Shown: one piece after another, positions 1 to 64,000 of the stretch
Numbering within the stretch: position 1 is the first letter of the stretch
Layout of the letters: each line of letters begins with the position of its first letter
Notes under the pieces: generated by a model
The model's input: the letters and a program-made list of their open reading frames with translations, nothing else
Told to the model about the DNA's origin: nothing
Databases searched by the model: none
Program-made: the position numbers and the translations under genes
DNA from: Podarcis bocagei
Taxonomy: Eukaryota
Length of the DNA: 64,000 nucleotides
Assembly (NCBI GenBank): GCA_964188305.1
Contig: OZ076888.1
Strand: one strand, 5' to 3'

Positions 1-72
1 CTTTCCGCTTCAGGGAATGAGGCTTGGATTGGTGCGGTGGTGACCAAGCTGAGGTCTTGGTTGGGGCCGTGA
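1..72 (+). CDS. C-terminal fragment of element-encoded SGNH/GDSL hydrolase (5' part lies outside the window)
   Basis: Frame 1 reads LSASGNEAW..., matching the helix after the SGNH block V DxxH motif (H-L-S-x-x-G-N). Its position just before repeat B matches the SGNH ORF at 62749. Confidence 0.6.
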   Translation, partial: LSASGNEAWIGAVVTKLRSWLGP

Positions 73-639
73 GTGGTTTGGCGGTGAGCTGAGGGCTCCA
101 TGGCGGTTAGGCACTGGTTAAATTGGTGCTTGGAGGGGTAAGTGCCTACCCCTCCAAATGATGCGAATGGGAATTCCGTTAAAGGAAATCCAGGGGCTTG
201 CCATTCTTTCGTCCTTGTCCCCGGAGTCGGACTTGGGCCGTGCAAGCCCCACAGGAACATGAGGGTGAGAAGTAATGGTCTGGTGCCCAGCTTTATTTCT
301 CACCCAATACTTGTTTCCCACGCTGGCTTCCGCTGGTATCCGGAAGGCCAGCTCTGTCCCTGAGGGCAAGGACAGATAGTCGGAACCAGTGCCTAAGCAA
401 CCACTCACATTTTTGTATTTGAATAAAGTTGTGGCCAAAATTATGCCAAAAACCTTAAACAAAAATTGATGTGTGAAGTGTGAATTATTGGGGGGCTACT
501 GTGACTCAACACGCAAAGCGTGTTCTCCCTAGCAGAGAGCACGTGTTGCGGTTGGGAACAGGCCACCCTCCAGTGACTAGGCAAATTTAGTTGAATCCCG
601 ACCATTTAAATGGTTAAACTGGGTTGCTGGGGTGTTTTG

Positions 640-710
640 ATTGTTGCCAATTCGGAGGAGGGGTCAGAGTCTATATATACAGGGGCCAGACGTTGGCACG
701 GCCTCTTGGC
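640..710 (+). promoter_or_regulatory. Putative Pol II promoter in Ngaro repeat A (CCAAT, TATA, pyrimidine initiator)
   Basis: CCAAT 647-651, TATATATAC 672-680, CCTCTT 702-707. A TAAATAC followed 20-21 nt later by CCTCTT is kept in the diverged A copies at ~58716-58750 (+) and ~53636-53670 (-). Confidence 0.55.
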
Positions 711-2305
711 CATTTTGCATCGGATCACCCGCCCTCCCTCCCTTTAATAGGGGGGTATTTTATTTAAGCTGATCGCTTGACCTTGCTATGCCTGTCATGG
801 TGTCGTTCGCCTTGGTGCGGGGGCACGGTAGGAATTTTGCCATCTGGCTGATTGGCTGGTGCCATTTGGTTTTTGCCTACTGCGTAGCAAATCGTCACAA
901 CTTGTAAGGTTGGCGGTTAGGCACTGGTTAAATTGGTGCTTGGAGGGGTAAGTGCCTACCCCTCCAAATGATGCGAATGGGAATTCCGTTAAAGGAAATC
1001 CAGGGGCTTGCCATTCTTTCGTCCTTGTCCCCGGAGTCGGACTTGGGCCGTGCAAGCCCCACAGGAACATGAGGGTGAGAAGTAATGGTCTGGTGCCCAG
1101 CTTTATTTCTCACCCAATACTTGTTTCCCACGCTGGCTTCCGCTGGTATCCGGAAGGCCAGCTCTGTCCCTGAGGGCAAGGACAGATAGTCGGAACCAGT
1201 GCCTAAGCAACCACTCACATTTTTGTATTTGAATAAAGTTGTGGCCAAAATTATGCCAAAAACCTTAAACAAAAATTGATGTGTGAAGTGTGAATTATTG
1301 GGGGGCTACTGTGACTCAACACGCAAATAACTCCTACCAGAAATTTTGTCTAAAACAACAACAATCCACCTCATGCTATTTTTCCTTTTCCAGTAGCTGC
1401 CTTTTGAGCAGTACAGACCACCTGGTGACCATTTGCAAACTCAAAATAATTAGCCTTCAATTATTGCCAAGGAAATTGTCACCTGTTCTGTTTGCAAATC
1501 GCTGGCACTTTTGCCTTCCCCAATTAGTGGTGTTTACAGCCATCCCCTACTGGGTTGGAAGAGAAATAGGCAGCCTTCAAGCTAAGGAATGGTTGCTATT
1601 TACCAGTGTTTACATTCTGAATTATCCTGCTGGGATGTTTTTGAGGCACACATTGCAGTGGGTGGCCTGGAGGTGGTTTTATTACAAATGGAGAAGATAA
1701 AATTATTATTCATTCATGTCCGGGTTAGGTATACCTATCTTGTAAGTCTACAGAAATGAAATCACAAAAGCATGGGACTGCAAAGAACTGAAGGGTCATT
1801 TCGCCTAGCCCCTCTGCTTCAGGGCCCAATCAGAGAATAGTTGCATTGCAGAAAGGTGTTTTTTCTAACCAATTGTTCCAGATTTGTCTCTTATTGCTAC
1901 AACTGCTAAGAGTGCTGACATATTACACAGGCTCCACCCCTTTAAGAATAGAATGGACCTTTTCACATATTATACAGGTGCCACCCCTTTGAGAAAAGAA
2001 TGGGCCTTTTCACCTTGACTCCTGCTTTTGTAACTGCCAGCCTTGAATTTTTTAATGTCATCTAAATGGGGCTGCCCTTAAACACACCTTCAAAACCTTG
2101 ACTGCCATGGAATGAAGCAGTCCACTATTTTATGGACTGGGAGAATATATTCAGCCTGTATTATGTTAATTGCTATAGCTGCAAGCATGCTTCCAAGGCA
2201 AATTAAAATGGCTACTTTTGACCTTTAAACCCATGCATTGCCTGGAACCCAGATATCATAGTAACAGGAACCCTAGTCTGCCAGCTGTTCATGGTTGGTG
2301 TAGGC

Positions 2306-2440
2306 CAGGCTTCCTTAACCTCATCCCTCCAGATGTTTTGGCCTACAACTCACATGATCCCTAGCTAGCAGGACCAGTGGTCAGGGATAATGGGAATTGT
2401 AGTCTCAAAACATCTGGAGGGCCGAGTTTGAGGAAGCCTG
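2306..2440. mobile_element. Palindromic non-autonomous hAT-type MITE
   Basis: TIRs CAGGCTTCCT...AGGAAGCCTG, internally palindromic; 8-bp TSD GTGTAGGC/GTGTGGGC. Confidence 0.85.
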
Positions 2441-3864
2441 GTGTGGGCACTGAATTTGGATGAATTCTGAAAAGAAGAGGGACACCTCAGAGGTATTTTG
2501 GGGCTTGTCTGAGGTGAAGCACGATCTCAGCAAGATGGCACAATCTGAAGCAGGGACAGCTTCTTTATGCCAATTCTGCAATCCTGACATCAAAATAAGG
2601 CTGCATGCTAACAACTTCTGAAAGTGAATGTAATATCTCTAAGCATACTAAAATCCCATAAACCTGTGGGGTGGGGTGGAGAGTAGGGAGAGAGTCTGGA
2701 GGACAAGTTTCAGCATGACTAGCAAGTTTAGCTTGTAATCAGAGGGAATGATTGTACCAGCACTCTGCAATCTTAGTGCTTTGGAGAAATGAGCAGCTTT
2801 GCAATTGTGAAATTTAAGGAAGACACTGGGATGAGGTGGTCTAGTTTGTAATGAGAGGGCATGATTTTTACCTAGAAAGTGAAAGCATTTTAGTTTTTTT
2901 CCATCCCAAAATCAACTTTAGGGAAGCCTAGCACAAAAGCCTTGTGAAACCTATTTGCCCACAATTTGACAGAAGCACTTCTATCATGCCTACAATATTC
3001 TGACCAATTGCCCACAAAAAAATTGGGGGGAGGAAATTGTATTTTAGGTGTCCAGACCTAAGCCCATTGACCTAACTGCTAGTCATTTGGCATGTTTTAT
3101 CCACTCTGGAGGGGCTTCTATGCCTGCAGATTTCACCCACTTCTGTCAGCAGGAAAATTATTACAGCTGCATTTTGATTTCCCAAAAAGTGAATGAGGGA
3201 GGGGATGAAATGAAGCAGACTCACAACACTGTAATAAACCAGGCAGCTGTTTAATCAGACCGAGCAAAATTTGTGTTTGTTTTTTGTTTGGTTGGTTTTT
3301 TTTAAAAAAAATGCTGAATTGAAATTGAACCAAATATTGTGGTCAGTGCACACTCTTAGTTCTTAGCATGGTTGGTGAGCCTGAAGCAAAAGGGGAGAAT
3401 GCATGCAGGAAACCGAGGTACAGGGTGCTTTTCCCCCTTACGGCTGCTGTCCACCCTAAGCAAGGATCTATAGCTGAAGGATCAGTGTCTCGTCACCCTC
3501 CACTAGAAGCACTTACAGCAGCAGTGTGTGTGAGAGAGAAATATGGAAATGCAGGAGCAGTGGAGGAATCTTGTATCTCTTTAGGTTGGTGTGAGGGCTA
3601 GGACTCAGTAAGGAACAAAAATCCCCAAGGAATATCACAGCTGTGCTGTTCTCTGAAGCACTTTCCTGAGCTAAAGCATATTACAATCCATAAGCGGCGG
3701 AGAAGCAAAGGATGCAAGTGTTTGAGTCCTATCCCTCCCTCCACCCACCCATACAATAATTCTGAGCAAAACCTGAAATTTTTGAGGCCTTGGGTTAAGA
3801 ATTCCAAATTAATATTCTAGCAATGCTGCCCAATACAAATTACAATAGCTTCTTTAAATGGTTT

Positions 3865-4287
3865 TGTAATGTGTATGGGTTGCTCGTGCGTAAGTTGCCG
3901 CCTCTCCAGGCTTTGTTGCCTTGCTAAACCTTTCAATCTGGGCAGCCCTTCACTTCGTGGCTGCCTCAGTCGCTAGCAGAATCCGTCAGTGGGTGTTTCT
4001 TAAATCTTTTCCAACATAAAAGTTGTTTGACACCCAGTCTCCTCCTACTCTCTCTGCGTGGAAGTCTTCTGCGCAGGGTGGGCGTGGGTAGCGGAGGACC
4101 CGTGCTCTCCCCGCTGGTGTCCGGTGAAGAGTCCTGGAGCCCTCTCGCCGATTCCCCCATTAGCCCCTCTATATCCCTGGTGTTGCGCTGATTTGCTTCC
4201 CCATCTGCGGAGCTGCCTCTCTCCCTGCTGGGCCCTTCTCCAGCATCATTTGAGAGCCTTCCCTCCTCCGATGTCACTTCCCTGACA
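3865..4287 (-). mobile_element. Solo LTR (Gypsy-like) containing a conserved Arg-rich ORF
   Basis: TG...CA termini (TGTCAGGGAA...CATTACA on minus); perfect 5-bp TSD GGTTT at 3860-3864 and 4288-4292; homologous to 35696-36103. Confidence 0.85.
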
Positions 4288-6922
4288 GGTTTTACTGTGT
4301 GCATTAATATTTTTTACATGGGAGTGGCACAATTTTTACTCTCCTACAACCTTTCTTGAATTACTTTTGGTTTGTGTCTCATTCCAGGACCTGTAGCAGG
4401 TGATGGAATAAGTCTTAGTTGCTGTTCTCAAAGGTGTTAGTGTTGCTAAGGAAAATAGATGTAGCTTTCTGGCAAGCTACAAGTGGTTATTTGAATTCAC
4501 CACAGAGAAAAAATATATATCCAACTTTGAGCAGGATTAACATTGACTTTTCAAATAGTTCTGTCTCTTCAGCACTTCCCAAATCACCTCTCTAGGCCCT
4601 ACAGAGCATTATTAATGGCAGAAAATCTCATTATATGATTTTTGCTTTCCTTTTCTGACTGCTGAAGAAAGACTTTCTTAGCAGCTATAAAGGAAAAGAC
4701 TTTTGTTTTCAGGCTGAATTCCTTGTGGACTGTTCACTCAGTGATATGTAAAGATACCTAATGTATAGCGTTTCATAGCTCACAGCACATTTATTTTGTT
4801 TTATTTATTTAAAACATTTTTATACCACTCCCAAAGCAGCTATGATAATAAAAAGAAAGTCCCTGCCATCGGTTTGTAGCTGAAAAGACACAACACCAAA
4901 GAAAAAAGGATAGGGCAGGAGGAGGAAACAACTACCCAGAAACCAGTTCTTAGAGTTGCAATTCTTATAACAACTAGCTGGGATAATAATAGTTGAGGTT
5001 GGCTGATCGGATGGCCATTGTGAGGTGACCGATAAGGCAGAAGAAGAGTCACAGGTTTTTGGCTTGTCAGTGGAGTAACTGATTTTCTTCTCCCCCTCAA
5101 TTGCAGCCTGAAGGAATGGCCACCATAAATCGGGGTGGGGGGGGTATAGACCTAAAATCAAAACATTTAAATCATGATATTTTTTTTAAGAACCAAGATT
5201 TAAAAACAACAACAGCCCGATCCCATTTTGAAATCCATCTATTTCCTGAACCTATAGGCGTACTTACCAATTGATGTAACAATGAAAGCAAATTATTTAG
5301 TTTCAAATCTTTCGCATCTTTATATAATTGACCTAAACCATTGGTTGTAATTTTAAACTTCATGCAGACTGCATGTCCTGAGGAATGAGAATTATTGAGA
5401 GAAAAGACAGGTTTCTGCTTGGCTCTCATATTTGCAAGGACACCAAGCAAGATAGCAAACGCTAAAAACAGTCGGTCTAGTCTGGCAAATTAACAGGATG
5501 ATGAGATGGAGACAGATAATATATATTTGTTAAATATAATTTAAAAAAATTATTTAGCTCACTAGCAGCCGAGTTCTGTGCTGTGCTTGGCAGAGCACTG
5601 GATCATAGAATTTGCCTAAACTGAGAATAGCACATAAGGTTATAATGGTCAGTAATCACGATGGCTGTATACCACCTCCGGTATCTGTGGAAATGTGCCT
5701 ATAAATATCAGTTGTTGAAAAACGTGAGAGATCTGTTGGACTCACTGCAGCTTCTGAGCTTCACATATGCATTTGGTTGGCCCCTGCGAGGCACAGCTTT
5801 GGCAACCCATGGCTTACACGGTCGACTGGCAAGAGATAAAATAGTAAATTTATTAAAACAACGGCGGAGAAATGCCCAAGAACAAATAAGAGACAAAGCA
5901 GAAAGATGAGGAATAGAGAGAGATACCAGGCAACAAAGAAACTGAGCAATTCAGAGACTGAGCAGGAGAATACACAGATAAGCAGGAATGCATTTCAAGG
6001 TAAAGCATAGAATCTCAAGTGGAACGAGGAAAGAAAATATAACCTGTGAGAAATGGAAAGTAAAGAAATATAATCATCTTGGCATGCAGAAAAAAATTAA
6101 AGCAGATGGTAGGATTCAAAACAACAAAGGAAACTATTCCAACCTCTTAAAAAATAGAGTCTGCAGCCTTGCTTGCGTCAGATACTCATGTCCAAGTACT
6201 AACAATGACCTGAGATAGTGAGGACAGATGGCTAGCCTAGTGGCTTTTTCACCAGCAACCAAAATAGGGGATGTCAGAGCTCTGTAGCAAGCAGAATAGA
6301 AATGGCTCCATAAATCATCTGATTCCTAAGACCAGATGAATTCTGGGCTGTGGCACAATTGGTATACCTTAAATTGAATTTTGCCCCCAACCTCTGATCA
6401 GTGACCTCTGACCCAGTGCCTGGTTTAAGACCCATTGTACCTTTCCCTCCCACCAGATATCTTTATTGAAAGTTACAAAGTACATAATTATATGTGCACT
6501 AAACATGGTGAGACGTAAATAAAAGAGGGAGAAAGAAAAAGAGAAATAGCACCGGTGTAGAAGGGAAAGTAAGGGGGGGGACCCCAAAACTGTAAACTTT
6601 ACAAAGTTGTTATTCTACTTCACCTGTTACAGTATTTGTAAGAATGGATTCCAAATATCACTGAATTTGTCCATGGCAAGTCTGCATTTATATGCAAGTT
6701 GTTCATATGTTGTGAGCTTGTATTAGCCCACAAACCAATTATAGAAGGGAGCCGCACTTTTATTTTTTTTCAGTTCATCTGTATTGGTCTTTCTGCTGTG
6801 GTAAGGGCACGGAGAGTTCACTCATATTGTTCTTTTGTAAGGTTTCATGTGCTGGGTATATAATTCAAAAGGATATTTTGCTCCGTAAATGTAAGGTTGT
6901 TCTGTACAGTTCTGTTGATAGT

Positions 6923-7759
6923 TTGTTGTTGTTTGGTCATTTAGTCGTGTCCGACTCCTCATAACCCCATGGACCAGAGCATGCCAGGCACTCTTGTCTT
7001 CCACTGCCTCCTGCAGCTTGGTCAAACTCATGTTAATAGCTTCGAGAACACTGTCCAACCATCTCGTCCTCTGTCGTCCCCTTCTCCTTGTGCAGGAGAC
7101 CCCAACATCAGGGTCTTTTCCAAGGAGTCTTCTCTTCTCATGAGGTGGCCAAAGTATTGGAGCCTCAGCTTCAGGATCCGTCCTTCCAATGAGCACTCAG
7201 GGCTGATTTCCTTAAGAATGGATACGTTTGATCTTCTTGCAGTCCATGGGACTCTCAAGAGTCTCCTCCAGCACCATAATTCAAAAGCATCAATTCTTCG
7301 GCGATCAGCCTTCTTTATGGTCCAGCTCTCACTTCCATACATCCCTACTGGGAAAACCATGGCTTTAACTATACGGACCTTTGTTGGCAAGGTGATGTCT
7401 CTGCTTTTTAAGATGCTGTCTAGGTTTGCCACTGCTTTTCTCCCAAGAAGCAGGCATCTTTTAATTTCATGACTGCTGTCACCATCTGCAGTGATCATGG
7501 AGCCCAAGAAAGTAAAATCTCTCACTGCTTCCATTTCTTCCCCTTCTATTTGCCAGGAGGTGATGGGGCCAGCGGCCATGATCTTAGTTTTTTTTAATGT
7601 TGAGCTTCAGACCATATTTTGCACTCTCCTCTTTCACCCTCATTAAAAGGTTCTTTAATTCCTCTTCACTTTCTGCCATCAAGGTTGTGTCATCAGCATA
7701 TCTGAGGTTGTTGATATTTCTTCCGGCAATCTTAATTCCGGATTGGAATTCGCCCAGCC
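6923..7759 (-). mobile_element. BovB (RTE-clade) LINE, 5'-truncated
   Basis: ORF 7028-7579 (FLGSMITADGDSSHEIKR..LLGRKAVANLDSILKSRDITLPTKVRIVKAMVFP..YGSESWTIKKA..RIDAFELWCWRRLLRVPWTARRSN) is the BovB RT C-terminus; typical 3' end GTCGGACACGACT with (ACA)n tail. Confidence 0.95.
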
Positions 7760-8289
7760 TTCTGCCAAAAATCTTTCAATATAGGACAATGAAAAAACAT
7801 AGGTTTTAGAGAAGCATTATCCCTATAGCATCTCCAACAGTTAGATACCTTAGATAGCCCCTTTTTAAACAAACATAATGGGGTCCACTATATTCTAAAC
7901 ATTATTTTGTTGTATGAGCCTCAATTTAAGGTCCAGAGACACCTTTGTAATAGCACGTAAAACAGTTTCCCACTGTGTGGTTGAAACTGAGATCTCTAAT
8001 TCTTTATGCCATTCCTTCCTCAGTACCTGTATATCAAATTGGTTTGCTAGTGACAAAGATTTATATATGTTGATGGCCGTTTTTGTTGTTGTGTAAGAAT
8101 TAATCAACTGCTTCAATATCTTTGGGGTCTCTGAGGCTGTTGACGTTGCTGGTCCATAGATGGTGGTTAGCAAGTGTTTTATCTGGATATATTGCCATTG
8201 AGCATTTGTAGGTAACCTGCATTTGTCTCTTAAGACGGAATAGATGTAAAATTTATTCTCTTCATTTATCAGCTGCTCTAACGTTAATA

Positions 8290-8649
8290 CAGTGGTACCT
8301 CGGTTACATACGCTTCAGGTTGTTGGGATACTGCCAGGGAGACAAAGGCCATCATGCCCCTGTGAACAGGAAATATGCAGGCTGTGACACAACAACCTGC
8401 TCCCCTTTTAAGGTGGAACGGAAATATCCTAACACAGGTTACATACGCTTCAGGTTACAGACTCCACTAACCCAGAAATAGTGCTTCAGGTTAAGAACTT
8501 TGCTTCAGGATGAGAACAGAAATCGTGCTCCGGCGGCGCGGCAGCAGCAGGAGGCCCCATTAGCTAAAGTGGTGCTTCAGGTTAAGAACAGTTTCAGGTT
8601 AAGAACGGACCTCCAGAACGAATTAAGTACTTAACCAGAGGTACCACTG
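8290..8649. mobile_element. Tc1/mariner (Tigger/pogo-like) MITE with a nested insertion
   Basis: TIR CAGTGGTACCTC...GAGGTACCACTG, TA on both sides; related copies at 16846, 18951 and 26439. Confidence 0.9.
8321..8434. mobile_element. 114-bp miniature solo-LTR-like insertion
   Basis: TGTTGGGATA...TATCCTAACA (9/10 inverted termini, TG...CA), flanked by 5-bp TSD CAGGT (8316-8320, 8435-8439); absent from the other copies of the host MITE. Confidence 0.75.
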
Positions 8650-11399
8650 TATACCCAAATTCATCCACATCTTCCATGTGGTGGACATGTGGTGCCATAT
8701 CATTCAAACTGATGTTAATGTTTCAAAAGCATCTTGAGTATTAATGTATTTAGACCCAAGTGCTGCCCATCTTCCTAAAGGTGCTTCACAGGAATATTCC
8801 AAAGTAGCCCAATTTGGACAGTTGTTTTCAGTACTTAACTCTAGATGTAGGGAAGCAATATAATACGTTTATCCATTTTATAAAGTCTAATGGAAAACCT
8901 AATTTTTGCAATACTTTTTCCAGATATTGCTTGTGGATGTTTTCAAAAGCTTTTTCTGCATCTAGAGATAGTATAGCTAAATCTTCACTGTTCCTATTTA
9001 AATTTATCAAATCCACTACCAACCTGATGTTATCTGAAGCTTGTCTCGTCTTTATAAACCCTATTTGGTCATTTTAAATAATAGTTGGTTTTATTCCTTG
9101 CAGTACCCATGATACCTGCCAGACTGTTTGCAAGGGGTGTAAAGGCTGTCCCTGCTATATGGAATATATTTACGTCTTGTCAGTAGTCATGTGTTTTGTA
9201 CATTTCTGTGACTAAAACTACCGGTAATATCGCCTTGGGTTATTAAAAGAGGCAACTTTTAAAATTTCTCATCAATGTTCCTTTGGATGCCATAAGAGTT
9301 GTTTATTGCCTTCTGTATTTACAGCTTTTGGATACTGCAGTGTTTATGTATTAAACATTGCAGGAAAATGCAGAGAACAATATTTCCTCTGTTTGCTTCC
9401 ACCTCTGTCTGTCTAGCACACACACACAGACACAGTGCAGTGTTCGAAGAATTTACCCTGGGGTATTTCTAGTTAAATTGAAGATCGCAGCTCATGTTTC
9501 TTACATACTGTACTTGTATTAAGCTGTCTCTTCTAGTTTAGTAGACTTCAGGTAAAAGTGCAGTCCTAGAGACATTTATTTTGGAGCAGTTTTGCACTGA
9601 AATCACAGGCACACAGGGAAATGATTTTATATATGGCTACAGTGGCAAGAGTCCTTTGTGCAAAGGACTGGAGTTTAGTGGATCCTGCCTCTATATACAA
9701 ATATGCTACAATCCATCAGTTGTGCGTGGAAGGAACACAGGCAACAAATGTAGGTACCAGAAAGTGAATTTTCCTTTTGGAGTTATTGAATGACAAAAAT
9801 CATGGTGCAGTGGATATGTAACATATTTAAGAAGTAATGATTTGTGTTGTTAAAGGCAGAGGTTCCCAGACAATGATCTGCAAACTCATTCAGTTGGCCT
9901 ACAGATCTGCAGGTGAAGATAGGAGATGGCATGTCCATCACATTCAATATTCATGTTGATTTCAAATAGTTTTAACTGCTTTTATTTCTTATATTGGGTG
10001 GTATTCAGTGGTAGTCCTACTCAGAGCAGACTATTGAAATTAATGAACATGATAGGTCCAGTGCTTTTTTTCTGGCGGGATGGAGGTGGACGCATTTTGT
10101 GAATCTTTGTACTTTTGTTCATTTACTGTATTTATTTTTCCCTATTTGAGCTATAAAATGGTGACATTTCTTGAGTCAAAATGAGAGTACCTGTAAGCAT
10201 TTTTTTAAAAGGAAAAAAGCACTGTATAGGTTCATTATGGCTTGGGCTCAGGCTCCTTGAAAGATCTGAAATGTCTTTACATGCTGTAAGCTTCCTCAAA
10301 TCCCAACTAGGGAGAAGGGCAAGATGGTGTAAACTCAGGATAATGTTCTGATACAAACATAGCTGACACCATGTTCCACATAGTCTTATTACTATCTCAA
10401 GTAGGAGGGCTCCTTTTGGAAGCTATCCCAAGAGTCCCTTTCTGGGTAGGTTTTGACCACCTTCCTTCTACCTGGGCATAGAGATTCTATTGTCCTGTTT
10501 TCCTGTATTTCCCAGGTTATTATTGTTTACATACTGCAAGGCTCCTTAGTAAATCTGAATGTGCAAACTCACCAATTGGAGCATTTGAAAATGAGAAAGA
10601 AATGTTATTGATTTAAAATAAAATAAAAATAAACACAGAAGGATTTATAGTCAGGCAATAAAAAATAAAAATTAAATATGAACTCTTAACTCATCTGCAA
10701 TTGACGTGCGGCAGATTGTGTTCTTACAGAGCTAATTTAAACTTGGTGGCTGGGTGTTACGTGATACTTTATTTAACCCTGGGTATCCCATGACTAGAAA
10801 TCAACCAAGGGGATTTCAAGTACCTAGAAAATAATTTTTGCACTGAAGAGAAAAAATAATAATGAAACTATTTTCAAAATAGATGCCAGAGGTTCCATAA
10901 CAAGGAAATAAAACCCTGAACCCATCTGATTTGTCTCGCTATTTAGGCCCAGTACAAGCAAGTTGCACACCCATATGATATGCTATCATGTAATGCAGGA
11001 TTATATTTGGATAAGTGGTTTCTGTATTATTATAAGTTGTTTTTTAAAACAAAAACAGCACAAAGTTTGCTAATTTCAGTTCTCCTGTCCACAGGAAAGA
11101 CAGGGCATCAAAGCAGATTGATGAACACAAAGCACACATCAAAGTCCCTCTAAATTACACTCACAATTTCCACGTAGACAAGATTTCAACATTAAAAACA
11201 CAACCCCATTAAAGCTACAGGTAATTGAACCAGGTAAACAACTCATTGAATATAGCATATAAATAAGTATTGCTGCATGCTGTCCGCAAACCTCCACCTA
11301 TTGCTCTATCAAGGGACACCAAAAAGAACATTAAAAAAAAGAAAACTCAACACCATTGTTTTCTTTCTGAGAAAAGTGGAAACACTGAATGAAAGAGAA

Positions 11400-11435
<36 letters not shown>

Positions 11436-11438
11436 CGC
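11400..11438. repeat. (GT)n(GC)n alternating purine-pyrimidine microsatellite
   Basis: Read directly from the sequence. Confidence 0.9.
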
Positions 11439-11629
11439 AATTGCTAGCTTGTGCTCCAGTAGTTATGTGAGAAATAATAAGATCATGTATCCATGGAAAG
11501 AGTTTTCAGTCTTTTATCTGTCCTAAATCTGCTGATAATTTCATTGAGTAACCAGATTCTGCAGCTAATTAGAAGTCCTGCCTCATTGGATAGTCGGAAG
11601 TGGAAGACAGCTTTCTTATATCAGTATGT

Positions 11630-12145
11630 AGATGTGCAGAATGCAGCAGCTGGACTGCTGTTGGGGGCAGGCAGTGGCAGTCCATACACTACCAGGTCAG
11701 TTTCAAGGCTCTTGTATTACTATACAAAGCCTCGAACAAACCAGAGTCTGGGATACCTCAAGGACCCACCTGAGACCTTATATCCTAGCTCAATCTCTGA
11801 GATCATTTGGAGGTGCACTGTTATTTACTCCCCATGTTCCAGAAGCCCAACTGGCTTCAGCTGGAAGCCAGGCATTTAGCATCACTGGTCCCATGTTGTG
11901 GAATACTCTTCCAGTGGATATTCTGCAGGCATCCTCGCTACTCATTTTCAGACAACAATTGAATATTCTTTTTTTATGCTAGCAAGCCTATTCAGCTGTA
12001 AGTTTTTTCAAGCTGAGTCCATCATTATTTTCTATTGCCTTTTTGGGGTATATTTTTTTCTTTTATTGTGCTTGTAAAATTTGTTACACAGTGCTTGATT
12101 TTATATGAAGGAATGGTCTGTAAATATATATTTTCATAAATAAAA
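11630..12145 (+). mobile_element. Old L2-clade LINE 3' remnant
   Basis: VQNAAAGLLLG and QAFSITGPMLWNTLPVDI resemble the L2 C-terminus (QNAAARL..RAFSVVAPALWNALP) seen at 39640-39960. Confidence 0.65.
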
Positions 12146-12305
12146 TGCCTTAATAAGATTCAATATAAGATGAATCTTATAATAAGAATCTTATTTAATA
12201 AGATGGCTTAGATGGTAGCTCAAAGCTTTTTCTGTGAAGTGCAGGGATCCTATTTTTGAGATGGTTGTTTTTATGTTCCACCAGCTTTTTGCTCTTGCTA
12301 GCTTA

Positions 12306-12658
12306 AAGGTAAAGGTAAAGGGACCCCTGACCATTAGGTCCAGTTGTGGCCGACTCTGGGGTTGCGATGCTCATCTCGCTTATTGGCCGAGGGAGCCGGC
12401 GTACAGCTTTCGGGTCATGTGGCCAGCATGACTAAGCCTCTTCCGGCGAACCTGAGCAGTGCACGGAAACACCGTTTACCTTCCCGCCAGAGTGGTACCT
12501 ATTTATCTACTTGCACTTTGACGTGCTTTCGAACTGCTAGGTTGGCAGGAGCTGGGACTGAGCAACGGGAGCTCACCCCGTCGCAGGGATTCAAACCGCC
12601 AACCTTCTGATTGGCAAGTCCTAGGCTCTGTGGTTTAACCCACAGCGCCACCCGCATC
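12306..12658 (-). mobile_element. Sauria SINE (Squam1), full length
   Basis: tRNA-like head GCGGGTGGCGCTGTGGGTTAAACC; body GTGCAAGTAGATAAATAGGTACC; (ACCTTT)n tail; TSD TCTTGCTAGCTTA. Confidence 0.92.
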
Positions 12659-14111
12659 TTGCTAGCTTAGATTCTATCAAACATTTAATGAGAACGCAGA
12701 GGACTGCCCTTCACTGGTTTGGTGAAAATATATAAAATTTGGTGTGTATATATAAAATTATGATGTTTTAAAGACCTTAATATGCTACAGTGTGCAATGG
12801 GTTAAATATAAAATTTCTCTTCCACCAATAGAATGAGTCTTCTTAGAGTCGCATTCCCCAGCTAAGTAACCTCCAGCTCTTGGCTGAGACTTACAAGAAT
12901 TGTAGTCCACCAGCATTTGGTTGGGAAAGGCTGTATTGGCAGAAAGAAACTTCCAGATCCAATCAAGTCCATTTAACACCAAAGGGTGCAATCCTAACCC
13001 GTGGCCAGGAGTGGCAGGGCTTGATAGAGTGGCATAGTCAGCACCACGTCGGCAACCCTGGCATGCTGAGGACAAGAGAAATGCCCCTTCTATGTGCCAG
13101 CTCCCATCATGATATGATGGCAGGCAGCAGGGACTACACGGGACACAGAGCGTCCCACCCCTCTCTTTCTGACCTCAAAATGTCTGTCTTCTGGGATTTC
13201 CACTGCCTGCCATCAGAGGGGCTGCTGCTGGATACAGTTTCTATCTACCCACCATTTGAGTGAATGTTTTGGGAGCTCCTCACTGGCAGAACAACCCCAC
13301 TCCTTCCAGCATGGTGGATCAGGAGCTTGGATAGTTCTGTAGATGGCGTGGAAGTGTAGAGGGACATCTTAATTAAAAACAACATTCTTTTCCAATGCAA
13401 GAATGATTTTGTAAGTGCCGTTAAATCCAAGGGTTGGGGTTTTTTTAGAATCCTAAAATAAATACTTCAGTAATTTGATTTCTCACATTAAATAAAAATA
13501 TATTTAAAACATCGTCTTAAATGTTTTACATAAGCACATTTTAAAAACATCATTACAGAGAAAAATCCTGATCGTCTCAGTGTCTCCTAGCAAACTCATC
13601 AATCATTTTAATAGAGTTCACTTATTTTCCTTCCACAATGCTAACTAACATGGAGTCTATAAATTTTAGGGGATTTGTGCTTGTAGTAATCTCCTGGATG
13701 TGTGCTTGCATTTATATGAGTACGAGGCACTCAAGGAATAGTCTTCTGCTTATCACCCGTGGTTCGCAGTAAAACAAACACCCAGGCATTTCAGCCCTAA
13801 AACCATATACTAGAGGTTTGCATGGGCTTCAGTGGGCTTGTATTGGTATCACTGTGTTTTTTAAAAAAATAAAAATAAAATAGAATTCAATTAAATTAAA
13901 AATCTGATCTGTTTGAATACCTTCAGCAGAAATAGATTGAATTTGTAGACATAGGAGTGCCTGTAGGATTAATTAAATCTAGGGGCTTTTGTGGGGAAAC
14001 TAGAATAGCTTTTCTTTCCTCAATAATCCATATTAATGCAACATATTTATTAAACCAACTAGTTTCATATTTTTAAGACAGAGTGCTTATTCTTGACCTA
14101 AAGCTCATATA

Positions 14112-14330
14112 CAGTCGTACCTCGGCTCCTGAATGATCGAAAACCGGAAGTGAGTGTTCCGGTTTTCAAACGTTCTTTTGGAAGCTGAACGTCCGATGGG
14201 GTTTCCGCAGCTTCTGATTGGCTGCAGGAGCTTCCTGCAGCCAATCAGAAGCCATGCTTTGGAAGTCAAATGTTTCAGAAGTTGAATAAACTTCCAGAAT
14301 AGATTCTGTTTGACTTTCAAGGTACGACTG
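14112..14330. mobile_element. Tc1/mariner-type MITE, second family
   Basis: TIR CAGTCGTACCT...AGGTACGACTG with TA flanks; central palindrome CTTCTGATTGGCTGCAGG/CCTGCAGCCAATCAGAAG. Confidence 0.85.
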
Positions 14331-16845
14331 TACATGTTGGGTACAGAAATTGGCAGGATTTCAGCCTGATCCGAAGTATGTTGTGCTCTGGTCTCCCCAG
14401 CCCAATGGGACTTATTTTATAGTAAATGAATTTTGAATTGAAGGCTTTCTCCGACACTATAAAAGCATGAGCGACCTGAGTCTATGATGAGCAGGTCTTG
14501 TAAGAGACCGCTTTTTGCATTTTCTCTTTTCATGAGTTCAAAGTGGACGGGTGTGCGTCTGCCTTCTGATGGAGTGCACCTCTTTTTCTTTGCTTTTGAA
14601 ACAGAGATCAGCGCATAACCTCTCATGAGAAAAACATGCTAAGAGAAGGTAACTAAATTGTCAATTCAGGCCAAATGAATCAAAGTTATTGTCAGTAAAG
14701 AAGACTTGGGTGAATAATCGTCTGAGCATATCACAAAGTGCTTGATTACTTCCATTCAGCTGGGATTGCCTCATTCAGGCCTGCTGTTCAGACCAATAAA
14801 CTCCCAGCTTTGGAATGCGTCTGATGTGATAAACAGTTAAACACCTTATATGTGAGACCTCTTTTAATGATGTGGCTGGTTATAGAGGTTCCAGGAGACA
14901 AACATTTCTGAATTGCAATAATGCTTCATCTAATATTCAATTACCTATATGTCTTTCATGTGTTCCCTTTGGTGTGGCATCTAACTCAAATAGATTGCTC
15001 ATTGTCCCCTAAATAAATTATGTTCTGCTAAGACTGCCCTACAGCTCAGCACTTACATGAGCGGTGTGTTTATTTAGCAGCACAGACTGCTTGGAAGATA
15101 TTCAACGTCTATGTTTTGGCCTCTTGTCTCACTCATTACCTTGAAAAGTAATTATGCAAATATCTTGCTGTGGGTTTTATTTATTTATAAACAGCTCAAA
15201 ATTTCAATTTTGGGGCATGCAGCAGTAAAAAAACAAAAAACACCACCACCAGATGCACCGGCTATGAGGGAGCGCAACCGCCCCCACTGAAATTGAGCAG
15301 CTAGCAATAGATAAGAAAAAATGTGCCATGCTTTGCCTTGACTGTTTATTGAGGAAAGGAGCGCAATAAATTGGGCGCAGACAACCAATCACCATGGGAT
15401 TTAGCTGTGCTCGCAGAAGACAGTTGCTGAGCTATGTCTAAGGAATTTAACACATTTTCCTATTTTGCTTTATTTATTTATTTTAAAAAATACAAGATGG
15501 GTGCAGATGGGAGAGATGAAGCAAAGACAGGCTAATATGAAAATATGTGTTTTCCTCAGAATACCAAGGCTGCAGTGCCAGGTGAGTTGGGCAGCTCAGA
15601 TTCCAGAGCCGTCAATAGAAAAATGTAGAGGCTGTGCTCATTTGTTGGGAGCTCTCCGGGAAAGCCAATTGGCTAGATGGGCAGGAAAGTGATGAGGGCT
15701 GCCTTTGATCATCACCATTAGCATGTCAGTTGACATCTGTTTAGGGATGCTTGAGGAATTAGTCCTTTTGCAGATTCACGAATGAACAGATTTGACCCAC
15801 ACCTTCTGGGCAAATAGAAGCATAGATATCCATCATATTTCACACTTTCCTGAATGTTGCAGTGTAGTTCTTGGCTCAAAATATATACCAAAATGAATAT
15901 TTTAACTGCCTTAAACCTATGCTGAGGTTGATTTCACAAATGGCCCAGAAATGGATTAACATTTATGTTTCACTTGTTGCAAAATGTCTCAAAGCAAGCC
16001 ACAATGACAAAAGCATGCACGGTACAAAATTTAAAATATATTTTTAAAAATAATAACAGAACATTAATTAACTAAAAGTTCTTACATTGCCGTAACATAA
16101 AAAGGATGAATCCTATTCCACCCAACTAATGATGAACACCAATACAGACTTGGGTATAGTTAGGCCATATGGCCCAGTTAAGATCTAAAATGATTGAGAG
16201 AAGAGGAAAATTTCTGCTTGGTGCCTAAAAGTTGGTAATGATGGTGCTAACCATATCTGTTTGGGAGAGCAGTCAGGGAGTTCCCACTGAATGAATGTGA
16301 ATGATTTTGAGAATGAAGTCTCAAAAGGAGGTGGGGAAAGCCATTTTCACATTTAGGAAAAGGAAGGTTGATAAGTCAGTGCAATATTAAATTTCCTAGG
16401 CTATCGAGTAGGCAACTTTGTCCACTGAGTGTGCCACAAAATATACGTATGCAGGGTGGGGGTAATAGGTCAGAATTTATAAATACAACTAAATGGAAAT
16501 ATTCATATCATGTCTGGGCTACAGAGAGCAAGCTAAAGTCAAATATTAAATGCAGAGCATGAGATGGTTCAGCAAATAACTCAGATCACTAAGCAAAAAT
16601 CGGGACATAACAACCATGAATGTTTTGTTTGTTTAAGATTTACAGCTGACCTTTCAACAAGTGTTCTAAATTTGATTTTAAAAAATGAAGATTAGTCTGA
16701 GCAGAAGCAGTTAAAACAAACTGGGACAAGGGAAAGGAAAAATATGTATACGCTTGGCAGAATACCATGCTGTTGTAGCTGAGAATGGAATTAGGCAGAA
16801 AGGAAAAGGTTCACAGATAGGATTGTAACCTTATTTATGTCAATA

Positions 16846-17070
16846 CAGGAGTACCTCTAGTTATGAACTTAATTTGTTCCGGAGGGCCATTCTTAACCTG
16901 AATCTGTTCTTAACTAGAGGCGTGCTTTTGCTAATGGGGCGTCTTGCTGCCACTGCACTGCTGGCACATGATTTCCATTCTCATCCTGGAGCAGAGTTCT
17001 CAACTCAAGGTAACTCTTCTAGGTTAGCGGAGTTTGTAACCTGAGGCGTTTGTAACTCGAGGTACCACTG
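16846..17070. mobile_element. Tc1/mariner MITE, same family as 8290, more diverged
   Basis: CAGGAGTACCTC...GAGGTACCACTG, TA flanks, shared internal sequence. Confidence 0.85.
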
Positions 17071-17085
17071 TACTGCTACCTGTAA

Positions 17086-17460
17086 GGGAGAGGGTGGCGC
17101 TGAGGTCTAAACCACTAAGCCTCTTGGGCTTGCCTATTGGAAGGTCGGCGGTTCGAATCCCCATGATGGGGTGAGCTCCCATTGCTCTGTCCCAGCTCCT
17201 CCCAACCTAGCAGTTCAAAAGCACAACAGTGCAAGTAGATAAATAGGTACTGCTGCGGCGGGAAGGTAAATGGTGTTTCCATGCACCCTGACACTCGTCA
17301 TGGTGTTCCGTTGGGCCAGAATCAGTTTTGTCATGCTGGCCACATGACGTGGAAAGCTGTCTGTGGACAAACGCCGGCTCCCTTGGTCTGAAACAAGATG
17401 AGTGCCGCACCCCATAATTGCCTTTGACTGGACTAAGCCATCCGGGGTCCTTTACCTTTT
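17086..17460 (+). mobile_element. Sauria SINE
   Basis: Head GGGTGGCGCTG..AAACCAC; B-box GGTTCGAATCC; GTGCAAGTAGATAAATAGGTAC; tail CCTTTACCTTT; TSD TACTGCTACCT. Confidence 0.9.
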
Positions 17461-18321
17461 ATATTCTACTGCTACCTATGGCACAAGACTTCTGAACCTG
17501 TACAGAGTTTCTTCATTAAACATGTGCAGGGAGTGCCTCTCCTTTGTGAAGACTGCCCTGCCAGGTTGAGGAATTTGGTGTCTACTTGCTTATGGCAGCA
17601 GTGATCTGAGTGATGGCTCAGGTAGCCATTTAATTGAGGACAAGGAGTTTGGGTTTTACTCTGGGCTGTTAATTACTTACACAGTGCAATCTTACAAAAT
17701 GCACCCTGGAAAATTTAACCATCTACTTTTATGATCCTCTTATCTTTTAAAAAAATGTTTTTATTGATTTTCCAATATCGTTCCAATAGCAGCCTCATTA
17801 TAATAATACCAATTTTATCCAATTAATACCATTATTAATGCCAATTATTCAAATATCAAATTATATAATTTAATTAAAGTGGCCTCCTCGTGTGCTAGAT
17901 TTGATGGCTTCATTCTTCTACATTTTTCCGAGTTTCAAAATTTTAATAATTTCCATTACATTCCATCTCTTATTTAACAGGCTTGTGATTTCTATTCGCG
18001 TTGGTATATTTGGTAATATATAAAGTTTCAAGTGAGGAACTGTTTCAACAGTTGCAGGAATGAAGGATACACCACCATATATAGATGGGAAAATATCGTG
18101 AAAAAAACTGTCACACGCAGGAAAGAATAAGTGATGCAAACTTTCTGCAGGACTTCTTTCCTAGCTTCATGTTCTCAGATTCTGGCAAATGGCCAGAAAG
18201 ACAACTTTCTGATCGGGCCAGTAAAATTATGGGTGGGTCCAGGCAGCCCTGTCAGATTGGATCAGTAATGAACCCAAATAATTGAGACTATCATAGGCAA
18301 AAAGGTCTTGCTGAGCTTAGT

Positions 18322-18461
18322 ATCATGTAATTGCAAAGCTGGAGGGAACTCTGAGGGACACCTCTCCAACCCCCTGCACTGCTGAAATATGCAGGTGGCC
18401 CATATGGGAATTGAACCTGCAACCTTGGCGTTATCAGCATCACACTCTAATCAACTGAGCT
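18322..18461 (-). mobile_element. tRNA-derived SINE with CR1-like tail (Squam2-like)
   Basis: Minus strand AGCTCAGTTGATTAGAGTGTGATGCTGATAACGCCAAGGTTGCAGGTTCAATTCC is a degenerate tRNA-Ile-like head, followed by a CR1-type 3' end. Confidence 0.65.
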
Positions 18462-18950
18462 TGATTTTGAGATACTTTCTCCCCAGGCACGCACAGAGTG
18501 GCAGCCTGCAAAAGATCCCCATAAAATTGCTGAAAATATATTTCACAGTGGCATTGTAATATTTGGATGGTGACATGGTGGTTGCTCAATATTAATGCTA
18601 ACATGACAACCAGAGAAGTACAACAGGACTAGCAACATCACAACCTATTCACAACTCTGAAGGAGAGTGCTCCTCTTTCAGATTCCTTCTAGTCGGCTGT
18701 GTCCTTCTCTGGGATAATACAAGGAGCTCAAAGCAAGGCTTTCCATTTTCCTTTTCTAATACAGTACTCAACATTTCTTGGGTACTGAGCATGCTCAGTT
18801 TTGTGCTGTTCTTTTTGGAGGGTGGATGGGAATGTGCCCTAGGGTTCCCCTTGCTTTTTGTGCTTCTTACTCTGGTTTCCCTGTGCATGCCAATGCATCT
18901 CTTCTTTCTCAGTGACCCCATCATGACTCCATCTCTATCAGAACTCACTA

Positions 18951-19176
18951 CAGTGGTACCTCAGGTTAAGTACTTAATTCGTTTCAGAGGTCCGTACTTA
19001 ACCTGAAACTGTTCTTAACCTGAAGCACCACTTTAGCTAATGGGGCCTCCTGCTCCTGCTGCACTGCCAGAACACAATTTCTGTTCTCATTCTGAAGCAA
19101 AGTTCTTAACCTGAAGCACTATTTCTGGGTTAGCTGAGTCTGTAACCTGAAGCGTATGTAACCTGAGGTATCACTG
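18951..19176. mobile_element. Tc1/mariner MITE, same family as 8290
   Basis: CAGTGGTACCTC...GAGGTATCACTG, TA flanks. Confidence 0.9.
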
Positions 19177-19774
19177 TATTAGAACTCACTATTAGAGTGA
19201 TTGTTAAAATCTTTCTTAGACTGAACTATTTTGTGTGGGATCAAATTGCCTTGTTCTGCTTCTAGCCACAAAGCTCTTATTCTCCATTGCTCTAGATGAC
19301 AAAAAATAAAGAAGTTGGGACAAAACCTAGTGTTGGTGGCAATGGACACTGGAACTGGACTCTGCTAAGTGTTGGTGGCAACAGACCCTGGAACTCTCCA
19401 CTAATAGCCAAAGCATGAGACTAAAACCAGCACAATAAATGAGTTTCTTGTAAACTCCAGAGCTAAAGGCATAACAAGCATCACTCAGATGTCTATCTGG
19501 AAGGTGATTTTTATGCTATATACCCATTTCCAAATGACACATATTGCAAGCCATATGCCCAGCTTTATATAGCATGAGGAGTGGCCCCTGAGAAAGTACT
19601 TTCTCAACAATGAAAATGTTTGCTACATTCCTTTGAAGGGTTGCTACACCACAGAGTTGGCTTCAGGGATTTTTCATTATATATTTCATGTACAATGCAA
19701 TGTTTTCCTCCAGTTTCAGCGGAATGTAGAAAAAAATAAAACAAAGGGCTGAGACTTTAATTTGCTAGGAGATC

Positions 19775-19780
19775 TTTATT
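19775..19780 (-). terminator. Candidate TRIM42 polyadenylation signal AATAAA
   Basis: TTTATT on plus, about 150 nt downstream of the stop codon on minus. Confidence 0.5.
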
Positions 19781-19926
19781 CTGAAGGGTTTACTCTCAGA
19801 TTTCAGCTTGCAAGTTAGCTTCACTTTAGAAGAAAAGGAAAGGCATCTGAGAAAATATAATTGCTTTCTATCCAGTGGCTTACTTCTGAGTCATCTCTTT
19901 AAAAATTTGGTTGGTTGGCTTGCAGG

Positions 19927-20013
19927 TCAGGACTGTTTATGGAAAGCAGATTGAACATTTCGTAGCAATCCCCATTTGCCTTTGACTTTCGCACGAATTT
20001 CTGGAGTCACCAC
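19927..20013 (-). CDS. TRIM42: TRIM42 coding exon 5 (last): VVTPEIRAKVKGKWGLLRNVQSAFHKQS*
   Basis: Acceptor ...gttccactag|GTG, phase 0. Resembles the mammalian TRIM42 C-terminus as recalled (VVTPDG..K.RAKWGLLKNIQSALQKHF). Not in the ORF track. Confidence 0.92.
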   Translation of the reverse strand: MVTPEIRAKVKGKWGLLRNVQSAFHKQS

Positions 20014-22090
20014 CTAGTGGAACACACAATATGCAATCCATGCTGAGTTTTATTAATAAGAATAGTAACTGCATATGATAAAGGTCTTAGACATGGTAGG
20101 AAATCATATATTGGCATGTTTAAATATTTGTTTTATGTATTTATATATCACTTAATACTCAAATGATCTCTAAGCAATTTAGACGATACAGCATATCAAT
20201 ATTATATATCGAACAATGAAACTGAGTAACTACAATATAATGCCATGCAATATTAAAGAACACTACAACACAATTGAATAAAATATTTCAAGAAAGAAAA
20301 ACAGCAGCAGCACATTTTGAAACATGTTTAGAGTCAGGAATTCCTTCCCTCTCCAGCCTCCCTCTTGTCAAAAGCATCCTGACTCACAAAATATTACACC
20401 TCATGCTCAATTTATGCCTTACTAATCATAACATATTTATTACCCATTCAATATCACCCACCCCATTCTACTCCTGCATCCCACACATGTCCACCAATAA
20501 ACACAAATGCACCACCAGCCCAATCATTGCAATATCTCAGTCCATCATTGACCACTACTACCAGTCACACATTCCAGGCAACAACAATGTACTGTGAAAA
20601 GCAAGGAGACAATGAGACCATTTACTGACGGAACTGTGTTAATAACAATACCAATTGTCATCCACCAAGTCACATAGATGCATTCTTCCTGACAGCAATC
20701 TGCCTACTGCCTAGGTTGCTATTTTGTACTCAAGGACAGGTAGAACTGCACATTTCTTTAGAGTCAGGAATCCTCCCTGGTAGTCCTTTCTCTCAACCAG
20801 GAATGCCTTCAGACAATTCAACAGCCCATTGAATTCATTTCCTCCTTGATTCTCGTAACTATTTTTGGCACGCTTTTGAATGGAGCATAGCCATACAGAT
20901 ATATAGATTTATCTTTTGACCCATCATATTTACACAAAACCAAAAAAAGAACTGCAGAAGGAAAACACAATAAAAATGGTGTGCCGAGAATTTACATTTG
21001 CCACCTTTTGTGTACAGCTATCTGTGTGCCTGCCCTGTCAGTACGTATTTAATCGGCATTGCAGTTTTTTTCATGATATTTCCCCATCCATATATGGTAT
21101 TGCATCCTTCATTCCTGCAACTGTTAATCGGTATTACAGAACTGACAAATCAGAAGGTGGGGACAAATGCAAAAGGGAATGGCTATGATATGAATAGGGA
21201 AGACAAATCTTGCTCCTCATATACAAATTCCAGTGTGTGCAGAACTAATGCTGAAATGTGGGCGGGCAAGGCCAGAATGTCAATAGATGAAGCTTTCCCC
21301 TATAATAGCATTCATATTTGAAAAGGCTTGAAAATGCTTAATATGCAGAATCTCTGCCTGCCACACACAGCTATTAAAAGACATAATAGCACGAATAGCA
21401 CCCAATCTTAACCCTAACCCGTACAAAGAAATCGTGTTTCTTGAGTTGTAAACCACTTATGTGATGGTAGGTACTTCATCAGTTGATCTTAGGGTGACGT
21501 GTCTATATTCAGGGCAAGACCAGACATTTTTGCTTCAGATGGCTGGAGCAGTCAAAAGAGATTGAAGATTTGTAGCAACCAAAGTTCAGATACCCCTGCT
21601 TTGATAAATTCAGGATTGAATTGTTAAAAAGCAAGCAGAATATTCTAAGAGCCTTTGTTGTGGTTATTTATTATTTACACTTCATAATAACTGCAGCAAC
21701 CTTTATCAGTACAGGCCAAGCAAAAAGGATTTGCGCTGCATCAAAGTCTTCTGTTTTCCTCTGAAGCAGGGAAAGTAACAAATTTCCTCTCCCACTGCAT
21801 TGCTACTATGATCAACCAGTCACAGAGGGCATGGTGAGGCTTCAGTGCTCACTTAACATCCATCCAATTGAATTGCTGCAATGAGTGAGATAGTAGCATG
21901 GTCAGTGTGGTACAAAAACACTGGCAGGAGTGCTAGATTGCCTCCACTAGTGCTTTTGCACCATGCTGACCTTGCGCATCCCAGTCTTCAGCAGCAACTC
22001 AGCCAGAGGTAGGTCAAGCGAGCAGTGCAGCCCAACTGCACCATCTACTAATGTAGTCAACTTAGCCTGCCCTGCCCAACTGCATTTTCC

Positions 22091-22147
22091 AAAAAAAAAA
22101 AAAAAAAAAAAAAAGGAAAGGAAAGGAAAGGAAAGGAAAGGAAAGGA
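22091..22147 (+). repeat. Poly(A) plus (GGAAA)n microsatellite
   Basis: Read directly from the sequence. Confidence 0.9.
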
Positions 22148-23894
22148 GAACTTAACAAAGCAAGAGAGTGGATAACAATGCTGGAATGCACTTCACAATT
22201 TTAATATTTTCCATACTATCGAATCACAGAGATACTAACATGCTGAATTTCTCAATTATTTTCTCTGGGTAACAGTCACCCCTCTATCAGGGAAGGTGAA
22301 GAAGGGGAGGGAACTTCAAAATAACTAAGTATATATCTTGAAGATGAACCAGGCAGGACAAGGGATTTCCTGAGTAATTTTGAAGCCGGGGGGGGGGGGG
22401 ACTGTGCTACTCTAAACTTATCTTAAGGGCTTATCAATCACAGTTGTGACTTCATCCAGTTGTGCAAACCACTGAAAGGTGGTAGCAGGCTCATACCTCA
22501 CAAAACACTTGCTTTGAATTTTGCTTGCATATTTTGCTCAACAATGTTCATTCTAAAGAGGTCTAGGAGCTGTTCTTTTTTTATAAGTGAAAGCTCAGAA
22601 TCTAGGTCCACTGGTGAACATAGAGATATATAAAATCAATAAGTTACTCTGTACAGAATGGATTAAAAAAAAGCGAGCAACAGAGAGGAGGAGGAAACTG
22701 ACATCATGCTTTGCCGGGGGGGGGGGGGAGGATAAGATTGCAGCTTCAGGGTTTTTAAATCAAATAGCGTGGTGAATGTTCTAGCTGCAATAACAGCTGG
22801 GCAATAAAAATAAGGAATCTATTCAATATGTTTTGACGTTTGAAAAAGGATGAATAAGAACCAGAAAAATATTGTTTCTGCTAAACAAAACACACACTTT
22901 ATTTCAGACTTCTGTTTTCAAATCTAGGAATTTACAAAATGGCTTAAATAACTCCCTCTTCACAATCTGCTGTGTAAAAAAAAAAGTATACTTCAATTTA
23001 TTCCAAATGAAATAGGCTCTGTTTTGATGCAACATTGTTCATTGCTGTTTCATTTGAGGAATGGCACTTCAAGTTCCTCTTCCCTTGTCTGCAGCTGAGA
23101 AATTCTGTAGACTATGCCTTCCCTACTAACATCCATCAGGATATAATTGACTGGGCTATTTTTCTTTTCTTTTTTTAAAGCCCACGCATTACTGGACATG
23201 TATGTTTGCTCCACAGATGCAGGGAGGACTAGTCTTTATCCCTAATCCTGCATTTACAGATGCTACTTTAGCTGTTACTCCCTAAAGGAAATTCATGCTG
23301 TACTTGCTAAGAGGTTGCAGATAATATTTCCTTTTGCTTTGCAGCCTCCTTCATATCTCCATTCCTAAGCCTACCCCACTGCTGGAATGAGAGTGGGTGA
23401 GGAAGACAAATAAGTTAGAATACTGTCTTCTAGACATTCTCCTGTGCCTGCAAGATGTGCAGTACTAGACAAGAATTCAGCAGGAGCTTGGAGATTTTGA
23501 TTTTCTTGCCCTATGGTAAACCTTGCTATAGAAATGGACAGTGCTTCTGTCCCCTCACTCAGTCCCCACTGGAGATGCACATATTCCAGTTAGTGACTGA
23601 CAAAGATATGCACCACTTCCCTGAGGAATTTTTGTTAAAAATATTTTAACTTTTCTCAGAGTTTCTTAGATATTTAGCCTGAAGGACTACCTCCAATTTT
23701 GCTTGTATTGCACTTTAGATAACACTCTGTGGTCAACCGCCAATAAGTCTTCCACATGCACCCATGCTACTGTGACCACAGAGCATCTCAAATTGTTAAG
23801 AGCGGGGGACATACTGCACAAAATGTGTCCATTAGGGAAGCTCTCATGTTAAGAGACACATTGAATTGTCTCTCAGGGCCCCTATTCTGTACAC

Positions 23895-24134
23895 CATGGG
23901 TAGGCAAACTAAGGCCCAGGGACCAGATCCAGCCCAATCGACTTCTAAATCCAGCTCACGGATGGTCTGGGAATCAGCGTGTTTTTACATGAGTAGAATG
24001 TGTCCTTTTATTTAAAATGCATCTCTGGGGCATAGGAATTCATTCATCCCCCCCCAAAAAAATATAGCCTGCCCCCCCACAAGGTCTGAGGGACAGTGGA
24101 CCCGCCCCCTGCTGAAAATGTTTGCTGACCCCTG
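23895..24134. mobile_element. hAT (Charlie-like) MITE
   Basis: Termini CATGGGTAGGCAAAC...GTTTGCTGACCCCTG; degenerate 8-bp TSD CTGTACAC/CTATATAC. Confidence 0.75.
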
Positions 24135-25084
24135 CTATATACAAGCAATTTTTACCATAAAGAAACACAAAAAACAGCACATACGTTCAGATTGATTTGA
24201 GATGTCAGTTCTGAAACCATGCCCAGTGGATTCATTATGCTGAAAGCTGCAATTCTATTCATGCATACTGAAGCCCTGTTGAACTCGGAGGAAGCGACTT
24301 TTGACTAAGCAGGTGTGCTGACAGTCTTGCTTTACCCTAAAGACTTAACTTTGTGTGTGGCTTGAGCTTTCCTAGACCAGTAAAAGGGAGGGTACTCTGT
24401 TCCATGAAAATCTATGCCACAATTACATGGTAGTATTTATGGTGCTGCCAGAAGACACCATGATGCGTGCGTGTCCGTGTCAGTCAAACTCTCCAACATA
24501 CTGACTCCCAAAACTGGGACACTTCTCTTCCTGACCCTGCTTCTGTGTGAGTCATGTGACTCGGGCGAGATCACTGAGTCCCAAAACGTGCATTTTGGGG
24601 GTCTGTTTTTCAGAGCTCGGCATCCAAAACCAGGATGTCCCAATTTAATCGGGACAGTTGTGGGGTATGGTGTGTAGGAACTGCAAGCGGGGTGGGGGGA
24701 GGAGATGGCTGCAACCTCATCTATACCTCTCTTGTCATAGGGGGAGCAATAGGATTGTCTTAGATGCAACCTAGATAGGAGCACAAAAATGGGTATCAAA
24801 AGTGTTTGGTGGCTGATTTTTCTTGGACCACAACCAACCATTTAAAGAACACCTTATTTTCCTTTTCTCCTACATGGTCCTCACACAAGAGTCAGCTAGC
24901 TACAATAAAGCACAGGATCTGATTGTTACAAACAATTCACTAATAACTGTTGACAAAGCATGGTTTGAGACTGATGGAGCTGGGGCAGTATCTAGCACTG
25001 GTTAATTCAACCAGCAAAATAACCTACTGAGAAACATCCTATCTAATATTTTATTATTGCCTTTGTATGCATGGTATGGCATCA

Positions 25085-25354
<270 letters not shown>

Positions 25355-25957
25355 CTACACACAAAAAGATAGAATCATAGAATCAAGATAACACTGAACA
25401 TATTTTCATGTTGCATTTAATGAGCTAAAACCATTAGTTTCACAGAGTTTAAATTTTTTAGCAAAAAAAAAAAATCCATTAAAATATGTCAATGATATAT
25501 GTAGCAAACTTCTCCTACCATACCAGTATTTTGGATCACATAGCAACATCTCAATGCTTGCTATTTGTAACCTTTAAATCTAATAACCTTACAAGGAGGG
25601 CACAGGGTCACTCCACATTAACTAAGGCCTTTCAAACCCGCCCCCCATTTCCAACATTCCAATTGTCCAGTTGATGAGCAGCGTGGAGAGGTTAAAGAGA
25701 GAAAAATTGTTGGTTTCATGTGACTGATTTTTTGACTAGGTGGAGGTTGGGGTTTTGTTTATTTTTGTTTATTTGTTAATTAATGTGTCTGGTTACTGCT
25801 TTTATTATTTATGTTTGGAGACCTTCAGGAGACAAGCAGCTAATAAATAAAAAGAATGACATTATGCATAATCTCCAACAGACCTTGGGGAATGTGCGCA
25901 TCTGAACTGCATTTTGTACATTCTCCAGGCAAATAAGCACATTCTCTGGTTAGTATA

Positions 25958-26101
25958 NNNNNNNNNNNNNNNNNNNNNNNNNNNNNNNNNNNNNNNNNNN
26001 NNNNNNNNNNNNNNNNNNNNNNNNNNNNNNNNNNNNNNNNNNNNNNNNNNNNNNNNNNNNNNNNNNNNNNNNNNNNNNNNNNNNNNNNNNNNNNNNNNNN
26101 N
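25958..26101. other. Assembly gap (144 N) in TRIM42 intron 3
   Basis: Run of N next to an L2 3' end, where an (ATT)n tail would be expected. Confidence 0.99.
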
Positions 26102-26220
26102 CCTGCCCATCTGGCTGTGTTTCCCCAGCAACTCTGGGCGGCTCCCAACCGAATATTAAAAACACAACACAGCCTTAAACATTAAAAACGTCCCTAAAAA
26201 GGGCTGCCTTCAGGTGTCCA
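26102..26220 (-). mobile_element. L2 LINE 3' UTR fragment
   Basis: Reverse complement of the ...CCCAGAGTGGCTGGGGA..CAGCCAGATGGGC 3' end seen at 40070-40105. Confidence 0.8.
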
Positions 26221-26438
26221 AGAAACATGATCCCTCTACCTCTAGTTTAGAAGGGCTCTTACAGGGCTCACAACATACCCTCCCAGCAGAGCAACAGGAA
26301 GAACAGATGGAGCTCCAAGGGGGAAATTTCCTTTTCACCACCCTCTGCTGTTCTCCATTCAGCTGAGAAGCACAAGGGAGGAAATCACAGAGAAAGGAAA
26401 GCAGGTCTGACAAAGAAAATCCCCCAATTAAACAAGTG

Positions 26439-26637
26439 CAGTGGTACCTCGGGTTAAGAACTTAATTCGTTCTGGAGGTCCGTTCTTAACCTGAAACTGT
26501 TCTTAACCTGAAGTACCACTTTAGCTAATGGGGCCTCCCACTGCCACCGTGAGATTTCTAAAGTTCTTAACCCAAGGTACTGCTTCTGGGTTAGCGGAGT
26601 CTGTAACCTGAAGCGTCTGTAACCCGAGGTACCACTG
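26439..26637. mobile_element. Tc1/mariner MITE, same family as 8290, internally deleted
   Basis: CAGTGGTACCTCGGGTT...AACCCGAGGTACCACTG. Confidence 0.88.
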
Positions 26638-27108
26638 TACTTTCTCAACACAGGAAAAGTTGGGGACCACTGCATTGGGCAACATGCACTGGCTTGGGAG
26701 CCCCCTGTTCTCAGATGCAGCAATCACATTTTCAAGCAAATACCTGAACAAAACATCTGTACATCTTTTCCATACTGAGGAGTTTCTCAGAAAGGGGTGT
26801 CAGGGCACAGGTGATTTGTAGGAACAGGTATTTTGCGTCCCCCCCCTTCCTGCTATTTTGCCTGAAAAACCCACTGTTTTCGACTGAATCAGAACAAATG
26901 TCAGTCCTCAGTGATGTTTGTTCTGATTCAGCAGTAATCAGCAGGTTTCCCCAGGATGGCAACAACAAACCACTCAGACCCGTGCCTAGAAATCACGGGC
27001 CTGTGCCTAAAAATAATGGCACAACCGGAAGTGGGGATGAGCCCTTGGCCTACAAATGCTCTCAGTGCATGTACAATGTGTATGAAACATTATGTAAAAA
27101 AATTTTAC

Positions 27109-27926
27109 CTTAGCAAGAGTTGGAAATACAAGTGTTTGGTAGACGATAACAATGCCAGGAACAGTGGTAGATTGGGCTTCTCCATGTAATTCTGGATTGT
27201 AGTAGATACCTTGGTTTTGAAATCTCCTATCGCTTCTTGAACTATCTGATGCTGCGTCCCAAACTGCATACATCCCATTATCTTTCAAGTTAGGAGGTAA
27301 GGATTTGGGTCTTAGATACATGTCGTTCATTATGTCTTCATCTAATGAAGTAAATGATGCTAAAGACTGACTACGATCCATTCCTAATGGATTTGGGACG
27401 TGTGCACTGGAAACATCCCTTGGAATCATTATGTCAGATCTGCAAGGATAAGGAAATTTGCCTGTTTTATCATACACTTTCTTTGAAAGTGCTGGGAAAA
27501 TGGTTTGTAACTTTTGTGCAAGTTCCTCAAAGTTGACTTTAAGGTGCTTAATAGGGTCTTCCCTGAGAAGTGGGCTAGGCTGATAAATATTAGCAATTGC
27601 ATCTTCTATTTCAACCACTAGCCCATATGCAGACTGCAGGAATGCAAGCTGGCTTTGTTCCTTTAGAGCTTCCTTAGAATACTGCATAAGGCTGTCCATC
27701 TGATCAATTCTCTTGCTTGTGTATTCGGCAAACTCGTAAAGTGCCTTCTGTTTTTGAATCTCAAGGTTTTCTACTGCCTCCATCAGCTCTTTCTCCCGTT
27801 GTTGAAGGATGCTCTGTAACCTCATGAAACCGTTCCTGATCTCCCTCCTTTTTGTTTCTTTATAGGACTTAAAATTGTTTTTTAATACAAGGACTTCCAT
27901 TAGATCATTATCAATTATAAATCGTA
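27109..27926 (-). CDS. TRIM42: TRIM42 coding exon 3 (coiled coil, COS box, start of FN3)
   Basis: tgtgtttcag|TA CGA TTT...GCT AAG|gtaaaa, phase 1/0; VRFIIDNDLME..LKNNFK..KETKRREIRNGF..L..ILQ..EK...AFLQSA...PG.VIVYQTLVFP..AK. Confidence 0.96.
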
Positions 27927-29062
27927 CTGAAACACACAAAAACAATCATTATATCACAAAAATAATCATGATATCACTGTCCATCTACTCATTCACAAAA
28001 TATAGTAAAAGTTAAAAGTGAGATAGGGTTTAATATAAGTTGACTACATTTGGCACGATCTGTATTGGAAACAGAAGCTTCACTATGGTTCAGTTCAAGA
28101 CGATAAGTTGGAGTCACATTAACCCAATGTAAACTGGGTTTGAATGTACAGCACTGTGGGAACAATTCCTCAAAGTAAATAAAAAAATTGGAAAACAATG
28201 GACAGATTTCCCACAGTGTTTTTAAATGTGAAGAGATCCACCAGGGGGTGGGGGGAGGGGGGAGCAGAGCTGTGGGTGCTATTAATGCTCTCCGTTGCTG
28301 TTTTCCCCATATATAAACTCTCTCTGTTGAAACAGTATTAGATCTGTGCATCAACACATACATTGGTCATATTCACACCATATATTTAAAGAATCCTGGA
28401 TGCTGTAGTTTAAGGGTGCTGGGAATTGTAGCTCTGTGAGGAGTGGACTACAGTCCCCAGGATCCTTTGTGGGAAAGTTAAATGATGACTGTTAAATTGG
28501 CAGAAATGTGCTATAAATGCACGGGGTGGATGTGACCATGCTTGTGTGCTTACTCTCAAAGAATAAACAGCAGCTCAGGAGTGATTACATAATGCAGAAA
28601 TCACAGGGAGGGTTAACACACTTGCAGCATTGCCCCAATCTGAGCCCTGCAGCTACATTTGCAATTTCAGAAAGGCCTTGATGAGCCCTCTACATGTGAT
28701 ACTATTAAAGTACATTCAAAGTGCTTTCCCCTTCCCTCAAAGAATTCTGGTCACTGTGGTTTGCTAAGGTGTTGCTGGGACATGTAAATTAGTGTGAGGT
28801 AAACTACAGCAACCTGAAACCTTTGAAGGAGGCAAATGTCTTTTAAAGGTATAGTGTGCATGCATCCATAGATGTCCCTACATTATGTCTATTTCACTAC
28901 TCTTTCAGTGGTTTTCAGATAAAATGTACACACAAACCTAAGATTTACACATTGTGGGTGCCATTGCACCGGTGTGTTTATAACTGCACTTTGAGACTCA
29001 TCAAAGCCTATATTACAATAACAAATCAAGCAGAAGGAAAGTAGTTAAATACAAACAGGAAC

Positions 29063-29745
29063 CTTTTTTAAACTTTGCAATAGAACCGAATAATGCAGCA
29101 GACAGTTTTGAACATGCTAGTGGCAAAGGAACTGTGTCATGATCCGTGTGGTGGGCATCAGCGCAGTATTCACAAAGCAGTTCATGGTCATCAAGACAGT
29201 ATTTTGAGATCATTGAATCACCATGGATCAAACAGTTTCTTTCTTCCCAAACTTCGTCACTGATTTTGGCATAGACATGATTTTGGTATGAAATATCCTG
29301 GTGAAAGTTCCTCAGGCAAAGATTACAGTAATTCAACTGACATGTCACACATCTCTTGGTGGCCTTCCGGCGCTCGTCACAAAGTTGGCAATAAATTGGT
29401 AGCCGGCTTCTGTCAAACCTCCACCGCAGAAAACCGTATCGGCGCATATATTTCCTGGCCAATCTGGCTCTTAGGTAATTCATCCTCAGCTGGATTTTCT
29501 TAGCAAACGGAAGGCAGTGGGCTTTGTTGCAAATGGGGCATGTGATGATGAAGAAGTTCTCTGTGATCTCAGCCTGAAGTTGGCTCTTCATTATGCACTT
29601 ATCACAAATGCAGTGATTGCATGGCAGCATAAAAGGTCGGAGAAACAGCTCTTGGCACAAAGGGCAAATAAGCTGGTCAAGAAAAGCATGTCCCGATGAT
29701 TCCTTATCCAGCGAAATGACAGATGAGTTGCTTATCAACTTGCGT
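29063..29745 (-). CDS. TRIM42: TRIM42 coding exon 2 (RING, B-box1, B-box2)
   Basis: atgctcag|A CGC...AAA G|gttcct, phase 2/1; C3HC4 RING CPLC..FMLPCNHCICDKC..ENFFIITCPIC; WRFDRS; two B-boxes. Confidence 0.97.
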
Positions 29746-29860
29746 CTGAGCATAAAAAACAACAACCAAGAAAACTTTCAGTTGTAGAGAGTGAAGCCAC
29801 CAACATTCATAATTACCCAACTTGTAATATGTCCTTATGTTATGAGTAATGCTTGGCTGT

Positions 29861-30027
29861 GGTGCTCCGTTGCACCAGAAGCGGCTTAGTCATGCTGGCC
29901 ACATGACCCAGAAAAACTATCTGCGGACAAACATCGGCTCCCTCGGCCTGTAAAGCGAGATGAGCGACGCAACCTCAGAGTTGTCTGCGACTGGACTTAA
30001 CTGTCAGGGACCTTTATATTTTTTACC
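29861..30027 (+). mobile_element. Sauria SINE 3' half
   Basis: GTCATGCTGGCCACATGACC..CGGCTCCCTCGGCC..GAGATGAGC matches the other Sauria SINEs. Confidence 0.8.
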
Positions 30028-30768
30028 CCTAAAATGCATCTGTGGATTAGATTTAACCCAATCCAGAATTCCTATGTTCCTTTTTCCTCCCTGTCTCCTG
30101 TCAAATGTTTTCCCTACTTTGTGGTTTGGGGTGGCAGGTGCAGAATGGCGATCTTGTTAGCAATCTCAGTATCACCAGAAATCCTGCAATGGGAATCCTG
30201 AAGGTGCTACTGACCTTGGGAAATACAGCTTTCCCAGGATTCCCGAGATGTTGTTTAATGTCCTAGATGGTATGGATGAAGGCCTTACATGGAGGCCTCG
30301 CAGTAAGTTTTTCCCACTGGTCCTGCTGCTACTAGGTCTGCAAGTGAAAAGACAAGGAGGCTTGCGTGGGATGAGACTCATATGAAGTTTGGAGAGATAT
30401 GTGGCGTGAATCTTTCCTGTGCCACAAACTCAAAAAACCCTTAAAGTAAGGCACTCTTTCTCTTTCTCAGCTCTTTTGCTCATTCTGTGCTATGGATAAA
30501 TAACCCGCTGCACAGTATTTTTGCTTCAGGGTAACAAAACTAATCAAAACCCTGCTTGAGAGATGCACAGGAGAAGTGAGGAATGTTTCACCTGTGACTG
30601 TCCTGCACTGAGCAGAAGATTGGACTAGGTAACATTCAAGGACCCTATATCATTCTATATAGGTAGTGTTGGTCATCAGTTGGTACATGTTGTATGAGAT
30701 GGCAGCTTCAGTTGCATAGATTCCCTGTCTAGTCCAATGAATAGGGACTTAAATCTAGGATGCAGATC

Positions 30769-30823
<55 letters not shown>

Positions 30824-31045
30824 TTATTATTATTATTATTATTTATACCCCACCCATGTGTCTGGGTTTCCCCAGCCACTCTGGGCAACTCCCAGAACAT
30901 TAAAAACAGAATAAAACTTCAAACATTAAAAATTTCCATAAACAGGGCTGCCTTCAGATGTCTTCTAAAAGTCAGATAGTTGTTTATTTCCTTGACATCT
31001 GATGGGAGTTCCACAAGGCTGGTGCCACTACTGAGAAGGCCCTCT
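30769..31045 (-). mobile_element. L2 LINE 3' end with long (ATT)n tail
   Basis: Homologous to 39900-40170; the poly-Ile ORFs here come from the tail. Confidence 0.85.
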
Positions 31046-31347
31046 TGCCACTGACAGCACCCAACTAACCACAGGATAGGATGCCATATCTGTGTTGCCT
31101 AATACCCCATTGATTAAGGGCATGTAGAAAGCCCCTTGGTCAGTCCCCAGTGTTAAGTATAATTGATTTAATTGACACAGAAATGGAAATGTATGTGTAT
31201 TAATGAAGGTTTAAAATGGAAAGAGGCTAAATGTGTATTTCTAACATTGGGGTTTTTCCACAGTAGTTTTTCAAAGGACTCTAAGCTCCTAAATGGGTTA
31301 ATGATTACTAGCTTCTAAAAGAAACCACAGTTCTGTCAAACTCTTAC

Positions 31348-31730
31348 CTTCTAAGTCTGTACCGATGCTTGTAAGGTATATAGTTGAGGTAGTTGCAGCA
31401 CGTGCTTTCATAGCACTGGCAGTCATCATTCTCATCTGTGCAGCACAAGTACTTGCAGTGTGGATTATTAGCACAGGAGCAGCAGCACCAGCGGCAATTT
31501 GGGTTCTGTGAGCATGTGCAGTGGCAGCACTGACAGGTTTCATCTTCACTGTGTGGACAGTAGAAGCAGTCACAGTTCCGTTCATCGCTGAATAGAAAAC
31601 GCCAACACAAGCAGCATGCGAATATGGATCTGCTGAATAAGTAACGCCGAAACCTAACTAATTCATAGCAGCACGGACAACCTGGGCAACATGGACATGT
31701 CAAGCAACAGTGACATGTTGCGCGAGGCAT
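31348..31730 (-). CDS. TRIM42: TRIM42 coding exon 1 (Cys-rich N-terminus)
   Basis: ATG at 31730; CCLCWRFLFSDERNCDCFYCP..CCHCTCSQNPNCRWCCCS.AN.P.CK matches the distinctive TRIM42 N-terminus; donor AG|gtaaga, phase 2. The five exons total 2202 nt (733 aa plus stop). Confidence 0.96.
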
Positions 31731-34117
31731 GACTTTTCAGGAAGATATACTGGTTTTCTCCAGGCCCTTTTGGTCCTAGAAAGCTGTGCTTGCTTAATGA
31801 TGACATCACAATAGCTTTTACCAATGAGGATGGGTGTTTCTTCACATATGAAAGTGGCTTGTCAGTTGCATCATAAAATATGTCACAATGACTAGGACAA
31901 CTAATGCTTCAAATTCTTGTACTCATATGAGGCATATGGTCAAACCATACGGAAAAATCTGGAATGCAACACAGAGCATTGAGAAGTCCTGACAATGTAT
32001 TTTCATGGGACAAATTAACTCATTCTAGGTAGTTCCTTTTGGAGTTCTTCACAGTCCCTTTGGTATCATCAACACACTGGGCTACCTCATTGCTCACTCC
32101 TAATTAAATCATTTCTGAATCACCATGGCAAGGGGAATTGTTTTGTGGGGATGAATGGCTTATTATTATTTATATCTCTCAATGCCCAGATGGCTTATAA
32201 GTGGTGTACAGAAATATAATCCAACTGCACAACATTGTTGGAACACAATATAACTAAAAATACAGAACAATGCAACCCCATTAAAATATAACAACCATGA
32301 TGTAAATGTGCAACAACATTTGCATTTATATCCCACTCTTCCTCCCCCAAGGAACCCAGGGTGGCAAAATGGGAGTGAGGCAAAGGATGCAACAATACCA
32401 GTGTTGCCTTCTTCCAGAGATGTATTTGGGGAAAATGTTTGCCAGACCATCCTGGGGGTGTCACCACCACCAGTGGGGACAAAATTCCTCCTTCAATAAA
32501 AACAACAAAGAGGTGAGACAAGACTCTGCTGCTTGTACCCTGAAGCACAAGTATCCCTGCCCACAACATTGCACCAAGTTTCTCTATTTGTTCTTCCCCT
32601 AAATGTCCCTTGGAAAGTGTCAGCTGGACTTTTTAGCACAGTAGAAAGTTTCATATACATTAATGTTTTGTGCTATTTACCACCCAGAAGACTACAGGGA
32701 GAAGTGAACTATTTCATTCTGAAGGCTGTATTCCTTCTGGGAGTCACTTGGCCGTGGTGGTTGAGACCAGAGGCAAAATGGATGTGACTGAGTGAGGCAA
32801 CGGATGTGATTCTTACCTCTGTGCAGTAGACTACATTCCAGCTATGTAGATATCCATCTTCAATCCAGCAAAACAAGAGACATAATCACCTTCCAATGTT
32901 ACATTCTAGCCACATAAAATCACTTGAAGAGCACAGGGAACAGAGTCACTGAAGGTTGTGGCCAGATGAGAGGGCTGTGATTCAGGGGGAGCCCTGAGGG
33001 GTGAATAGGGCAGATTGGAGGGCATCATTCAGTGCTAAGGCTGCAGTCCCCCACCTCTGAACTAGTGAGTCTGTTTTGCTCTTCTTGTTGCTGCCTATGT
33101 CTTGTTGCTGCACTTCATCATTGTTGCTGTTCTAGAATCTTGTGGGGAACCCGGTGGGAGATGCTCTTAACTGTTCTGGCGAACACTCAGGAATCTTTAT
33201 TTGAATCTTCTGGTTCTGAACTCTCAGTGATCTATGGCGTCATGAGGAGACCATCACTTGATATTGATATTTGGAGAGCACTGTTGCACTCACAGCCAGC
33301 AGTACTTTAATCAATACCTTTTATAATGCAAATATGCTCCTCTTCTTTCTCCCAAAGTTATAGACATTGAGAACAATACATGATGGGATACAGCAGGGAA
33401 AAATAAGCTTGCAGAAATGACGATGGCGACATGACCTTGAAGGGAGGGCATGTTCCTTCTACACTCGGTCAGAAGTGTAGTCTACCTAGACTAAAACAGA
33501 TGTATTGGCAGTGCAGCAGTGAGTCAGCAGCTAATGATGCTCTGAACCTACAAAATCTCCCCTGCCTTGCCTCATGGCAAACACTTCAGTGCCACCTCAC
33601 TTCTACACAGGTACTTTTACAATCTCCTCCGGCCCACTATGATTGGTTTGGATGGAACCTGACTCGGGTGACTGCGGATCAGCATTTCTGTTTCTCTTTA
33701 ACTGATACAGACAGATGAAATCATCCTGGCTGCCAGAGATAATGTATGAACATCAGCTGCAGGCAGAACAGCAGCTTTTCAAAGGGTTTCCAAGGCTGCT
33801 GGATAATCCTGCTGGGTTTTACACCCACAGCCAGAACTTCATTCTTGTGGACTTCTTATGCCTGTTGCCTAGCCCAGCAGTAGCCAACATAGTACCCTCC
33901 AGATGACACGACCACTGCCCGGAGGCCAGCCATGGCTTCACTGTGTTCCGCTCTGCCCTGCAGCCCGGACTCAGGTCTGGTGCAGCCCTGGCAGTAGAGG
34001 AAGAGGAGGAGGAAGCCGAGTGCAGGCGGCAGCATGGGGGAGAAGGCAGGAACCAGGGTTTTCAAGAAGTTCAGCCCCAATTGCAAACCCTCCAGATGTT
34101 GTTGCCCATCATACCTG

Positions 34118-34366
34118 ACCAGTGTGGTGTAGTGTAGTGGTTAAGAGCAATAGACTCGTAATCTGGGGAACTGGGTTTACGTCTCTGCTCCTCCACATGC
34201 AGCTGCTGGGTGACTTGGGCCAGTCACACTTCTTTGAAGTCTCTCAGCCCCACTCACCTCACAGAGTGTTTGTGGTGGGGGAGGAAGGGAAAGGAAAATG
34301 TTAGCCACTTTGAGACTCCTTTGGGTAGTGATAAAGCGGGATATCAAATCCAAATCCAAATCCAAA
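34118..34366 (+). mobile_element. Squam3-type tRNA/CORE SINE
   Basis: CCAGTGTGGTGTAGTG..GGTTAAGAGC head; GCTGGGTGACTTGGGCCAGTCAC core; tail AAGCGGGATATC(AAATCC)n. Confidence 0.8.
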
Positions 34367-35094
34367 CTGTCAACCAGGCTAGCTGCTGCTGATGGGAGGC
34401 GGAGTCCAACAATGTTTGGAGGCCACCACATTAACTACCCCTGGTCTTAGTCTTTTATTGTAGGGGGCTGACGAGCACAGTCTGTGCATAGGTTTCAGTT
34501 TCTGTATCTCATGGACTATTCCTGAACAATACATGAGCCTCAGATAAAGCAAAGAATACCAGAGAATATAAACCCACGCAGCCACAGCCTCACAGGTATA
34601 CTGGCTAGAGTGTCAGAGCTTATCCACGCTTATCCTTTGCCCTGCTCTTTCCAGGCAGAGGTCTGTGCTTTAATGACAAAAGCAAACTAAAACACTTTAA
34701 AACCAATGTAAAAATAGATACAGTGCAGACGCCTGATCCTCCTTGACCCTGAAGCCACAGACTCATTAGAAGCTGAGTGGGCCGTTTCATTCAGATATAT
34801 CTGATGAATCATCCTGTTGACTTTTAAGAAATAATGGTTATATTTGTCTGTATGTCTCTCCTCCGCCCCATCCTGTAGTTCACATTTTTAAAAAGCAGGA
34901 AGATTTCCGAAACATAGATAAGAAAAAACAAAAACAAAATTCAGGTGGCTTGATACATAACTAACATGGTTTGCCAGTAAATTAACGTGAGTAAGTGTAG
35001 GCATACCTTTTTTCCTAGTACTTTATGGGCTGCAAACATTCTAAAACAGTTGCAATTTTTATAAAGCAGTTACAGTTAAAAAATATTCTTCCAT

Positions 35095-35527
35095 TCGAGG
35101 ATAGGAATGTGTAAGATTATGTATGGTGTGCAGGCAGGGGATAGTGAGAATATTTGTTCCTTCTGTCATGACTTCAGAACTTGAGGTCATCCAGCAAAGC
35201 TGAATTTGAGAAGATTCAGCAGAGATCAAATAAAGTACTTTGTCACACTTAGTTAAACTACAGAATTTGCCCATGTACAGTGTAGTGATGGCCACCAAAC
35301 GTGGATTAGAAAAATTCATGGAGGATAAGACTGTCAGTGGCTACTAGGCACAATGGCTTTGCCTACCTCCACTTCTGGAATACTAGTTGCTCGGAATCCC
35401 AAGTGGGGAAAATGCTGTTGCACCCAGTCCTGATTGCAGGCTTCTTGTGGGCCTCTGGTTGCCCATTGTGGGACAAGGACGCTAGACAAGATAGGCCTTT
35501 GGTGTGGGCTTTCCTTATGTTCTTATG
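35095..35527 (+). mobile_element. CR1 LINE 3' fragment
   Basis: Contains GGATTAGAAAAATTCATGGAGGATAAG; ends in a CTTATGTTCTTATG CR1-type tail. Confidence 0.7.
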
Positions 35528-35695
35528 ACCCTACTGGCACATTGATAGTCTAGCTTCAATGATCAATTCCCCGATAATCTGCCACTTTTTGAGTACTGCA
35601 ATGCATTGCATACTGCCTTTTGGAAAAAAGACTTCATTTGGCCCAGAACAGGGATGAAAGACTGCACAAATTTTTACCCAGAAAGTATTGCATGC

Positions 35696-36103
35696 TGTGA
35701 TGGGATGATGAGCTGCTTGTGCGTAAAATCCTAGTCCCTCAGAGTTTGGTTAAGTCCGCAAACCTCTGTCTGTAACGGAGCCCCTTAAGCATGGCTCCGT
35801 CAGTCGCTGGCAGATTCCGACAGTGGTTGCTTACGGAATCTCTTCCAACATAAAAGCTCCTTAACGGAAACGCGTCTTCTGGACTCTCGGCGTGACAGTT
35901 TCCGGTGAGGAGTGGGTGTCCCTATAGGAGGTCCTGAAACCTCCCCACTGTTTTCGCTGGAAGTGTCTCTGAGCCATCCCTCCTGCTCACTTTCCCTCGG
36001 AGCTCCTCCTCTCCCCCTGCTGGTTCCCTCTTCAGCTGCTGAGTCTCTCCCAACCTCTGTGAGCCCTTCCACCTCCTGTCCTTCCGATGGCAGTTCCCTG
36101 ACA
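35696..36103 (-). mobile_element. Solo LTR (Gypsy-like), diverged relative of 3865-4287, with conserved Arg-rich ORF
   Basis: TGTCAGGGAA...CATCACA on minus; perfect 5-bp TSD CATGC at 35691-35695 and 36104-36108. Confidence 0.85.
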
Positions 36104-37811
36104 CATGCCATCCTCTTTTATATCAGTTTTGTGCCTGGCAAAGGCCTTCTTATTTTTCCAGGCCTTTTAAATTATGCTATGGGTCTTAATATTGTTTTAG
36201 CTGCATTGTTGTTGTTTCATTCCTCTGTTCCCTGCTTTTAATTTATCTGCCTTGATCTTAATTGGTGTGTTTTGTTTGCTGTGTTTTATTGTAACATGGT
36301 TTTCTAATCTTACTGTTTTACTCTGTAAGCCACCCAGATAACTTTTTGTTGTGGGACAACCTATAAATAGGATGCATGAATAAATAGTGACATTATTTCA
36401 TTAGCATTTTTGAATTAATGCAGGAACAGTATTTCAGTTTTTGCATTCCTGTTTAGTGAACTTCATACTCCAAATCAAAATACTTGGAGAGGAGTTGAAG
36501 CTTAATGCCCCCTTTCTTTGAAATCTGCATCGTGACTGCAGCTTAGGGGTAGATAATGTGTTCTGTGTACAGAAGGTACCAATTTCAATGTCTGGCATCA
36601 CTAGTTATAAAAGCTTTAGGTTGCATGTACTGTGAAAGATCTCTTCCTTAGACCCTGGACAGCCACTGCCATTTGGAATAGATAGTACCCACCCTGGCTG
36701 AAACAGCCACCTAAATAGTGGAAGTTTTTAGTGGCAGTGGTGGAACACTGATGCTTCCCTTGTCTCTCTCTTAAGTTGTCTAGCTTATCTGTTTGCTGGT
36801 TGCTCCTTCTCTCACTTGTTCTCCTGTGGGGGAAAGTGACTATGGCTGTCTCTAATCCACTGTTTCCCCACCCCAGAAGGCAATGGCAGTGGCACTATGT
36901 CAAGAGTAGTGCCATTGCCATTGCTTTCAGGGAAAAGGTTTAAAAAACCACAGGGAATCTCTATGGATAAAAACAACTCCACAGGATTCACATTCCACTG
37001 GCTGGAAGGTGACTGAACTTGCCCCTCACTACCCCTCCCCCACATGGTAACTTTGAAAATGTAAGTTCGGTGGATCCATGCAATTTGAAACCAATTTCCG
37101 AATGGTCAAATAGTTTCTTCCTTTTTTATACTTTGATTCACTTCCCACCACCAAGTTCTTCTTAAGTCAGTTGCGTAGTTCTCAGTAAAGGTCGGCTTGG
37201 CTTGCAGAACTGGTTGCATTCTGAAGCAAGGTTGACAAGCTCATAATTCTAATTAATAGTTTGTTGCTAGAGGGTGTCACTGCAATTGCCATAGGTTCAT
37301 TGAGTTTGCATGCTTTTTTATCATTGCTTTAGCACTTCTTTCAGGCATGTCTGTGGTGCCTACTTTTCCTGAGTCAGAATCATGAAATCACTAAAACTGA
37401 AGTTCAAAATCTTTCGTTGGATCTTGTGCTTTTGCACACCAAGGCCTCCTGCATAGAAACTTCTTGTAATCATTGGTGATAGAAGCTCTGTTGTGAAGAG
37501 CTTTCCCTCAGAAGGACAGATGGATGGAGGCATTTTTCTTTTCAAGTGTTTAAGGTTGCTATACCAACTAGATGTTTTATTTACTGTCATATTCATAGCT
37601 GTAACACTCCAGCTCGTCACTGAATCAAGGCTGAACTTCTGCTGCAAAGCGAGGCATGATGCCTTTTTTTTTTATTCATTCTGCATATTTAAAAATGGAA
37701 TTTAGAAGTGTCTTGTTGGCAGCTAAGTGCAGAAGAACACTGCACTGCAGGACACAATTTGAGACACAGATGTGGAAATTTGCCCTTACGGTAGGGATGG
37801 GCAAGCCTTCT

Positions 37812-40119
37812 GAAGTGCCATGGTCAGATCACTTCCTGGTGCAACTGGACTTCTCTGCGACCCATCCCCTCTGCAGGGAGGTGGGACCAATTCGGATGGT
37901 CCGCCCCCGCCACTTAAAGGATCCAAATGGTTTCCAGAGAGTGGTAGGGGATGCTTTATCCCATGTTGATGGCCTTTCAGCTGATTCCCTGGTGGCCCGC
38001 TGGAATGTGGAGTTAACCAGGGCTATTGACTGTTTGGCTCCGAAGCGCCCTCTCCGATTGCATGGAGCCCGGACAGCCCCGTGGTTTTCCACGGATCTGA
38101 GGGCAATGAAACAATCGTTGAGACGGCTAGAGCGCCGGTGGCGGATAACTCATTCCGAATCTGACCGGACACAGGTTAGAGCTCAACGTCGAGCCTACCA
38201 AGTGGCGATAGCGACGGCGAAGAAGAATTTCTTCACCGCCTCTATTGCATCTGCAGAAAACAGCAGCAGGAGACTTTTTCAGGTGGTTCACAATTTAGCG
38301 GAACCACCTGCAACATCGGGGCCCCGTACGGGCCACATGTTCTCCTGCAATGACTTTGCAAAGTTTTTTGCAGATAAAATCGCTCAGATTCGGGAAGAAG
38401 TAGATTCCACCGTGGGAGCAGGACCGGGGCGGGAGAGTGCTAGAGTTCTGTCTAGTCAAGTTGAGTGGGATCAATTCCAATCTATTACCTCCGAGGATGT
38501 GGACAGGCTGCTTGGACGAGTGAAACCAACCACCTGTCTCCTGGATCCTTGCCCATCCTGGCTTATAAAAGCTAGCCGGGAAGGACTGGGTGATGGGCTT
38601 CGTGGGGTGGTGAATGCTTCCCTCCGTGAGGAAGCCTTCCCAGACCCGCTGAAAGAGGCGGTTATTAAACCGCTTCTTAAAAAACCATCTTTAGATGCGG
38701 CCACGATGGCCAACTATCGCCCAGTCTCAAATCTTCCATTCTTGGGCAAGGTGATTGAGCGAGTGGTTGCTGAACAACTCCAGGCACGCCTGGAAGAAGC
38801 GGACCATTTGGATCCCTTCCAATCGGGATTCAGGCCTCATCATGGGACTGAAACTGCCTTGGTCGCACTGGTTGATGATCTCCGGCGGGCTAGGGACAAA
38901 GGTGAGAGCTGTTTCCTAGTTCTGCTGGATCTCTCAGCGGCATTTGATACCATCGACCATAGCATCCTTCTGGACCGTCCTGAGGGGCTGGGAGCTGGGG
39001 GCACTGTTATACAGTGGTTCCGCTCCTTCCTCCTGGGCCGTGTTCAGAAAGTGGTGGTGGGGGATGAGTGTTCAGACCCCTGGGCTCTCACTTGTGGGGT
39101 GCCTCAGGGTTCTGTCCTCTCCCCCATGCTTTTCAACATTTACATGCAGCCGCTGGGAGAGATCATCAGGAGGTTTGGGCTGGGTGTTCATCAGTATGCG
39201 GATGATACCCAGCTCTACCTCTCTTTTAAATCAGAACCAGTGAAGGCGGTGAAGGTCCTGCGTGAGTGTCTGGAGGCGGTTGGAAGATGGATGGCGGCTA
39301 ACAGATTGAGGTTGAATCCTGACAAGACAGAAGTACTGTTTTTGGGGGACAGGAGGCGGGCAGGTGTGGAGGATTCCCTGGTCCTGAATGGGGTAACTGT
39401 GCCCCTGAAGGACCAGGTGCGCAGCCTGGGAGTCATTTTGGACTCACAGCTGTCCATGGAGGCACAGGTCAAATCTGTGTCCAGGGCAGCTGTTTACCAG
39501 CTCCATCTGGTACATAGGCTGAGACCCTATCTGCCTATCTGCCAGAGTGGTGCATGCTCTGGTTATCTCCCGCTTGGACTACTGCAATGCACTCTACGTG
39601 GGGCTACCTTTGAAGGTGACTCGGAAACTACAACTAATCCAGAATGCGGCAGCTAGACTGGTGACTGGGGGCGGCCGCCGAGACCATATAACACCGGTCT
39701 TGAAAGACCTACATTGGCTCCCAGTACGTTTCCGAGCACAATTCAAAATGTTGGTGCTGACCTTTAAAGCCCTAAACGGCCTCGGTCCAGTATACCTGAA
39801 GGAGCGTCTCCACCCCCATCATTCTGCCCGGACGCTGAGGTCCAGCGCCGAGGGCCTTCTGGCGGTTCCCTCATTGCGAGAAGCCAAGCTACAGGGAACC
39901 AGGCAGAGGGCCTTCTCAGTAGTGGCGCCCGCCCTGTGGAACGCCCTTCCAGCAGATGTCAAAGCGATAAACAACTACCTGTCATTCAGAAGACATCTTA
40001 AGGCAGCCCTGTTCAGGGAAGTTTTTAACGTGTGATATTTTACTGTATTTTTGGTTTTTATGGAAGCCACCCAGAGTGGCTGGGGAGGCCCAGCCAGATG
40101 GGCGGGGTATAAATAATAA

Positions 40120-40170
<51 letters not shown>
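37812..40170 (+). mobile_element. Young 5'-truncated L2-clade LINE (end of APE domain, RT, C-terminus, 3' UTR, (ATT)n tail) with one frameshift
   Basis: WSDH; NYRPVSNLPFLGKVIE; FQSGFR..HGTETAL; LLDLSAAFDT; GVPQGSVLSP; QYADDTQLY; after a small deletion near 39540 it continues LVISRLDYCNALY..DHITPVLKDLHWLPV. Confidence 0.95.
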
Positions 40171-41078
40171 GCATTGGGTTGGGGTGTGGATGTTTTGTTA
40201 TTTAGTTTTTGAATTTCTCCTGATAGTGGCTGGAAACAGTTGCAGGGGGAATCCTGAGTCCATCTGATGACCATCCCAGTCCTACCAAAAAGGCATACTG
40301 TTCTTCCAGGTCCCAGTCTTAAAAAGCAGCCTTGGAGCCACACATGGGGTGAAACAAGTCCTGTTGCATGTACAGAACACAGTGCATGGTACTTCAGATC
40401 CTGGCCGCTATCTTTGAAATACAGTTCAGTCCTGCACACACATTCTTGGAAGTATGCCCATCAAGCTTAATGGGACTTGCTCTCAAGTGACTATGCATAA
40501 GATTGCAGCAGGGAGGTGCAAGGTCAGGGGGGTTATTTTCAGCAAAGTGTCTTAAGGACTGAAGCCTTAGGCTGCAATCTTATGATACTTATCTGGGAGT
40601 GAGTCTCATTGAATTCTGAGTTTGTGGCAAGCTGTGCTGTTTAACACATTCGAAAGTACTGTAGCTCCTAGTGGATCTTTGTTGACATGGCAAATAAGAT
40701 TAATGCCTGGTGAAAGGATAATAGAAAGCACCTAAGGCTGACAACATGTCCTATATTCCTAAGTGTTGACTGGATGATACCAGATAGGCAGCATTGGCTC
40801 AGATGGTTCTACACATGTGTTCTGTGCAACATCAGGGAAGGAATGAGAAGAAGTGCTTACAAAGTGATTGACTGCCAGATATTGCTAATCAGCATCTTCT
40901 AGCACTACTACTATCCAACTACTATCCAACTTCTAGCACTATGCTACTATAGCAGAGGAAGTAGCAAAACCTGATGGTTGCTACCAAGTTTAAACTTTGT
41001 ATTTGTAAGCATCTCCAACTCCTCTCACTCAATTTTTGGTTGAGAGAAATAAAAGTAGACAATGTGTACATTTCACAG

Positions 41079-41206
41079 CAAGTAGAGGATCTTTGGCCTT
41101 CCGGATGCTGCTGAACTACAACTCCCATCATCCCTGGCCATGCCTGCTGGGTTGATGGAAGTTGGACTTCAGCAACATCTGGAAGGCCAAGGCTTCTGCA
41201 CACCTG
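41079..41206. mobile_element. Degenerate hAT-type palindromic MITE related to 2306-2440
   Basis: GGCCTTCCGGATG..ACTACAACTCCCATCA...CATCTGGAAGGCC palindromic core. Confidence 0.65.
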
Positions 41207-42004
41207 TTTTACAGAATAGTAAAAAATAACTATCTTTAATCAGAGGTACCAAATTGTAACCTTACAAACTACTGTACTTTACAAGTGTAGAAATTTTGAA
41301 ATTGCGTAAAAATGTGACTCTCCTCCATTGTTTATGTGCAAAATTTCCAATTATTGACCTGCTAAAAGGCAACTTGAGTCACGATGCAGAAGAAATACTT
41401 AGCCTATCCAATCAAAGATGATACACCCATATCACAATACTACTTTTACCACTACAGTGCACACCTTTTGGGGAAGACTAAACTGGAATCAACCAGTTCT
41501 GCTGGCTTCTGTGTAAGTCACTTCTACCTTGGTTTTCTTCCCTTGAAAATGCCTCATTACTACAAATTATCATTGTTTATGACTAAATGGCTTGCCTGCT
41601 GTTATGGAAAATATGTTGTTCAGAATGAAAATATACATAATGCAAGGAGGGATCATTGGAAACTGCTCTCCAAATGAACAACCATATGTCACAGATCATG
41701 TATTCATATTTTGGGAAGGAACTGTCAACATAATTAGTGCTGGCTTATGTATTCAGTAGCAATCAATTGCCAATGAACAAAGCAAGATGGAAATGCAAAA
41801 ATGTTGAATCAGATGAGGAAATTAGAGGCTCTGGGTATGAGCCTATTCTGTCATTTTGAGCCAGGGGTTTTAGCTCTGCAAGCTAAAATGGGACCATTGT
41901 CCTTTAAGCTGCAAGAACCTGATGCCAACTCCATTGACTAAGTTGCTGAAATGCATCTGATGCAACATGGGCATGGATGTAGACTGATGAACAGATAAGT
42001 TCCG

Positions 42005-42146
42005 TGAATCATAGAATCATGGATTTATAGGGACAACAAGGGTTGTCTAGCCCAAACTCCAGCAATGCAGGAATCTTTTGTCCAACATGAGACTCAAACC
42101 CACAACTCTGAGATTAAGAGTCTCATGCTCTACTGACTGAGCTATA
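42005..42146 (-). mobile_element. tRNA-Lys-derived SINE with CR1-type tail
   Basis: Minus strand ATAGCTCAGTCAGTAGAGCATGAGACTCTTAATCTCAG is tRNA-Lys(CTT)-like but degenerate; (ATTCTATG)-type tail. Confidence 0.7.
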
Positions 42147-45100
42147 GCTCTCAGAACAGATATGGATACATTTTCACAGTCTCAGAGAGTTGGACCTGAC
42201 TTAGAAAGATTCTATGACTGAAATAATTGCATCATTTTAGAGGTATGGTGAACAGTGTTGTTGGAATTGTGCACCTTTAATGTGGTTGGCTTTACAATAA
42301 GATTAGAAAAATTCATGGAGGGTACTACTAGCCTCAGTGGCTAGTAGCCACAATGACTATGTTCAATCAATACAATCAAGTCACCATGAAGTCTACACAT
42401 TAATTCCAAACCTAGTTCTGTGTATGTTTGCTGAGTGAGGGAACTACAATAGTGAAATACAGTTGTATCAACATACTTTACTGAACACATAACTTTCCTT
42501 GCTTACATATTTATTCTTGAAAACTCAATCAAAAAATTATTTCAAATGAAACAAACTCAATTCTTTGTTTCTAATTACATAACTGTCTACTACTAGAAAT
42601 ACCACACTATCCATCTCAGGTGGTCTATGTAGGCACAAGAAGATATCAGCTCATCCTGCAGTGAATGGGTACTTCCAAGAGATAATTTCTCTCTTCCTCA
42701 GAGAAATGTCCTCTATCCCAAGGGCCCTCATTCTCCAGGAGAGACCAGGATTTGTCATCTAGGAATTGGGACTATCATGCCTCCATAGTTGGAATCCTCT
42801 CTGCCTTCCTCAGCTCAGCTCAAGGGACTAAATATTCAATGAGAGCCAAAATTCCTTTGCACTGAACACATACCCAAGACTTCTGCCCAGCAGGCAGATC
42901 ATTGTTCATGTGACACTATGCAATACACTAGATAGCCACACAGGATGGCTTTCTACCTTCATAACTGTTCTTTGTTTACTGGGCTTGCTCATGAGGGAAA
43001 AAAGACTTTTAATCTTTTATGGCCTTTTAAAAAACTGTTTTATGCTGCTTGAGTTTTACTGCCTTATTAATTGTTGTTTTATAGGGTCTTTTGAAATATA
43101 AATTGTACTTTTAACTGAATTTTATTGTAAATTGCCCTGAGAATTACATTAAAGGGTGGCACAGAAATAAAACAATAATAAATAAATAAGCACCAACAAA
43201 GAAAGATTTGGGCTAAATGAAAATGAGGGGTGTGCTTGAACGTCACATACACTAATAGCAAAATAATTCTCCATGTACCAGTCTTTAAGCAGCCAAAAAC
43301 CCCCACCATGCATTCAGAATAAAGAAGAATCGGAACCATTGTTTGCAGAAACACACAAGCACAAGTGGGTGGGATGCAGAACCCATCTGTATGGGAGGGA
43401 GGGGCCAAAACAGCCTAGGTAAGACTGAGCATGCTCCATGGCCACAGAGTCGTGACATTCTGTTGCCAGGGTTGGAGACTGAAATGGGGAGAAGGTTTAA
43501 ATGGAGTAGCCTGGAACAGGAGCATTCCAGATTGAAAAATCTTGTTGCAGGTCCTACTTGTCATTTCTATATTTTTGGCAGCAAACATATCTCTGTATAG
43601 TGTTGCCCAGTAGCCTCCTGTACAAGTTGAACAGATATAAAACCCTGTGGGAAACAGAAATGTCCAGGAATATGATATGTCATCATAGGGCCCTTGGGGA
43701 TATTCTTGCTAAGAATAAACTAGACCACTTCAGAAGAGTCCTATTAAAACTCACTCTTGCAGTGGACTGACCGACAAATCTTTGCACGTCTTTATTACTT
43801 ATTTATTATACTGGTATTCCTCCTTTCATCCAAGAAGCTCAATGCAGCATACAGGACATGTTCCTGCCTCCCAGTTTTTGTTTCCTCGGCAACCCTGTGA
43901 GGCAGGTTGGATTAAAAGAAAATGAGCCAAAGCGAGCTGCAGATTCAACTGAGAATTTGAACTTGTTCCCCATTCCCTGAACCTTGCCTGATTCTCTCAT
44001 CACTATTGGCATTAAAAACTGCAGAAAATTACTGTATACCAAGGACAGAGGGATATCATTTTTCCCTATCTGTCTCTAAGAATACTTTCTAGGAATTAAT
44101 TTATTCCCGTGAAGTCAACTACTGGGTTTTATTAGCAAAAGCCAATAAAATGACTCCCACTGGCACATCAGGGATTTCTCCCCTTTCCTCCCCAATGTGC
44201 CCCCACACCTCCCTCAAATTTCCTCTGAAAGGTTGGGGGGGGGACCCAGAACATCATGAGTGAGGCAGGGGGAAGGAGAGAGAGTTCCATCAGGCCAACA
44301 GAAATGCATGCAGTGATGGAACTAATCTCCTTAGCACTGTGTTGAATTCCGCCCTCTGGGTTCTAGTTCAAGGGATCAGTCAAAGCACATTCAGCAGGCT
44401 TTCCCCTTTCAGAATTTTACCCAACATGTGAACAGCATAAAGGAGGAGCCTGGCAGGAACATGGAAGCGGGTTCAATTGCAACTGAACCTGCTGTCCCTC
44501 CCCAAAGTGAACATCTCTGACAACTGCAATGAGGATGTTAGAAGGTTTAAGGTCAATGAGTGGAGATAAACAGCAACTGAATGTGCTCAGATGCCTATAT
44601 TGGCATTTTCAGAGCAAGTTGAGTCTTGAATGTAAAGAGATTTGGGCACTTGGGACCTGAATTCAAATTTCCCCACAGACTCACAGTGTGGCCTAAGACT
44701 TTCAGCCTCACTTTGCTGTCTATAAAGTAGAAATAACTGATCTTTCTCAGAAGGATGTTTTAGACTTCGGTGAGATAAGTGCTGCCAATGATTTTACACA
44801 CATGCTGTAAGAAACTATGAATAACAAATATTTTAATAATAAACCAGATGAATCGGAACATAAGGGATTTCTATTGAAATCCATTTACTTTTGTACCAAT
44901 ACATTAACATTAATTGACTTTATCTAGACACTTTAGAAGATAAGCACCCTTAAGGTGCATTTAAAATCCATATCTGCCATTGTCATTTTCAAGTACAGTA
45001 CCTTCTTTTAAAAAAATCTTCCCTAAGTAATAACTTTTATTACAAGAAAGCAGAAGGGAACTAACAAGCCTAAATTGCTATAGGAAAAGCTTGTACTATT

Positions 45101-48100
45101 TAATGAAGCAGAAATGATATCTTTATTTAAGCAGTGTGTAAATGTCGGTATGAATCCACTTGCCATACAAAGTATGTTCAGGTAAATTGGAGTTGCAAAA
45201 TTTTGCTGATTACAAATCTGAATGTGGCCCAATCCACCATTATGAAGGGGCAGTGGAGAGGAGAGGAAAAACACTTCTTTCTCTCCTTTGCCCCTGCTCC
45301 GCGGCTGTTGTGGTGGGGAGCAGTAAAAGGGAATCACTTTCCTTCATTGGGTTTTTCCATATTTATTTATCCTTCCCCAAAACAGCTGTGATTGGAGAAC
45401 CACAGTAAACCTTCCCCTCTGATTGAAAGCAGGACATCCTTTTATCTCCTGCTCAGCAGACATTTCCTTTATGCACTGTAAATTTCCTGTACAGAAAGCC
45501 CAACCTTTATCCCACCCCAGCCTGACCTTTCCCTCATGATTAGAGAACAAGACATGGCAAGATATTATATGCATCTTAACTGCTGGTGTTTGACTGTAAT
45601 AAACTGATTGATTGATATATGTATCTTAGGAAGGCTTCTTAAATATATATAGGTAAGTTGAATTATGAAGTGCAACAAAGCACTGTATGTGATCCCTTTT
45701 GCTGTGCTGTCATACCTCTTGGGAGCTCCTCTTTACTTTGCTGAGATCCACCATAGTTCTCTCCTGCTTCTGCTCATGATTCATGGTTCATATAGAGCAG
45801 ATGCACACCTCTAGAAGCATCTCGCTGGCTCCAGCCAGGGGTAAAATACAAGGTTTTTCTTTCACGCAGGCAACAGTTTACATACCCATCGGTGTTTGAA
45901 TCAAGGCAACACTCTAACAGTAACATTGTACCTCAGGAAAACAGGGTTTCTCCATCTTATATGGTTTTATGATTATGTTGTATGCTGGGTAGATGAGCTA
46001 GATATAAATAAAACGTTGTTGTTTCATGCATGAGTAAAACTGTCAGTGCAGCAGCTCTCGAAATGAACAGGCTATATAGATTAACGAGGGAGGGGGAAAT
46101 CTGAAAGTTTTGTGTGAATTCCCACTTGTAGCAATAATCATTGCAAGCTGAACACTGATCTGCATAGCTCAAAGTTTACTAGTATTCCTCTGTGACAATA
46201 GGATAAAACCCCAAAACATATTGTTATAGCGACCATGTTCACAAACAGGAGTTGCATCCCAGATTGCCGAGGGAGTCAGTTTAATGCCTATCTGCTATTG
46301 TACTCCCCAGCTCAATTGTCAAAGAAGAACTGTTTCTTCTGTTTGCTATCAACCGCCTATCAAATTTCTCTGTGTTTTCTGAGAGCTTATTTATGAATAG
46401 TTGTTTTCCATTCTATAACCTGCTTGCTAACCCCTTTCTTGAATATTGATAGCAGCTTACTTTCCACCAGACTGGATTTTAAATATATGCTGTAGACAAG
46501 GAACAGGGCTGGAAATCGCTCCAGAACACAACAGCCAACTCTTGGATAAAGAAATGAGGATATATGCAATTGTCTGAAATATTTATTGGGTGTTTTGACC
46601 AAGCCTGCTAATTCACTGCTACAGCAGTGCTTGAATGCTTTGGCAGGGTGTTATAAAATTCATAAGTCACTTTCAAGAATGGACCACCCTGAATAATAAA
46701 GCTAACCTCTGGCTTGTTAAGCAAGGGCCCAGGGATAGGTTAGCAGTTTCTTCTCATTACATTATTTTGCCCATAAGAAAACTTGCATTTCTAGCTGAAG
46801 GTGTGTAAGAGACTGATCTGCAACAGGGGGGAAATCATCTGTTCAATCCTTTTGTGAAACCTTTCAAAATTCAGATGGAGTAACATCTTCACTTGTCATT
46901 TGTGGTGAAGATGTCTTGCATTTGTGCACTCTGGAGGGACGGGACTGGTAAAACTGCATATGGAGATTAGAAGTAATCTCCAATCAACCTGTTAAGCAAA
47001 AAAGACATGTGCTACAGTGCTTGCGGGACTGAACCATTTCAGAAAGCAAATGGCAGACTACATGTCTGAGTGTTTATTTTTCCTCCATGGGGGAAGGGGA
47101 ACAAATGCTAAAACCTTTCTGCCTGTAGAAAGCTAGTTTGTCAAGCAGATTGAAGGAGCATTCTCACTATTTCCTACCTACATTTTGAAATTGTGTGATC
47201 CCAGGAGTGCTGTACCGAACGCTTCCAAAATGTGTACACCGCAGTGTTAAGACTTAGTTTGCATGCCTGGTTCTGTCATTTTTCCTATAGAAGAGCAGCT
47301 TTGTAAAGGCCAGAGCTAGTCTGTCCAACAAGACTGCTATCTCCCACTGCAGGAATGACTTGCCATTTCACAGATATTTCCTTCCTCTGCACGTAGATGT
47401 GCATTTAGGATGGTGTACTACTTTCCCATCCCCCAGATGTGAATGTGGAGTTGGTGGCCATTTTGTGCCTATAATTAAATGTGTTTTACTAATATACATG
47501 CCTTTCCCCCCTTGTTGAACTTCTCCAAGACAGCTGTTAAACTGAGGCTCAAAGATAACCCCACATGACTAGAAGTTCTGCCACATGACTTAATGACATA
47601 TCATTCCCAAATGGGTGCCCTTTACCTTGGGAGATAAATGGAGTCCATTAAGGCCTTGTGACACTGACCTTCCACTGAGACATAGTTTAGAGGATTTTTC
47701 TTTTAGAGAGATCTTTCCATGCTTTGTGTATAAGATGTGCCAAGTTCCTTCAGGTGAGCGCTTTTGTAGGCTGGACATAGCAGAGTCTTTGGCATATTTG
47801 GATGACTTCATTAGCCATGTGATCAATACAACTATGTGATATGCCATCTATAGAACCTCAGCCATGCAGATCTTGTCTTGATACCTAAAATACCGAGTAA
47901 CAGACACACCACATACTTTAGGAAATTGCCAGAATTTTTTCTGCACCAGGCCCCTCTCAAGTGTATTGTGGATCTGAATGAGACAGAGGGAACCACTATT
48001 CAGATGAATGGCTTATGAATGAGTCTTAATATTCTGTAAATACAAATCTGAAGTCACTTTTTTGTTGTTGTTTCTTTCCCCCTTAACACCATCAGGAATT

Positions 48101-51100
48101 CATTGATTTATCTTTATTTTTGTAAACACTATTAATTATATGCAAAAGTTCACTTCTTGTAAAATATTTTAATTAGTTTTACCTGGCAGGCTGGAACAGC
48201 TGCTACTCATTCACCAGAGGGTAGAGATTTCTGTTATTTACACAGATCACGTCCTCATAACTACCCCATCTATCTCATGCTATCCAAAATCATCCTCAAT
48301 ATTCAACTAAGAGCCTGGGAAGGATGACATTATTGCCAATAACACTTAACAACTCGTAGTGCTGCAACATGAAAGAAAGTGGCCATCATTCTGAAACACA
48401 CACACAATATCTTTTAGTTCGGGGGGGGGGGTACACTTGATATATGCATTCATTTAAACAATAAACATCTGTACAGTTATATTAGTGATTATATTATCAA
48501 ATTATTTATCTTTTTTATCTTATTTATTTATTTATTTTCTTAGATTTTGATTACTAACGTAATTCACGGAACAACTTATTTCAGCACATCTTTGTGGCCT
48601 TACAATTATATCTGTATGGCTGGCGTTGCACACACTTTGCAACAAATAAATAGTTCAGAAAGGCAGATGAAGTTTGGCTTTCCTTTACGGAATCCAAAAT
48701 GACTGTTTGCCAGCGTGGCATACCTCTAATTATTGTAGCGTTAATCATACTTTACCAACTTAACTAAGGCAGATGTGTGAGAGGTGCTGGCCTCCTTGTA
48801 GCAGCTGCTCTGTAAGAACTGTAATGTGTAGAATTCTCCACCACATGTATATTTCCTGTCTGGACAGTCACCCCTGTTGATTTCAGAAAAGTCATGCCTG
48901 GTGCATCTATCCATCCAGTAACCATATCATTGTACAGTGCTGAAAAGGTCCCACCCTTACTTTGTAGCATTTGAAGTTAGGGTGGGAATTCCCTCTCTCT
49001 TCAGTTGCTTCACAGCCCCTGCTGTTTCTGTTCGTCAACTACCTCAGTGCCACCACTGTTCACAATTGGTTGGTGTGAAGTTGTTGGTCACCTCTCTAGG
49101 CCTTAGTTAACTTCTTTGTGGAAGGAGTTGCTGCTTGGCTGGTTGCAGTGTGGAGGTGACAAAGTCCAGGGAACTGAGCAATAAATCTGCAAGAACCCAT
49201 GCCTGCAAGAGCAGGTATCACACGTAACTTACAATTTCTCATAACCTCAAATGTTGAATTTTCTTTTGTTTGCTGCGAACGTAATGTTTCCATTTTCCAC
49301 TTTGCTTCGTATGTGAACAATTAGTGCAGCGTAGACAGTAATGTTTCCTTACAAACATTTCATCTGTTAGTCTTCACATCTGCATGGCTGCATTCAACTG
49401 TGAATATGATCAAACAAGTAAACAGATCAGTGTGGAGCATTAATCTTGCAAAGCCTTCCACATGGAAAAGCATGAAACGTCCTGAATATGAATCAGACGC
49501 CTCTCATATTGCTTGCATGCTTGCTTCTGAAGATTATCATTGAAGACTTCATTAGCAGATGAATAAACTGCTCACAATTGAATAGGGACTTTCCATCCTT
49601 TATCTGTGCAGCCCTTTTTATTTTAAAAGGCAAATTCATTTTTCTTGTTTCAGAATGGGTCCAAGCTTCCACTGGTAGGTTTTCTAGGCTAGATGATTAT
49701 GAAATTGTCATGGGCAGGAATAAAACTTGGAAATGATAAAAATAGTTTCCTTCAGGAGAAAATGATTCAGTTTATGTCCAAGCTTGCTACCTATTTATTG
49801 AGCATTCATCCTGATTTGTTTGTACAAAGTTTTCTGGAAGGTTATATAGCATCCACTGAGCATTCATTCTGGTTTCTTTGAAGGAAAATTATTCAACATT
49901 ATGTTAAGCAATCATTATCCCACATTTTCTAGTGGGATTTCCTTGCTGCAAAATGATCTATTTTTAAAGGGGGCGGAAAGCAGGCTTTTTGAGCAAAAGC
50001 ACTAAATCCACATTTAACTGAACAATCTGAATTTGCTGGTATGAGACAGCACCCTACCTGCAAAGCATCAACAGTTTCTGGAAGCACCCTAAGTCTACTG
50101 AAATGCGCTTCCAAAGAAGTAAAAAGTTAAGAAGGAATGATGGACATTCTAGTCACACACACCATGCTCCATCATAAACATTGCAGGGTTGGCGGACTCT
50201 ATTGCATCTTAATCTTGCTTTGAGTGGCTGCATGATAATTTTGAAGAAGAAAAAATCAATTGGGGAGGGGGACTCATCACCTTATTTAACCAAACTCTTT
50301 CTCAAAGAATATTTCACAGAATTTATCCTGCCTGGTATCTTTTCACACCACTAACCAGTCAAATTCCTGAAGAAAGCTGGGGCAAACTATTGTTACATGC
50401 CATCCCAATCTCCCTGAGTGGTTGCAGATGTGCTTGCCGGGGTTGGTGTTCCTTTTTGGGACAATGAGGCACAACAGAGACTGTGGTGTCCTTACGATAT
50501 GTGGCTTTATTTAAACATATCTACACAACCTGCACCTAGATGGAGTGATTGCAGAGCATTCATGTCCCATGAGTGTCCGGCTTCCTCCTAATGGGCAGCA
50601 TTGGATGCAATGGCCACCAAAATCCATCTTCTTTGTCTCTTAGTTCCAGCCTGGGGAAAGCTGGGGTATAAAATATTATTATTATTGTTGTTGTTGTTGT
50701 TGTTGTTGTTGTTCCCACTTACTTGGAGTTCTGTCCCTTCTCTTTCTCTTTCTCTCTCCAAGGGCCTCCAACCAACCTGCATCATTCAAAGTTGAAACCC
50801 TAAACCTGATCTCCGCCTCTGCCCTATAGCACCCAGCCCCCTGCCTCTACCCACCAGCCCCACTCCCCCTTGCCTGGCAGTCTTGTTCTCTGATGGTTTC
50901 CTTGATGGAGAAACCATTATTGGCCTTTGTCCCCTGATAATAGGCCATCCAGTTAGCTCTGCAAAACTGGCTTGGCTCCTTAGCATAACTGAATCCAGGG
51001 CTTTCAGTGTTTGGCAAAGTTTAATCAAACCTGGATAAATTCTAACTTTTACTAAATCCAGGTTTTATGAGGAGGATCTGGCATCCAGGAATTTAGAGGA

Positions 51101-53013
51101 ATCTGACCCCCAACCCATAACAATATCAACCGAACCCTATTGGATTCAACAGCTGCCACACCAATGCACTCCATACTCCCAGGCATAATATTACTTTGGG
51201 ATTGCTCTGTTAGTTTAGTCAGGAAAAAAGATAAAATCATAAGCCACATTTGAACTCTTTGGAATTGACCTCCTAGAAAAACGAAAGTTACATGCTTCCA
51301 CCAAACCTCTTTAGTCCCAGTTGCACAGTAATGTTGACACAGCCAATAATCTCTCTTTTTCTAATCTGTTATCTAATCAGCTGTCCTCTTTCTAATCCAT
51401 CAAGGAAGCATCAGTACTGCATTCATACTGTAACCTAGACAAAGGTTACTTTCCTTGATATGCATCCTTCATTTTAGTGCCCCTGCATTTTAGATATGAT
51501 CATCTTTCCAATGTTTATTAAATCCATTTTTAAAATATATATATATATATTCTTAGCTATTTCTCAGATTAACCAACATTGCACATTTTGAAATGTTGAC
51601 CTCTTAAGGACTAAAAACTAATGACTCCAGAAAACGGGAGAAACTTGACTAAAAATACTTGACTTTTCTCTTCTCTCACTTCTGCTTATATTTTTAGCTT
51701 GTGGAAAGGTTTTATTATGCAAAAGATTTACAATGGGCTATAATGTTATGCATATAAATATTTTCACTATCCACTAGCTCAATAAATGGGGAAAAATGTT
51801 TTTACTGCTCTGGAACTGTATTACATACCTTAATGTAATTACCTTAATAATATTACAAAATCGTTTTGCAAAGGTATAGAAAATTAAAAGGAGAAGTGAT
51901 AGGAACACAACATTATATTAGCCCTTAGCAAAACAGCAACAAATACTGGGGATATTATGGTTTGCATAGTCATGTGATTAGGCTTTCTTGGTACAAAAAA
52001 GTAAATTGTGCTTCTAATTATTTGTTTTGGGTTTATTAAGGTGAGCAGAGCAAAGGATTGCTCATGGTTATTTAAAAGGATTTACTGTGAATATGTTTAT
52101 ACCAATTAGCAATGTATTTGACACATACAATTTTAACATACTAACAGTGCAATCTTAGCCATGTGTTCTCAGAAACAAGCCCTAATGAGTTCAATGAGGC
52201 TTACTCTCATGTAAGTGGGGCTGGAATTGTTGCCTAAGAAAGTGTGGTATGAATATTAAATCTAATCTAATTTTCTCTAAATTAACCAGATTCCTGAAAC
52301 TACATTGCACTTTCATGACATTTGTAGTAGGGTTGGCATTACTGTCAATCACACAATAGAGGCAATTGGGCTCTCAGTAGCGGTACCCTCTAACATCAAA
52401 ACATTCTTTAGATTACTTATTTTGACACCAAAAATTTTGGGTTATGTCTAAGTTTACTCAGAGTAGACCCATGGAAATGCATGGACATGGGTAAATTATG
52501 GAACTCTCTTCCTGCAAAGAAGCATCTGGCATCTTCATTATACAGCTTTTGATGAATGCTGAAGATGCATCACTTAACCCTGGCTTTTGAAAACTTCAGA
52601 TGTATATTTTTGGGACTCACCTTATTACTGTGATTTTAACTTGTGTTACATTGTTTTTAGTAACTCACCCTGGGACTTTAGGGTGAAAAAAAAAAACCTG
52701 CTACTGCTACTACAAACTTAAGTCCGTTTCAGTGAGTGTACCCCAAGTAGAACTTATACACAGTCCTATGTTTTTTCACTGGAATTTAGGTGAGCCAAAC
52801 CATGACACGGGAGATGGTAGTCATAACAAACTAAACTGAATGAGGCAATTGCATAGGGGAACTCTCAGCAGTTCTCACTGGAGTCTGCCCAAGCATTGAG
52901 TGACATGGACTTCCCAGACAAAACTGGACCGCCTTTTCCATGCAGTAGTATCTACCTATAACAGGACCCATCTTCCACAAACCTGTTTGTCGCCTTCTTT
53001 GGAGCCAATACTT

Positions 53014-53824
53014 GCTTGTCGAGGTCCCCAAGACACCCCAAATAAAAACACAATAACACTTAATTTTGTTTAAGGTTTTTGACATAATTTTGGCCACAAC
53101 TTTATTCAAATTACAGCAATGTGAGTGGTTGCTTAGGCATTGGTAGCACTAACTAACCCCGCACGGGGACAGCTCTGACATTCACACACCCCGCGAAGTC
53201 AGCAAGGGTAAGTCACCTGGGGAGAGAGACGGGACTGGGAACAATGCCTCACCTCTCCCCAGAATGCTCCCAGGGGCTTGCGTGGCCCTAGCCCCTTGCC
53301 AGGGGGTTTCGGACAAAAGCATGGGGAGCCCCTGGGTTCCTTTAACGGAAAACCCTTGCAGCAGCAGCAGCATTTTGGAGGGGCAGGCACAGCCAAATCC
53401 ATACCCCTCCACCAACCAATTTCCAAACCAATGCCTAACCGCAACCTTACAAGTTTTAATGATTTGCTACGCAGTAGGCAAAAACCAAATGGCACCAGCC
53501 AATCAGCCAAATGGACAAAATTCCTACCGGGCCCCTGCCCCAAAGCAGACGACCCCATGACAGGCATAGCAAGGTCAAACAAACAGCCTAGCATTAGGGA
53601 AGGGAGGGCAGGTGATCTGAAGCACGCAGCGAAAAGAGGAAGTTTGTCGCTGCGTGCAATGTATTTAACAAATAGGGCTGTCAATCAATAAACGGCAACA
53701 TATAAATTTCCCCAGTAACAGCCCGCCCCTGCTTAAAAGATGGCCAAACCATCAACAACCAGCAACAGTGAGGTGTCTCGTCAGCCCCCACCGCAACACG
53801 TGCTCTCCATGAGGGAGAACACGC
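53014..53824 (-). mobile_element. Solo A-spacer-B remnant of a Ngaro-type element
   Basis: Collinear with 518-1324 (GCGTGTTCTCCC start, spacer, B repeat, AATAAAGTTGTGGCCAAAATTATG); no coding sequence. Confidence 0.85.
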
Positions 53825-56800
53825 TTAAACAGATAGACAAATATATTGTGTGATGGATTTCAGTTGTACCCACCCTTCACAACAGAATTATTCTGGACAT
53901 CTGGAGTCTCTGAACCTGATTCAAAATGAATCTAGTTTCTGGATCAAGGTGTCACCATGAATAGAGACTTTACAGAATTCTGACTGGATAGTTTGAAAAT
54001 AGGAAGCACAGTGTTGTTCTGACTTATGATTGAATGCATGTGAAAGAGTCATAGAACACACACACACATATGCTGATCTGTACCTCCATTCAGACAAGGG
54101 ATAGACAGTTTTGTGCAGTCAGAATAATTCAGTGACTGTGTGAACATACAACTTTACGCTGCATCTGGTGGTGGTATGAAGAATGGGAAAGGGAGGGGTT
54201 GCATTATTTTAGGATAAAGAATACCTTGCACAAGAAAAGGGATGCTTTGAGGAGGGCACTAAAGCTTTCCATGTGTAAAATGTTTTGTCTGTTGGAAATA
54301 TTCAAGCGTGGAACTCTTTCTCTTTCCTTGGTCATCTGAAATGCTACAGTCCAGGAAAAGCTTACCCATTTGATTCTGCTGAGTGTATGAACTTGGCTGT
54401 ATGCTGTGTCATATCTTCAAGCAGATCTCAACCCCCAAAATCTGGTGCTGGGTCTCCTTATAAGAGGCAAAAAAAGTATGGTAGATGCAGTGGTCTAACA
54501 CTCAAGCATATCAGATGCAATGCTCTAATATTCATTCATGCCTCTTTAATTACTTCAAAAGCAGTTGGACCAAAAATGTGTTTATAAAATGCAACACAGA
54601 GACCCATGCTATAAGCAGGTTGCCAATATTACTTCAGTGTGTAATCATAATTTGTCAATACTTGTTTTAAATGAAAACAACTTTTTAATTAAAAATATCT
54701 GACTGCCTGACAATATGTATTGGAAAAATGTAAATAATGTATACAAATTGTTAAGTGCAGGGATAAAGTATATGTGAGTGTTTGTACATATATAATTTTC
54801 TAGGCTATTTTCAGTAAGGAACTGAATGCAGTTTATAAGAAGAAAAATAAACATTGCACAAACCTGAGCATTCCACATACAAATTACTTTGAGTGCTTGC
54901 ATCACCTCAGTTTGTGAACTATTTGTATTGCAAGTAAATCTAATAGCAATAAAACGAGACAGGTGTCTTTCTGTCTTCTTAAATGAATAAATAAAATAGG
55001 CAAGCAACAACAGTGGCATCACACTGTTAAGGCACAGATGTGTTTAGCAATTAATAACATAAACACCAATAGCTCTCAGTGATGTAGTGTTATGATTTAA
55101 AAATAGCAGACTTCATTTATATGACAGGCAAGGAAGTGTCCCTTAAAAAATGCTTCTCTGAGTTACAAATGATAATGTTGCTTAATGCATCTGATCACTC
55201 CGAGGATGATAGGAGCATTTTAGGACTTCTGATTACTCCTAGGATGATAATAGTAAATCCATGATTCTTGGCACATCATGAGCTTAGACCCCGCAAAGCT
55301 ATGTGGATTTGCTATGGAGTCTTGCGCACTAGGAGACATAACCTGTAGAGACTTTACTGGCATGTTCCTAGGTTGTCTCATATGACATCAGGCATGGAAG
55401 TGTTCGAGCCATGGGTGTAAAGGAAATTGTAGTTGTGGCTTGAATTTTTAATAATTTTAGTGCAAACATCTCCCAATACACTCCTTTTTATATTACATTT
55501 TTGCAAGCAAAGTCCCCTAATATAAAGCATTATATGTTATTTTCACTAATATATGGATTACTATGTACATTTTCCCCAACACACATCTTTTTGTTCACAT
55601 TATTTGGTTGGAGAACTGTATCACACTTATGAAAGTCAAAGGATAATTTGCACTTCAATTCACATATTGTTTCAGGAAGTTTGAATTACAAATGCGAACT
55701 GAACCCAATTTCTCTCCCATCCCTATTACTGTCATTTCTCTTCTCTCTTTCCCAAAGTCAACCTGCCCACTTTATTTTGGGGAGTGGGAAGGTAGAGGCA
55801 GATGTGACCCCCACACACCTGCCATAGTGCATTTTCATTCCAAGAACTGGCACAGGAACTACAAGCCCCGGGATCCTCAGTGGGAAACCAACACCCACTG
55901 TTGTTGTTTTTCTTTGAGAAGATGTCAGTGTTAATTTCCTGTTCTATTCTAGAGTTTGCAGTTCCACTCCTTGGTGAGAAAAGATGGTCCTGCAGGTATA
56001 CAGGGAAACCCACTGCTGCTGAGTGAGCTTCTTCTACATAATCCTTCTTCAAAATAAGCTTGGAGCCAGCAGCAGTGATGGCAGGTGCTGCCAGGTTATT
56101 TCAAGTATTTGAATCAAACATTCAACAAGCCTCTTGAGGAAAGTTCTCATCCCTAGTCTTTCTCCCTCTCTCCCTTAAAGTCTAACAGACTCCCACTTAC
56201 ATCTCTTTTCCTTCCCCACCTTAGGATGAAGCCTAAGCCCTCTTCAACTCATGGATATTCCATTAGTCCTCGGGAAATTACTTTAGCTTCCTCAGAATGC
56301 AGATAGATGCTTCAAGTTACCAGGCTTTGGTGTTTTCGTCAACGTTCAAAGTCACTTTGAATTGGCGATGGATTATTACTGTATATTTGTGAATCTATGT
56401 GTCAAAGATTCCATATAGGAGAAAGGCAAAACACTATCCAGTAGAATAATAAGATGTGATAGAGCACTGTGAAGAGGATGATTGATTGAATGGAGAACGA
56501 CACAGAGACAGAAAGATGTAGCACTCTGAGAAGTGGAGACAAATGCAAAAGAAAATGGAATATATTAAGGGGAAGAACAACATAATTAGAACAATACCAT
56601 GTGATAAGAACTTAAATTTTCATATTGCTTTCCACTCCTGACCTCTTTGCAAACACCTCAAAGAGAACCCATCACTCACTCCTAGAATTCAGTAATCTCT
56701 AAGGTGAAGGCGAGGGGGAAACACAGGCTACGGAAATGTTGTAAAGTGAGGTAAGGTGAGGTGGGGGACTGAAAGGAAAGGATTATATGCAGAGGGAAAA

Positions 56801-59799
56801 GGACACAACTTAATACCTAATACGAGAGTAAATGTCCAAGCCCTTCATTTTAATAAGTAAATGGATAAGGTAGGTAAACATGTGACAGTCTACTGCATGA
56901 GATAAAAGACAGCTAAAGCTTCAGGGAACAATGTATTTCACAAGGACTGCCAACCCTCTGCCCAAACCAGTTTTATATCCTACATTCATAATTTTGAAGC
57001 ATGGCAAATTGATAGAACAACTGTAAAGACAAAACATTATGAAGACTTTTTTTGGGAGAGAGATATGAAAAACTCTGGTGTAAAACCTATTGAATTTCAC
57101 AGGATGTGCTTCTGAGCAGACATGATTGGGATTGCAGTATTAATTTCTGCTGCTGGTTTTGCTATTTGAATTTTATTTAGATTTGTCTCTTGATTTATTA
57201 TACTCAACACTGTTTTGTTGCATTAGTTTATTTTAAGATATTGTAATCTGCCATGAGCAAGAATTTTGCCTAGAAAGGTGGGGTATTTACATTTTAATAT
57301 AAATGTGCACATATTCAGTAGCGCCTTCTCATTAGTGACTGCAGCCTAGTTCTCAAAATATCCAGTCACTTAAAGGCAACATTGAGGATCCCTCTCCACC
57401 TCCAAAAGTAAATAATTATAAATGCATGTTTGCACTAAGCGGTACAAGTAAATATTCAACACATGTAGGTACAAAACAGTGGTGCTTCAGACTGATCTGC
57501 TTTGTGTCCAGTTCAGATCTTACTGCATATAAAATTGTGCTAAGACAATATGAATAGCTTTGATGGATGAGGCTGGTGGTGATCGCTATATATGCAACAG
57601 ATGTAGATAATAGATGTTATTATGTTCAAGAACACAGTGCATGGAAGTATCCTATGAAATGTTGTTCACAGGCTCGTTTTGGCATTCTGTATTCCATCAC
57701 CCACAATTATAGTTATTGATATTCTAACCCTCCATTAGTTAGACTAGATATCCTATTGACCTTTTATGGACCAGCTCACAATTTATCACCACTGAAATAC
57801 AAGCTGTAGAAACCCCCCCTCCCCTTTTGCAACTCTAGAACATTATAAATGAGTCTATTTCCTGTATAAGTCTTATTTAATAGTAAAAAAAGCTTAGACT
57901 CATCCATCTGCTGTCAGTGATACCGGAAGTATGGACATGAATTATGACCTCTTGTGGATGACCCTGAAATCTTCAGATATCGGCTAGCTGGAGATTTATA
58001 GCTGTTTTGTTCATGCATTTTATAATTTAGTAACACCAATAATTCTCTTTTATCTGAAATGAGGCATATAGTGCCTCCAGCCCACTTCATCCCTGCTTCT
58101 ACTGCAAATGTTGCAGGGTGCTAATAATTAAGTATATAACAGCCCTTTTTTACTTAGAGAATCTCTTACATTAAGGAAGCATCACTTATTTTATAGAATA
58201 ACATATCCATAGACATGAAATGTGTCTTATTTTAGACCAAAATGTTACCATGAAACCTCAAAGAGCAGACGCCATAGTGTCCCTTATTTTAAACTAACTC
58301 CCCACAGCATTAGGAAAAAGGTTTTTCTGTTTTCTGAGAATAATAATAATAATTCATTTTATTTCTATACTGCAGTGGAACTTGTGCATTGATGCATCTA
58401 ATTTTCTTTTTCCAATTTTCATGCATTTAAACCCCACCTTTCTTCTGTCATGGAGTCCAAGGTGCTATACATGTGGTTTCAAGGCAGTTACCCATCAAGG
58501 CACTGACCATGCTGTTATTTTATGCCATTAGCCTGCTTTGTACAAGCTAAACTGTGGCTTAAGCATGTTCTCCCTAAATGAGAGCATGTGTTGCGGTTGG
58601 GGAATACAGGCCACCCTGGTGTGATTGGGCAAGTTGGATAACCCAGGCCTTAAGTGGTTAACTGGGTTACTGGGGAGTTTTGTATGTTGCCAATTCGGAG
58701 GAGGGGTTTGGAGCCTTTAAATACAGGTCGCCATTGCTGGGCGTCCTCTTGGCCTTTTTGCACCGGATCACATGGAGCACTGGGACAATCTTCTCATTGT
58801 CTGGTTACATTTCTTTATTTCTTTATTTCCCCTTTCTTTTTAATCCTCTCTAGTCCCTTAAATAATTTAATTCCCCCCTTTTCCTGTTCAATTTCCCACC
58901 CCACCCCTTACCCTGCCCTGTGGGAAGATTCTCCCTGTATCTGTGGCTTGCCTTTACCAATAGTGAGAGAGCCCCCGTTAGGGGCTTTCTTTCGCAAAAA
59001 GGTTTCCCCCATTTCTCTTGTTGAAATTGTGGGGCTAGTCAGGGCTGTTCCCAGCTTAGCTGGTATCACTTTCGTTTATAGTATCCCCGAAGGTTGGCTT
59101 TATGGCTCCCTGTGCCTCCAAGGACTATGAGCACTCTGTATATGCTCTTGAACTATGCTGTTTCTGAACAAGTTTATTTTCTTTAAGTTTGTTTTGCCCT
59201 GATAGTGGCGACTGCCATTTTAGAGATGAGCCATTGTGGCTTGGTGGCTAAAGTGTAGGACTAGGACCTGGGAGACAGGGTTCATATACCCCTCTTAGCC
59301 ATTGTTATAACAAAACAAAACAAACTGCCCCTTATGGGCTATTCTGTTGCTGGGTAGTTCGGCCCATTTGTGATAAAAGAACTTTGGGTTTCTTGAAGGG
59401 GTGCTTCCCTCTAAAAGGGAAGCAGGGGTACCTGGACAAGCTGTGGGCTACCTCAACTCTGCTATTTCAGTGGAAACATTTATGCCTGGCCTAGCAGGTG
59501 ATCCTAGGGCTTTGCCCTAGAATTCTATGGCCTGGAAGCGTTTCCGGCCTCAATAGTGTCCCCATGTGGTCCATGAAGCATTGGTTTCACTGGGTCAGTG
59601 GATAGTGCCGGTAATGCCTAGGTTGCAGGATTGGTCCCTGTATGGGACAGCTGCATGCTCCCCCATTGCTCTACCTGGACACTTAAGTCCTTTTGGTGGT
59701 TACCTCACTGCGAGGGATGTAACGGGCGCCATGTTTGCAATATGCAACTGGGAGAAAGCACCTTTGCGTGCCCGCATTGCAGTTTGCTCTGTGCGTTGC

Positions 59800-60395
59800 A
59801 GAGCACGGCGCTGCACGGGCTGCAATTGCATTGCATTGCTAGGAGATTTGCAGTTGCATTGCACGGAGGGTGTGTGCATTGCATGGAGGGTGTGTGTGCA
59901 TTGCATGGAGGGTGTGTGTGCATTGCACGGAGGGTGTGCAGTGCACGGAGGGTGTAGTTGCATTGCATGGAGTGTAGTTGCATTGCATGAAGGGTGTGTG
60001 CATTGCAGGGAGTGTGTAGTTGCATTGCATGGAGGGTGTAGTTGTATTGCACAGAGTGGTTTTTTTTTTTGTTTGCATTGCCCGGAGTGTGTGTGCATTG
60101 CACGGAGTATGTAGTTGCATTGAACAGAGGGTGTGCAGTGCACGGAGTGTGTAGTTGCATTGCATGGAGTGTAGTTGCATTGAATGAAAGGTGTGTGCAT
60201 TGCAGGGAGTGTGTTTTGCATTGCACGGAGTGTGTAGTTGCATTGCACGGAGGGTTTGTGTGTGCATTGCATGGAGTGTGTAGTTGCATTGCACAGAGCG
60301 TGCTTTTTGCATTGCACGGAGTGTGTAGTTGCATTGCATGGAGAGTGTGTGCACTGCACGGAGTGTGGTTTTTTTTTGCATTGCACAGAGTGTGT
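59800..60395. repeat. Minisatellite of ~20-22-bp units TGCATTGCA(C/T)GGAGTGTGTAGT inside the Ngaro gag region
   Basis: Read directly; produces long overlapping low-complexity Cys/His ORFs on both strands. Confidence 0.92.
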
Positions 60396-60714
60396 GTCTG
60401 AAAAGGAAGCTGGCTTGGCGGCAGCTTGGTTGGGACTTCTTTAGGGGTTCTGGCCAGCGTCGGCCCTGTAAATTTACATATCATGATGGCAGCACAAGAT
60501 GCCCCCTGCCCGAGCGGGGGCTGGAAGCTGGCAAGCAATAGCTCAATACCTTTTGCCCATATTCCCATTTTATTTAGGGATCCAGTTGGATATCGTTGCT
60601 AAAACATACCACTTGGCTATGGAGAAGCTGTCTGCCTTGAAGGAAGTTATTTTGTAATACTTCCTCTGTAGCAAGTGATGCTTCACCAGATCCGATCTTG
60701 CTGGGTCACTTAAC

Positions 60715-61160
60715 TAATCTTCCCACTAGGCCAGGCTGCCTAGATTTCACCCCTCCCATATCCAAGAATCTCCTGAGGAGTCTGCTGATTCTCCAGAGAG
60801 GAGGAGGCGTGTTCTGGTCTCTACTTATTCTGCTCCAGCACCAAATCAGTCAGTCAGTCAGTCAGTGTCGGAGAGAGAGAGAGACTGAGTGTTAGAGATC
60901 ATGTGTAGAGATAAGGCTGCTGCTAAGGACAGCTGCAGACACTCAGTGCAGTGCAGCATTTATTTATGCTTAGACCTATTAAGCTCTGTATATAGTTTGT
61001 ATAGTTGTAAATAGAATAAAGAAGATATTCTACAGAGCTGCTCTCCGAGTTGTTTATATACTCTGCTAGACTCTGCTGTACTCTGCTGTGCGACAACTGT
61101 CTTTTGTTGGAGTGAATCCGGTGCTCACAACTCTAAGCTGTGAGTCCACAGCACTTTGAC
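60715..61160 (+). mobile_element. LTR-like insertion interrupting the Ngaro RT/RNase H
   Basis: Non-coding; (CAGT)n and (GA)n tracts; AATAAA near 61015 then a GT-rich stretch; RT-RNase H homology is interrupted here. Termini not resolved. Confidence 0.45.
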
Positions 61161-63406
61161 CTGTTCATGTGCAGAAGGTGGTCTCTGGAAGTGCTACCCA
61201 GCTCGCCTAGCCCAGTTGGGGCTGAAGTGGATGAGTCCAGTTGGTGGCACTGGCTCAAGGGCGATGCTGACAGAGGTCCCCTTACCTTTTTGTATGCCTA
61301 CCAAGTGTGGTGAAGGCAGATATCAGGCGATGGTAGCAATTCCTGAATGTATGCAATAGTAGTTCGCCATGGCAGGATACCTTGAACCCGCTCAGGGATT
61401 TTCAGGTTCATGCTGGTGCTGCTGGATCTTTGCCCTTTGGTTTTTATTTCAAGGGCTGCTGGTGTGCAAAGCTATGGCCTCAAGCCCTGTGTGGTGAGGC
61501 AATCATGTGACATAACTTTTCTTGAGTTTTCCCCATTGTAGTAGCAGTTCACGTGGCCCGAGGAGTTCAGTGACCATCGGATCTGCTTTTGGTCTGATAA
61601 CCAGGTAGTGGTGAGCGTCTTGGCAAAACAGTCCTCATGCTGTAGCACAGTCTCCGCCCCTCCGCTCATGCTTTCGAGCTGCGCCACTTAAGGTTTAATA
61701 TTGTGCTTTCTACTCTCCAAATTACGCTGACACTATCTGATTTTCAGATGAAGCGCTTCAGATCCTGGGCTCCAGACTCAGCTATTGCCAGACTTTTCCA
61801 GACCTGTGGCATTTTGACAACAATTAGTAATTTCAGAGAGCGGCAGCTTCCATTTCCCCTTCTGCTTTTACCTCTTATGGGAAGGCCTGGATGGATTTCT
61901 TAGCCTTAAGCTGGCAGTTCTCGGCCATTCAGAAGAATTGGCCCCCATCCTCTGAGCAGATCCTGCAGTATTTGGTCCACCTGCTGCAGATTGGGCATGC
62001 GGTTATAACTATCCGAATTCAGTCCGCTGCAATGTCTGTTACATTGAAGCTTTATTTTTCAGAGACCCTTGTATAAAGTTTGCAGTGCGCAGGGCCTTGG
62101 AAGGTTGGAATAGGCTCCAACCTCATAGGACAGTGGGCAGGGAGTCGGTCAATTTTTACCTATGCAGTATCTGCAACAAGTTAAAACTTGTCTGCGGGTT
62201 AAAGATCAAGGTGAGACTCCTTTCAGTAGTCCATTGCATTTTCGCACTGAGGGTTGGGGAAATGGTTGTTGGAGCCAGCACGGGGCTGAGAGTCTGGAGG
62301 CTTATTGCTTCAGGACTTTTCCTTTGGAGCTTGTCATTAGAGTTGGTACCTCTAAAACAGACTTAGTGGGCAGGAGTGCCACAATCAGGCTTCCTGCCAC
62401 AGGTGAGGAGGGCCCTTGCCCAGTTATGGATAACAGAATATTGGCTTTTTATTCCCTGGGGGCTGGCCCGCTCCTAGTGCATGAAAATGGGTTCCCGTTA
62501 GCCCGGCATCAATGTGCTTACATCGTGCACCAGTTATTACAGCCTGCGGCTTGCTTACCGCTGAACACTCCTCATTTCTTACGATTAGGTGCTGCTGCAA
62601 AGGCTGCACACTGGGGGCCTGTCAGTAGACAGGATTGTGAATACGGGTCATTGGAAGTCTGACGCTGACAAGGGTTATATCAGGAAGTGTCACAGTGATG
62701 TCTGTGCTGATGCTTGTCTGTTATTTCCTTTTTTTTTTTTTTTCATAGGAGCAGCTGTGCACATTTGAGCCACAGCATTGTACACTAGGCTGGCAAGCAT
62801 GTTGACGAGTTTGGACTGGGGCGCCATCTCAGTCTTCCTGCCCATGTGAACATATACTGGATGTCCAGATGGGGAATGCTTTGGGAGGAGATCCTTCCTT
62901 TGGTGCGGTCGAGTGTGACCTGTGCAGGTCCTCCCGCAGTGCTGGTGGTACAGCTGGGCGAGAATGTTTGCTGTCTTCCTCCAGCATAAGTTTGCATTCC
63001 TGCATGCAAGAGGGCTTGGATTGAGTTGATGGCAGCTCTCCCTGGACTCAAAATAATTTAAGGCATTGGTTCAAGGTGGTTTGGAGGGGGGGTTGGAGCA
63101 CCTGTCCCCTCCAATGCGCAAAGATGTTCCATTAAGGGAATCCAAGGATTCGCCATGCTTTTGTCGACCCCTTTTGAGGGGTAGGGCCATGCAAGAGTCC
63201 CTGGGAGCATTTGGGGTGAGCTTGAGTCTGATCCTGGTTCATTGCTCCCCCATGCTGTTTACTGGAACTGACGATATGGTGGGGCCCAGTCGTCAGTGCT
63301 GCCCTGCTGAGGTCAGGTGCAGCTAGTCGGGAACCAATGCCTAGACAAACTACCACCGAGCAGGCCAGAAAGCATGTTAATAAGGCGGTGGATAATAGAA
63401 TAAAAT

Positions 63407-64000
63407 AGGATCGGGGCTGCCACGACTGCAGCACACTGGGGTCTGTCAGCCGACAGAATAAAGGATCTGGGTCGCTGGAAATCGAACGCGTTTAAAAGTT
63501 ATGTTCGCTAACATTTTGGTATGCTTATATTTTGTTTGCTTGTTTATCCCAGGTTTAGCGGCTGTCCGCATCTGGATGGTGTGGCACAGTATCGTGCATT
63601 GGGCTGGCATCAGAACCCGGCAGTCCGGATTGGGAACAGGTCTCGGCCTTCCTCCACATGTCCACTTGTCTTGGCTGTCCAGATGGGGAATGCGCTGGTC
63701 AGAGTTCCTGCCATTGATTCGGAGGCAGATGTTTTTGGAAGGGCCGCCCACGGCTATTGTGGTGCAGCTGGGTGAGAACGACCTGGTTTCCATGGACTGT
63801 TTTTCTTTACGTGCGGCAATCCTGGGTGACCTGGAGGTGCTGCGGTCTATGATGCCGTCAGCAAAAATTTTTTGGTCAAAGCTTTTGCAACGACGCGTTT
63901 GGAGTGGCAGTCGTTGCCCAGCCGCCACCGAAAGGGCCAGAAAACGTATCAATTCTGTGGTGTCGAAAAAGATTTTGGAGCTGGGTGGTGATGTGATTTC
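63407..64000 (+). mobile_element. Second, better-preserved Ngaro-type fragment (YR C-terminus plus SGNH ORF), running off the window
   Basis: 63407-63511 encodes RIGAATTAAHWGLSADRIKDLGRWKSNAFKSYVR* (catalytic R, W, Y region of a YR), followed by an open SGNH frame. Confidence 0.88.
63501..64000 (+). CDS. Element-encoded SGNH/GDSL hydrolase, 3' incomplete; omitted by the ORF track because no stop lies in the window
   Basis: MFANILVCLYFVCLFIPGLAAVRIWMVWHSIVHWAG...LSRWGMRWSEFLP..GPPTAIVVQLGENDL..KIFWSKLLQRRVW..ERARKRIN; blocks I (xHS), II (G) and III (GxND). Confidence 0.75.
   Translation, partial: MFANILVCLYFVCLFIPGLAAVRIWMVWHSIVHWAGIRTRQSGLGTGLGLPPHVHLSWLSRWGMRWSEFLPLIRRQMFLEGPPTAIVVQLGENDLVSMDCFSLRAAILGDLEVLRSMMPSAKIFWSKLLQRRVWSGSRCPAATERARKRINSVVSKKILELGGDVI

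Follow-up and report, generated by a model that had tools for sequence, protein, structure and literature searches.

Retrotransposons with split direct repeats must read through the poly(A) signal of one repeat copy (B1), stop at the identical signal of the other (B2) and start reverse transcription. For DIRS-1 the primer of reverse transcription is stated as unknown (PMC7192593). A stretch of 64 000 nt from Podarcis bocagei (contig OZ076888.1), called the window here and numbered from its first letter, raises the question of how one repeat could serve at both places. A preliminary description of the window had noticed a repeat of ~290 nt at 107-396, with two diverged copies further along, that appeared to fold into an undescribed domain of structured RNA or single-stranded DNA, and had offered packaging, priming or strand transfer, suppression of the B1 poly(A) site, or catalysis as its role. 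We asked which element carries the repeat, whether and on which strand the fold is conserved, and what flanks it at its two positions.

The element and its repeats

From its sequence we identify the region at 101-1327 as the end repeats of a young non-autonomous Ngaro (tyrosine-recombinase) retrotransposon, order DIRS. Self-BLAST of the locus (L031) returned split direct repeats laid out as A1-ORFs-B1-A2-B2, the arrangement given for Ngaro elements of the hydrolase-bearing vertebrate type (PMC9210276; PMC4157794). All features lie on the plus strand unless stated. B1 (101..517; self-BLAST and repeat search) is 417 bp long and identical to B2 (911..1327), which has its core at 917-1206 and AATAAA at 1232-1237 and forms the right end of this copy, element 1. 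Repeat A2 (509..728, 220 bp, with a TATA-like box at 672-679) is 99.5% identical to A1, which lies 5.9 kb upstream of A2 and outside the window, the left end of the element being ~5.9 kb left of the window. A unique spacer C (729..910) separates A2 from B2. The window opens within the 3′ end of the SGNH-hydrolase ORF of element 1 (1..72, stop TGA 70-72), located by tblastn of an intact relative's hydrolase on L031.

B1 and A2 meet in an inverted repeat, AACACGC-AAA-GCGTGTT (508..524, no strand assigned), which we infer to be the recombinase site; the outer ends of elements 1 and 3 and of solo units break at the same AA. The junction at 507-557 can also fold as a nested hairpin round the AA crossover, with other sequence in locus L199, which makes it a possible folded single-strand recombinase site. 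Where repeat A ends, and at A2 only, four CCC runs follow immediately, separated by 1-2 variable bases (728-742), perfect in 121/166 copies counted, overlapping loci included. They form a G-quadruplex motif on the minus strand and are readable as GC boxes too.

Element 1 has no gag match, and its RT, YR and hydrolase genes are broken remnants only. Over the 290-nt core of B, each of the 40 genome matches that were scored, out of 1355 candidates, is 100% identical. Broken protein genes together with this identity indicate a young family that is moved in trans, and retention of the core in such young, protein-defective copies points to a role in cis. Intact relatives (L246 and L248) have A1 and A2 identical over 223 bp, B1 and B2 identical over 368 and 385 bp, respectively, and four long ORFs. 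In intact relatives, Pfam gave RVT_1 above cut-off in 3/4, phage-integrase families below cut-off in 4/4, Lipase_GDSL_2 below cut-off in three ORFs, no match to rve (DDE integrase), and no methyltransferase family among 13 ORFs. The group thus shows the features by which Ngaro is recognised: split direct repeats, RT/RH and YR ORFs without a DDE integrase, and an SGNH hydrolase after the YR without a methyltransferase. With identical A and B pairs in the young copies here, the likeness to Ngaro covers both architecture and ORFs. Among named proteins, those nearest to the hydrolase come from Podarcis and Zootoca, which points to a lacertid-like host, and 2492 hydrolase relatives were found at E<=0.001 among cluster representatives, genomic context not included. 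The element itself is an ordinary Ngaro.

A multibranch fold in repeat B

The core domain comprises the 5′ 290 nt of B (107..396) and was defined from folds, family alignments, pair tables, a null test and a newly found family. It is closed by stem P1 (107-119/384-396) and contains P2 (130-140/147-157), a helix Pc (168-171/317-320) that closes P3-P5, P3 with the loop GUUAAA (174-177/184-187), P4 (193-201/242-250, 211-214/235-238 with a conserved U-G, and 217-220/229-232), P5 (255-259/312-316 and 263-271/297-305), and the optional hairpins P6 (322-352) and P7 (353-376).

The arms of the closing stem are exact reverse complements in all three copies of the window, where the preliminary description placed them, and the TGGAGGGG..CCCCTCCA hairpin, the TTCC-N6-GGAA hairpin and the third stem were likewise found in each. 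The folding z-scores of copies 1, 2 and 3 are -7.9, -5.4 and -5.1, and 0 shuffles matched any of them; for the reverse strand of copy 1 the score is -7.8. Covariation of the closing stem had also been claimed from these copies, and there one internal pair does change on both sides (C-G vs U-A), but only that one. Three copies alone are weak evidence of covariation; the larger set described below supplies the support. The reported distance of ~25 nt from the core to AATAAA fits copies 1 and 2, whereas in copy 3 the next AATAAA is ~56 nt away. The CCAT(T/G)CTTT motif is common to the four closer families only; the three more distant families differ there.

We collected B copies by searching the genome (1.6 Gb) with three B copies and five hydrolase proteins. 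This gave 341 B copies, from loci that partly overlap, in 38 clusters at 93%, or seven families with 169 distinct sequences; alignment identity between the families is 46-69%. Common to all seven are P1, P2, P3 with a GUUAAA-type loop, P4 with its G-C/U-G/C-G helix, and P5. Pc was found in 6/7 families and P6/P7 are optional: P6, P7 and the UAGUC before the closing stem are missing from the L199/L246 family, which has intact ORFs and identical B1/B2. The 541 pairs drawn on the reference copies are 509 Watson-Crick, 29 G-U, 1 A-C and 2 other.

The likenesses of UAGUC to a group I S motif and of GUCC to a hairpin-ribozyme motif were dropped after their partners proved not conserved and Rfam was negative. 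A pseudoknot between UGGCG and the CCAU loop was also dropped; CCAU stands in differing helical contexts and is paired in the eighth family.

Rfam 15 searched with the window at gathering score gave nothing but one tRNA-like match at 42 kb (42087-42144, minus strand), probably from a SINE, and the five matches to six loci at E<=1 all fell outside B and C. No description of RNA structure in Ngaro repeats was found in the open-access literature searched. Thus the proposal that the repeat holds an apparently undescribed structured domain held up, with covariation beyond a relatedness-preserving null, no Rfam family and no account in that literature. The fold is demonstrated inside one genome. The B motif had 0 matches in viral contigs, the hydrolase profile gave four candidate stretches there, none confirmed, and 12 metagenome matches to the spacer motif were judged chance, all being without flanking similarity or hydrolase.

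Covariation and strand

Counted within the seven families, 19 pair types are doubly compensatory, against 5.1 ± 2.1 in the null (0/1000 as high); for pair types common to two or more sequences the count is 11 against 2.3 ± 1.4 (0/1000). The null permutes the 3′ partner columns among pairs of the same letter, so that relatedness is kept. Broken pair types number 146, and 124/1082 paired columns are variable vs 183/864 unpaired ones. The helices were drawn by hand, each family on a single reference copy, while the alignments could be seen, and this biases the comparison towards the observed count; the model was therefore put to an out-of-sample test on an eighth family, found after the model had been fixed. 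A pattern for the changed 3′ arm of P1 had 581 matches (control 0), and of 30 loci read, 28 belong to this family and one to a further family. Read by eye, the eighth family has swaps at pairs 1 and 7 of P1 and at one C5 pair of the spacer, and keeps P2, Pc, P3 and P5-P7 with new sequence. P1 pair 7 is swapped in part of the copies, while others keep an A-A mismatch, and RNAalifold on the decayed copies of this family recovered only part of the model. In a further count 96.2% of 680 cells are paired and four pairs change both sides, with 57/500 shuffles as high.

This speaks directly to the reading in which the hairpins are neutral by-products of GC-rich repeats. Many decayed copies do break pairs, as such a reading expects, and the 146 broken pair types belong on its side of the account; it leaves unexplained the covariation above the null, the out-of-sample family and the persistence of one topology at 46-69% identity. 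The null test and the eighth family have already largely refuted it, and we regard it as very improbable. We take the RNA fold of the core to be real and well supported, in an element of a known class.

Folding energy was rejected as a guide to strand, since both strands score alike: the reverse strand folds similarly, and the minus z-score is better in 3/7 references. Substitutions are more telling. A Watson-Crick pair has become G-U in 78 cases and A-C in 44 (p 0.036 for shared types, 0.041 for single types), P1 pair 8 occurs as U-A, U-G and C-G, and on the plus strand every near-invariant wobble of C1, C3, P4b and the long-range helix is a G-U. The fold therefore very probably forms on the sense RNA, and of the two earlier options, structured RNA or single-stranded DNA, the G-U bias favours RNA of the plus strand, leaving DNA less favoured. 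A fold that acts in the single-stranded minus-strand cDNA, as a template-switch or recombinase substrate, would agree with the single-stranded cDNA given for DIRS-1 (PMC7192593) and with the similar z-scores of the strands, minus being better in those three references. It would sit poorly with the 78 vs 44 bias on the plus strand, with the path from U-A through U-G to C-G in P1 and with conserved wobbles that are G-U on that strand, and we consider it improbable.

Partners of the poly(A) signal at B1 and B2

In 31/31 true pairs (one inverted arrangement was dropped) B1 and B2 become identical 3-8 nt ahead of the P1 motif, so the left edge of B coincides with the foot of the P1 closing stem. 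The stretch after P1 is paired from outside by two unrelated flanks, the hydrolase stop-codon region at B1 and, with a shorter arm, the end of spacer C at B2, and both arms change with the family. The functional unit is accordingly larger than first drawn: the core at 107-396 stands, but the hydrolase tail and spacer C, both outside B, had been missed.

At B1, the 5′ arm of helix P0 (69..78; outside B, B1 only) pairs with 399-408 in the fold of 60-470 and in co-folds of 36 B1 copies. A B1-only cassette seen in the alignment (86..106) contains hairpin P0a (86-89/95-98, 98.5% of cells paired) and a second conserved UGGCGG (101-106). The B1 poly(A) signal (422..436) consists of AATAAA and the invariant GTTGTGGCC, with a GU-rich stretch ~45 nt downstream. 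In families F4-F7 the B1 helix is 25-30 bp long and extends through the final codons of the hydrolase to take in the first 3 nt of AAUAAA, so that AAU is reached in four families. A 12/12 partner for the 12 nt that end in AAU is present in 33/37 distinct B1 copies vs 0/13 B2 copies (F4-F6), and this helix shows the exchanges G-U/G-C, A-U/G-U and A-U/G-C. In the window family and F3, 9-11 of the 12 are paired at B1 and 8-10 at B2. Opening energies, computed for 26 elements, are mixed: the first four hexamer bases cost more to open at B1 in 21/26, and the whole AAUAAA in 11/26, with 0/6 for the window family and 0/5 for F3. Suppression of the B1 poly(A) site, one of the roles first proposed, is in this way backed by strong pairing in three distant families plus the eighth, but by none in the window family when judged on the whole-hexamer opening energy. 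That the pairing lowers use of the B1 site is a prediction to which we give slightly under an even chance.

At B2 the partner is spacer C (~180 nt), which is unique and more conserved than B (alignments, pair counts and folds). It forms a junction of C1 (783-790/883-890), C3 and C4 (800-804/822-826 and 806-810/817-821) and C5 (827-832/876-881 and 840-842/867-869), the last arranged around a U-rich internal loop (833-839/870-875). A 10-nt arm at 894-903 is complementary to bases starting at the last A's of the B2 hexamer, and the resulting long-range helix (894-903/1236-1245) has a probability of 0.57-1.0 in 7/7 natural contexts and 98.9% of cells paired in 21 spacers; it covers the last one or two A of the hexamer. 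Across the spacer helices 97.3% of 731 cells are paired and 2/35 pairs change both sides; the long-range and C1 helices are nearly invariant and therefore yield no covariation.

Between its two stems C5 sets 3-6 U opposite 3-8 U in 21/21 spacers, with only three opposed U in three families. Beside the U tracts are a C-G at one end and, at the other, two G-C pairs that an A-G and one more position separate from the U run. The probability of C5 reaches at least 0.9 in just 4/7 full contexts and is 0.15 in the window element, yet it appears in the fold of 700-1270; in the eighth family one of its stem pairs is swapped. C5 lies 360-400 nt upstream of AATAAA, and is predicted to be brought next to it by the long-range helix; the low-depth reads showed no poly(A) end. 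The U-loop may join the poly(A) tail in a triple helix, a suggestion we make tentatively. An Sm site in the same loop was rejected, not being conserved.

A TATA box in A2 upstream of C and B2 (672-1260) leaves room for a possible 550-nt RNA that is almost all structure, and every solo unit would encode it.

Related copies in the window and genome

Copy 2 of the preliminary description (53133-53438) is the core of a solo A-C-B unit of family F2 (53012..53826). It has AATAAAGTTGTGGCC at 53106-53092 and so lies on the minus strand, and its long-range arm in spacer C has decayed. No upstream B is present inside ~1.5 kb in 21/21 F2 copies with a detected B. Solo AB units are given for Cafeteria (PMC8547959) and, as the SIRE of VIPER with a unique internal stretch, in a second report (PMC6681497). 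An A2-C-B2 follows B1 in only 60/128 hydrolase-anchored loci that have a B1 (L094-L233). Together with the many solo A-C-B units, this suggests that the two identical junctions are where a circular intermediate, or integrated copies, become resolved.

Element 3 (58561..64000, plus strand) shares its non-autonomous family with element 1, to which it is 94% identical over 4.9 kb; it ends 580 bp beyond the right edge of the window and has a single B, 88% to B1. Copy 3 of the preliminary description is a relic B core of family F1 (63061-63343) that follows a truncated hydrolase remnant (62765-62965; together 62765..63343, plus strand). The relic core is carried inside the non-autonomous family, in element 1 too, with 99-100% identity among 40 scored copies. 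In L031 it lies at 6728-7011, and a second partial copy of its 3′ half, at 7244-7350, precedes the second hydrolase ORF of element 1. Element 1 thus reads as a chimera to which two or more Ngaro families contributed.

A minisatellite rich in TGCA, with units of 20-23 nt (59831-60391, and L031 3403-4073), occupies the place of gag/RT in the non-autonomous family. One hydrolase subfamily is concentrated on contig C19 (most of the 150 matches listed), as expected of a W-type or heterochromatic chromosome. The window also holds a RING/B-box (TRIM-like) exon (29013-29777, minus strand) and a long RT ORF, probably of a LINE (37635-39656, plus strand).

Transcripts

None of the sequencing runs found to contain the sequence is on record as RNA. 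Four raw RNA runs were aligned to L031:7400-8910 (6-12% of each was read, and 75-134 reads were placed). The placed reads are mostly 90-99% alike with partial fit and so come from related families. Provided that the two bulk libraries are stranded in the usual way, their coverage of B and C is sense-biased; over the hydrolase it is near zero. Four reads join the spacer to B, and in a related family 25 reads continue beyond the poly(A) signal. At this low depth there were no sharp read ends and no poly(A) ends, the latter sought among the loose ends listed (17 others were unlisted).

A proposed context-dependent 3′-end module and its alternatives

The layout of the repeats requires genomic RNA to pass the B1 signal and end at B2. 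We propose, with somewhat better than even confidence, that repeat B is a two-state 3′-end module whose state would depend on context, giving read-through at B1 and a protected or marked end at B2. P1 closes 290 nt and thereby brings the flank upstream of B next to the poly(A) signal. The hydrolase tail, at B1, would pair up to the signal and partly mask the hexamer, probably allowing read-through. At B2 the spacer arm would leave the start of the hexamer open and clamp the bases behind it, and the new poly(A) tail would be set beside the U-rich loop, which is shaped like an ENE (element for nuclear expression), and probably held there. Only RNA ended at B2 would have the complete C+B domain, which could serve as a protected end and as a tag for reverse transcriptase. 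Six observations underlie the model: the Ngaro architecture, the core fold with its covariation, the differing partners at B1 and B2, the conserved U-rich loop, the B edge at P1, and retention in protein-defective copies. For its extensions our confidence is lower. That C+B2 is a binding place of reverse transcriptase or Gag seems to us an even bet, and that DNA synthesis is self-primed from the folded-back 3′ end is doubtful. More speculative still, C+B2 might be a 500-nt origin of reverse transcription in which poly(A) is docked in an ENE-like triple helix, RT is bound via the four-way-junction core and synthesis is self-primed, the same core being switched off at B1 by the hydrolase tail.

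Retroviral psi, CTE and RTE are packaging or export elements and offer a different model for the core. As a packaging or nuclear-export element the core would merely be closed by the outer pairings, and the choice of poly(A) site would be set otherwise. Retention in cis by protein-defective copies, the conserved four-way junction with a GUUAAA/GGUAGA loop that resembles a protein or tertiary contact, and the mixed hexamer-opening energies would all suit that role; the B1-only helices of 25-30 bp that end inside the hexamer, the invariant helix behind the B2 hexamer and the match of the B edge to P1 would have no explanation. We think this role unlikely. A ribozyme that cuts or joins RNA would account for the compact four-way junction and its few conserved unpaired bases, but Rfam was negative (window at gathering score; B and C of six loci at E<=1), P6, P7 and UAGUC are dispensable in an intact family, and no sharp ends were seen in the low-depth reads. 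Catalysis, among the roles first suggested, thus received no support, and we hold it to be improbable.

The main job could instead be to start DNA synthesis, the 894-903/1236-1245 fold-back, trimmed or cut, priming minus-strand cDNA, with B2 rebuilt from B1 in each cycle. DIRS-order elements are without a known primer, and a 3′ hairpin is suggested for DIRS-1 (PMC7192593). The invariance of the helix fits. So does the homogenisation of B1 and B2, which reaches as far as the foot of P1, takes in subfamily changes of its 5′ arm and implies a DNA end or a template switch there. Against it, the helix closes on a C-C mismatch and lies upstream of where cleavage is expected, so that the 3′-OH would need trimming, and a plus-strand primer at the B1 edge accounts for the boundary equally well. 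We judge this quite unlikely as the main job. Another version, P1 as a primer/primer-binding pair, was rejected: in ten loci with a P1 wobble or mismatch the B2 5′ arm was corrected in 0/10 and equalled that of B1 in 10/10. Unlike an invariant, primer-restored site, UGGCGG with the P1 arm covaries with its partner in cis, and it is missing before B2 in F5. From the earlier suggestion of priming or strand transfer, then, the B left edge at the foot of the closing stem remains as support, while copy-back of the primer-binding-site kind was rejected. The two-state module is the reading that we carry forward.

Comparison with known elements

The B of the hydrolase-bearing Ngaro DIRS-53_XT of Xenopus is 152 bp (PMC9210276), vs 368-417 bp here, so the domain in its present form and size is not universal. 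Two retroviral systems (PMC2645353) resemble the proposed module: the HIV-1 polyA hairpin is RNA structure masking AAUAAA at one of two identical repeats, and in HTLV-1 a folded spacer of 276 nt, like the ~280-nt fold here, brings distant sequences together at the 3′-end signal. What sets the present case apart from both is a masking arm supplied by sequence beyond the repeat (the hydrolase tail), a fold placed upstream of the hexamer, the position of both repeats near the 3′ end, and masking that is a prediction. Like repeat B, DIRS-1 has a non-coding 3′ cis element of a YR retrotransposon, an internal complementary region with a proposed 3′ priming hairpin; it differs in its inverted repeats, in that the region acts after first-strand synthesis, and in that no multibranch domain is described in the part of the report cited (PMC7192593).

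ENEs occur in KSHV PAN, MALAT1, and plant and fungal transposable elements including Arabidopsis Evade, whose ENE binds poly(A) and blocks deadenylation; the cases named in the cited portions of the two reports are plant, fungal, viral and mammalian lncRNAs, with no vertebrate retrotransposon (PMC13541005, PMC12501189). C5 is unlike these in the conserved A-G at the base of its loop, in having as few as three opposed U, and in being set in a four-way junction that a long-range helix connects with the poly(A) site, and its triple helix is hypothetical.

The present work offers an RNA model backed by covariation, with named helices and two context-specific outer shells round a fold without an Rfam family, and it points to an ENE-like motif in a vertebrate retrotransposon. 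The questions of passing B1 and of starting reverse transcription both become testable with short RNAs and reporters. If the C+B2 origin is real, YR retrotransposons with split direct repeats would gain their first mechanism of priming, and a vertebrate retrotransposon would be shown to have an ENE.

Follow-up and report, generated by a model that had tools for sequence, protein, structure and literature searches.

A hairpin with a U-rich internal loop, located in the 3′ spacer of lacertid Ngaro-type retrotransposons, is a real, selected structure of the sense RNA. We describe it in the window, i.e., the whole 64,000-nt stretch of Podarcis bocagei DNA analyzed here, and in related loci, where it keeps its loop while its stems are exchanged. 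The reading that fits the hairpin best is an ENE-like clamp for the poly(A) tail, in which a triplex would form and stabilize the RNA. We put this reading forward tentatively, with somewhat less than even confidence.

A split-repeat element and its spacer

The hairpin lies in the 3′ end of a split-repeat retrotransposon (window 1–1327), the 5′ part of which falls to the left of the window. Relatives were collected by an exhaustive protein search from a hydrolase frame of the window (63549–63998), which gave graded matches in Podarcis muralis, Zootoca, Lacerta, and two geckos. The matching P. muralis proteins are of the SGNH/GDSL type, carry PF13472, and are up to 82% identical to the frame. 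The DNA around the matching hydrolase genes was fetched, giving ten loci (L001–L010), among which were full-length elements of four kinds, all built as A1-internal-B1-A2-X-B2. Split direct repeats in the order A1-internal-B1-A2-B2, which is the Ngaro architecture of the literature (PMC7192593), are present in the part of the element that the window covers and, with A1, in its full-length relatives, and a tyrosine recombinase C-terminal motif was recognized by eye in the translation. The host is a Ngaro-type tyrosine-recombinase retrotransposon with split repeats, in agreement with the initial annotation, which had assigned the hairpin to such an element.

The two B repeats of the window show no difference over 417 nt. 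A2 matches the A1 of full-length P. muralis elements at 77–98%, the match ending at 727/728 every time, and in all four full-length kinds the A match stops exactly where X starts. The element termini are 5′ AAAGCGTGTT... and 3′ ...AACACGCAA. At the junction of B with A (window 500–546; element ends of L001–L004), the 3′ end ..AACACGCAA and the 5′ end AAGCGTGTT.. make up a palindrome, ..AACACGCAAAGCGTGTT.., which is a likely candidate for a recombinase site. As a primer-binding site, the start of B (TGGCGGTTAGGCA.., TGG first) was tentatively rejected, since it is not known to resemble a vertebrate tRNA 3′ end. The features are listed in Table 1.

Table 1. Positions of the repeats, the spacer, the hairpin and its copies, and the related full-length elements (window coordinates unless a locus is named)
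Feature	Position	Strand	Remarks
Repeat B1	101–517	+	417 nt; AATAAA at 422; 100% identity to 911–1327
Repeat A2	516–729 (approx.)	+	CCAAT near 646, TATA-like box at 672, GCCATTTTG near 708
Spacer X	730–910	+	181 nt; C-rich tract at start; ends at B2 start TGGCGG
Three-helix domain (predicted)	783–890	+	P1 783–791/882–890, P2 800–810/817–826, P3 = U-loop hairpin
U-loop hairpin	826–882	+	57 nt, inside spacer X between A2 and B2
Internal loop, 5′ strand	833–838	+	AAUUUU
Internal loop, 3′ strand	870–875	+	UUUUUG; U870 able to pair with G839 (leaving UUUUG, 871–875)
Repeat B2	911–1327	+	AATAAA at 1232, then invariant GTTGTGGCC; element end ..CAACACGCAA
Second hairpin copy	53470–53532	−	91.5 bits; in solo A-X-B unit, ~53040–53826 (−)
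Full-length P. muralis element	L003 3631–10896		96% identity to window element
Full-length P. muralis elements	L001 and L002		87% identity to window element
Full-length P. muralis element	L005 5309–12902		70% identity to window element
Full-length P. muralis element	L010 6039–13911		A and B hardly alignable to those of the window
Short diverged hairpin L003b	L003 16906–16949		In another A-X-B unit
Short diverged hairpin L002b	L002 11897–11940	−	In another A-X-B unit

Spacer X is confined to the gap between A2 and B2 in L003, L001/L002, L005, and L010, and occurs neither after A1 nor before B1. All ten distinct hairpin copies lie in a spacer ahead of a B repeat (between A2 and B2 in full-length elements), and none follows an A1. 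We confirm the earlier statement that the motif occurs neither ahead of B1 nor behind the A1 at 58563, and it is likewise absent after A1 in the four full-length P. muralis elements.

Several other features were observed in these sequences. X begins with a C-rich tract (CCCNCCCTCCC..) directly after A2, the gecko element included (window 730–760, L007 13154–13180, L010 13355–13375), and in the window copy this tract pairs with the G run that follows it to form a small hairpin. L004 3944–10602 (P. muralis) has the order A1-internal-B, without A2-X-B2 and yet with a normal terminus; it is either a product of recombination between B1 and B2 or a copy made from an RNA that ended in B1. A second Ngaro-type element, diverged and disrupted, spans window 58563–63400, beginning with its A1 (58563–58771) and holding a satellite of 20–22-nt period (59854–60391). 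It is followed by a fragment of a third element (63390–64000), in which the SGNH hydrolase frame looks intact and runs past the end of the window. An unrelated palindrome in another repeat (14190–14260) contains two facing CCAAT boxes (CTGATTGGCTGCAGG..CCTGCAGCCAATCAG).

The poly(A)-signal motif AATAAAGTTGTGGCC (window 1232–1246 and 422–436; L005–L010) is near-invariant in lacertid Ngaro units that are otherwise very diverged, and is followed by freely varying sequence; for this reason, we suggest that transcripts may be cleaved at its conserved CA. The counterpart of the motif is nearly the same in the two geckos (AATAAAGCTGTGGCC in Paroedura), and reads AATAAAGTTGTGCCC in the lacertid unit of L002b.

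Fold, conservation, and covariation of the hairpin

The initial annotation had folded 826–882 into a hairpin in which AAUUUU faces a strand with a U run, and this fold was reproduced. According to our in silico analysis, the RNA of window 824–884 reaches −21.6 kcal/mol (z = −2.78; 4 of 200 dinucleotide shuffles fold equally well), with a lower stem at 826–832/876–882 and an upper stem at 839–842/867–870 and 845–848/861–864. Within transcripts of 558 nt and 1162 nt, the pairs form with p ~0.9 and the U runs are unpaired with probabilities of 0.8–0.99. A simple descriptor of the shape finds about one such hairpin per random 64 kb, both strands counted. The architecture alone is not beyond chance, and its significance comes from conservation and covariation. 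The B2 AATAAA (1232) lies 347–350 nt downstream, close to the 350 nt or so given previously; across subfamilies the distance is 309–363 nt, with AATAAAGTTGTGGCC downstream of the hairpin in all units.

In an RNAalifold consensus of eight copies, the hairpin is one arm of a predicted three-helix domain. The closing helix P1 has p ~0.95 in context and limited covariation, and the small hairpin P2 shows double changes (CG to UA). The domain is followed by a tail, TAGCAAA..GTCACAACTT, which is invariant in most copies and degenerate in L002b and in the solo copy of the window. Scans for this conserved motif returned 21 matches from metagenome collections and 0 from viral ones. No hairpin lies near any of the 21; these matches are due to chance, and two of them are on contigs labelled human-gut metagenome.

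The second copy in the window has an extra T and a C>T change relative to the first, and the middles of A and B in the two units are only ~55–65% identical. The solo copy had been called nearly identical in the midst of diverged A and B repeats, which holds for the hairpin and for the middles of the repeats. However, the block conserved between the two units (~780–935) is broader than the hairpin, and conservation is also seen at the 5′ end of A and around the poly(A) signal in B. In DNA contigs of a related species, word depth over 851–900 exceeds that of A or of the end of the internal region by a factor of 10–100, a comparison confounded by the 88% identity cut-off; the high depth therefore points to a hairpin 3′ half and tail that far more copies or subfamilies have in common than share the coding part.

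From eight hairpin copies, a covariance model was built that found eleven in the window and the loci, ten of them distinct and belonging to seven subfamilies. The alignments and covariance models span only the non-coding hairpin (62–66 nt) or the surrounding domain of 110–145 nt. The model-fitted alignment has 97.2% of its cells paired and shows double-sided changes in 8 of 15 pairs, values that none of 500 shuffles reached, although the alignment is fitted to the structure, the sequences are related, and the shuffle control ignores relatedness. Sliding the partners by 1–3 columns lowered the covariation score from 0.41 to 0.02–0.06. The lower stem occurs as GGUAGG/CCUACY, GGCAGG/CCUGCC, GGAAAGG/CCUUUCC, and GGGAAG/CUUCCC, with pairs exchanged among C-G/U.G/U-A/G-C and among U-A/C-G/A-U, and with C-G, U.G, or U-A as the outermost pair.

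Folded one by one, the ten distinct copies from the seven subfamilies all take on one shape, with energies of −19 to −22 kcal/mol. In every copy the antisense strand folds less stably than the sense strand, and G.U pairs are in use. RNA reads of another lacertid independently show the same kind of linkage, since the subfamily that dominates one run links T829C with A879G and G839C with T870G. Because the copies fold independently and whole stems are exchanged, we argue that the covariation signal is real despite the fitted alignment and the relatedness of the sequences.

The internal loop is what all the copies share. Its 5′ strand consists of AA plus 3–5 U in 10/10 distinct copies, and its 3′ strand of 3–6 U followed by (C)G, or by GU in L002b only. 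The lengths of the 5′/3′ U runs are 4/4–5 in the window, 5/6 in L010, 4/5–6 in L003, 3/4 in L005, 4/3 in the solo copy of L005, and 3/3 in L003b. Two near-invariant G-C pairs cap the lower stem, separated from the U runs by the invariant AA (5′) and (C)G (3′); an invariant C-G pair is found at the base of the upper stem, whose closing pair is G.U or C-G.

The apical part, on the other hand, is replaced from one subfamily to another. In the window copy, the apical loop has 12 nt and contains a perfect inverted CCAAT (Y-box, CTGATTGGCTGG), which is found in 7 of the 10 distinct copies. The apical loop of L010 is AAUCUUCG and has no Y-box (AATCTTCG), in L003b and L002b the apical part gives way to another 5-bp stem, capped by a tetraloop (GUUG or AUUG), and the Y-box is broken (GATTAG) in the young L005 element, where A1 and A2 are 100% and B1 and B2 99.5% identical. 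Since the U-rich loop and the G-C pairs persist while the apical part is replaced, the internal loop is probably the functional core of the hairpin. The initial annotation named several outcomes that would count against its reading, and those open to in silico analysis (stems that do not covary, U tracts that are not kept, a motif equally present after A1 in intact elements) did not occur.

The initial annotation also mentioned a similar motif in the 3′ UTRs of reptile CR1 elements. This was not supported: no CR1 copy of the motif was found in the window or the loci, and a very similar variant, GGAAAGG..AAUUUC..UUUCG..CCUUUCC, is that of L003b, which sits in a Ngaro-type A-X-B unit.

A young Ngaro element of the gecko Paroedura has a spacer of 55 nt, whose resemblance to the lacertid X is confined to the C-rich start and to GTCACA at the end, and the whole of the non-coding 3′ part of the element contains no such hairpin. 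Because the gecko spacer is short and without the hairpin, we conclude that the hairpin domain was inserted, in one lineage, into a spacer that was ancestrally short. The element at L007 7179–14336 (Paroedura picta) has an extra tandem unit, A1-internal-B-A-X-B-A-X-B, with repeats 99.5–100% identical and an X of 55 nt.

A putative poly(A) clamp and its alternatives

In the ENE-like reading, the RNA would be cleaved at the B2 poly(A) site, ~370 nt downstream of the hairpin, and its poly(A) tail would fold back. Watson-Crick pairs with one U run and Hoogsteen pairs with the other would hold the tail, giving U.A-U triples, and the clamped tail would be hidden from deadenylases, raising the level of RNAs that contain X. 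We infer that transcription starts in A and polyadenylation takes place in B, as we do triplex formation and stabilization themselves.

Because X sits only between A2 and B2, the beneficiaries would be RNAs that read through the B1 poly(A) site, together with short RNAs begun in A2 or in solo units. The read-through RNA would be the sole transcript with a complete A and a complete B, i.e., the template needed by a split-repeat element. The earlier proposal that the motif stabilizes only this RNA is right in that read-through RNA contains X, but "only" is too strong: a TATA and a CCAAT are present in A2 itself and solo A-X-B units are common, which means that short X-B RNAs would carry the motif too. 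In a weakened form, a stabilizer in X would favor the competent template. The fuller claim, that the hairpin is a true ENE-type clamp, a first for both reptile transposons and the DIRS/Ngaro order, and that it preferentially stabilizes the B1 read-through transcript, is possible, and we hold it with less confidence again.

ENEs are defined by a U-rich internal loop adjoining G-C pairs (PMC7583470, PMC12501189), and in the lizard hairpin both loop strands are U-rich in every distinct copy and are kept while the stems covary. The ENE of Evade lies between the ORF and the 3′ LTR (PMC12501189), a position that the hairpin mirrors. That a young gecko Ngaro lacks the hairpin is easier to reconcile with an accessory module, for example an ENE, than with a core signal for replication.

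The fit to known ENEs has its limits. The KSHV PAN ENE forms five U.A-U triples and three A-minor triples (PMC7583470), whereas the U runs of the lizard hairpin measure 3–6 nt and several subfamilies, the young L005 element included, can offer just three U.A-U triples. The G-C pairs of ENEs abut the U runs (PMC12501189), and in the lizard hairpin the AA/(C)G spacer lies between the U runs and the G-C pairs of the lower stem. An ENE alone also leaves the larger conserved block (~780–935) unexplained.

Encoded partners for the U runs were considered as well. In the window family, CAAAAUU and CAAAAACC after AATAAA complement both U runs, and they are absent in L010, L003b, and L002b, which points to chance. 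No A tract is encoded throughout the subfamilies, and only the poly(A) tail, joined on ~370 nt downstream, could serve as the partner in a triplex.

A search of Rfam 15, a release whose ENE content is unconfirmed, gave no match with E up to 10 for the window copy or the short L003 version, not even with the search confined to ~100 nt. RNA reads of a related species (two bulk runs and one single-cell run) cover the unit thinly, at 88–135 per run, fall on both strands over X, and reveal no start or end sites and no poly(A) site; they are uninformative on stabilization.

Conservation, covariation, and a position upstream of B2 only would be equally expected of a protein-recognition signal on the read-through RNA, with the U-loop as the binding site for Gag-like packaging, recognition by the reverse transcriptase, or CTE-like nuclear export. 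Retroviral CTE and psi elements use internal loops. The larger three-helix domain and the conserved TAGCAAA..GTCACAACTT tail suggest more than a poly(A) clamp, and in DIRS-1 a 3′ hairpin has been proposed as the primer for reverse transcription (PMC7192593). However, the young and apparently active gecko Ngaro does without the hairpin, which is not what a core replication signal of the group would allow, plain U runs on both strands would be an odd site for a specific protein, and self-priming would have to act from ~370 nt away from the RNA 3′ end, which is too distant. We consider such a signal unlikely, though worth keeping in mind.

The hairpin could also act on the choice of poly(A) site, as an upstream element that strengthens the B2 site over its identical counterpart in B1, with the result that transcripts read through B1 and end in B2. 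B1 and B2 being the same, any difference in their use must stem from context, and X is the only upstream difference. In HIV-1 and SV40, 3′ processing is stimulated by U-rich elements located upstream. Known enhancers of this kind are within ~100 nt of the hexamer, and the distance in the lizard element exceeds 300 nt; its fair constancy (309–363 nt), which would suit such an element, follows simply from the length of B, which is conserved. Nor do such elements require paired stems with U runs facing each other, and we find this explanation improbable.

That the hairpin has no function, its stems being kept by chance or by descent among close copies, might be argued on the grounds that all copies come from lacertids and one group of elements, that the alignment was fitted to the structure and the shuffles ignore relatedness, and that the descriptor count is at chance level. 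The divergence of the copies is deep, A and B of L010, L003b, and L002b being barely alignable to those of the window; each copy folds alike on its own, double substitutions have arisen independently several times, and the upper stem has been exchanged, and absence of function is accordingly very improbable.

Least probable of all is a DNA-level promoter or enhancer with the apical inverted CCAAT as an NF-Y site: a Y-box in 7/10 distinct copies and a segment among the most conserved of the unit would fit, but the box is gone in L010, L003b, and L002b and broken in L005 while stems and U runs persist, and compensatory changes, G.U pairs, and the energy bias toward the sense strand indicate selection on a single-stranded fold, so that with the internal loop as core and CCAAT lost in four subfamilies this reading is largely refuted.

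Known poly(A)-binding structures and meaning for the element group

ENEs have so far been predicted mainly in viruses, in transposons of plants, fungi, and a slime mould, and in a stickleback retrovirus (PMC7583470), and the ENE of Arabidopsis Evade has been shown to work (PMC12501189). Like the KSHV PAN ENE and other single-domain viral ENEs, the lizard hairpin has U runs on both loop strands between helices, G-C pairs at the edge of the loop, and a position upstream of a poly(A) site (PMC7583470), which in the lizard element is a predicted one. Unlike the viral ENEs, it has the AA/(C)G spacer, stands ~350 nt from the poly(A) signal, forms an arm of a three-helix domain, and has no Rfam match.

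With the transposon ENEs of plants and fungi (Evade/Copia93; the double ENE of TWIFB1), it shares its place in a retrotransposon RNA and a sporadic distribution of the accessory kind (PMC12501189, PMC7583470). Plant ENEs are mostly double-domain structures with four U tracts; the lizard hairpin is single-domain and belongs to a vertebrate element with a tyrosine recombinase rather than an integrase, and its ENE function is putative.

MALAT1-like triple-helix modules have multiplied in Anolis according to Zhang et al. (2017, as cited in PMC12941219). The triple helix of MALAT1 and MEN-beta resembles the hairpin in its U-rich internal loop, but it comprises an encoded A-rich tract and a downstream tRNA-like structure, and the hairpin has neither. 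A MALAT1-like identity was rejected: the A tracts after AATAAA are missing in L010, L003b, and L002b, and there is no tRNA-like structure and no match to mascRNA.

Retroviral signals such as the MPMV CTE and the HIV-1 U3 upstream polyadenylation element are, like the hairpin, present once and just before the 3′ repeat. Such signals mark the full-length RNA or the 3′ poly(A) site. They have no similarity to the hairpin in sequence or loop, and bind NXF1 or CPSF, not poly(A).

The DIRS-1 hairpin mentioned above likewise lies near the 3′ end of the RNA of a tyrosine-recombinase retroelement (PMC7192593). It is found at the very 3′ end, whereas the lizard hairpin lies ~370 nt upstream and is missing in the gecko Ngaro. 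In the literature that we searched, such an element is described neither for tyrosine-recombinase retrotransposons nor for transposons of reptiles.

The selection and protection of template RNA in tyrosine-recombinase retrotransposons is very little understood, down to the primer (PMC7192593). A covarying RNA domain confined to the gap between A2 and B2 provides a concrete and testable cis element for this group. If it does not clamp poly(A), it is still an undescribed structured RNA family, without an Rfam match and with very many copies in lacertid genomes. If it does, ENE-type stabilization would extend to vertebrate transposons and to a new order of elements, and RNA stability would be linked to read-through of a poly(A) site. 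The clamp would then act as a quality filter for the sole RNA able to regenerate a split-repeat element.

Follow-up and report, generated by a model that had tools for sequence, protein, structure and literature searches.

HIV Nef and MMTV Sag are encoded by separate genes that overlap U3, with a start of their own and a spliced RNA. In the plant CRM group A chromoviruses it is the polyprotein that crosses the polypurine tract and continues within the 3' LTR, which encodes a conserved C-terminal motif of integrase (PMC3059260), and some Reina chromoviruses have a polyprotein that likewise enters the 3' LTR (PMC3605345). The Tf1/sushi chromoviruses (Metaviridae, V-clade; Sushi-ichi and Amn) have a zinc-knuckle Ty3-type gag, the order PR-RT-RH-IN, an SH3_Tf2-1 domain followed by a chromodomain, and 5-bp target site duplications (TSDs), and the group is self-priming in place of using a tRNA primer (available parts of PMC6317226 and PMC4600332).

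The lizard element described here shares all of these features with the Tf1/sushi group. It differs in having an additional tail of 180-210 residues, half of it LTR-encoded, and in the loss of the third cage residue of its chromodomain. Its closest match in the PDB is Ty3 Gag-Pol. As in CRM group A, the polyprotein extends into the 3' LTR, but CRM group A has a tRNA-Met primer and a CR motif instead of a chromodomain, whereas the lizard element has a self-primer and keeps its chromodomain upstream. Because it self-primes and keeps the chromodomain, it is not a member of CRM group A, and the likeness in layout, which sets the motifs side by side by description only, is likely convergent. A reading of the same DNA made from its letters only (hereafter the sequence-only reading) had called LTR-encoded proteins unusual for simple LTR retrotransposons. 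This was overstated, since an extension of Pol into the 3' LTR is established for CRM group A (PMC3059260) and some Reina elements (PMC3605345), and the lizard architecture is therefore of a known kind. A literature search that reached few subscription papers, with Repbase outside it, returned no report of such a tail in a vertebrate chromovirus.

The stretch of Podarcis bocagei DNA that was analyzed (the window, 64,000 nucleotides) contains two solo LTRs with different TSDs (Table 1). Both have a frame that is open to a stop, over 106 and 100 residues, and that takes up 76% of LTR 1 and 74% of LTR 2. The sequence-only reading had described these frames, at about 75% of the LTR, although the coordinates that it gave are those of the first copy only. 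Its account of the codons also holds. Those quoted for RRESRRR are present in the sequence, and no ATG is common to the two frames (LTR 1 has one internal ATG, LTR 2 none). It had reported identical residues with different codons and an excess of synonymous change; over the last 57 codons, 37 residues are common to both copies and 19 of them are differently coded, pS is 0.70 and pN 0.23, and the differences at codon positions 1, 2 and 3 number 17, 11 and 31. Pfam searches with both LTR peptides gave no match above the cut-off. A TRIM-like gene on the same strand has its RING exon about 6 kb downstream of LTR 2.

Table 1. Positions of the two solo LTRs, of the features within them and of neighboring features in the window.
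Feature	Position	Strand	Remarks
Solo LTR 1	3865..4287	minus	423 bp, TG..CA; TSD AAACC, 5 bp, at 3860-3864 and 4288-4292; full-length relative is L091
Frame in LTR 1	3966..4286	minus	Last 106 codons of Pol/integrase and stop
Basic Cys-Trp motif, LTR 1	3996..4073	minus	Residues 72-97; predicted bipartite NLS, conserved hydrophobic linker
11-nt self-primer, LTR 1	3980..3990	minus	Pairs with the primer-binding site in full-length copies; overlaps L-T-D-S codons
Solo LTR 2	35696..36103	minus	408 bp, TG..CA; TSD GCATG; subfamily other than that of LTR 1, with 3' junction seen in L039 and L041
Frame in LTR 2	35800..36102	minus	Last 100 codons of Pol and stop
Basic Cys-Trp motif, LTR 2	35830..35904	minus	Residues 67-91
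11-nt self-primer, LTR 2	35814..35824	minus	Variant matching the primer-binding site of L096, L106 and L190
TRIM-like host gene exons	29016-29777, 27010-27945, 25085-25354	minus	RING and B-box, coiled-coil-like exon, FN3
673-codon frame	37635-39653	plus	Reverse transcriptase domain; probably LINE
300-nt exact direct repeat	101-400, 911-1210		810 nt apart; another repeat family
Copies related to the 300-nt repeat	53064-53826, 58561-58707		Inverted and direct
Degenerate tandem array	59831-60391		20-22-nt unit

The family is large, with 3220 first-look candidates in the genome. Of these, 40 were scored and 30 loci were fetched on the basis of DNA similarity; all 30 keep the frame to the same stop, and inspection shows an exact TSD of 5 bp at 29.

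The frame is the C-terminal end of Pol, whose reading frame continues past the polypurine tract and enters the 3' LTR. A pattern for the polypurine-tract/LTR junction has 1638 matches in the genome, and its reversed control has one. D|V-R-E is read in register at all 30 junctions fetched; the whole fetched flank of 504 codons is open in 22 of these and the terminal stop is reached in 28. Patterns for other LTR starts gave 10 matches versus 2 for controls, and a further pattern gave 0. One match of a protein search lies within a frame of 520 codons and has a second LTR at a distance of 5.7 kb; this locus is a full-length element. Both LTRs were found in 12 of the 13 elements examined and are 93.6-100% identical to one another. 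A single unbroken pol frame of 1328-1353 codons ends inside the 3' LTR in five of the 13; pol is interrupted by stops or frameshifts in the remaining ones.

In these elements gag is followed by pol in a different frame. Pfam identifies a Ty3-type gag and, along the pol frame, protease, reverse transcriptase, RNase H, integrase, SH3_Tf2-1 and Chromo domains, the last (PF00385, E 1.5e-11) at residues 1095-1144 of 1328. The gag and PR-RT-RH-IN order, the TG..CA LTRs, the TSD, the polypurine tract and the chromodomain at the C-terminus of integrase are those of a Ty3/Gypsy chromovirus, and on sequence grounds both LTRs of the window are assigned to an abundant, young one of the Tf1/sushi type. The tail after the chromodomain is about 180-210 residues long, its second half (the last ~100) being LTR-encoded. 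It consists, in order, of about 80-100 acidic residues, the codons of the polypurine tract, an LTR-encoded linker of variable length and a basic Cys-Trp motif. Podarcis muralis Pol proteins in UniRef end in the same tail, which carries no name there, and named homologues were found only in Podarcis in protein database searches of limited sensitivity. An ESM Atlas query with chromodomain and tail returned only chromodomain clusters (0.79-0.83) and nothing for the tail. Contigs of four sequencing runs, which have no recorded RNA label, cover 28-30 of the element's 30 bins. No splice-like joint was listed for run X1; that X1 is RNA is a guess, and the run is not used as evidence.

The sequence-only reading had placed the start of the frame in the internal region missing from solo LTRs and had offered two origins for it, a C-terminal extension of Pol through the polypurine tract or an accessory protein comparable to Nef and Sag. 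Recovery of full-length elements, a check that it had proposed, identifies the upstream in-frame ORF as pol, which crosses the junction into the LTR and so bears out the first origin. A Nef- or Sag-like product would be a separate U3-encoded protein, translated from spliced RNA or cut from Pol. Arg-rich disordered peptides resemble retroviral regulatory proteins. The LTR-encoded peptide is of this kind, its coding sequence lies within U3 as do those of Nef and Sag, and release from Pol by proteolysis is possible. However, the lizard frame is the end of pol and continuous with it, rather than a unit with its own start or splice acceptor. No stop or change of frame separates it from integrase, the two copies share no ATG, and the copy in the 5' LTR lies upstream of the probable RNA start. 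A separate accessory protein is therefore a very improbable source of the frame.

The site at which a tRNA primes is expected to begin with TGG. The sequence following the 5' LTR lacks this initial TGG and is the complement of 11 nt within the LTR. This pair of primer and primer-binding site is found in 15 of 21 loci, 12 at 11/11 and three at 10/11; the script found no pair in the other six. There are six perfect primer variants, each matched by its own primer-binding site, and non-identical variants cross-pair at only 3-10 of 11 positions. The complementarity points to self-priming as in the Tf1/sushi group, in place of a tRNA primer. It places the RNA start 26 nt past the Cys codon and about 22 nt ahead of the stop, so that the self-primer would mark the U3/R border and U3 would be wholly coding. 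The stop codon would then lie in R, and a 5' or solo LTR would not express the peptide. The 3' LTR in genomic RNA would be the sole source of the tail, which would make solo LTRs silent remnants; the frame in LTR 1 of the window is presumably such a non-coding remnant.

What appeared to be an accessory gene is better described as a triple use of one stretch of DNA, as LTR promoter region, as integrase tail and as self-primer, and the self-primer allows the U3/R border to be located without RNA data. The frame shares its first codons with the att site and its last ones with the self-primer. A TTTTATG in the window copies was considered as a TATA box and rejected, because its bases vary with synonymous codons. 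LTRs of the young clade (L091-L106, L185, L192) have neither AATAAA nor ATTAAA; divergent subfamilies (L147-L176, L180) have AATAAA.

Comparison of dN/dS across subfamilies, also proposed by the sequence-only reading, indicates purifying selection, with 0.38 (0.28-0.49) for all LTR codons. The estimate uses 11 subfamily representatives of 17, from 35 distinct unbroken tails, in 55 pairs that are not independent; L136, which has a local double frameshift, and five divergent representatives whose linkers do not align were left out. By region, dN/dS is 0.13 in the chromodomain, 0.23 in the acidic part before the LTR, 0.43 in the Ser/Pro part, 0.65 (0.46-0.96) in the LTR linker and 0.12 (0.07-0.26) in the basic Cys-Trp motif, where shifted frames give 1.6-1.75. 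Selection is real but local. Since the linker is nearly neutral, a large share of what the LTR encodes may be a passenger, with an open frame as its one requirement; the linker, free in sequence and length, must nevertheless stay open so that the terminal motif gets read. Its length varies without frameshift, as had been noted from the two copies. All eight lengths common to at least two sequences are multiples of 3 (183 to 327 nt), and the frame is kept in 103 of the 106 LTRs with an anchor, from 130 loci, or in 79 of 82 once the set picked by protein similarity is left aside.

Post-insertion changes, counted between the 5' and the 3' LTR in each of 15 elements, comprise 17 synonymous and 37 non-synonymous ones, a near-neutral ratio of 0.86. 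Private changes among 29 solo LTRs give 0.46 (14 synonymous, 16 non-synonymous), where a neutral control is expected near 1; source-lineage changes inherited by the solo LTRs may explain this value. Because of it, the 5'-versus-3' LTR comparison is the cleaner control.

Conservation might instead act on DNA or RNA, through promoter, att site and self-primer, with the open frame as a by-product of purine-rich sequence. This is true of the ends of the frame, where att site and self-primer overlap its codons, and the linker both evolves almost neutrally and is flat by codon position in a frame-blind DNA alignment. Within the motif, however, the same alignment gives 0.26/0.15/0.47 at codon positions 1/2/3. 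Third positions vary like the non-coding DNA past the stop (flat at 0.43, one of the 11 rows being non-homologous there), whereas second positions are conserved. The stretch from primer to end gives 0.16/0.09/0.36. Other subfamilies have CTTCTTTGC in place of TTTTATG and encode the same residues, the shared length classes are all in frame, and the other frames are stop-free in only 0, 0, 0, 1 and 5 of 17 representatives. Conservation of DNA or RNA is thus already largely refuted, and we give it hardly any weight as the source of the open frame. Selection on the basic Cys-Trp motif acts, we are confident, at the level of protein, which matters for the dating and classification of these LTRs.

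A classical bipartite nuclear localization signal (NLS) has two basic residues, a linker of 10-12 residues and at least three basic residues among five. The motif at the end of the tail has the layout basic-x-hydrophobic-Cys-Trp-basic and is kept in subfamilies that are only about 30% identical. Its Cys-Trp is invariant in 21 of 21 aligned tails, some of them 30-34% identical to the first, and the motif is also kept in a relative, P0127, at 48%. The bipartite pattern is present in 14 of 17 representatives and missed by three, versus 24% of shuffles, a rate that shows how easily it is matched in Arg-rich sequence; when tails are not cut at Cys-Trp+8 it is present in 34 of 35. An Arg-rich NLS had been suggested by the sequence-only reading, and the motif fits one. 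It is probably an NLS and would take the integration complex into the nucleus. The reading of the frame as the final 100-125 residues of the Pol polyprotein, likely ending integrase in an NLS, is given a probability of about 0.7.

The tail as a whole is predicted to be disordered, with short helices, by a low-confidence model (pLDDT 57.9, pTM 0.16). An LDSSP-like stretch, which we take to resemble the Sir4-binding motif of Ty5, was rejected as such a motif, because it is not conserved.

A C-terminal bipartite NLS with a conserved linker is also found in Ty1 integrase, where, according to excerpts of PMC7459421, linker residues bind the host factor AC40. Ty1 is a Copia-type element and its partner is AC40 of Pol III, whereas the lizard element is Ty3/Gypsy and its predicted NLS has a Cys-Trp linker without a known partner. 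The Ty1 case would also fit a tail in which the main ligand of the Cys-Trp motif is not importin but nucleic acid, a host targeting factor or a membrane lipid anchor. An NLS linker needs neither an invariant Cys-Trp nor a hydrophobic helix face, and the low-confidence model places a helix at residues 161-171. In 14 of the 17 representatives, however, the linker has a basic cluster on either side at the spacing of an NLS, and binding and NLS roles are compatible. A mainly non-importin role for the motif is unlikely, and an NLS is preferred.

Between the chromodomain and the polypurine tract lie two motifs of the form Phe-(8-9 acidic residues)-FxGF, whose residues are conserved with mixed synonymous codons among the 17 representatives. 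The anchor Phe is present in 17/17 and 16/17 in the two motifs. The FxGF of motif 2 has Phe in 17/17, Gly in 17/17 and Phe in 16/17; motif 1 has FxGF in 10, LxGF in five (the youngest subfamily), IxGF in one, and is lost in one. This arrangement matches the TIM/IBM of LEDGF/HRP2 partners (JPO2, IWS1, KMT2A, PogZ, DPF3a), which combines a hydrophobic anchor, an acidic Ser/Thr linker of 8-9 residues and FxGF in a tandem pair; none of the known partners of LEDGF and HRP2 can do without FxGF (PMC9987994). The DPF3a peptide LFGSTSESDTSTFHGF has the same layout as the lizard motifs (PMC7337902, in excerpt), and the IBM consensus is given as S/ExFxGF in the available parts of PMC7337902 and 10.1101/624023. 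FxGF past an acidic Ser/Thr linker of 8-16 residues is found at motif 2 in 16 of 17 representatives. A TIM also has a short anchoring helix ahead of the linker; the low-confidence model described above has a helix there for motif 2 only, at residues 39-45. A PDB search with the FxGF region gave five weak matches (E 0.18-0.91) and no solved TIM peptide.

The TIMs described in the available text of PMC9987994 and PMC7337902 are those of host proteins, whereas the putative lizard motifs lie in the tail of an integrase. Lentiviruses bind LEDGF through integrase itself, and the lizard element would do so through putative FxGF motifs in its tail. The literature that was searched, with few subscription papers reached, held neither a TIM/FxGF motif in a retrotransposon integrase nor LEDGF mimicry by a retrotransposon. 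Both LEDGF-domain loci are present in the host genome, and the host PSIP1 exon is 99% identical to that of Podarcis muralis.

The cage positions of the chromodomain were located by pattern and by what we take to be the HP1 alignment. Of 42 distinct chromodomains fetched, 40 have Glu or Ala as the third cage residue, and these are all 40 copies of the tailed lineage; the other two have an F-W-Y cage and are from a family that ends immediately behind the chromodomain. A Type I chromodomain has all three aromatic cage residues (PMC3059260, in its available text), and with the third lost the lizard chromodomain is not of this type. The youngest subfamily has Tyr at the first cage position (six rows). 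Among the top 150 protein relatives the chromodomain pattern is present in 139, and the third residue is aromatic in 134 of those. One of the 134 has an acidic FxGF-like match, apparently in a fused gene model, and an acidic FxGF tail is present in three of the five relatives without the third aromatic residue. These three are one lineage and therefore represent one evolutionary event, not a correlation. In a sister family from Podarcis (P0134, P0135) the chromodomain is more degenerate and the conserved Trp is lost; P0134 has FQGF after the chromodomain.

From their sequence, the FxGF motifs have about an even chance of binding LEDGF/HRP2. They would bind its integrase-binding domain and so replace the degenerate chromodomain as chromatin tether. 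More tentatively, and with the odds somewhat against it, the lineage may have swapped a methyl-lysine-reading chromodomain for a disordered, TIM-mimicking tail that tethers it to LEDGF/p75 or HRP2 and directs integration into active gene bodies; the end of that tail serving nuclear entry would be encoded across promoter and self-primer. The 150 LTR-peptide matches are spread at 0.16 per Mb over three smaller contigs versus 0.09 over two large ones (P 0.046), a contrast chosen post hoc among eight contigs of known length and too slight to be evidence of gene-body targeting. Binding of the FxGF motifs to LEDGF or HRP2 would mean that a retrotransposon uses the same host tether as HIV, reached differently. 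If the tether is true, the element would be a natural high-copy test of a switch in integration targeting, with a caged, tail-less family in the same genome; more than 1600 junction-bearing copies provide insertion sites for comparison.

Other features of the elements and of the genome were also observed. The gag/pol overlap of older subfamilies has a GGGAAA(C/T) slippery-type site, which presumably resembles the PEG10 site, and a downstream inverted repeat; the youngest have GGTAAAA there (L091 and L099 compared with L095, L096 and L098). Contig C19 (96.5 Mb; L117-L146, L185, L187) holds most of the top SH3_Tf2-1 matches, many with equal scores, and only one of the 150 LTR-peptide matches. 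Two 4.1-kb copies, L185 and L187, share their TSD, which shows that segments have been duplicated, and C19 is likely the non-recombining W chromosome. P0133, a RefSeq model named vomeronasal type-2 receptor 26-like, starts with fragments of gag and pol of the lizard element and is probably an annotation fusion.

Follow-up and report, generated by a model that had tools for sequence, protein, structure and literature searches.

A predicted splice joining the N-terminal half of ORF1 to an SGNH esterase in Ngaro-like elements of lacertid lizards

Ngaro-like elements in a 64,000-nucleotide stretch of Podarcis bocagei DNA (the window) carry the features of a 3' splice site immediately ahead of their SGNH esterase. 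Comparison with related proteins argues that splicing to this site is probably the main mode of expression of the enzyme, and that it joins the N-terminal half of ORF1 to the esterase. That the RNA is actually spliced we infer from the comparison of annotated fusions with unspliced ORF1 proteins. The spacer between the recombinase stop codon and the esterase would then be the 3' end of a large facultative intron, and intact elements of this lineage would make two ORF1 products from one start. The unspliced RNA, which would also carry RT/RH and the recombinase, would yield an ORF1 protein of about 507 aa with N-terminal helices, a disordered Ser/Arg/Pro linker, an Arg-rich motif, a conserved core and a zinc finger. 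In the spliced RNA a phase-1 donor at about Gly224 of ORF1 would be joined to the esterase acceptor, removing the ORF1 core, the zinc finger, RT/RH and the recombinase and leaving a cytoplasmic ORF1N-esterase fusion of about 414 aa. The new element is the splice that joins the ORF1 N-terminus to the esterase; the hydrolase ORF itself, as well as spliced subgenomic RNAs in LTR elements, are known already.

Ngaro copies in the window and their acceptor regions

Several Ngaro pieces are found in the window, namely a 3' end (101-1327), a minus-strand remnant, an older copy and a young copy (Table 1). In agreement with the assignment to Ngaro in the first-pass annotation, the split direct repeats A1 ... 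B1-A2-B2 are present, with B1 (101-517), A2 (516-910) and B2 (911-1327) in the 3' end at the window start and an A-like repeat at 58561 at the head of the older copy, and a tyrosine recombinase lies directly upstream of the hydrolase. Judged from its repeats and gene order, the element is Ngaro-like; RT/RH is too degraded for a clade assignment in the older copy, where what we take to be RNase H-like words occur at ~61400-61640, and absent from the young copy. The recombinase parts of relatives match Pfam Phage_integrase weakly, under the curated cut-off. A Pfam scan of ten window ORFs returned nothing meaningful, the partial young-copy esterase ORF matching no Pfam family, and a PDB sequence search with the window esterase ORF gave a single weak, unrelated match. 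B1 and B2 of the copy at 1-1327 do not differ at any of their 417 nt (100% identity), which suggests that this copy inserted recently, and the 3' end belonging to the young copy itself lies past the window end.

Table 1. Coordinates of the Ngaro features in the 64,000-nucleotide window
Feature	Position	Strand	Remark
3' end, another copy of the young family	1..1327	+	last 22 esterase codons at 1-66
A1-type 5' repeat, older copy	58561..58771	+	78% identical to A2 at 516-728
Remnant of ORF1 C-terminal zinc finger, older copy	60407..60481	+	all that the search for the donor region recovered
Degraded tyrosine recombinase, older copy	62040..62687	+	pieces over three frames
Acceptor region, older copy	62698..62748	+	ATGs at 62698 and 62710; CTGAT 62707-62711; T15 run; TAG 62746-62748
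Degraded SGNH exon, older copy	62749..63058	+	carries a stop and frameshifts; breaks off near residue 120
B-type repeat piece (63061-63348), then stray 47-nt SGNH fragment (63353-63399)	63061..63399	+	fragment abuts the young copy
C-terminal 35 codons of tyrosine recombinase, young copy	63404..63511	+	76% identity to the recombinase part of P0046
ATG formed from recombinase Tyr (TAT) and Val (GTT) codons	63501..63503	+	in frame with the esterase
Branch-point-like GCTAAC	63507..63512	+	its TAA is the recombinase stop
T-rich, AG-free tract	63513..63549	+	22 T among 36 nt (63513-63548); encodes the hydrophobic 'leader'
CAG, predicted 3' splice site	63550..63552	+	interrupts a Gly codon in phase 1; coincides with the junction Gly in 16/18 ORF1-esterase models
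SGNH esterase exon	63553..64000	+	no stop codon up to the window end; catalytic block V falls past it
Block I, Trp-His-Ser (TGG at 63582)	63582..63590	+	nucleophile Ser present; Gly at the Trp position in 36/38 homologues
Block III, GEND, intact	63771..63782	+	present in 38/38 homologues

Further repeats lie in the same DNA. The minus-strand remnant (53064-53826) is a non-coding A/B repeat of a related Ngaro, 70-76% identical to the 3' end at the window start. Dispersed short repeats, probably SINEs or MITEs, occur at 8430-31045 and 39905-40119 and form several families, one with copies at 8430, 16846, 18951 and 26439, another at 12325-12624, 17123-17355 and 29860-30009 and another at 26102-26218, 30836-31045 and 39905-40119.

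The young copy starts inside the recombinase, and its ORF1 and donor are absent. Its recombinase ends in Tyr-Val-Arg-stop (stop codon 63509-63511). The ATG in the last recombinase codons, the GCTAAC, the T-rich tract and the phase-1 CAG ending at 63552 are all located where they had been described from the sequence alone. The ATG, which lies 8 nt ahead of the recombinase stop, is probably incidental, and a second, out-of-frame ATG at 63521 likewise opens a hydrophobic peptide. From the putative branch A at 63511 it is 41 nt to the AG of the predicted splice site, with no other AG between GCTAAC and this CAG. The proposal that block I, Trp-His-Ser, is a mutated Gly-His-Ser is supported by the homologues (Table 1). 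Given its 5' truncation, the missing donor and a Trp in place of the conserved block-I Gly, the young copy is probably a dead or inactive fragment, unable to make the fusion in cis.

The first-pass annotation had ascribed both an ATG-led leader and a 3' splice site to the older copy as well. A strong acceptor-like site is there, with CTGAT as a branch-like sequence, whereas the ATG at 62698 is at a non-homologous place, the recombinase Tyr-Ile of this copy giving ATA where the young copy has ATG. The reading frame is broken twice, by the one-base offset already described within the T15 run and by a further frameshift between the post-AG frame and the frame reading HSIVH. In the DNA as it stands, the recombinase frame of the older copy has no stop ahead of the AG, and the spacing from Tyr to AG is 72 nt, compared to 52 nt in the young copy.

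Both acceptor-like sites are above chance. Of 8635 AG dinucleotides on both strands of the window, 28 (0.3%) are YAG sites whose pyrimidine content and AG-free stretch match those of 63552, whilst 3 (0.03%) equal 62748 on the same measures, each count including the site itself. The 3' end features of a U2-type intron, i.e. branch point, pyrimidine tract, AG-free zone and YAG, are seen in both window copies.

In the older copy the middle of ORF1, the part that would contain the donor, was not recovered, and within 58800-61300 there is no GT site that matches the donor consensus at 7/9 bases. A short resemblance to the ORF1 N-terminus at ~59480-59530 was noticed by eye, was not recovered by the profile and was rejected. 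A minisatellite array of ~20-22-nt units occupies 59830-60400, inside the ORF1 of this copy, where donor and core would be expected. Towards the young copy, 63058-63404 runs from the break in the esterase through a B-type repeat and an esterase fragment to the young recombinase, which makes it a rearranged or a nested junction.

The donor in ORF1 and the fusion models

A set of 38 close homologues of the esterase was analysed, comprising 18 models joined to ORF1, 4 with recombinase pieces, 4 long Zootoca models, 11 short proteins and 1 without block I. All named homologues are from lacertids (Podarcis, Zootoca), with identities of up to 85%. Among the catalytic motifs, DGVH is present in 33/38, next to the GEND and block-I Gly listed in Table 1. 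A Gly residue 11 positions before the block-I His, the position of AG/G in the window, is present in 16 of the 18 ORF1-esterase models (P0015 and P0038 lack it), and all four long Zootoca models (two loci) join at the same Gly; these counts include some redundancy, since one locus number covers both P0025 and P0026 and the domain sequences of three Zootoca entries do not differ. On the esterase tree, models with this junction, 51-82% identical to P0024, are found on distinct branches, and the junction is seen in P. muralis (RefSeq) as well as in P. lilfordi (P0002), two Podarcis species. The count of label changes on this tree was no lower than after shuffling, and the tree was used only for the spread of the fusion models. 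The long Zootoca vivipara models (P0033-P0036) are multi-isoform RefSeq entries of 1030-1570 aa, named after their low-complexity content, with the esterase exon at the C-terminus.

Residues 1-226 of the fusion model P0024, used as a query, gave 34 matching proteins. Of these, 20 were new; 19 of the new ones have 377-565 aa, one is truncated at 252, and four come from Logan contigs. All 20 continue past the junction Gly, as Gly-Thr-Ser (18) or Gly-Met-Ser (2), and in all except the truncated one the core and a Cys/His zinc finger follow. Over the 45 residues up to this Gly, 15/18 fusion models are 76-100% identical to an ORF1 protein (100% for P0027/P0193 and P0028/P0186), compared to 0-10% over the next 10 residues, and the profile homology between fusion models and ORF1 proteins ends at the Gly. 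A single donor residue is common to 17/18 tested models. It is the Gly that comes after the Arg-rich motif and a Ser run, at about residue 224 of ORF1, and it is invariant in 19/19 aligned ORF1 proteins despite its location within the disordered Ser run. Read from the amino acids, Ser/Thr/Ala-Gly-Thr/Met-Ser fits a phase-1 donor with an exon-final G and an intron-initial GT, and the exchange of Thr and Met suggests an ACG codon at the putative donor. An earlier proposal, a Gag-esterase fusion made by splicing, is thus supported in so far as the splice is concerned; the part of ORF1 that would be retained is the N-terminal half, and the core and zinc finger would be excluded.

Some properties of the ORF1 proteins themselves were also recorded. 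Their Cys/His finger resembles zf-CCCH weakly (E 0.001-0.014). A capsid identity of the ORF1 core is not claimed, as the model of the unspliced ORF1 had a pLDDT of 42 and gave no fold match; look-alikes of the core in the Atlas are unnamed eukaryotic clusters and serve as a lead only. In one ORF1 subfamily (P0182, P0184, P0186, P0187, P0191, P0023 and P0028) the segment with the Arg-rich motif is duplicated in tandem. Of the two units only the second retains the donor Gly, and the fusion models join at that one.

Every junction considered is an annotation model; gene predictors are drawn to strong acceptors, and RefSeq models may copy one another via protein evidence. The fusions might be annotation artefacts or cryptic splices of derepressed transcripts, with the T-rich spacer being incidental and the esterase being made from an internal promoter, from an internal Met or by read-through from the recombinase. 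Models that join recombinase to esterase do exist (P0008, P0016 and P0018 attach recombinase pieces to the same acceptor, starting from two points), and such model junctions can be unreliable or cryptic. In P0173 and in the older window copy, recombinase and esterase share one frame, and several short proteins have their initial Met slightly within the domain (P0012, P0049). Yet these recombinase-joined models differ in their joining points, while the ORF1-joined ones share one donor residue, invariant in the aligned ORF1 proteins although it lies in a disordered Ser run. Moreover, the two acceptors of the window are among the strongest 0.3% of AGs, and read-through requires frame 0, which is absent from most copies. 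We consider this explanation very unlikely. The Logan contigs yielded no fusion, with 0 of 24 'longer' matches and 0 fusion matches from the N-terminal search; all 12 Logan proteins (8 + 4) are unspliced or partial forms. If the predicted splice is real, many 'uncharacterized' lizard gene models would be transposon transcripts. The exact junction is given here and can be checked in existing RNA-seq data.

The peptide encoded by the T-rich tract

The 5' end of the esterase frame had also been read as a signal peptide, and the main product could accordingly be a separate secreted or membrane-targeted esterase, made by termination-reinitiation at the overlapping ATG. The 8-nt overlap of start and stop, a purine at -3 and the 17-21 hydrophobic residues followed by small residues are compatible with this, as is the env-like gene position; GDSL esterases are described as ORF3 of rotifer LTR elements (PMC5408684). 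However, the hydrophobicity of the leader appears to be largely accounted for by the base composition. Its best 10-residue hydropathy is 3.08, compared to 2.16 +/- 0.66 in shuffles of the tract, 8% of which reach the observed value. Random window DNA averages 0.33, and another frame (+2) of the same tract scores 2.97. Of the T-rich YAG sites in the window, 1/22 reaches the hydropathy of the observed leader. Most of the hydrophobicity is explained by the T content (22 of 36 bases), and what resembles an export signal would seem to be a side effect of the splice site.

Start codon and frame were not conserved across copies with full-length esterase ORFs, which need not be active elements. Where the recombinase tail aligned with confidence, the leader is in frame +1 without ATG in P0007 (Ile at the place of the ATG), in frame +2 in P0006 and P0020 and in frame 0 in P0173. 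In lower-scoring alignments, P0001, P0003 and P0004 have frame +1 with ATG, as in the window, and these four have in-frame ATG leaders of 16-17 residues; P0009 has an in-frame ATG leader by eye only. Leader frames were low-scoring and unreliable for P0005, P0009, P0010, P0011, P0071 and P0094, which were left out of the count save for P0009, entered on the reading by eye. The first-pass annotation had named loss of the ATG or frame in intact copies as evidence against the signal peptide, and this applies in part: an in-frame ATG leader persists in five copies, and ATG or frame is lost in several with full-length ORFs. All three frames occur, and the ATG follows from the coding of Tyr (TAT) and Val, disappearing with Tyr-Ile in P0007 and the older window copy. 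In addition, a search of predicted proteins favours copies with a chance in-frame ATG. Reinitiation as the main mode is in our view highly improbable.

The leader is also poorly conserved, with an identity of 24% over the 10 residues before the Gly, compared to 61% after it and 74% in the domain. Next to the junction, in 10/10 unspliced leaders with the Gly, as well as in the window, the residue before it is Ser, Pro or Leu, in keeping with YAG/G, which requires a codon that ends in a pyrimidine and A. Of the other leader residues, 56% are compatible with the acceptor and 44% could not fit; the chance of 11 compatible residues would be ~0.002 if they were independent, which the leaders in fact are not. 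As far as these alignments go, what the unspliced leaders have in common is a pair of residues compatible with the acceptor, while ATG, frame and sequence vary.

The two modes might be combined, with the spliced fusion as the main product and a minor, leader-bearing esterase made from the unspliced RNA of some subfamilies. The five young-lineage copies with an in-frame ATG leader, and a window leader that scores above 92% of its own shuffles, would be in line with such dual use. As in-frame copies are over-sampled by protein prediction and the leader shows the low conservation given above, we regard it as very improbable.

The predicted fusion protein, related systems and distant homologues

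A defined splice would change the expected protein from a stand-alone or secreted enzyme of ~190 aa to an ORF1N-esterase of ~414 aa, expected in the cytoplasm with the RNA-protein complex of the element, and would also indicate how its amount could be controlled. In the model of P0024, helices at residues 35-69 precede a disordered stretch (70-220) that closes with the Arg-rich motif; the SGNH domain comes next, at 231-414, where pLDDT is mostly about 85-98. A fold search with this model gave 161 PDB matches at E<=0.001. Those listed are SGNH-type or designed scaffolds and include TesA (E 4e-8) and the ZfL2-1 esterase 4C1B (E 3.9e-7); the esterase of the family, as modelled, has an SGNH fold.

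ZfL2-1 ORF1p combines a coiled coil and an Arg-rich motif with an esterase that is active and binds liposomes (PMC3905857). The predicted fusion resembles it in the helical N-terminus, the poorly conserved linker, the Arg-rich motif, the C-terminal SGNH domain and the lack of a folded RNA-binding domain. The likeness is one of predicted architecture and implies no special kinship, as bacterial SGNH folds score equally or better. Furthermore, ZfL2-1 ORF1p is one contiguous ORF1 of a non-LTR element, whereas the protein proposed here would be assembled by splicing and would exist alongside another ORF1 product. As an analogy, ZfL2-1 suggests that the N-terminus common to both products may recruit the esterase to the ribonucleoprotein of the element, and that the esterase may bind or remodel membrane lipids.

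The closest known arrangement is that of Xenopus DIRS-53_XT and DIRS-54_XT, described with A1...B1-A2-B2 repeats and the order ORF1, RT/RH, recombinase, SGNH hydrolase (PMC9210276). The hydrolase is there a separate, fourth ORF 'with no proven function', whereas here it appears to be the second exon of an ORF1 fusion. A Ngaro hydrolase ORF of unproven function is thus known already (PMC9210276, PMC6681497). In the main text of PMC9210276, 'splic' and 'intron' occur 0 times. In the available text of PMC7192593, 'spliced' refers to an artificial reporter intron, and that of PMC9341512 and PMC3783388 holds nothing on a spliced Ngaro esterase. No report of a spliced esterase of Ngaro (tyrosine-recombinase) elements was found in the literature searched, with Repbase, subscription papers and the founding papers lying outside it.

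Comparable RNA strategies are described for LTR elements. In insect endogenous retroviruses of the idefix subclade, a spliced subgenomic RNA joins env to a Gag peptide (10.1101/2023.08.03.551782). The parallel is a downstream ORF expressed from such an RNA and fused to a Gag peptide; however, the product there is an envelope glycoprotein of an LTR/integrase element, and here it would be an esterase that keeps ~224 ORF1 residues, in an element with a tyrosine recombinase. The facultative intron of the plant Ty1/Copia element EVD likewise yields full-length and subgenomic RNA (PMC5580714), but its short-GAG splicing gives pure GAG, while in the splice proposed here the ORF1 core would be lost and an enzyme gained. 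The GDSL ORF3 of bdelloid Vesta LTR elements also encodes an esterase that follows the replication genes, in a place like that of env; these belong to another element class, and their ORF3s are said to lack TM and coiled-coil parts (PMC5408684). The predicted splice would thus make a tyrosine-recombinase element a user of a retrovirus-like expression strategy, and would strengthen the case that unrelated retroelements have converged on an RNA-binding-plus-esterase protein.

A profile search at E<=0.001 found 2414 clusters at 50% identity. Among the best 150 of the 2414, 143 were new, and block I could be placed in 112 of these: 52 with a long N-terminus, 28 short, 21 long or multi-domain and 11 joined to other element ORFs, the remaining 31 lying outside the classification. 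The N-termini of the 52 are long and mostly of low complexity, with the ORF1 core motif in 0/52, a short coiled-coil-like helix in 9 and a basic cluster in 12; the class has misfiled members, P0125 being RT/RH-like by eye and P0117 belonging to a host-like group. A hydrophobic N-terminus is found in 3 of the 52, of which P0172 resembles a true signal peptide. Of the short distant proteins, 3/28 are signal-like by a crude signal-peptide rule, which also speaks against reinitiation. Unrelated upstream parts precede the same esterase start in pairs of proteins such as P0118/P0150 and P0095/P0103, which we count in favour of splicing. We infer that the distant entries, which come without names or context, are Ngaro gene models. 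Look-alikes of the esterase in the Atlas are mainly from chordates and molluscs.

Tentatively, and with somewhat less than even confidence in the whole taken jointly, these observations may reflect a facultative Ngaro intron conserved animal-wide, in chordates and molluscs, that gives two ORF1 isoforms with a shared N-terminus, one with the Gag core and zinc finger and one with the lipid esterase. The isoforms would co-assemble so that particles carry a membrane-active enzyme; the spliced RNA, in which A1 and B1-A2-B2 would be retained, could serve as template for non-autonomous elements that lack the intron; and the terminal exon would have been captured repeatedly by host genes. If true, an animal-wide intron would amount to convergence on the esterase-ORF1p of LINEs by way of a retrovirus-like splice.

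Two groups of long proteins with Ngaro-type SGNH domains were observed besides. In P0130, P0135, P0156, P0160, P0165, P0166, P0175, P0177 and P0048, cold-shock (CSDE1-type) domains are combined with a C-terminal Ngaro-type SGNH domain. These long proteins fall into several separate 50% clusters, and P0048 has four SGNH repeats and PRY/SPRY; they may represent an esterase exon that a host gene domesticated long ago. P0039, P0040, P0042, P0043, P0050 and P0062 have 1200-3100 aa and 2-6 tandem SGNH domains, often with an altered block I, and it is possible that they are host genes that arose from repeated exon capture.
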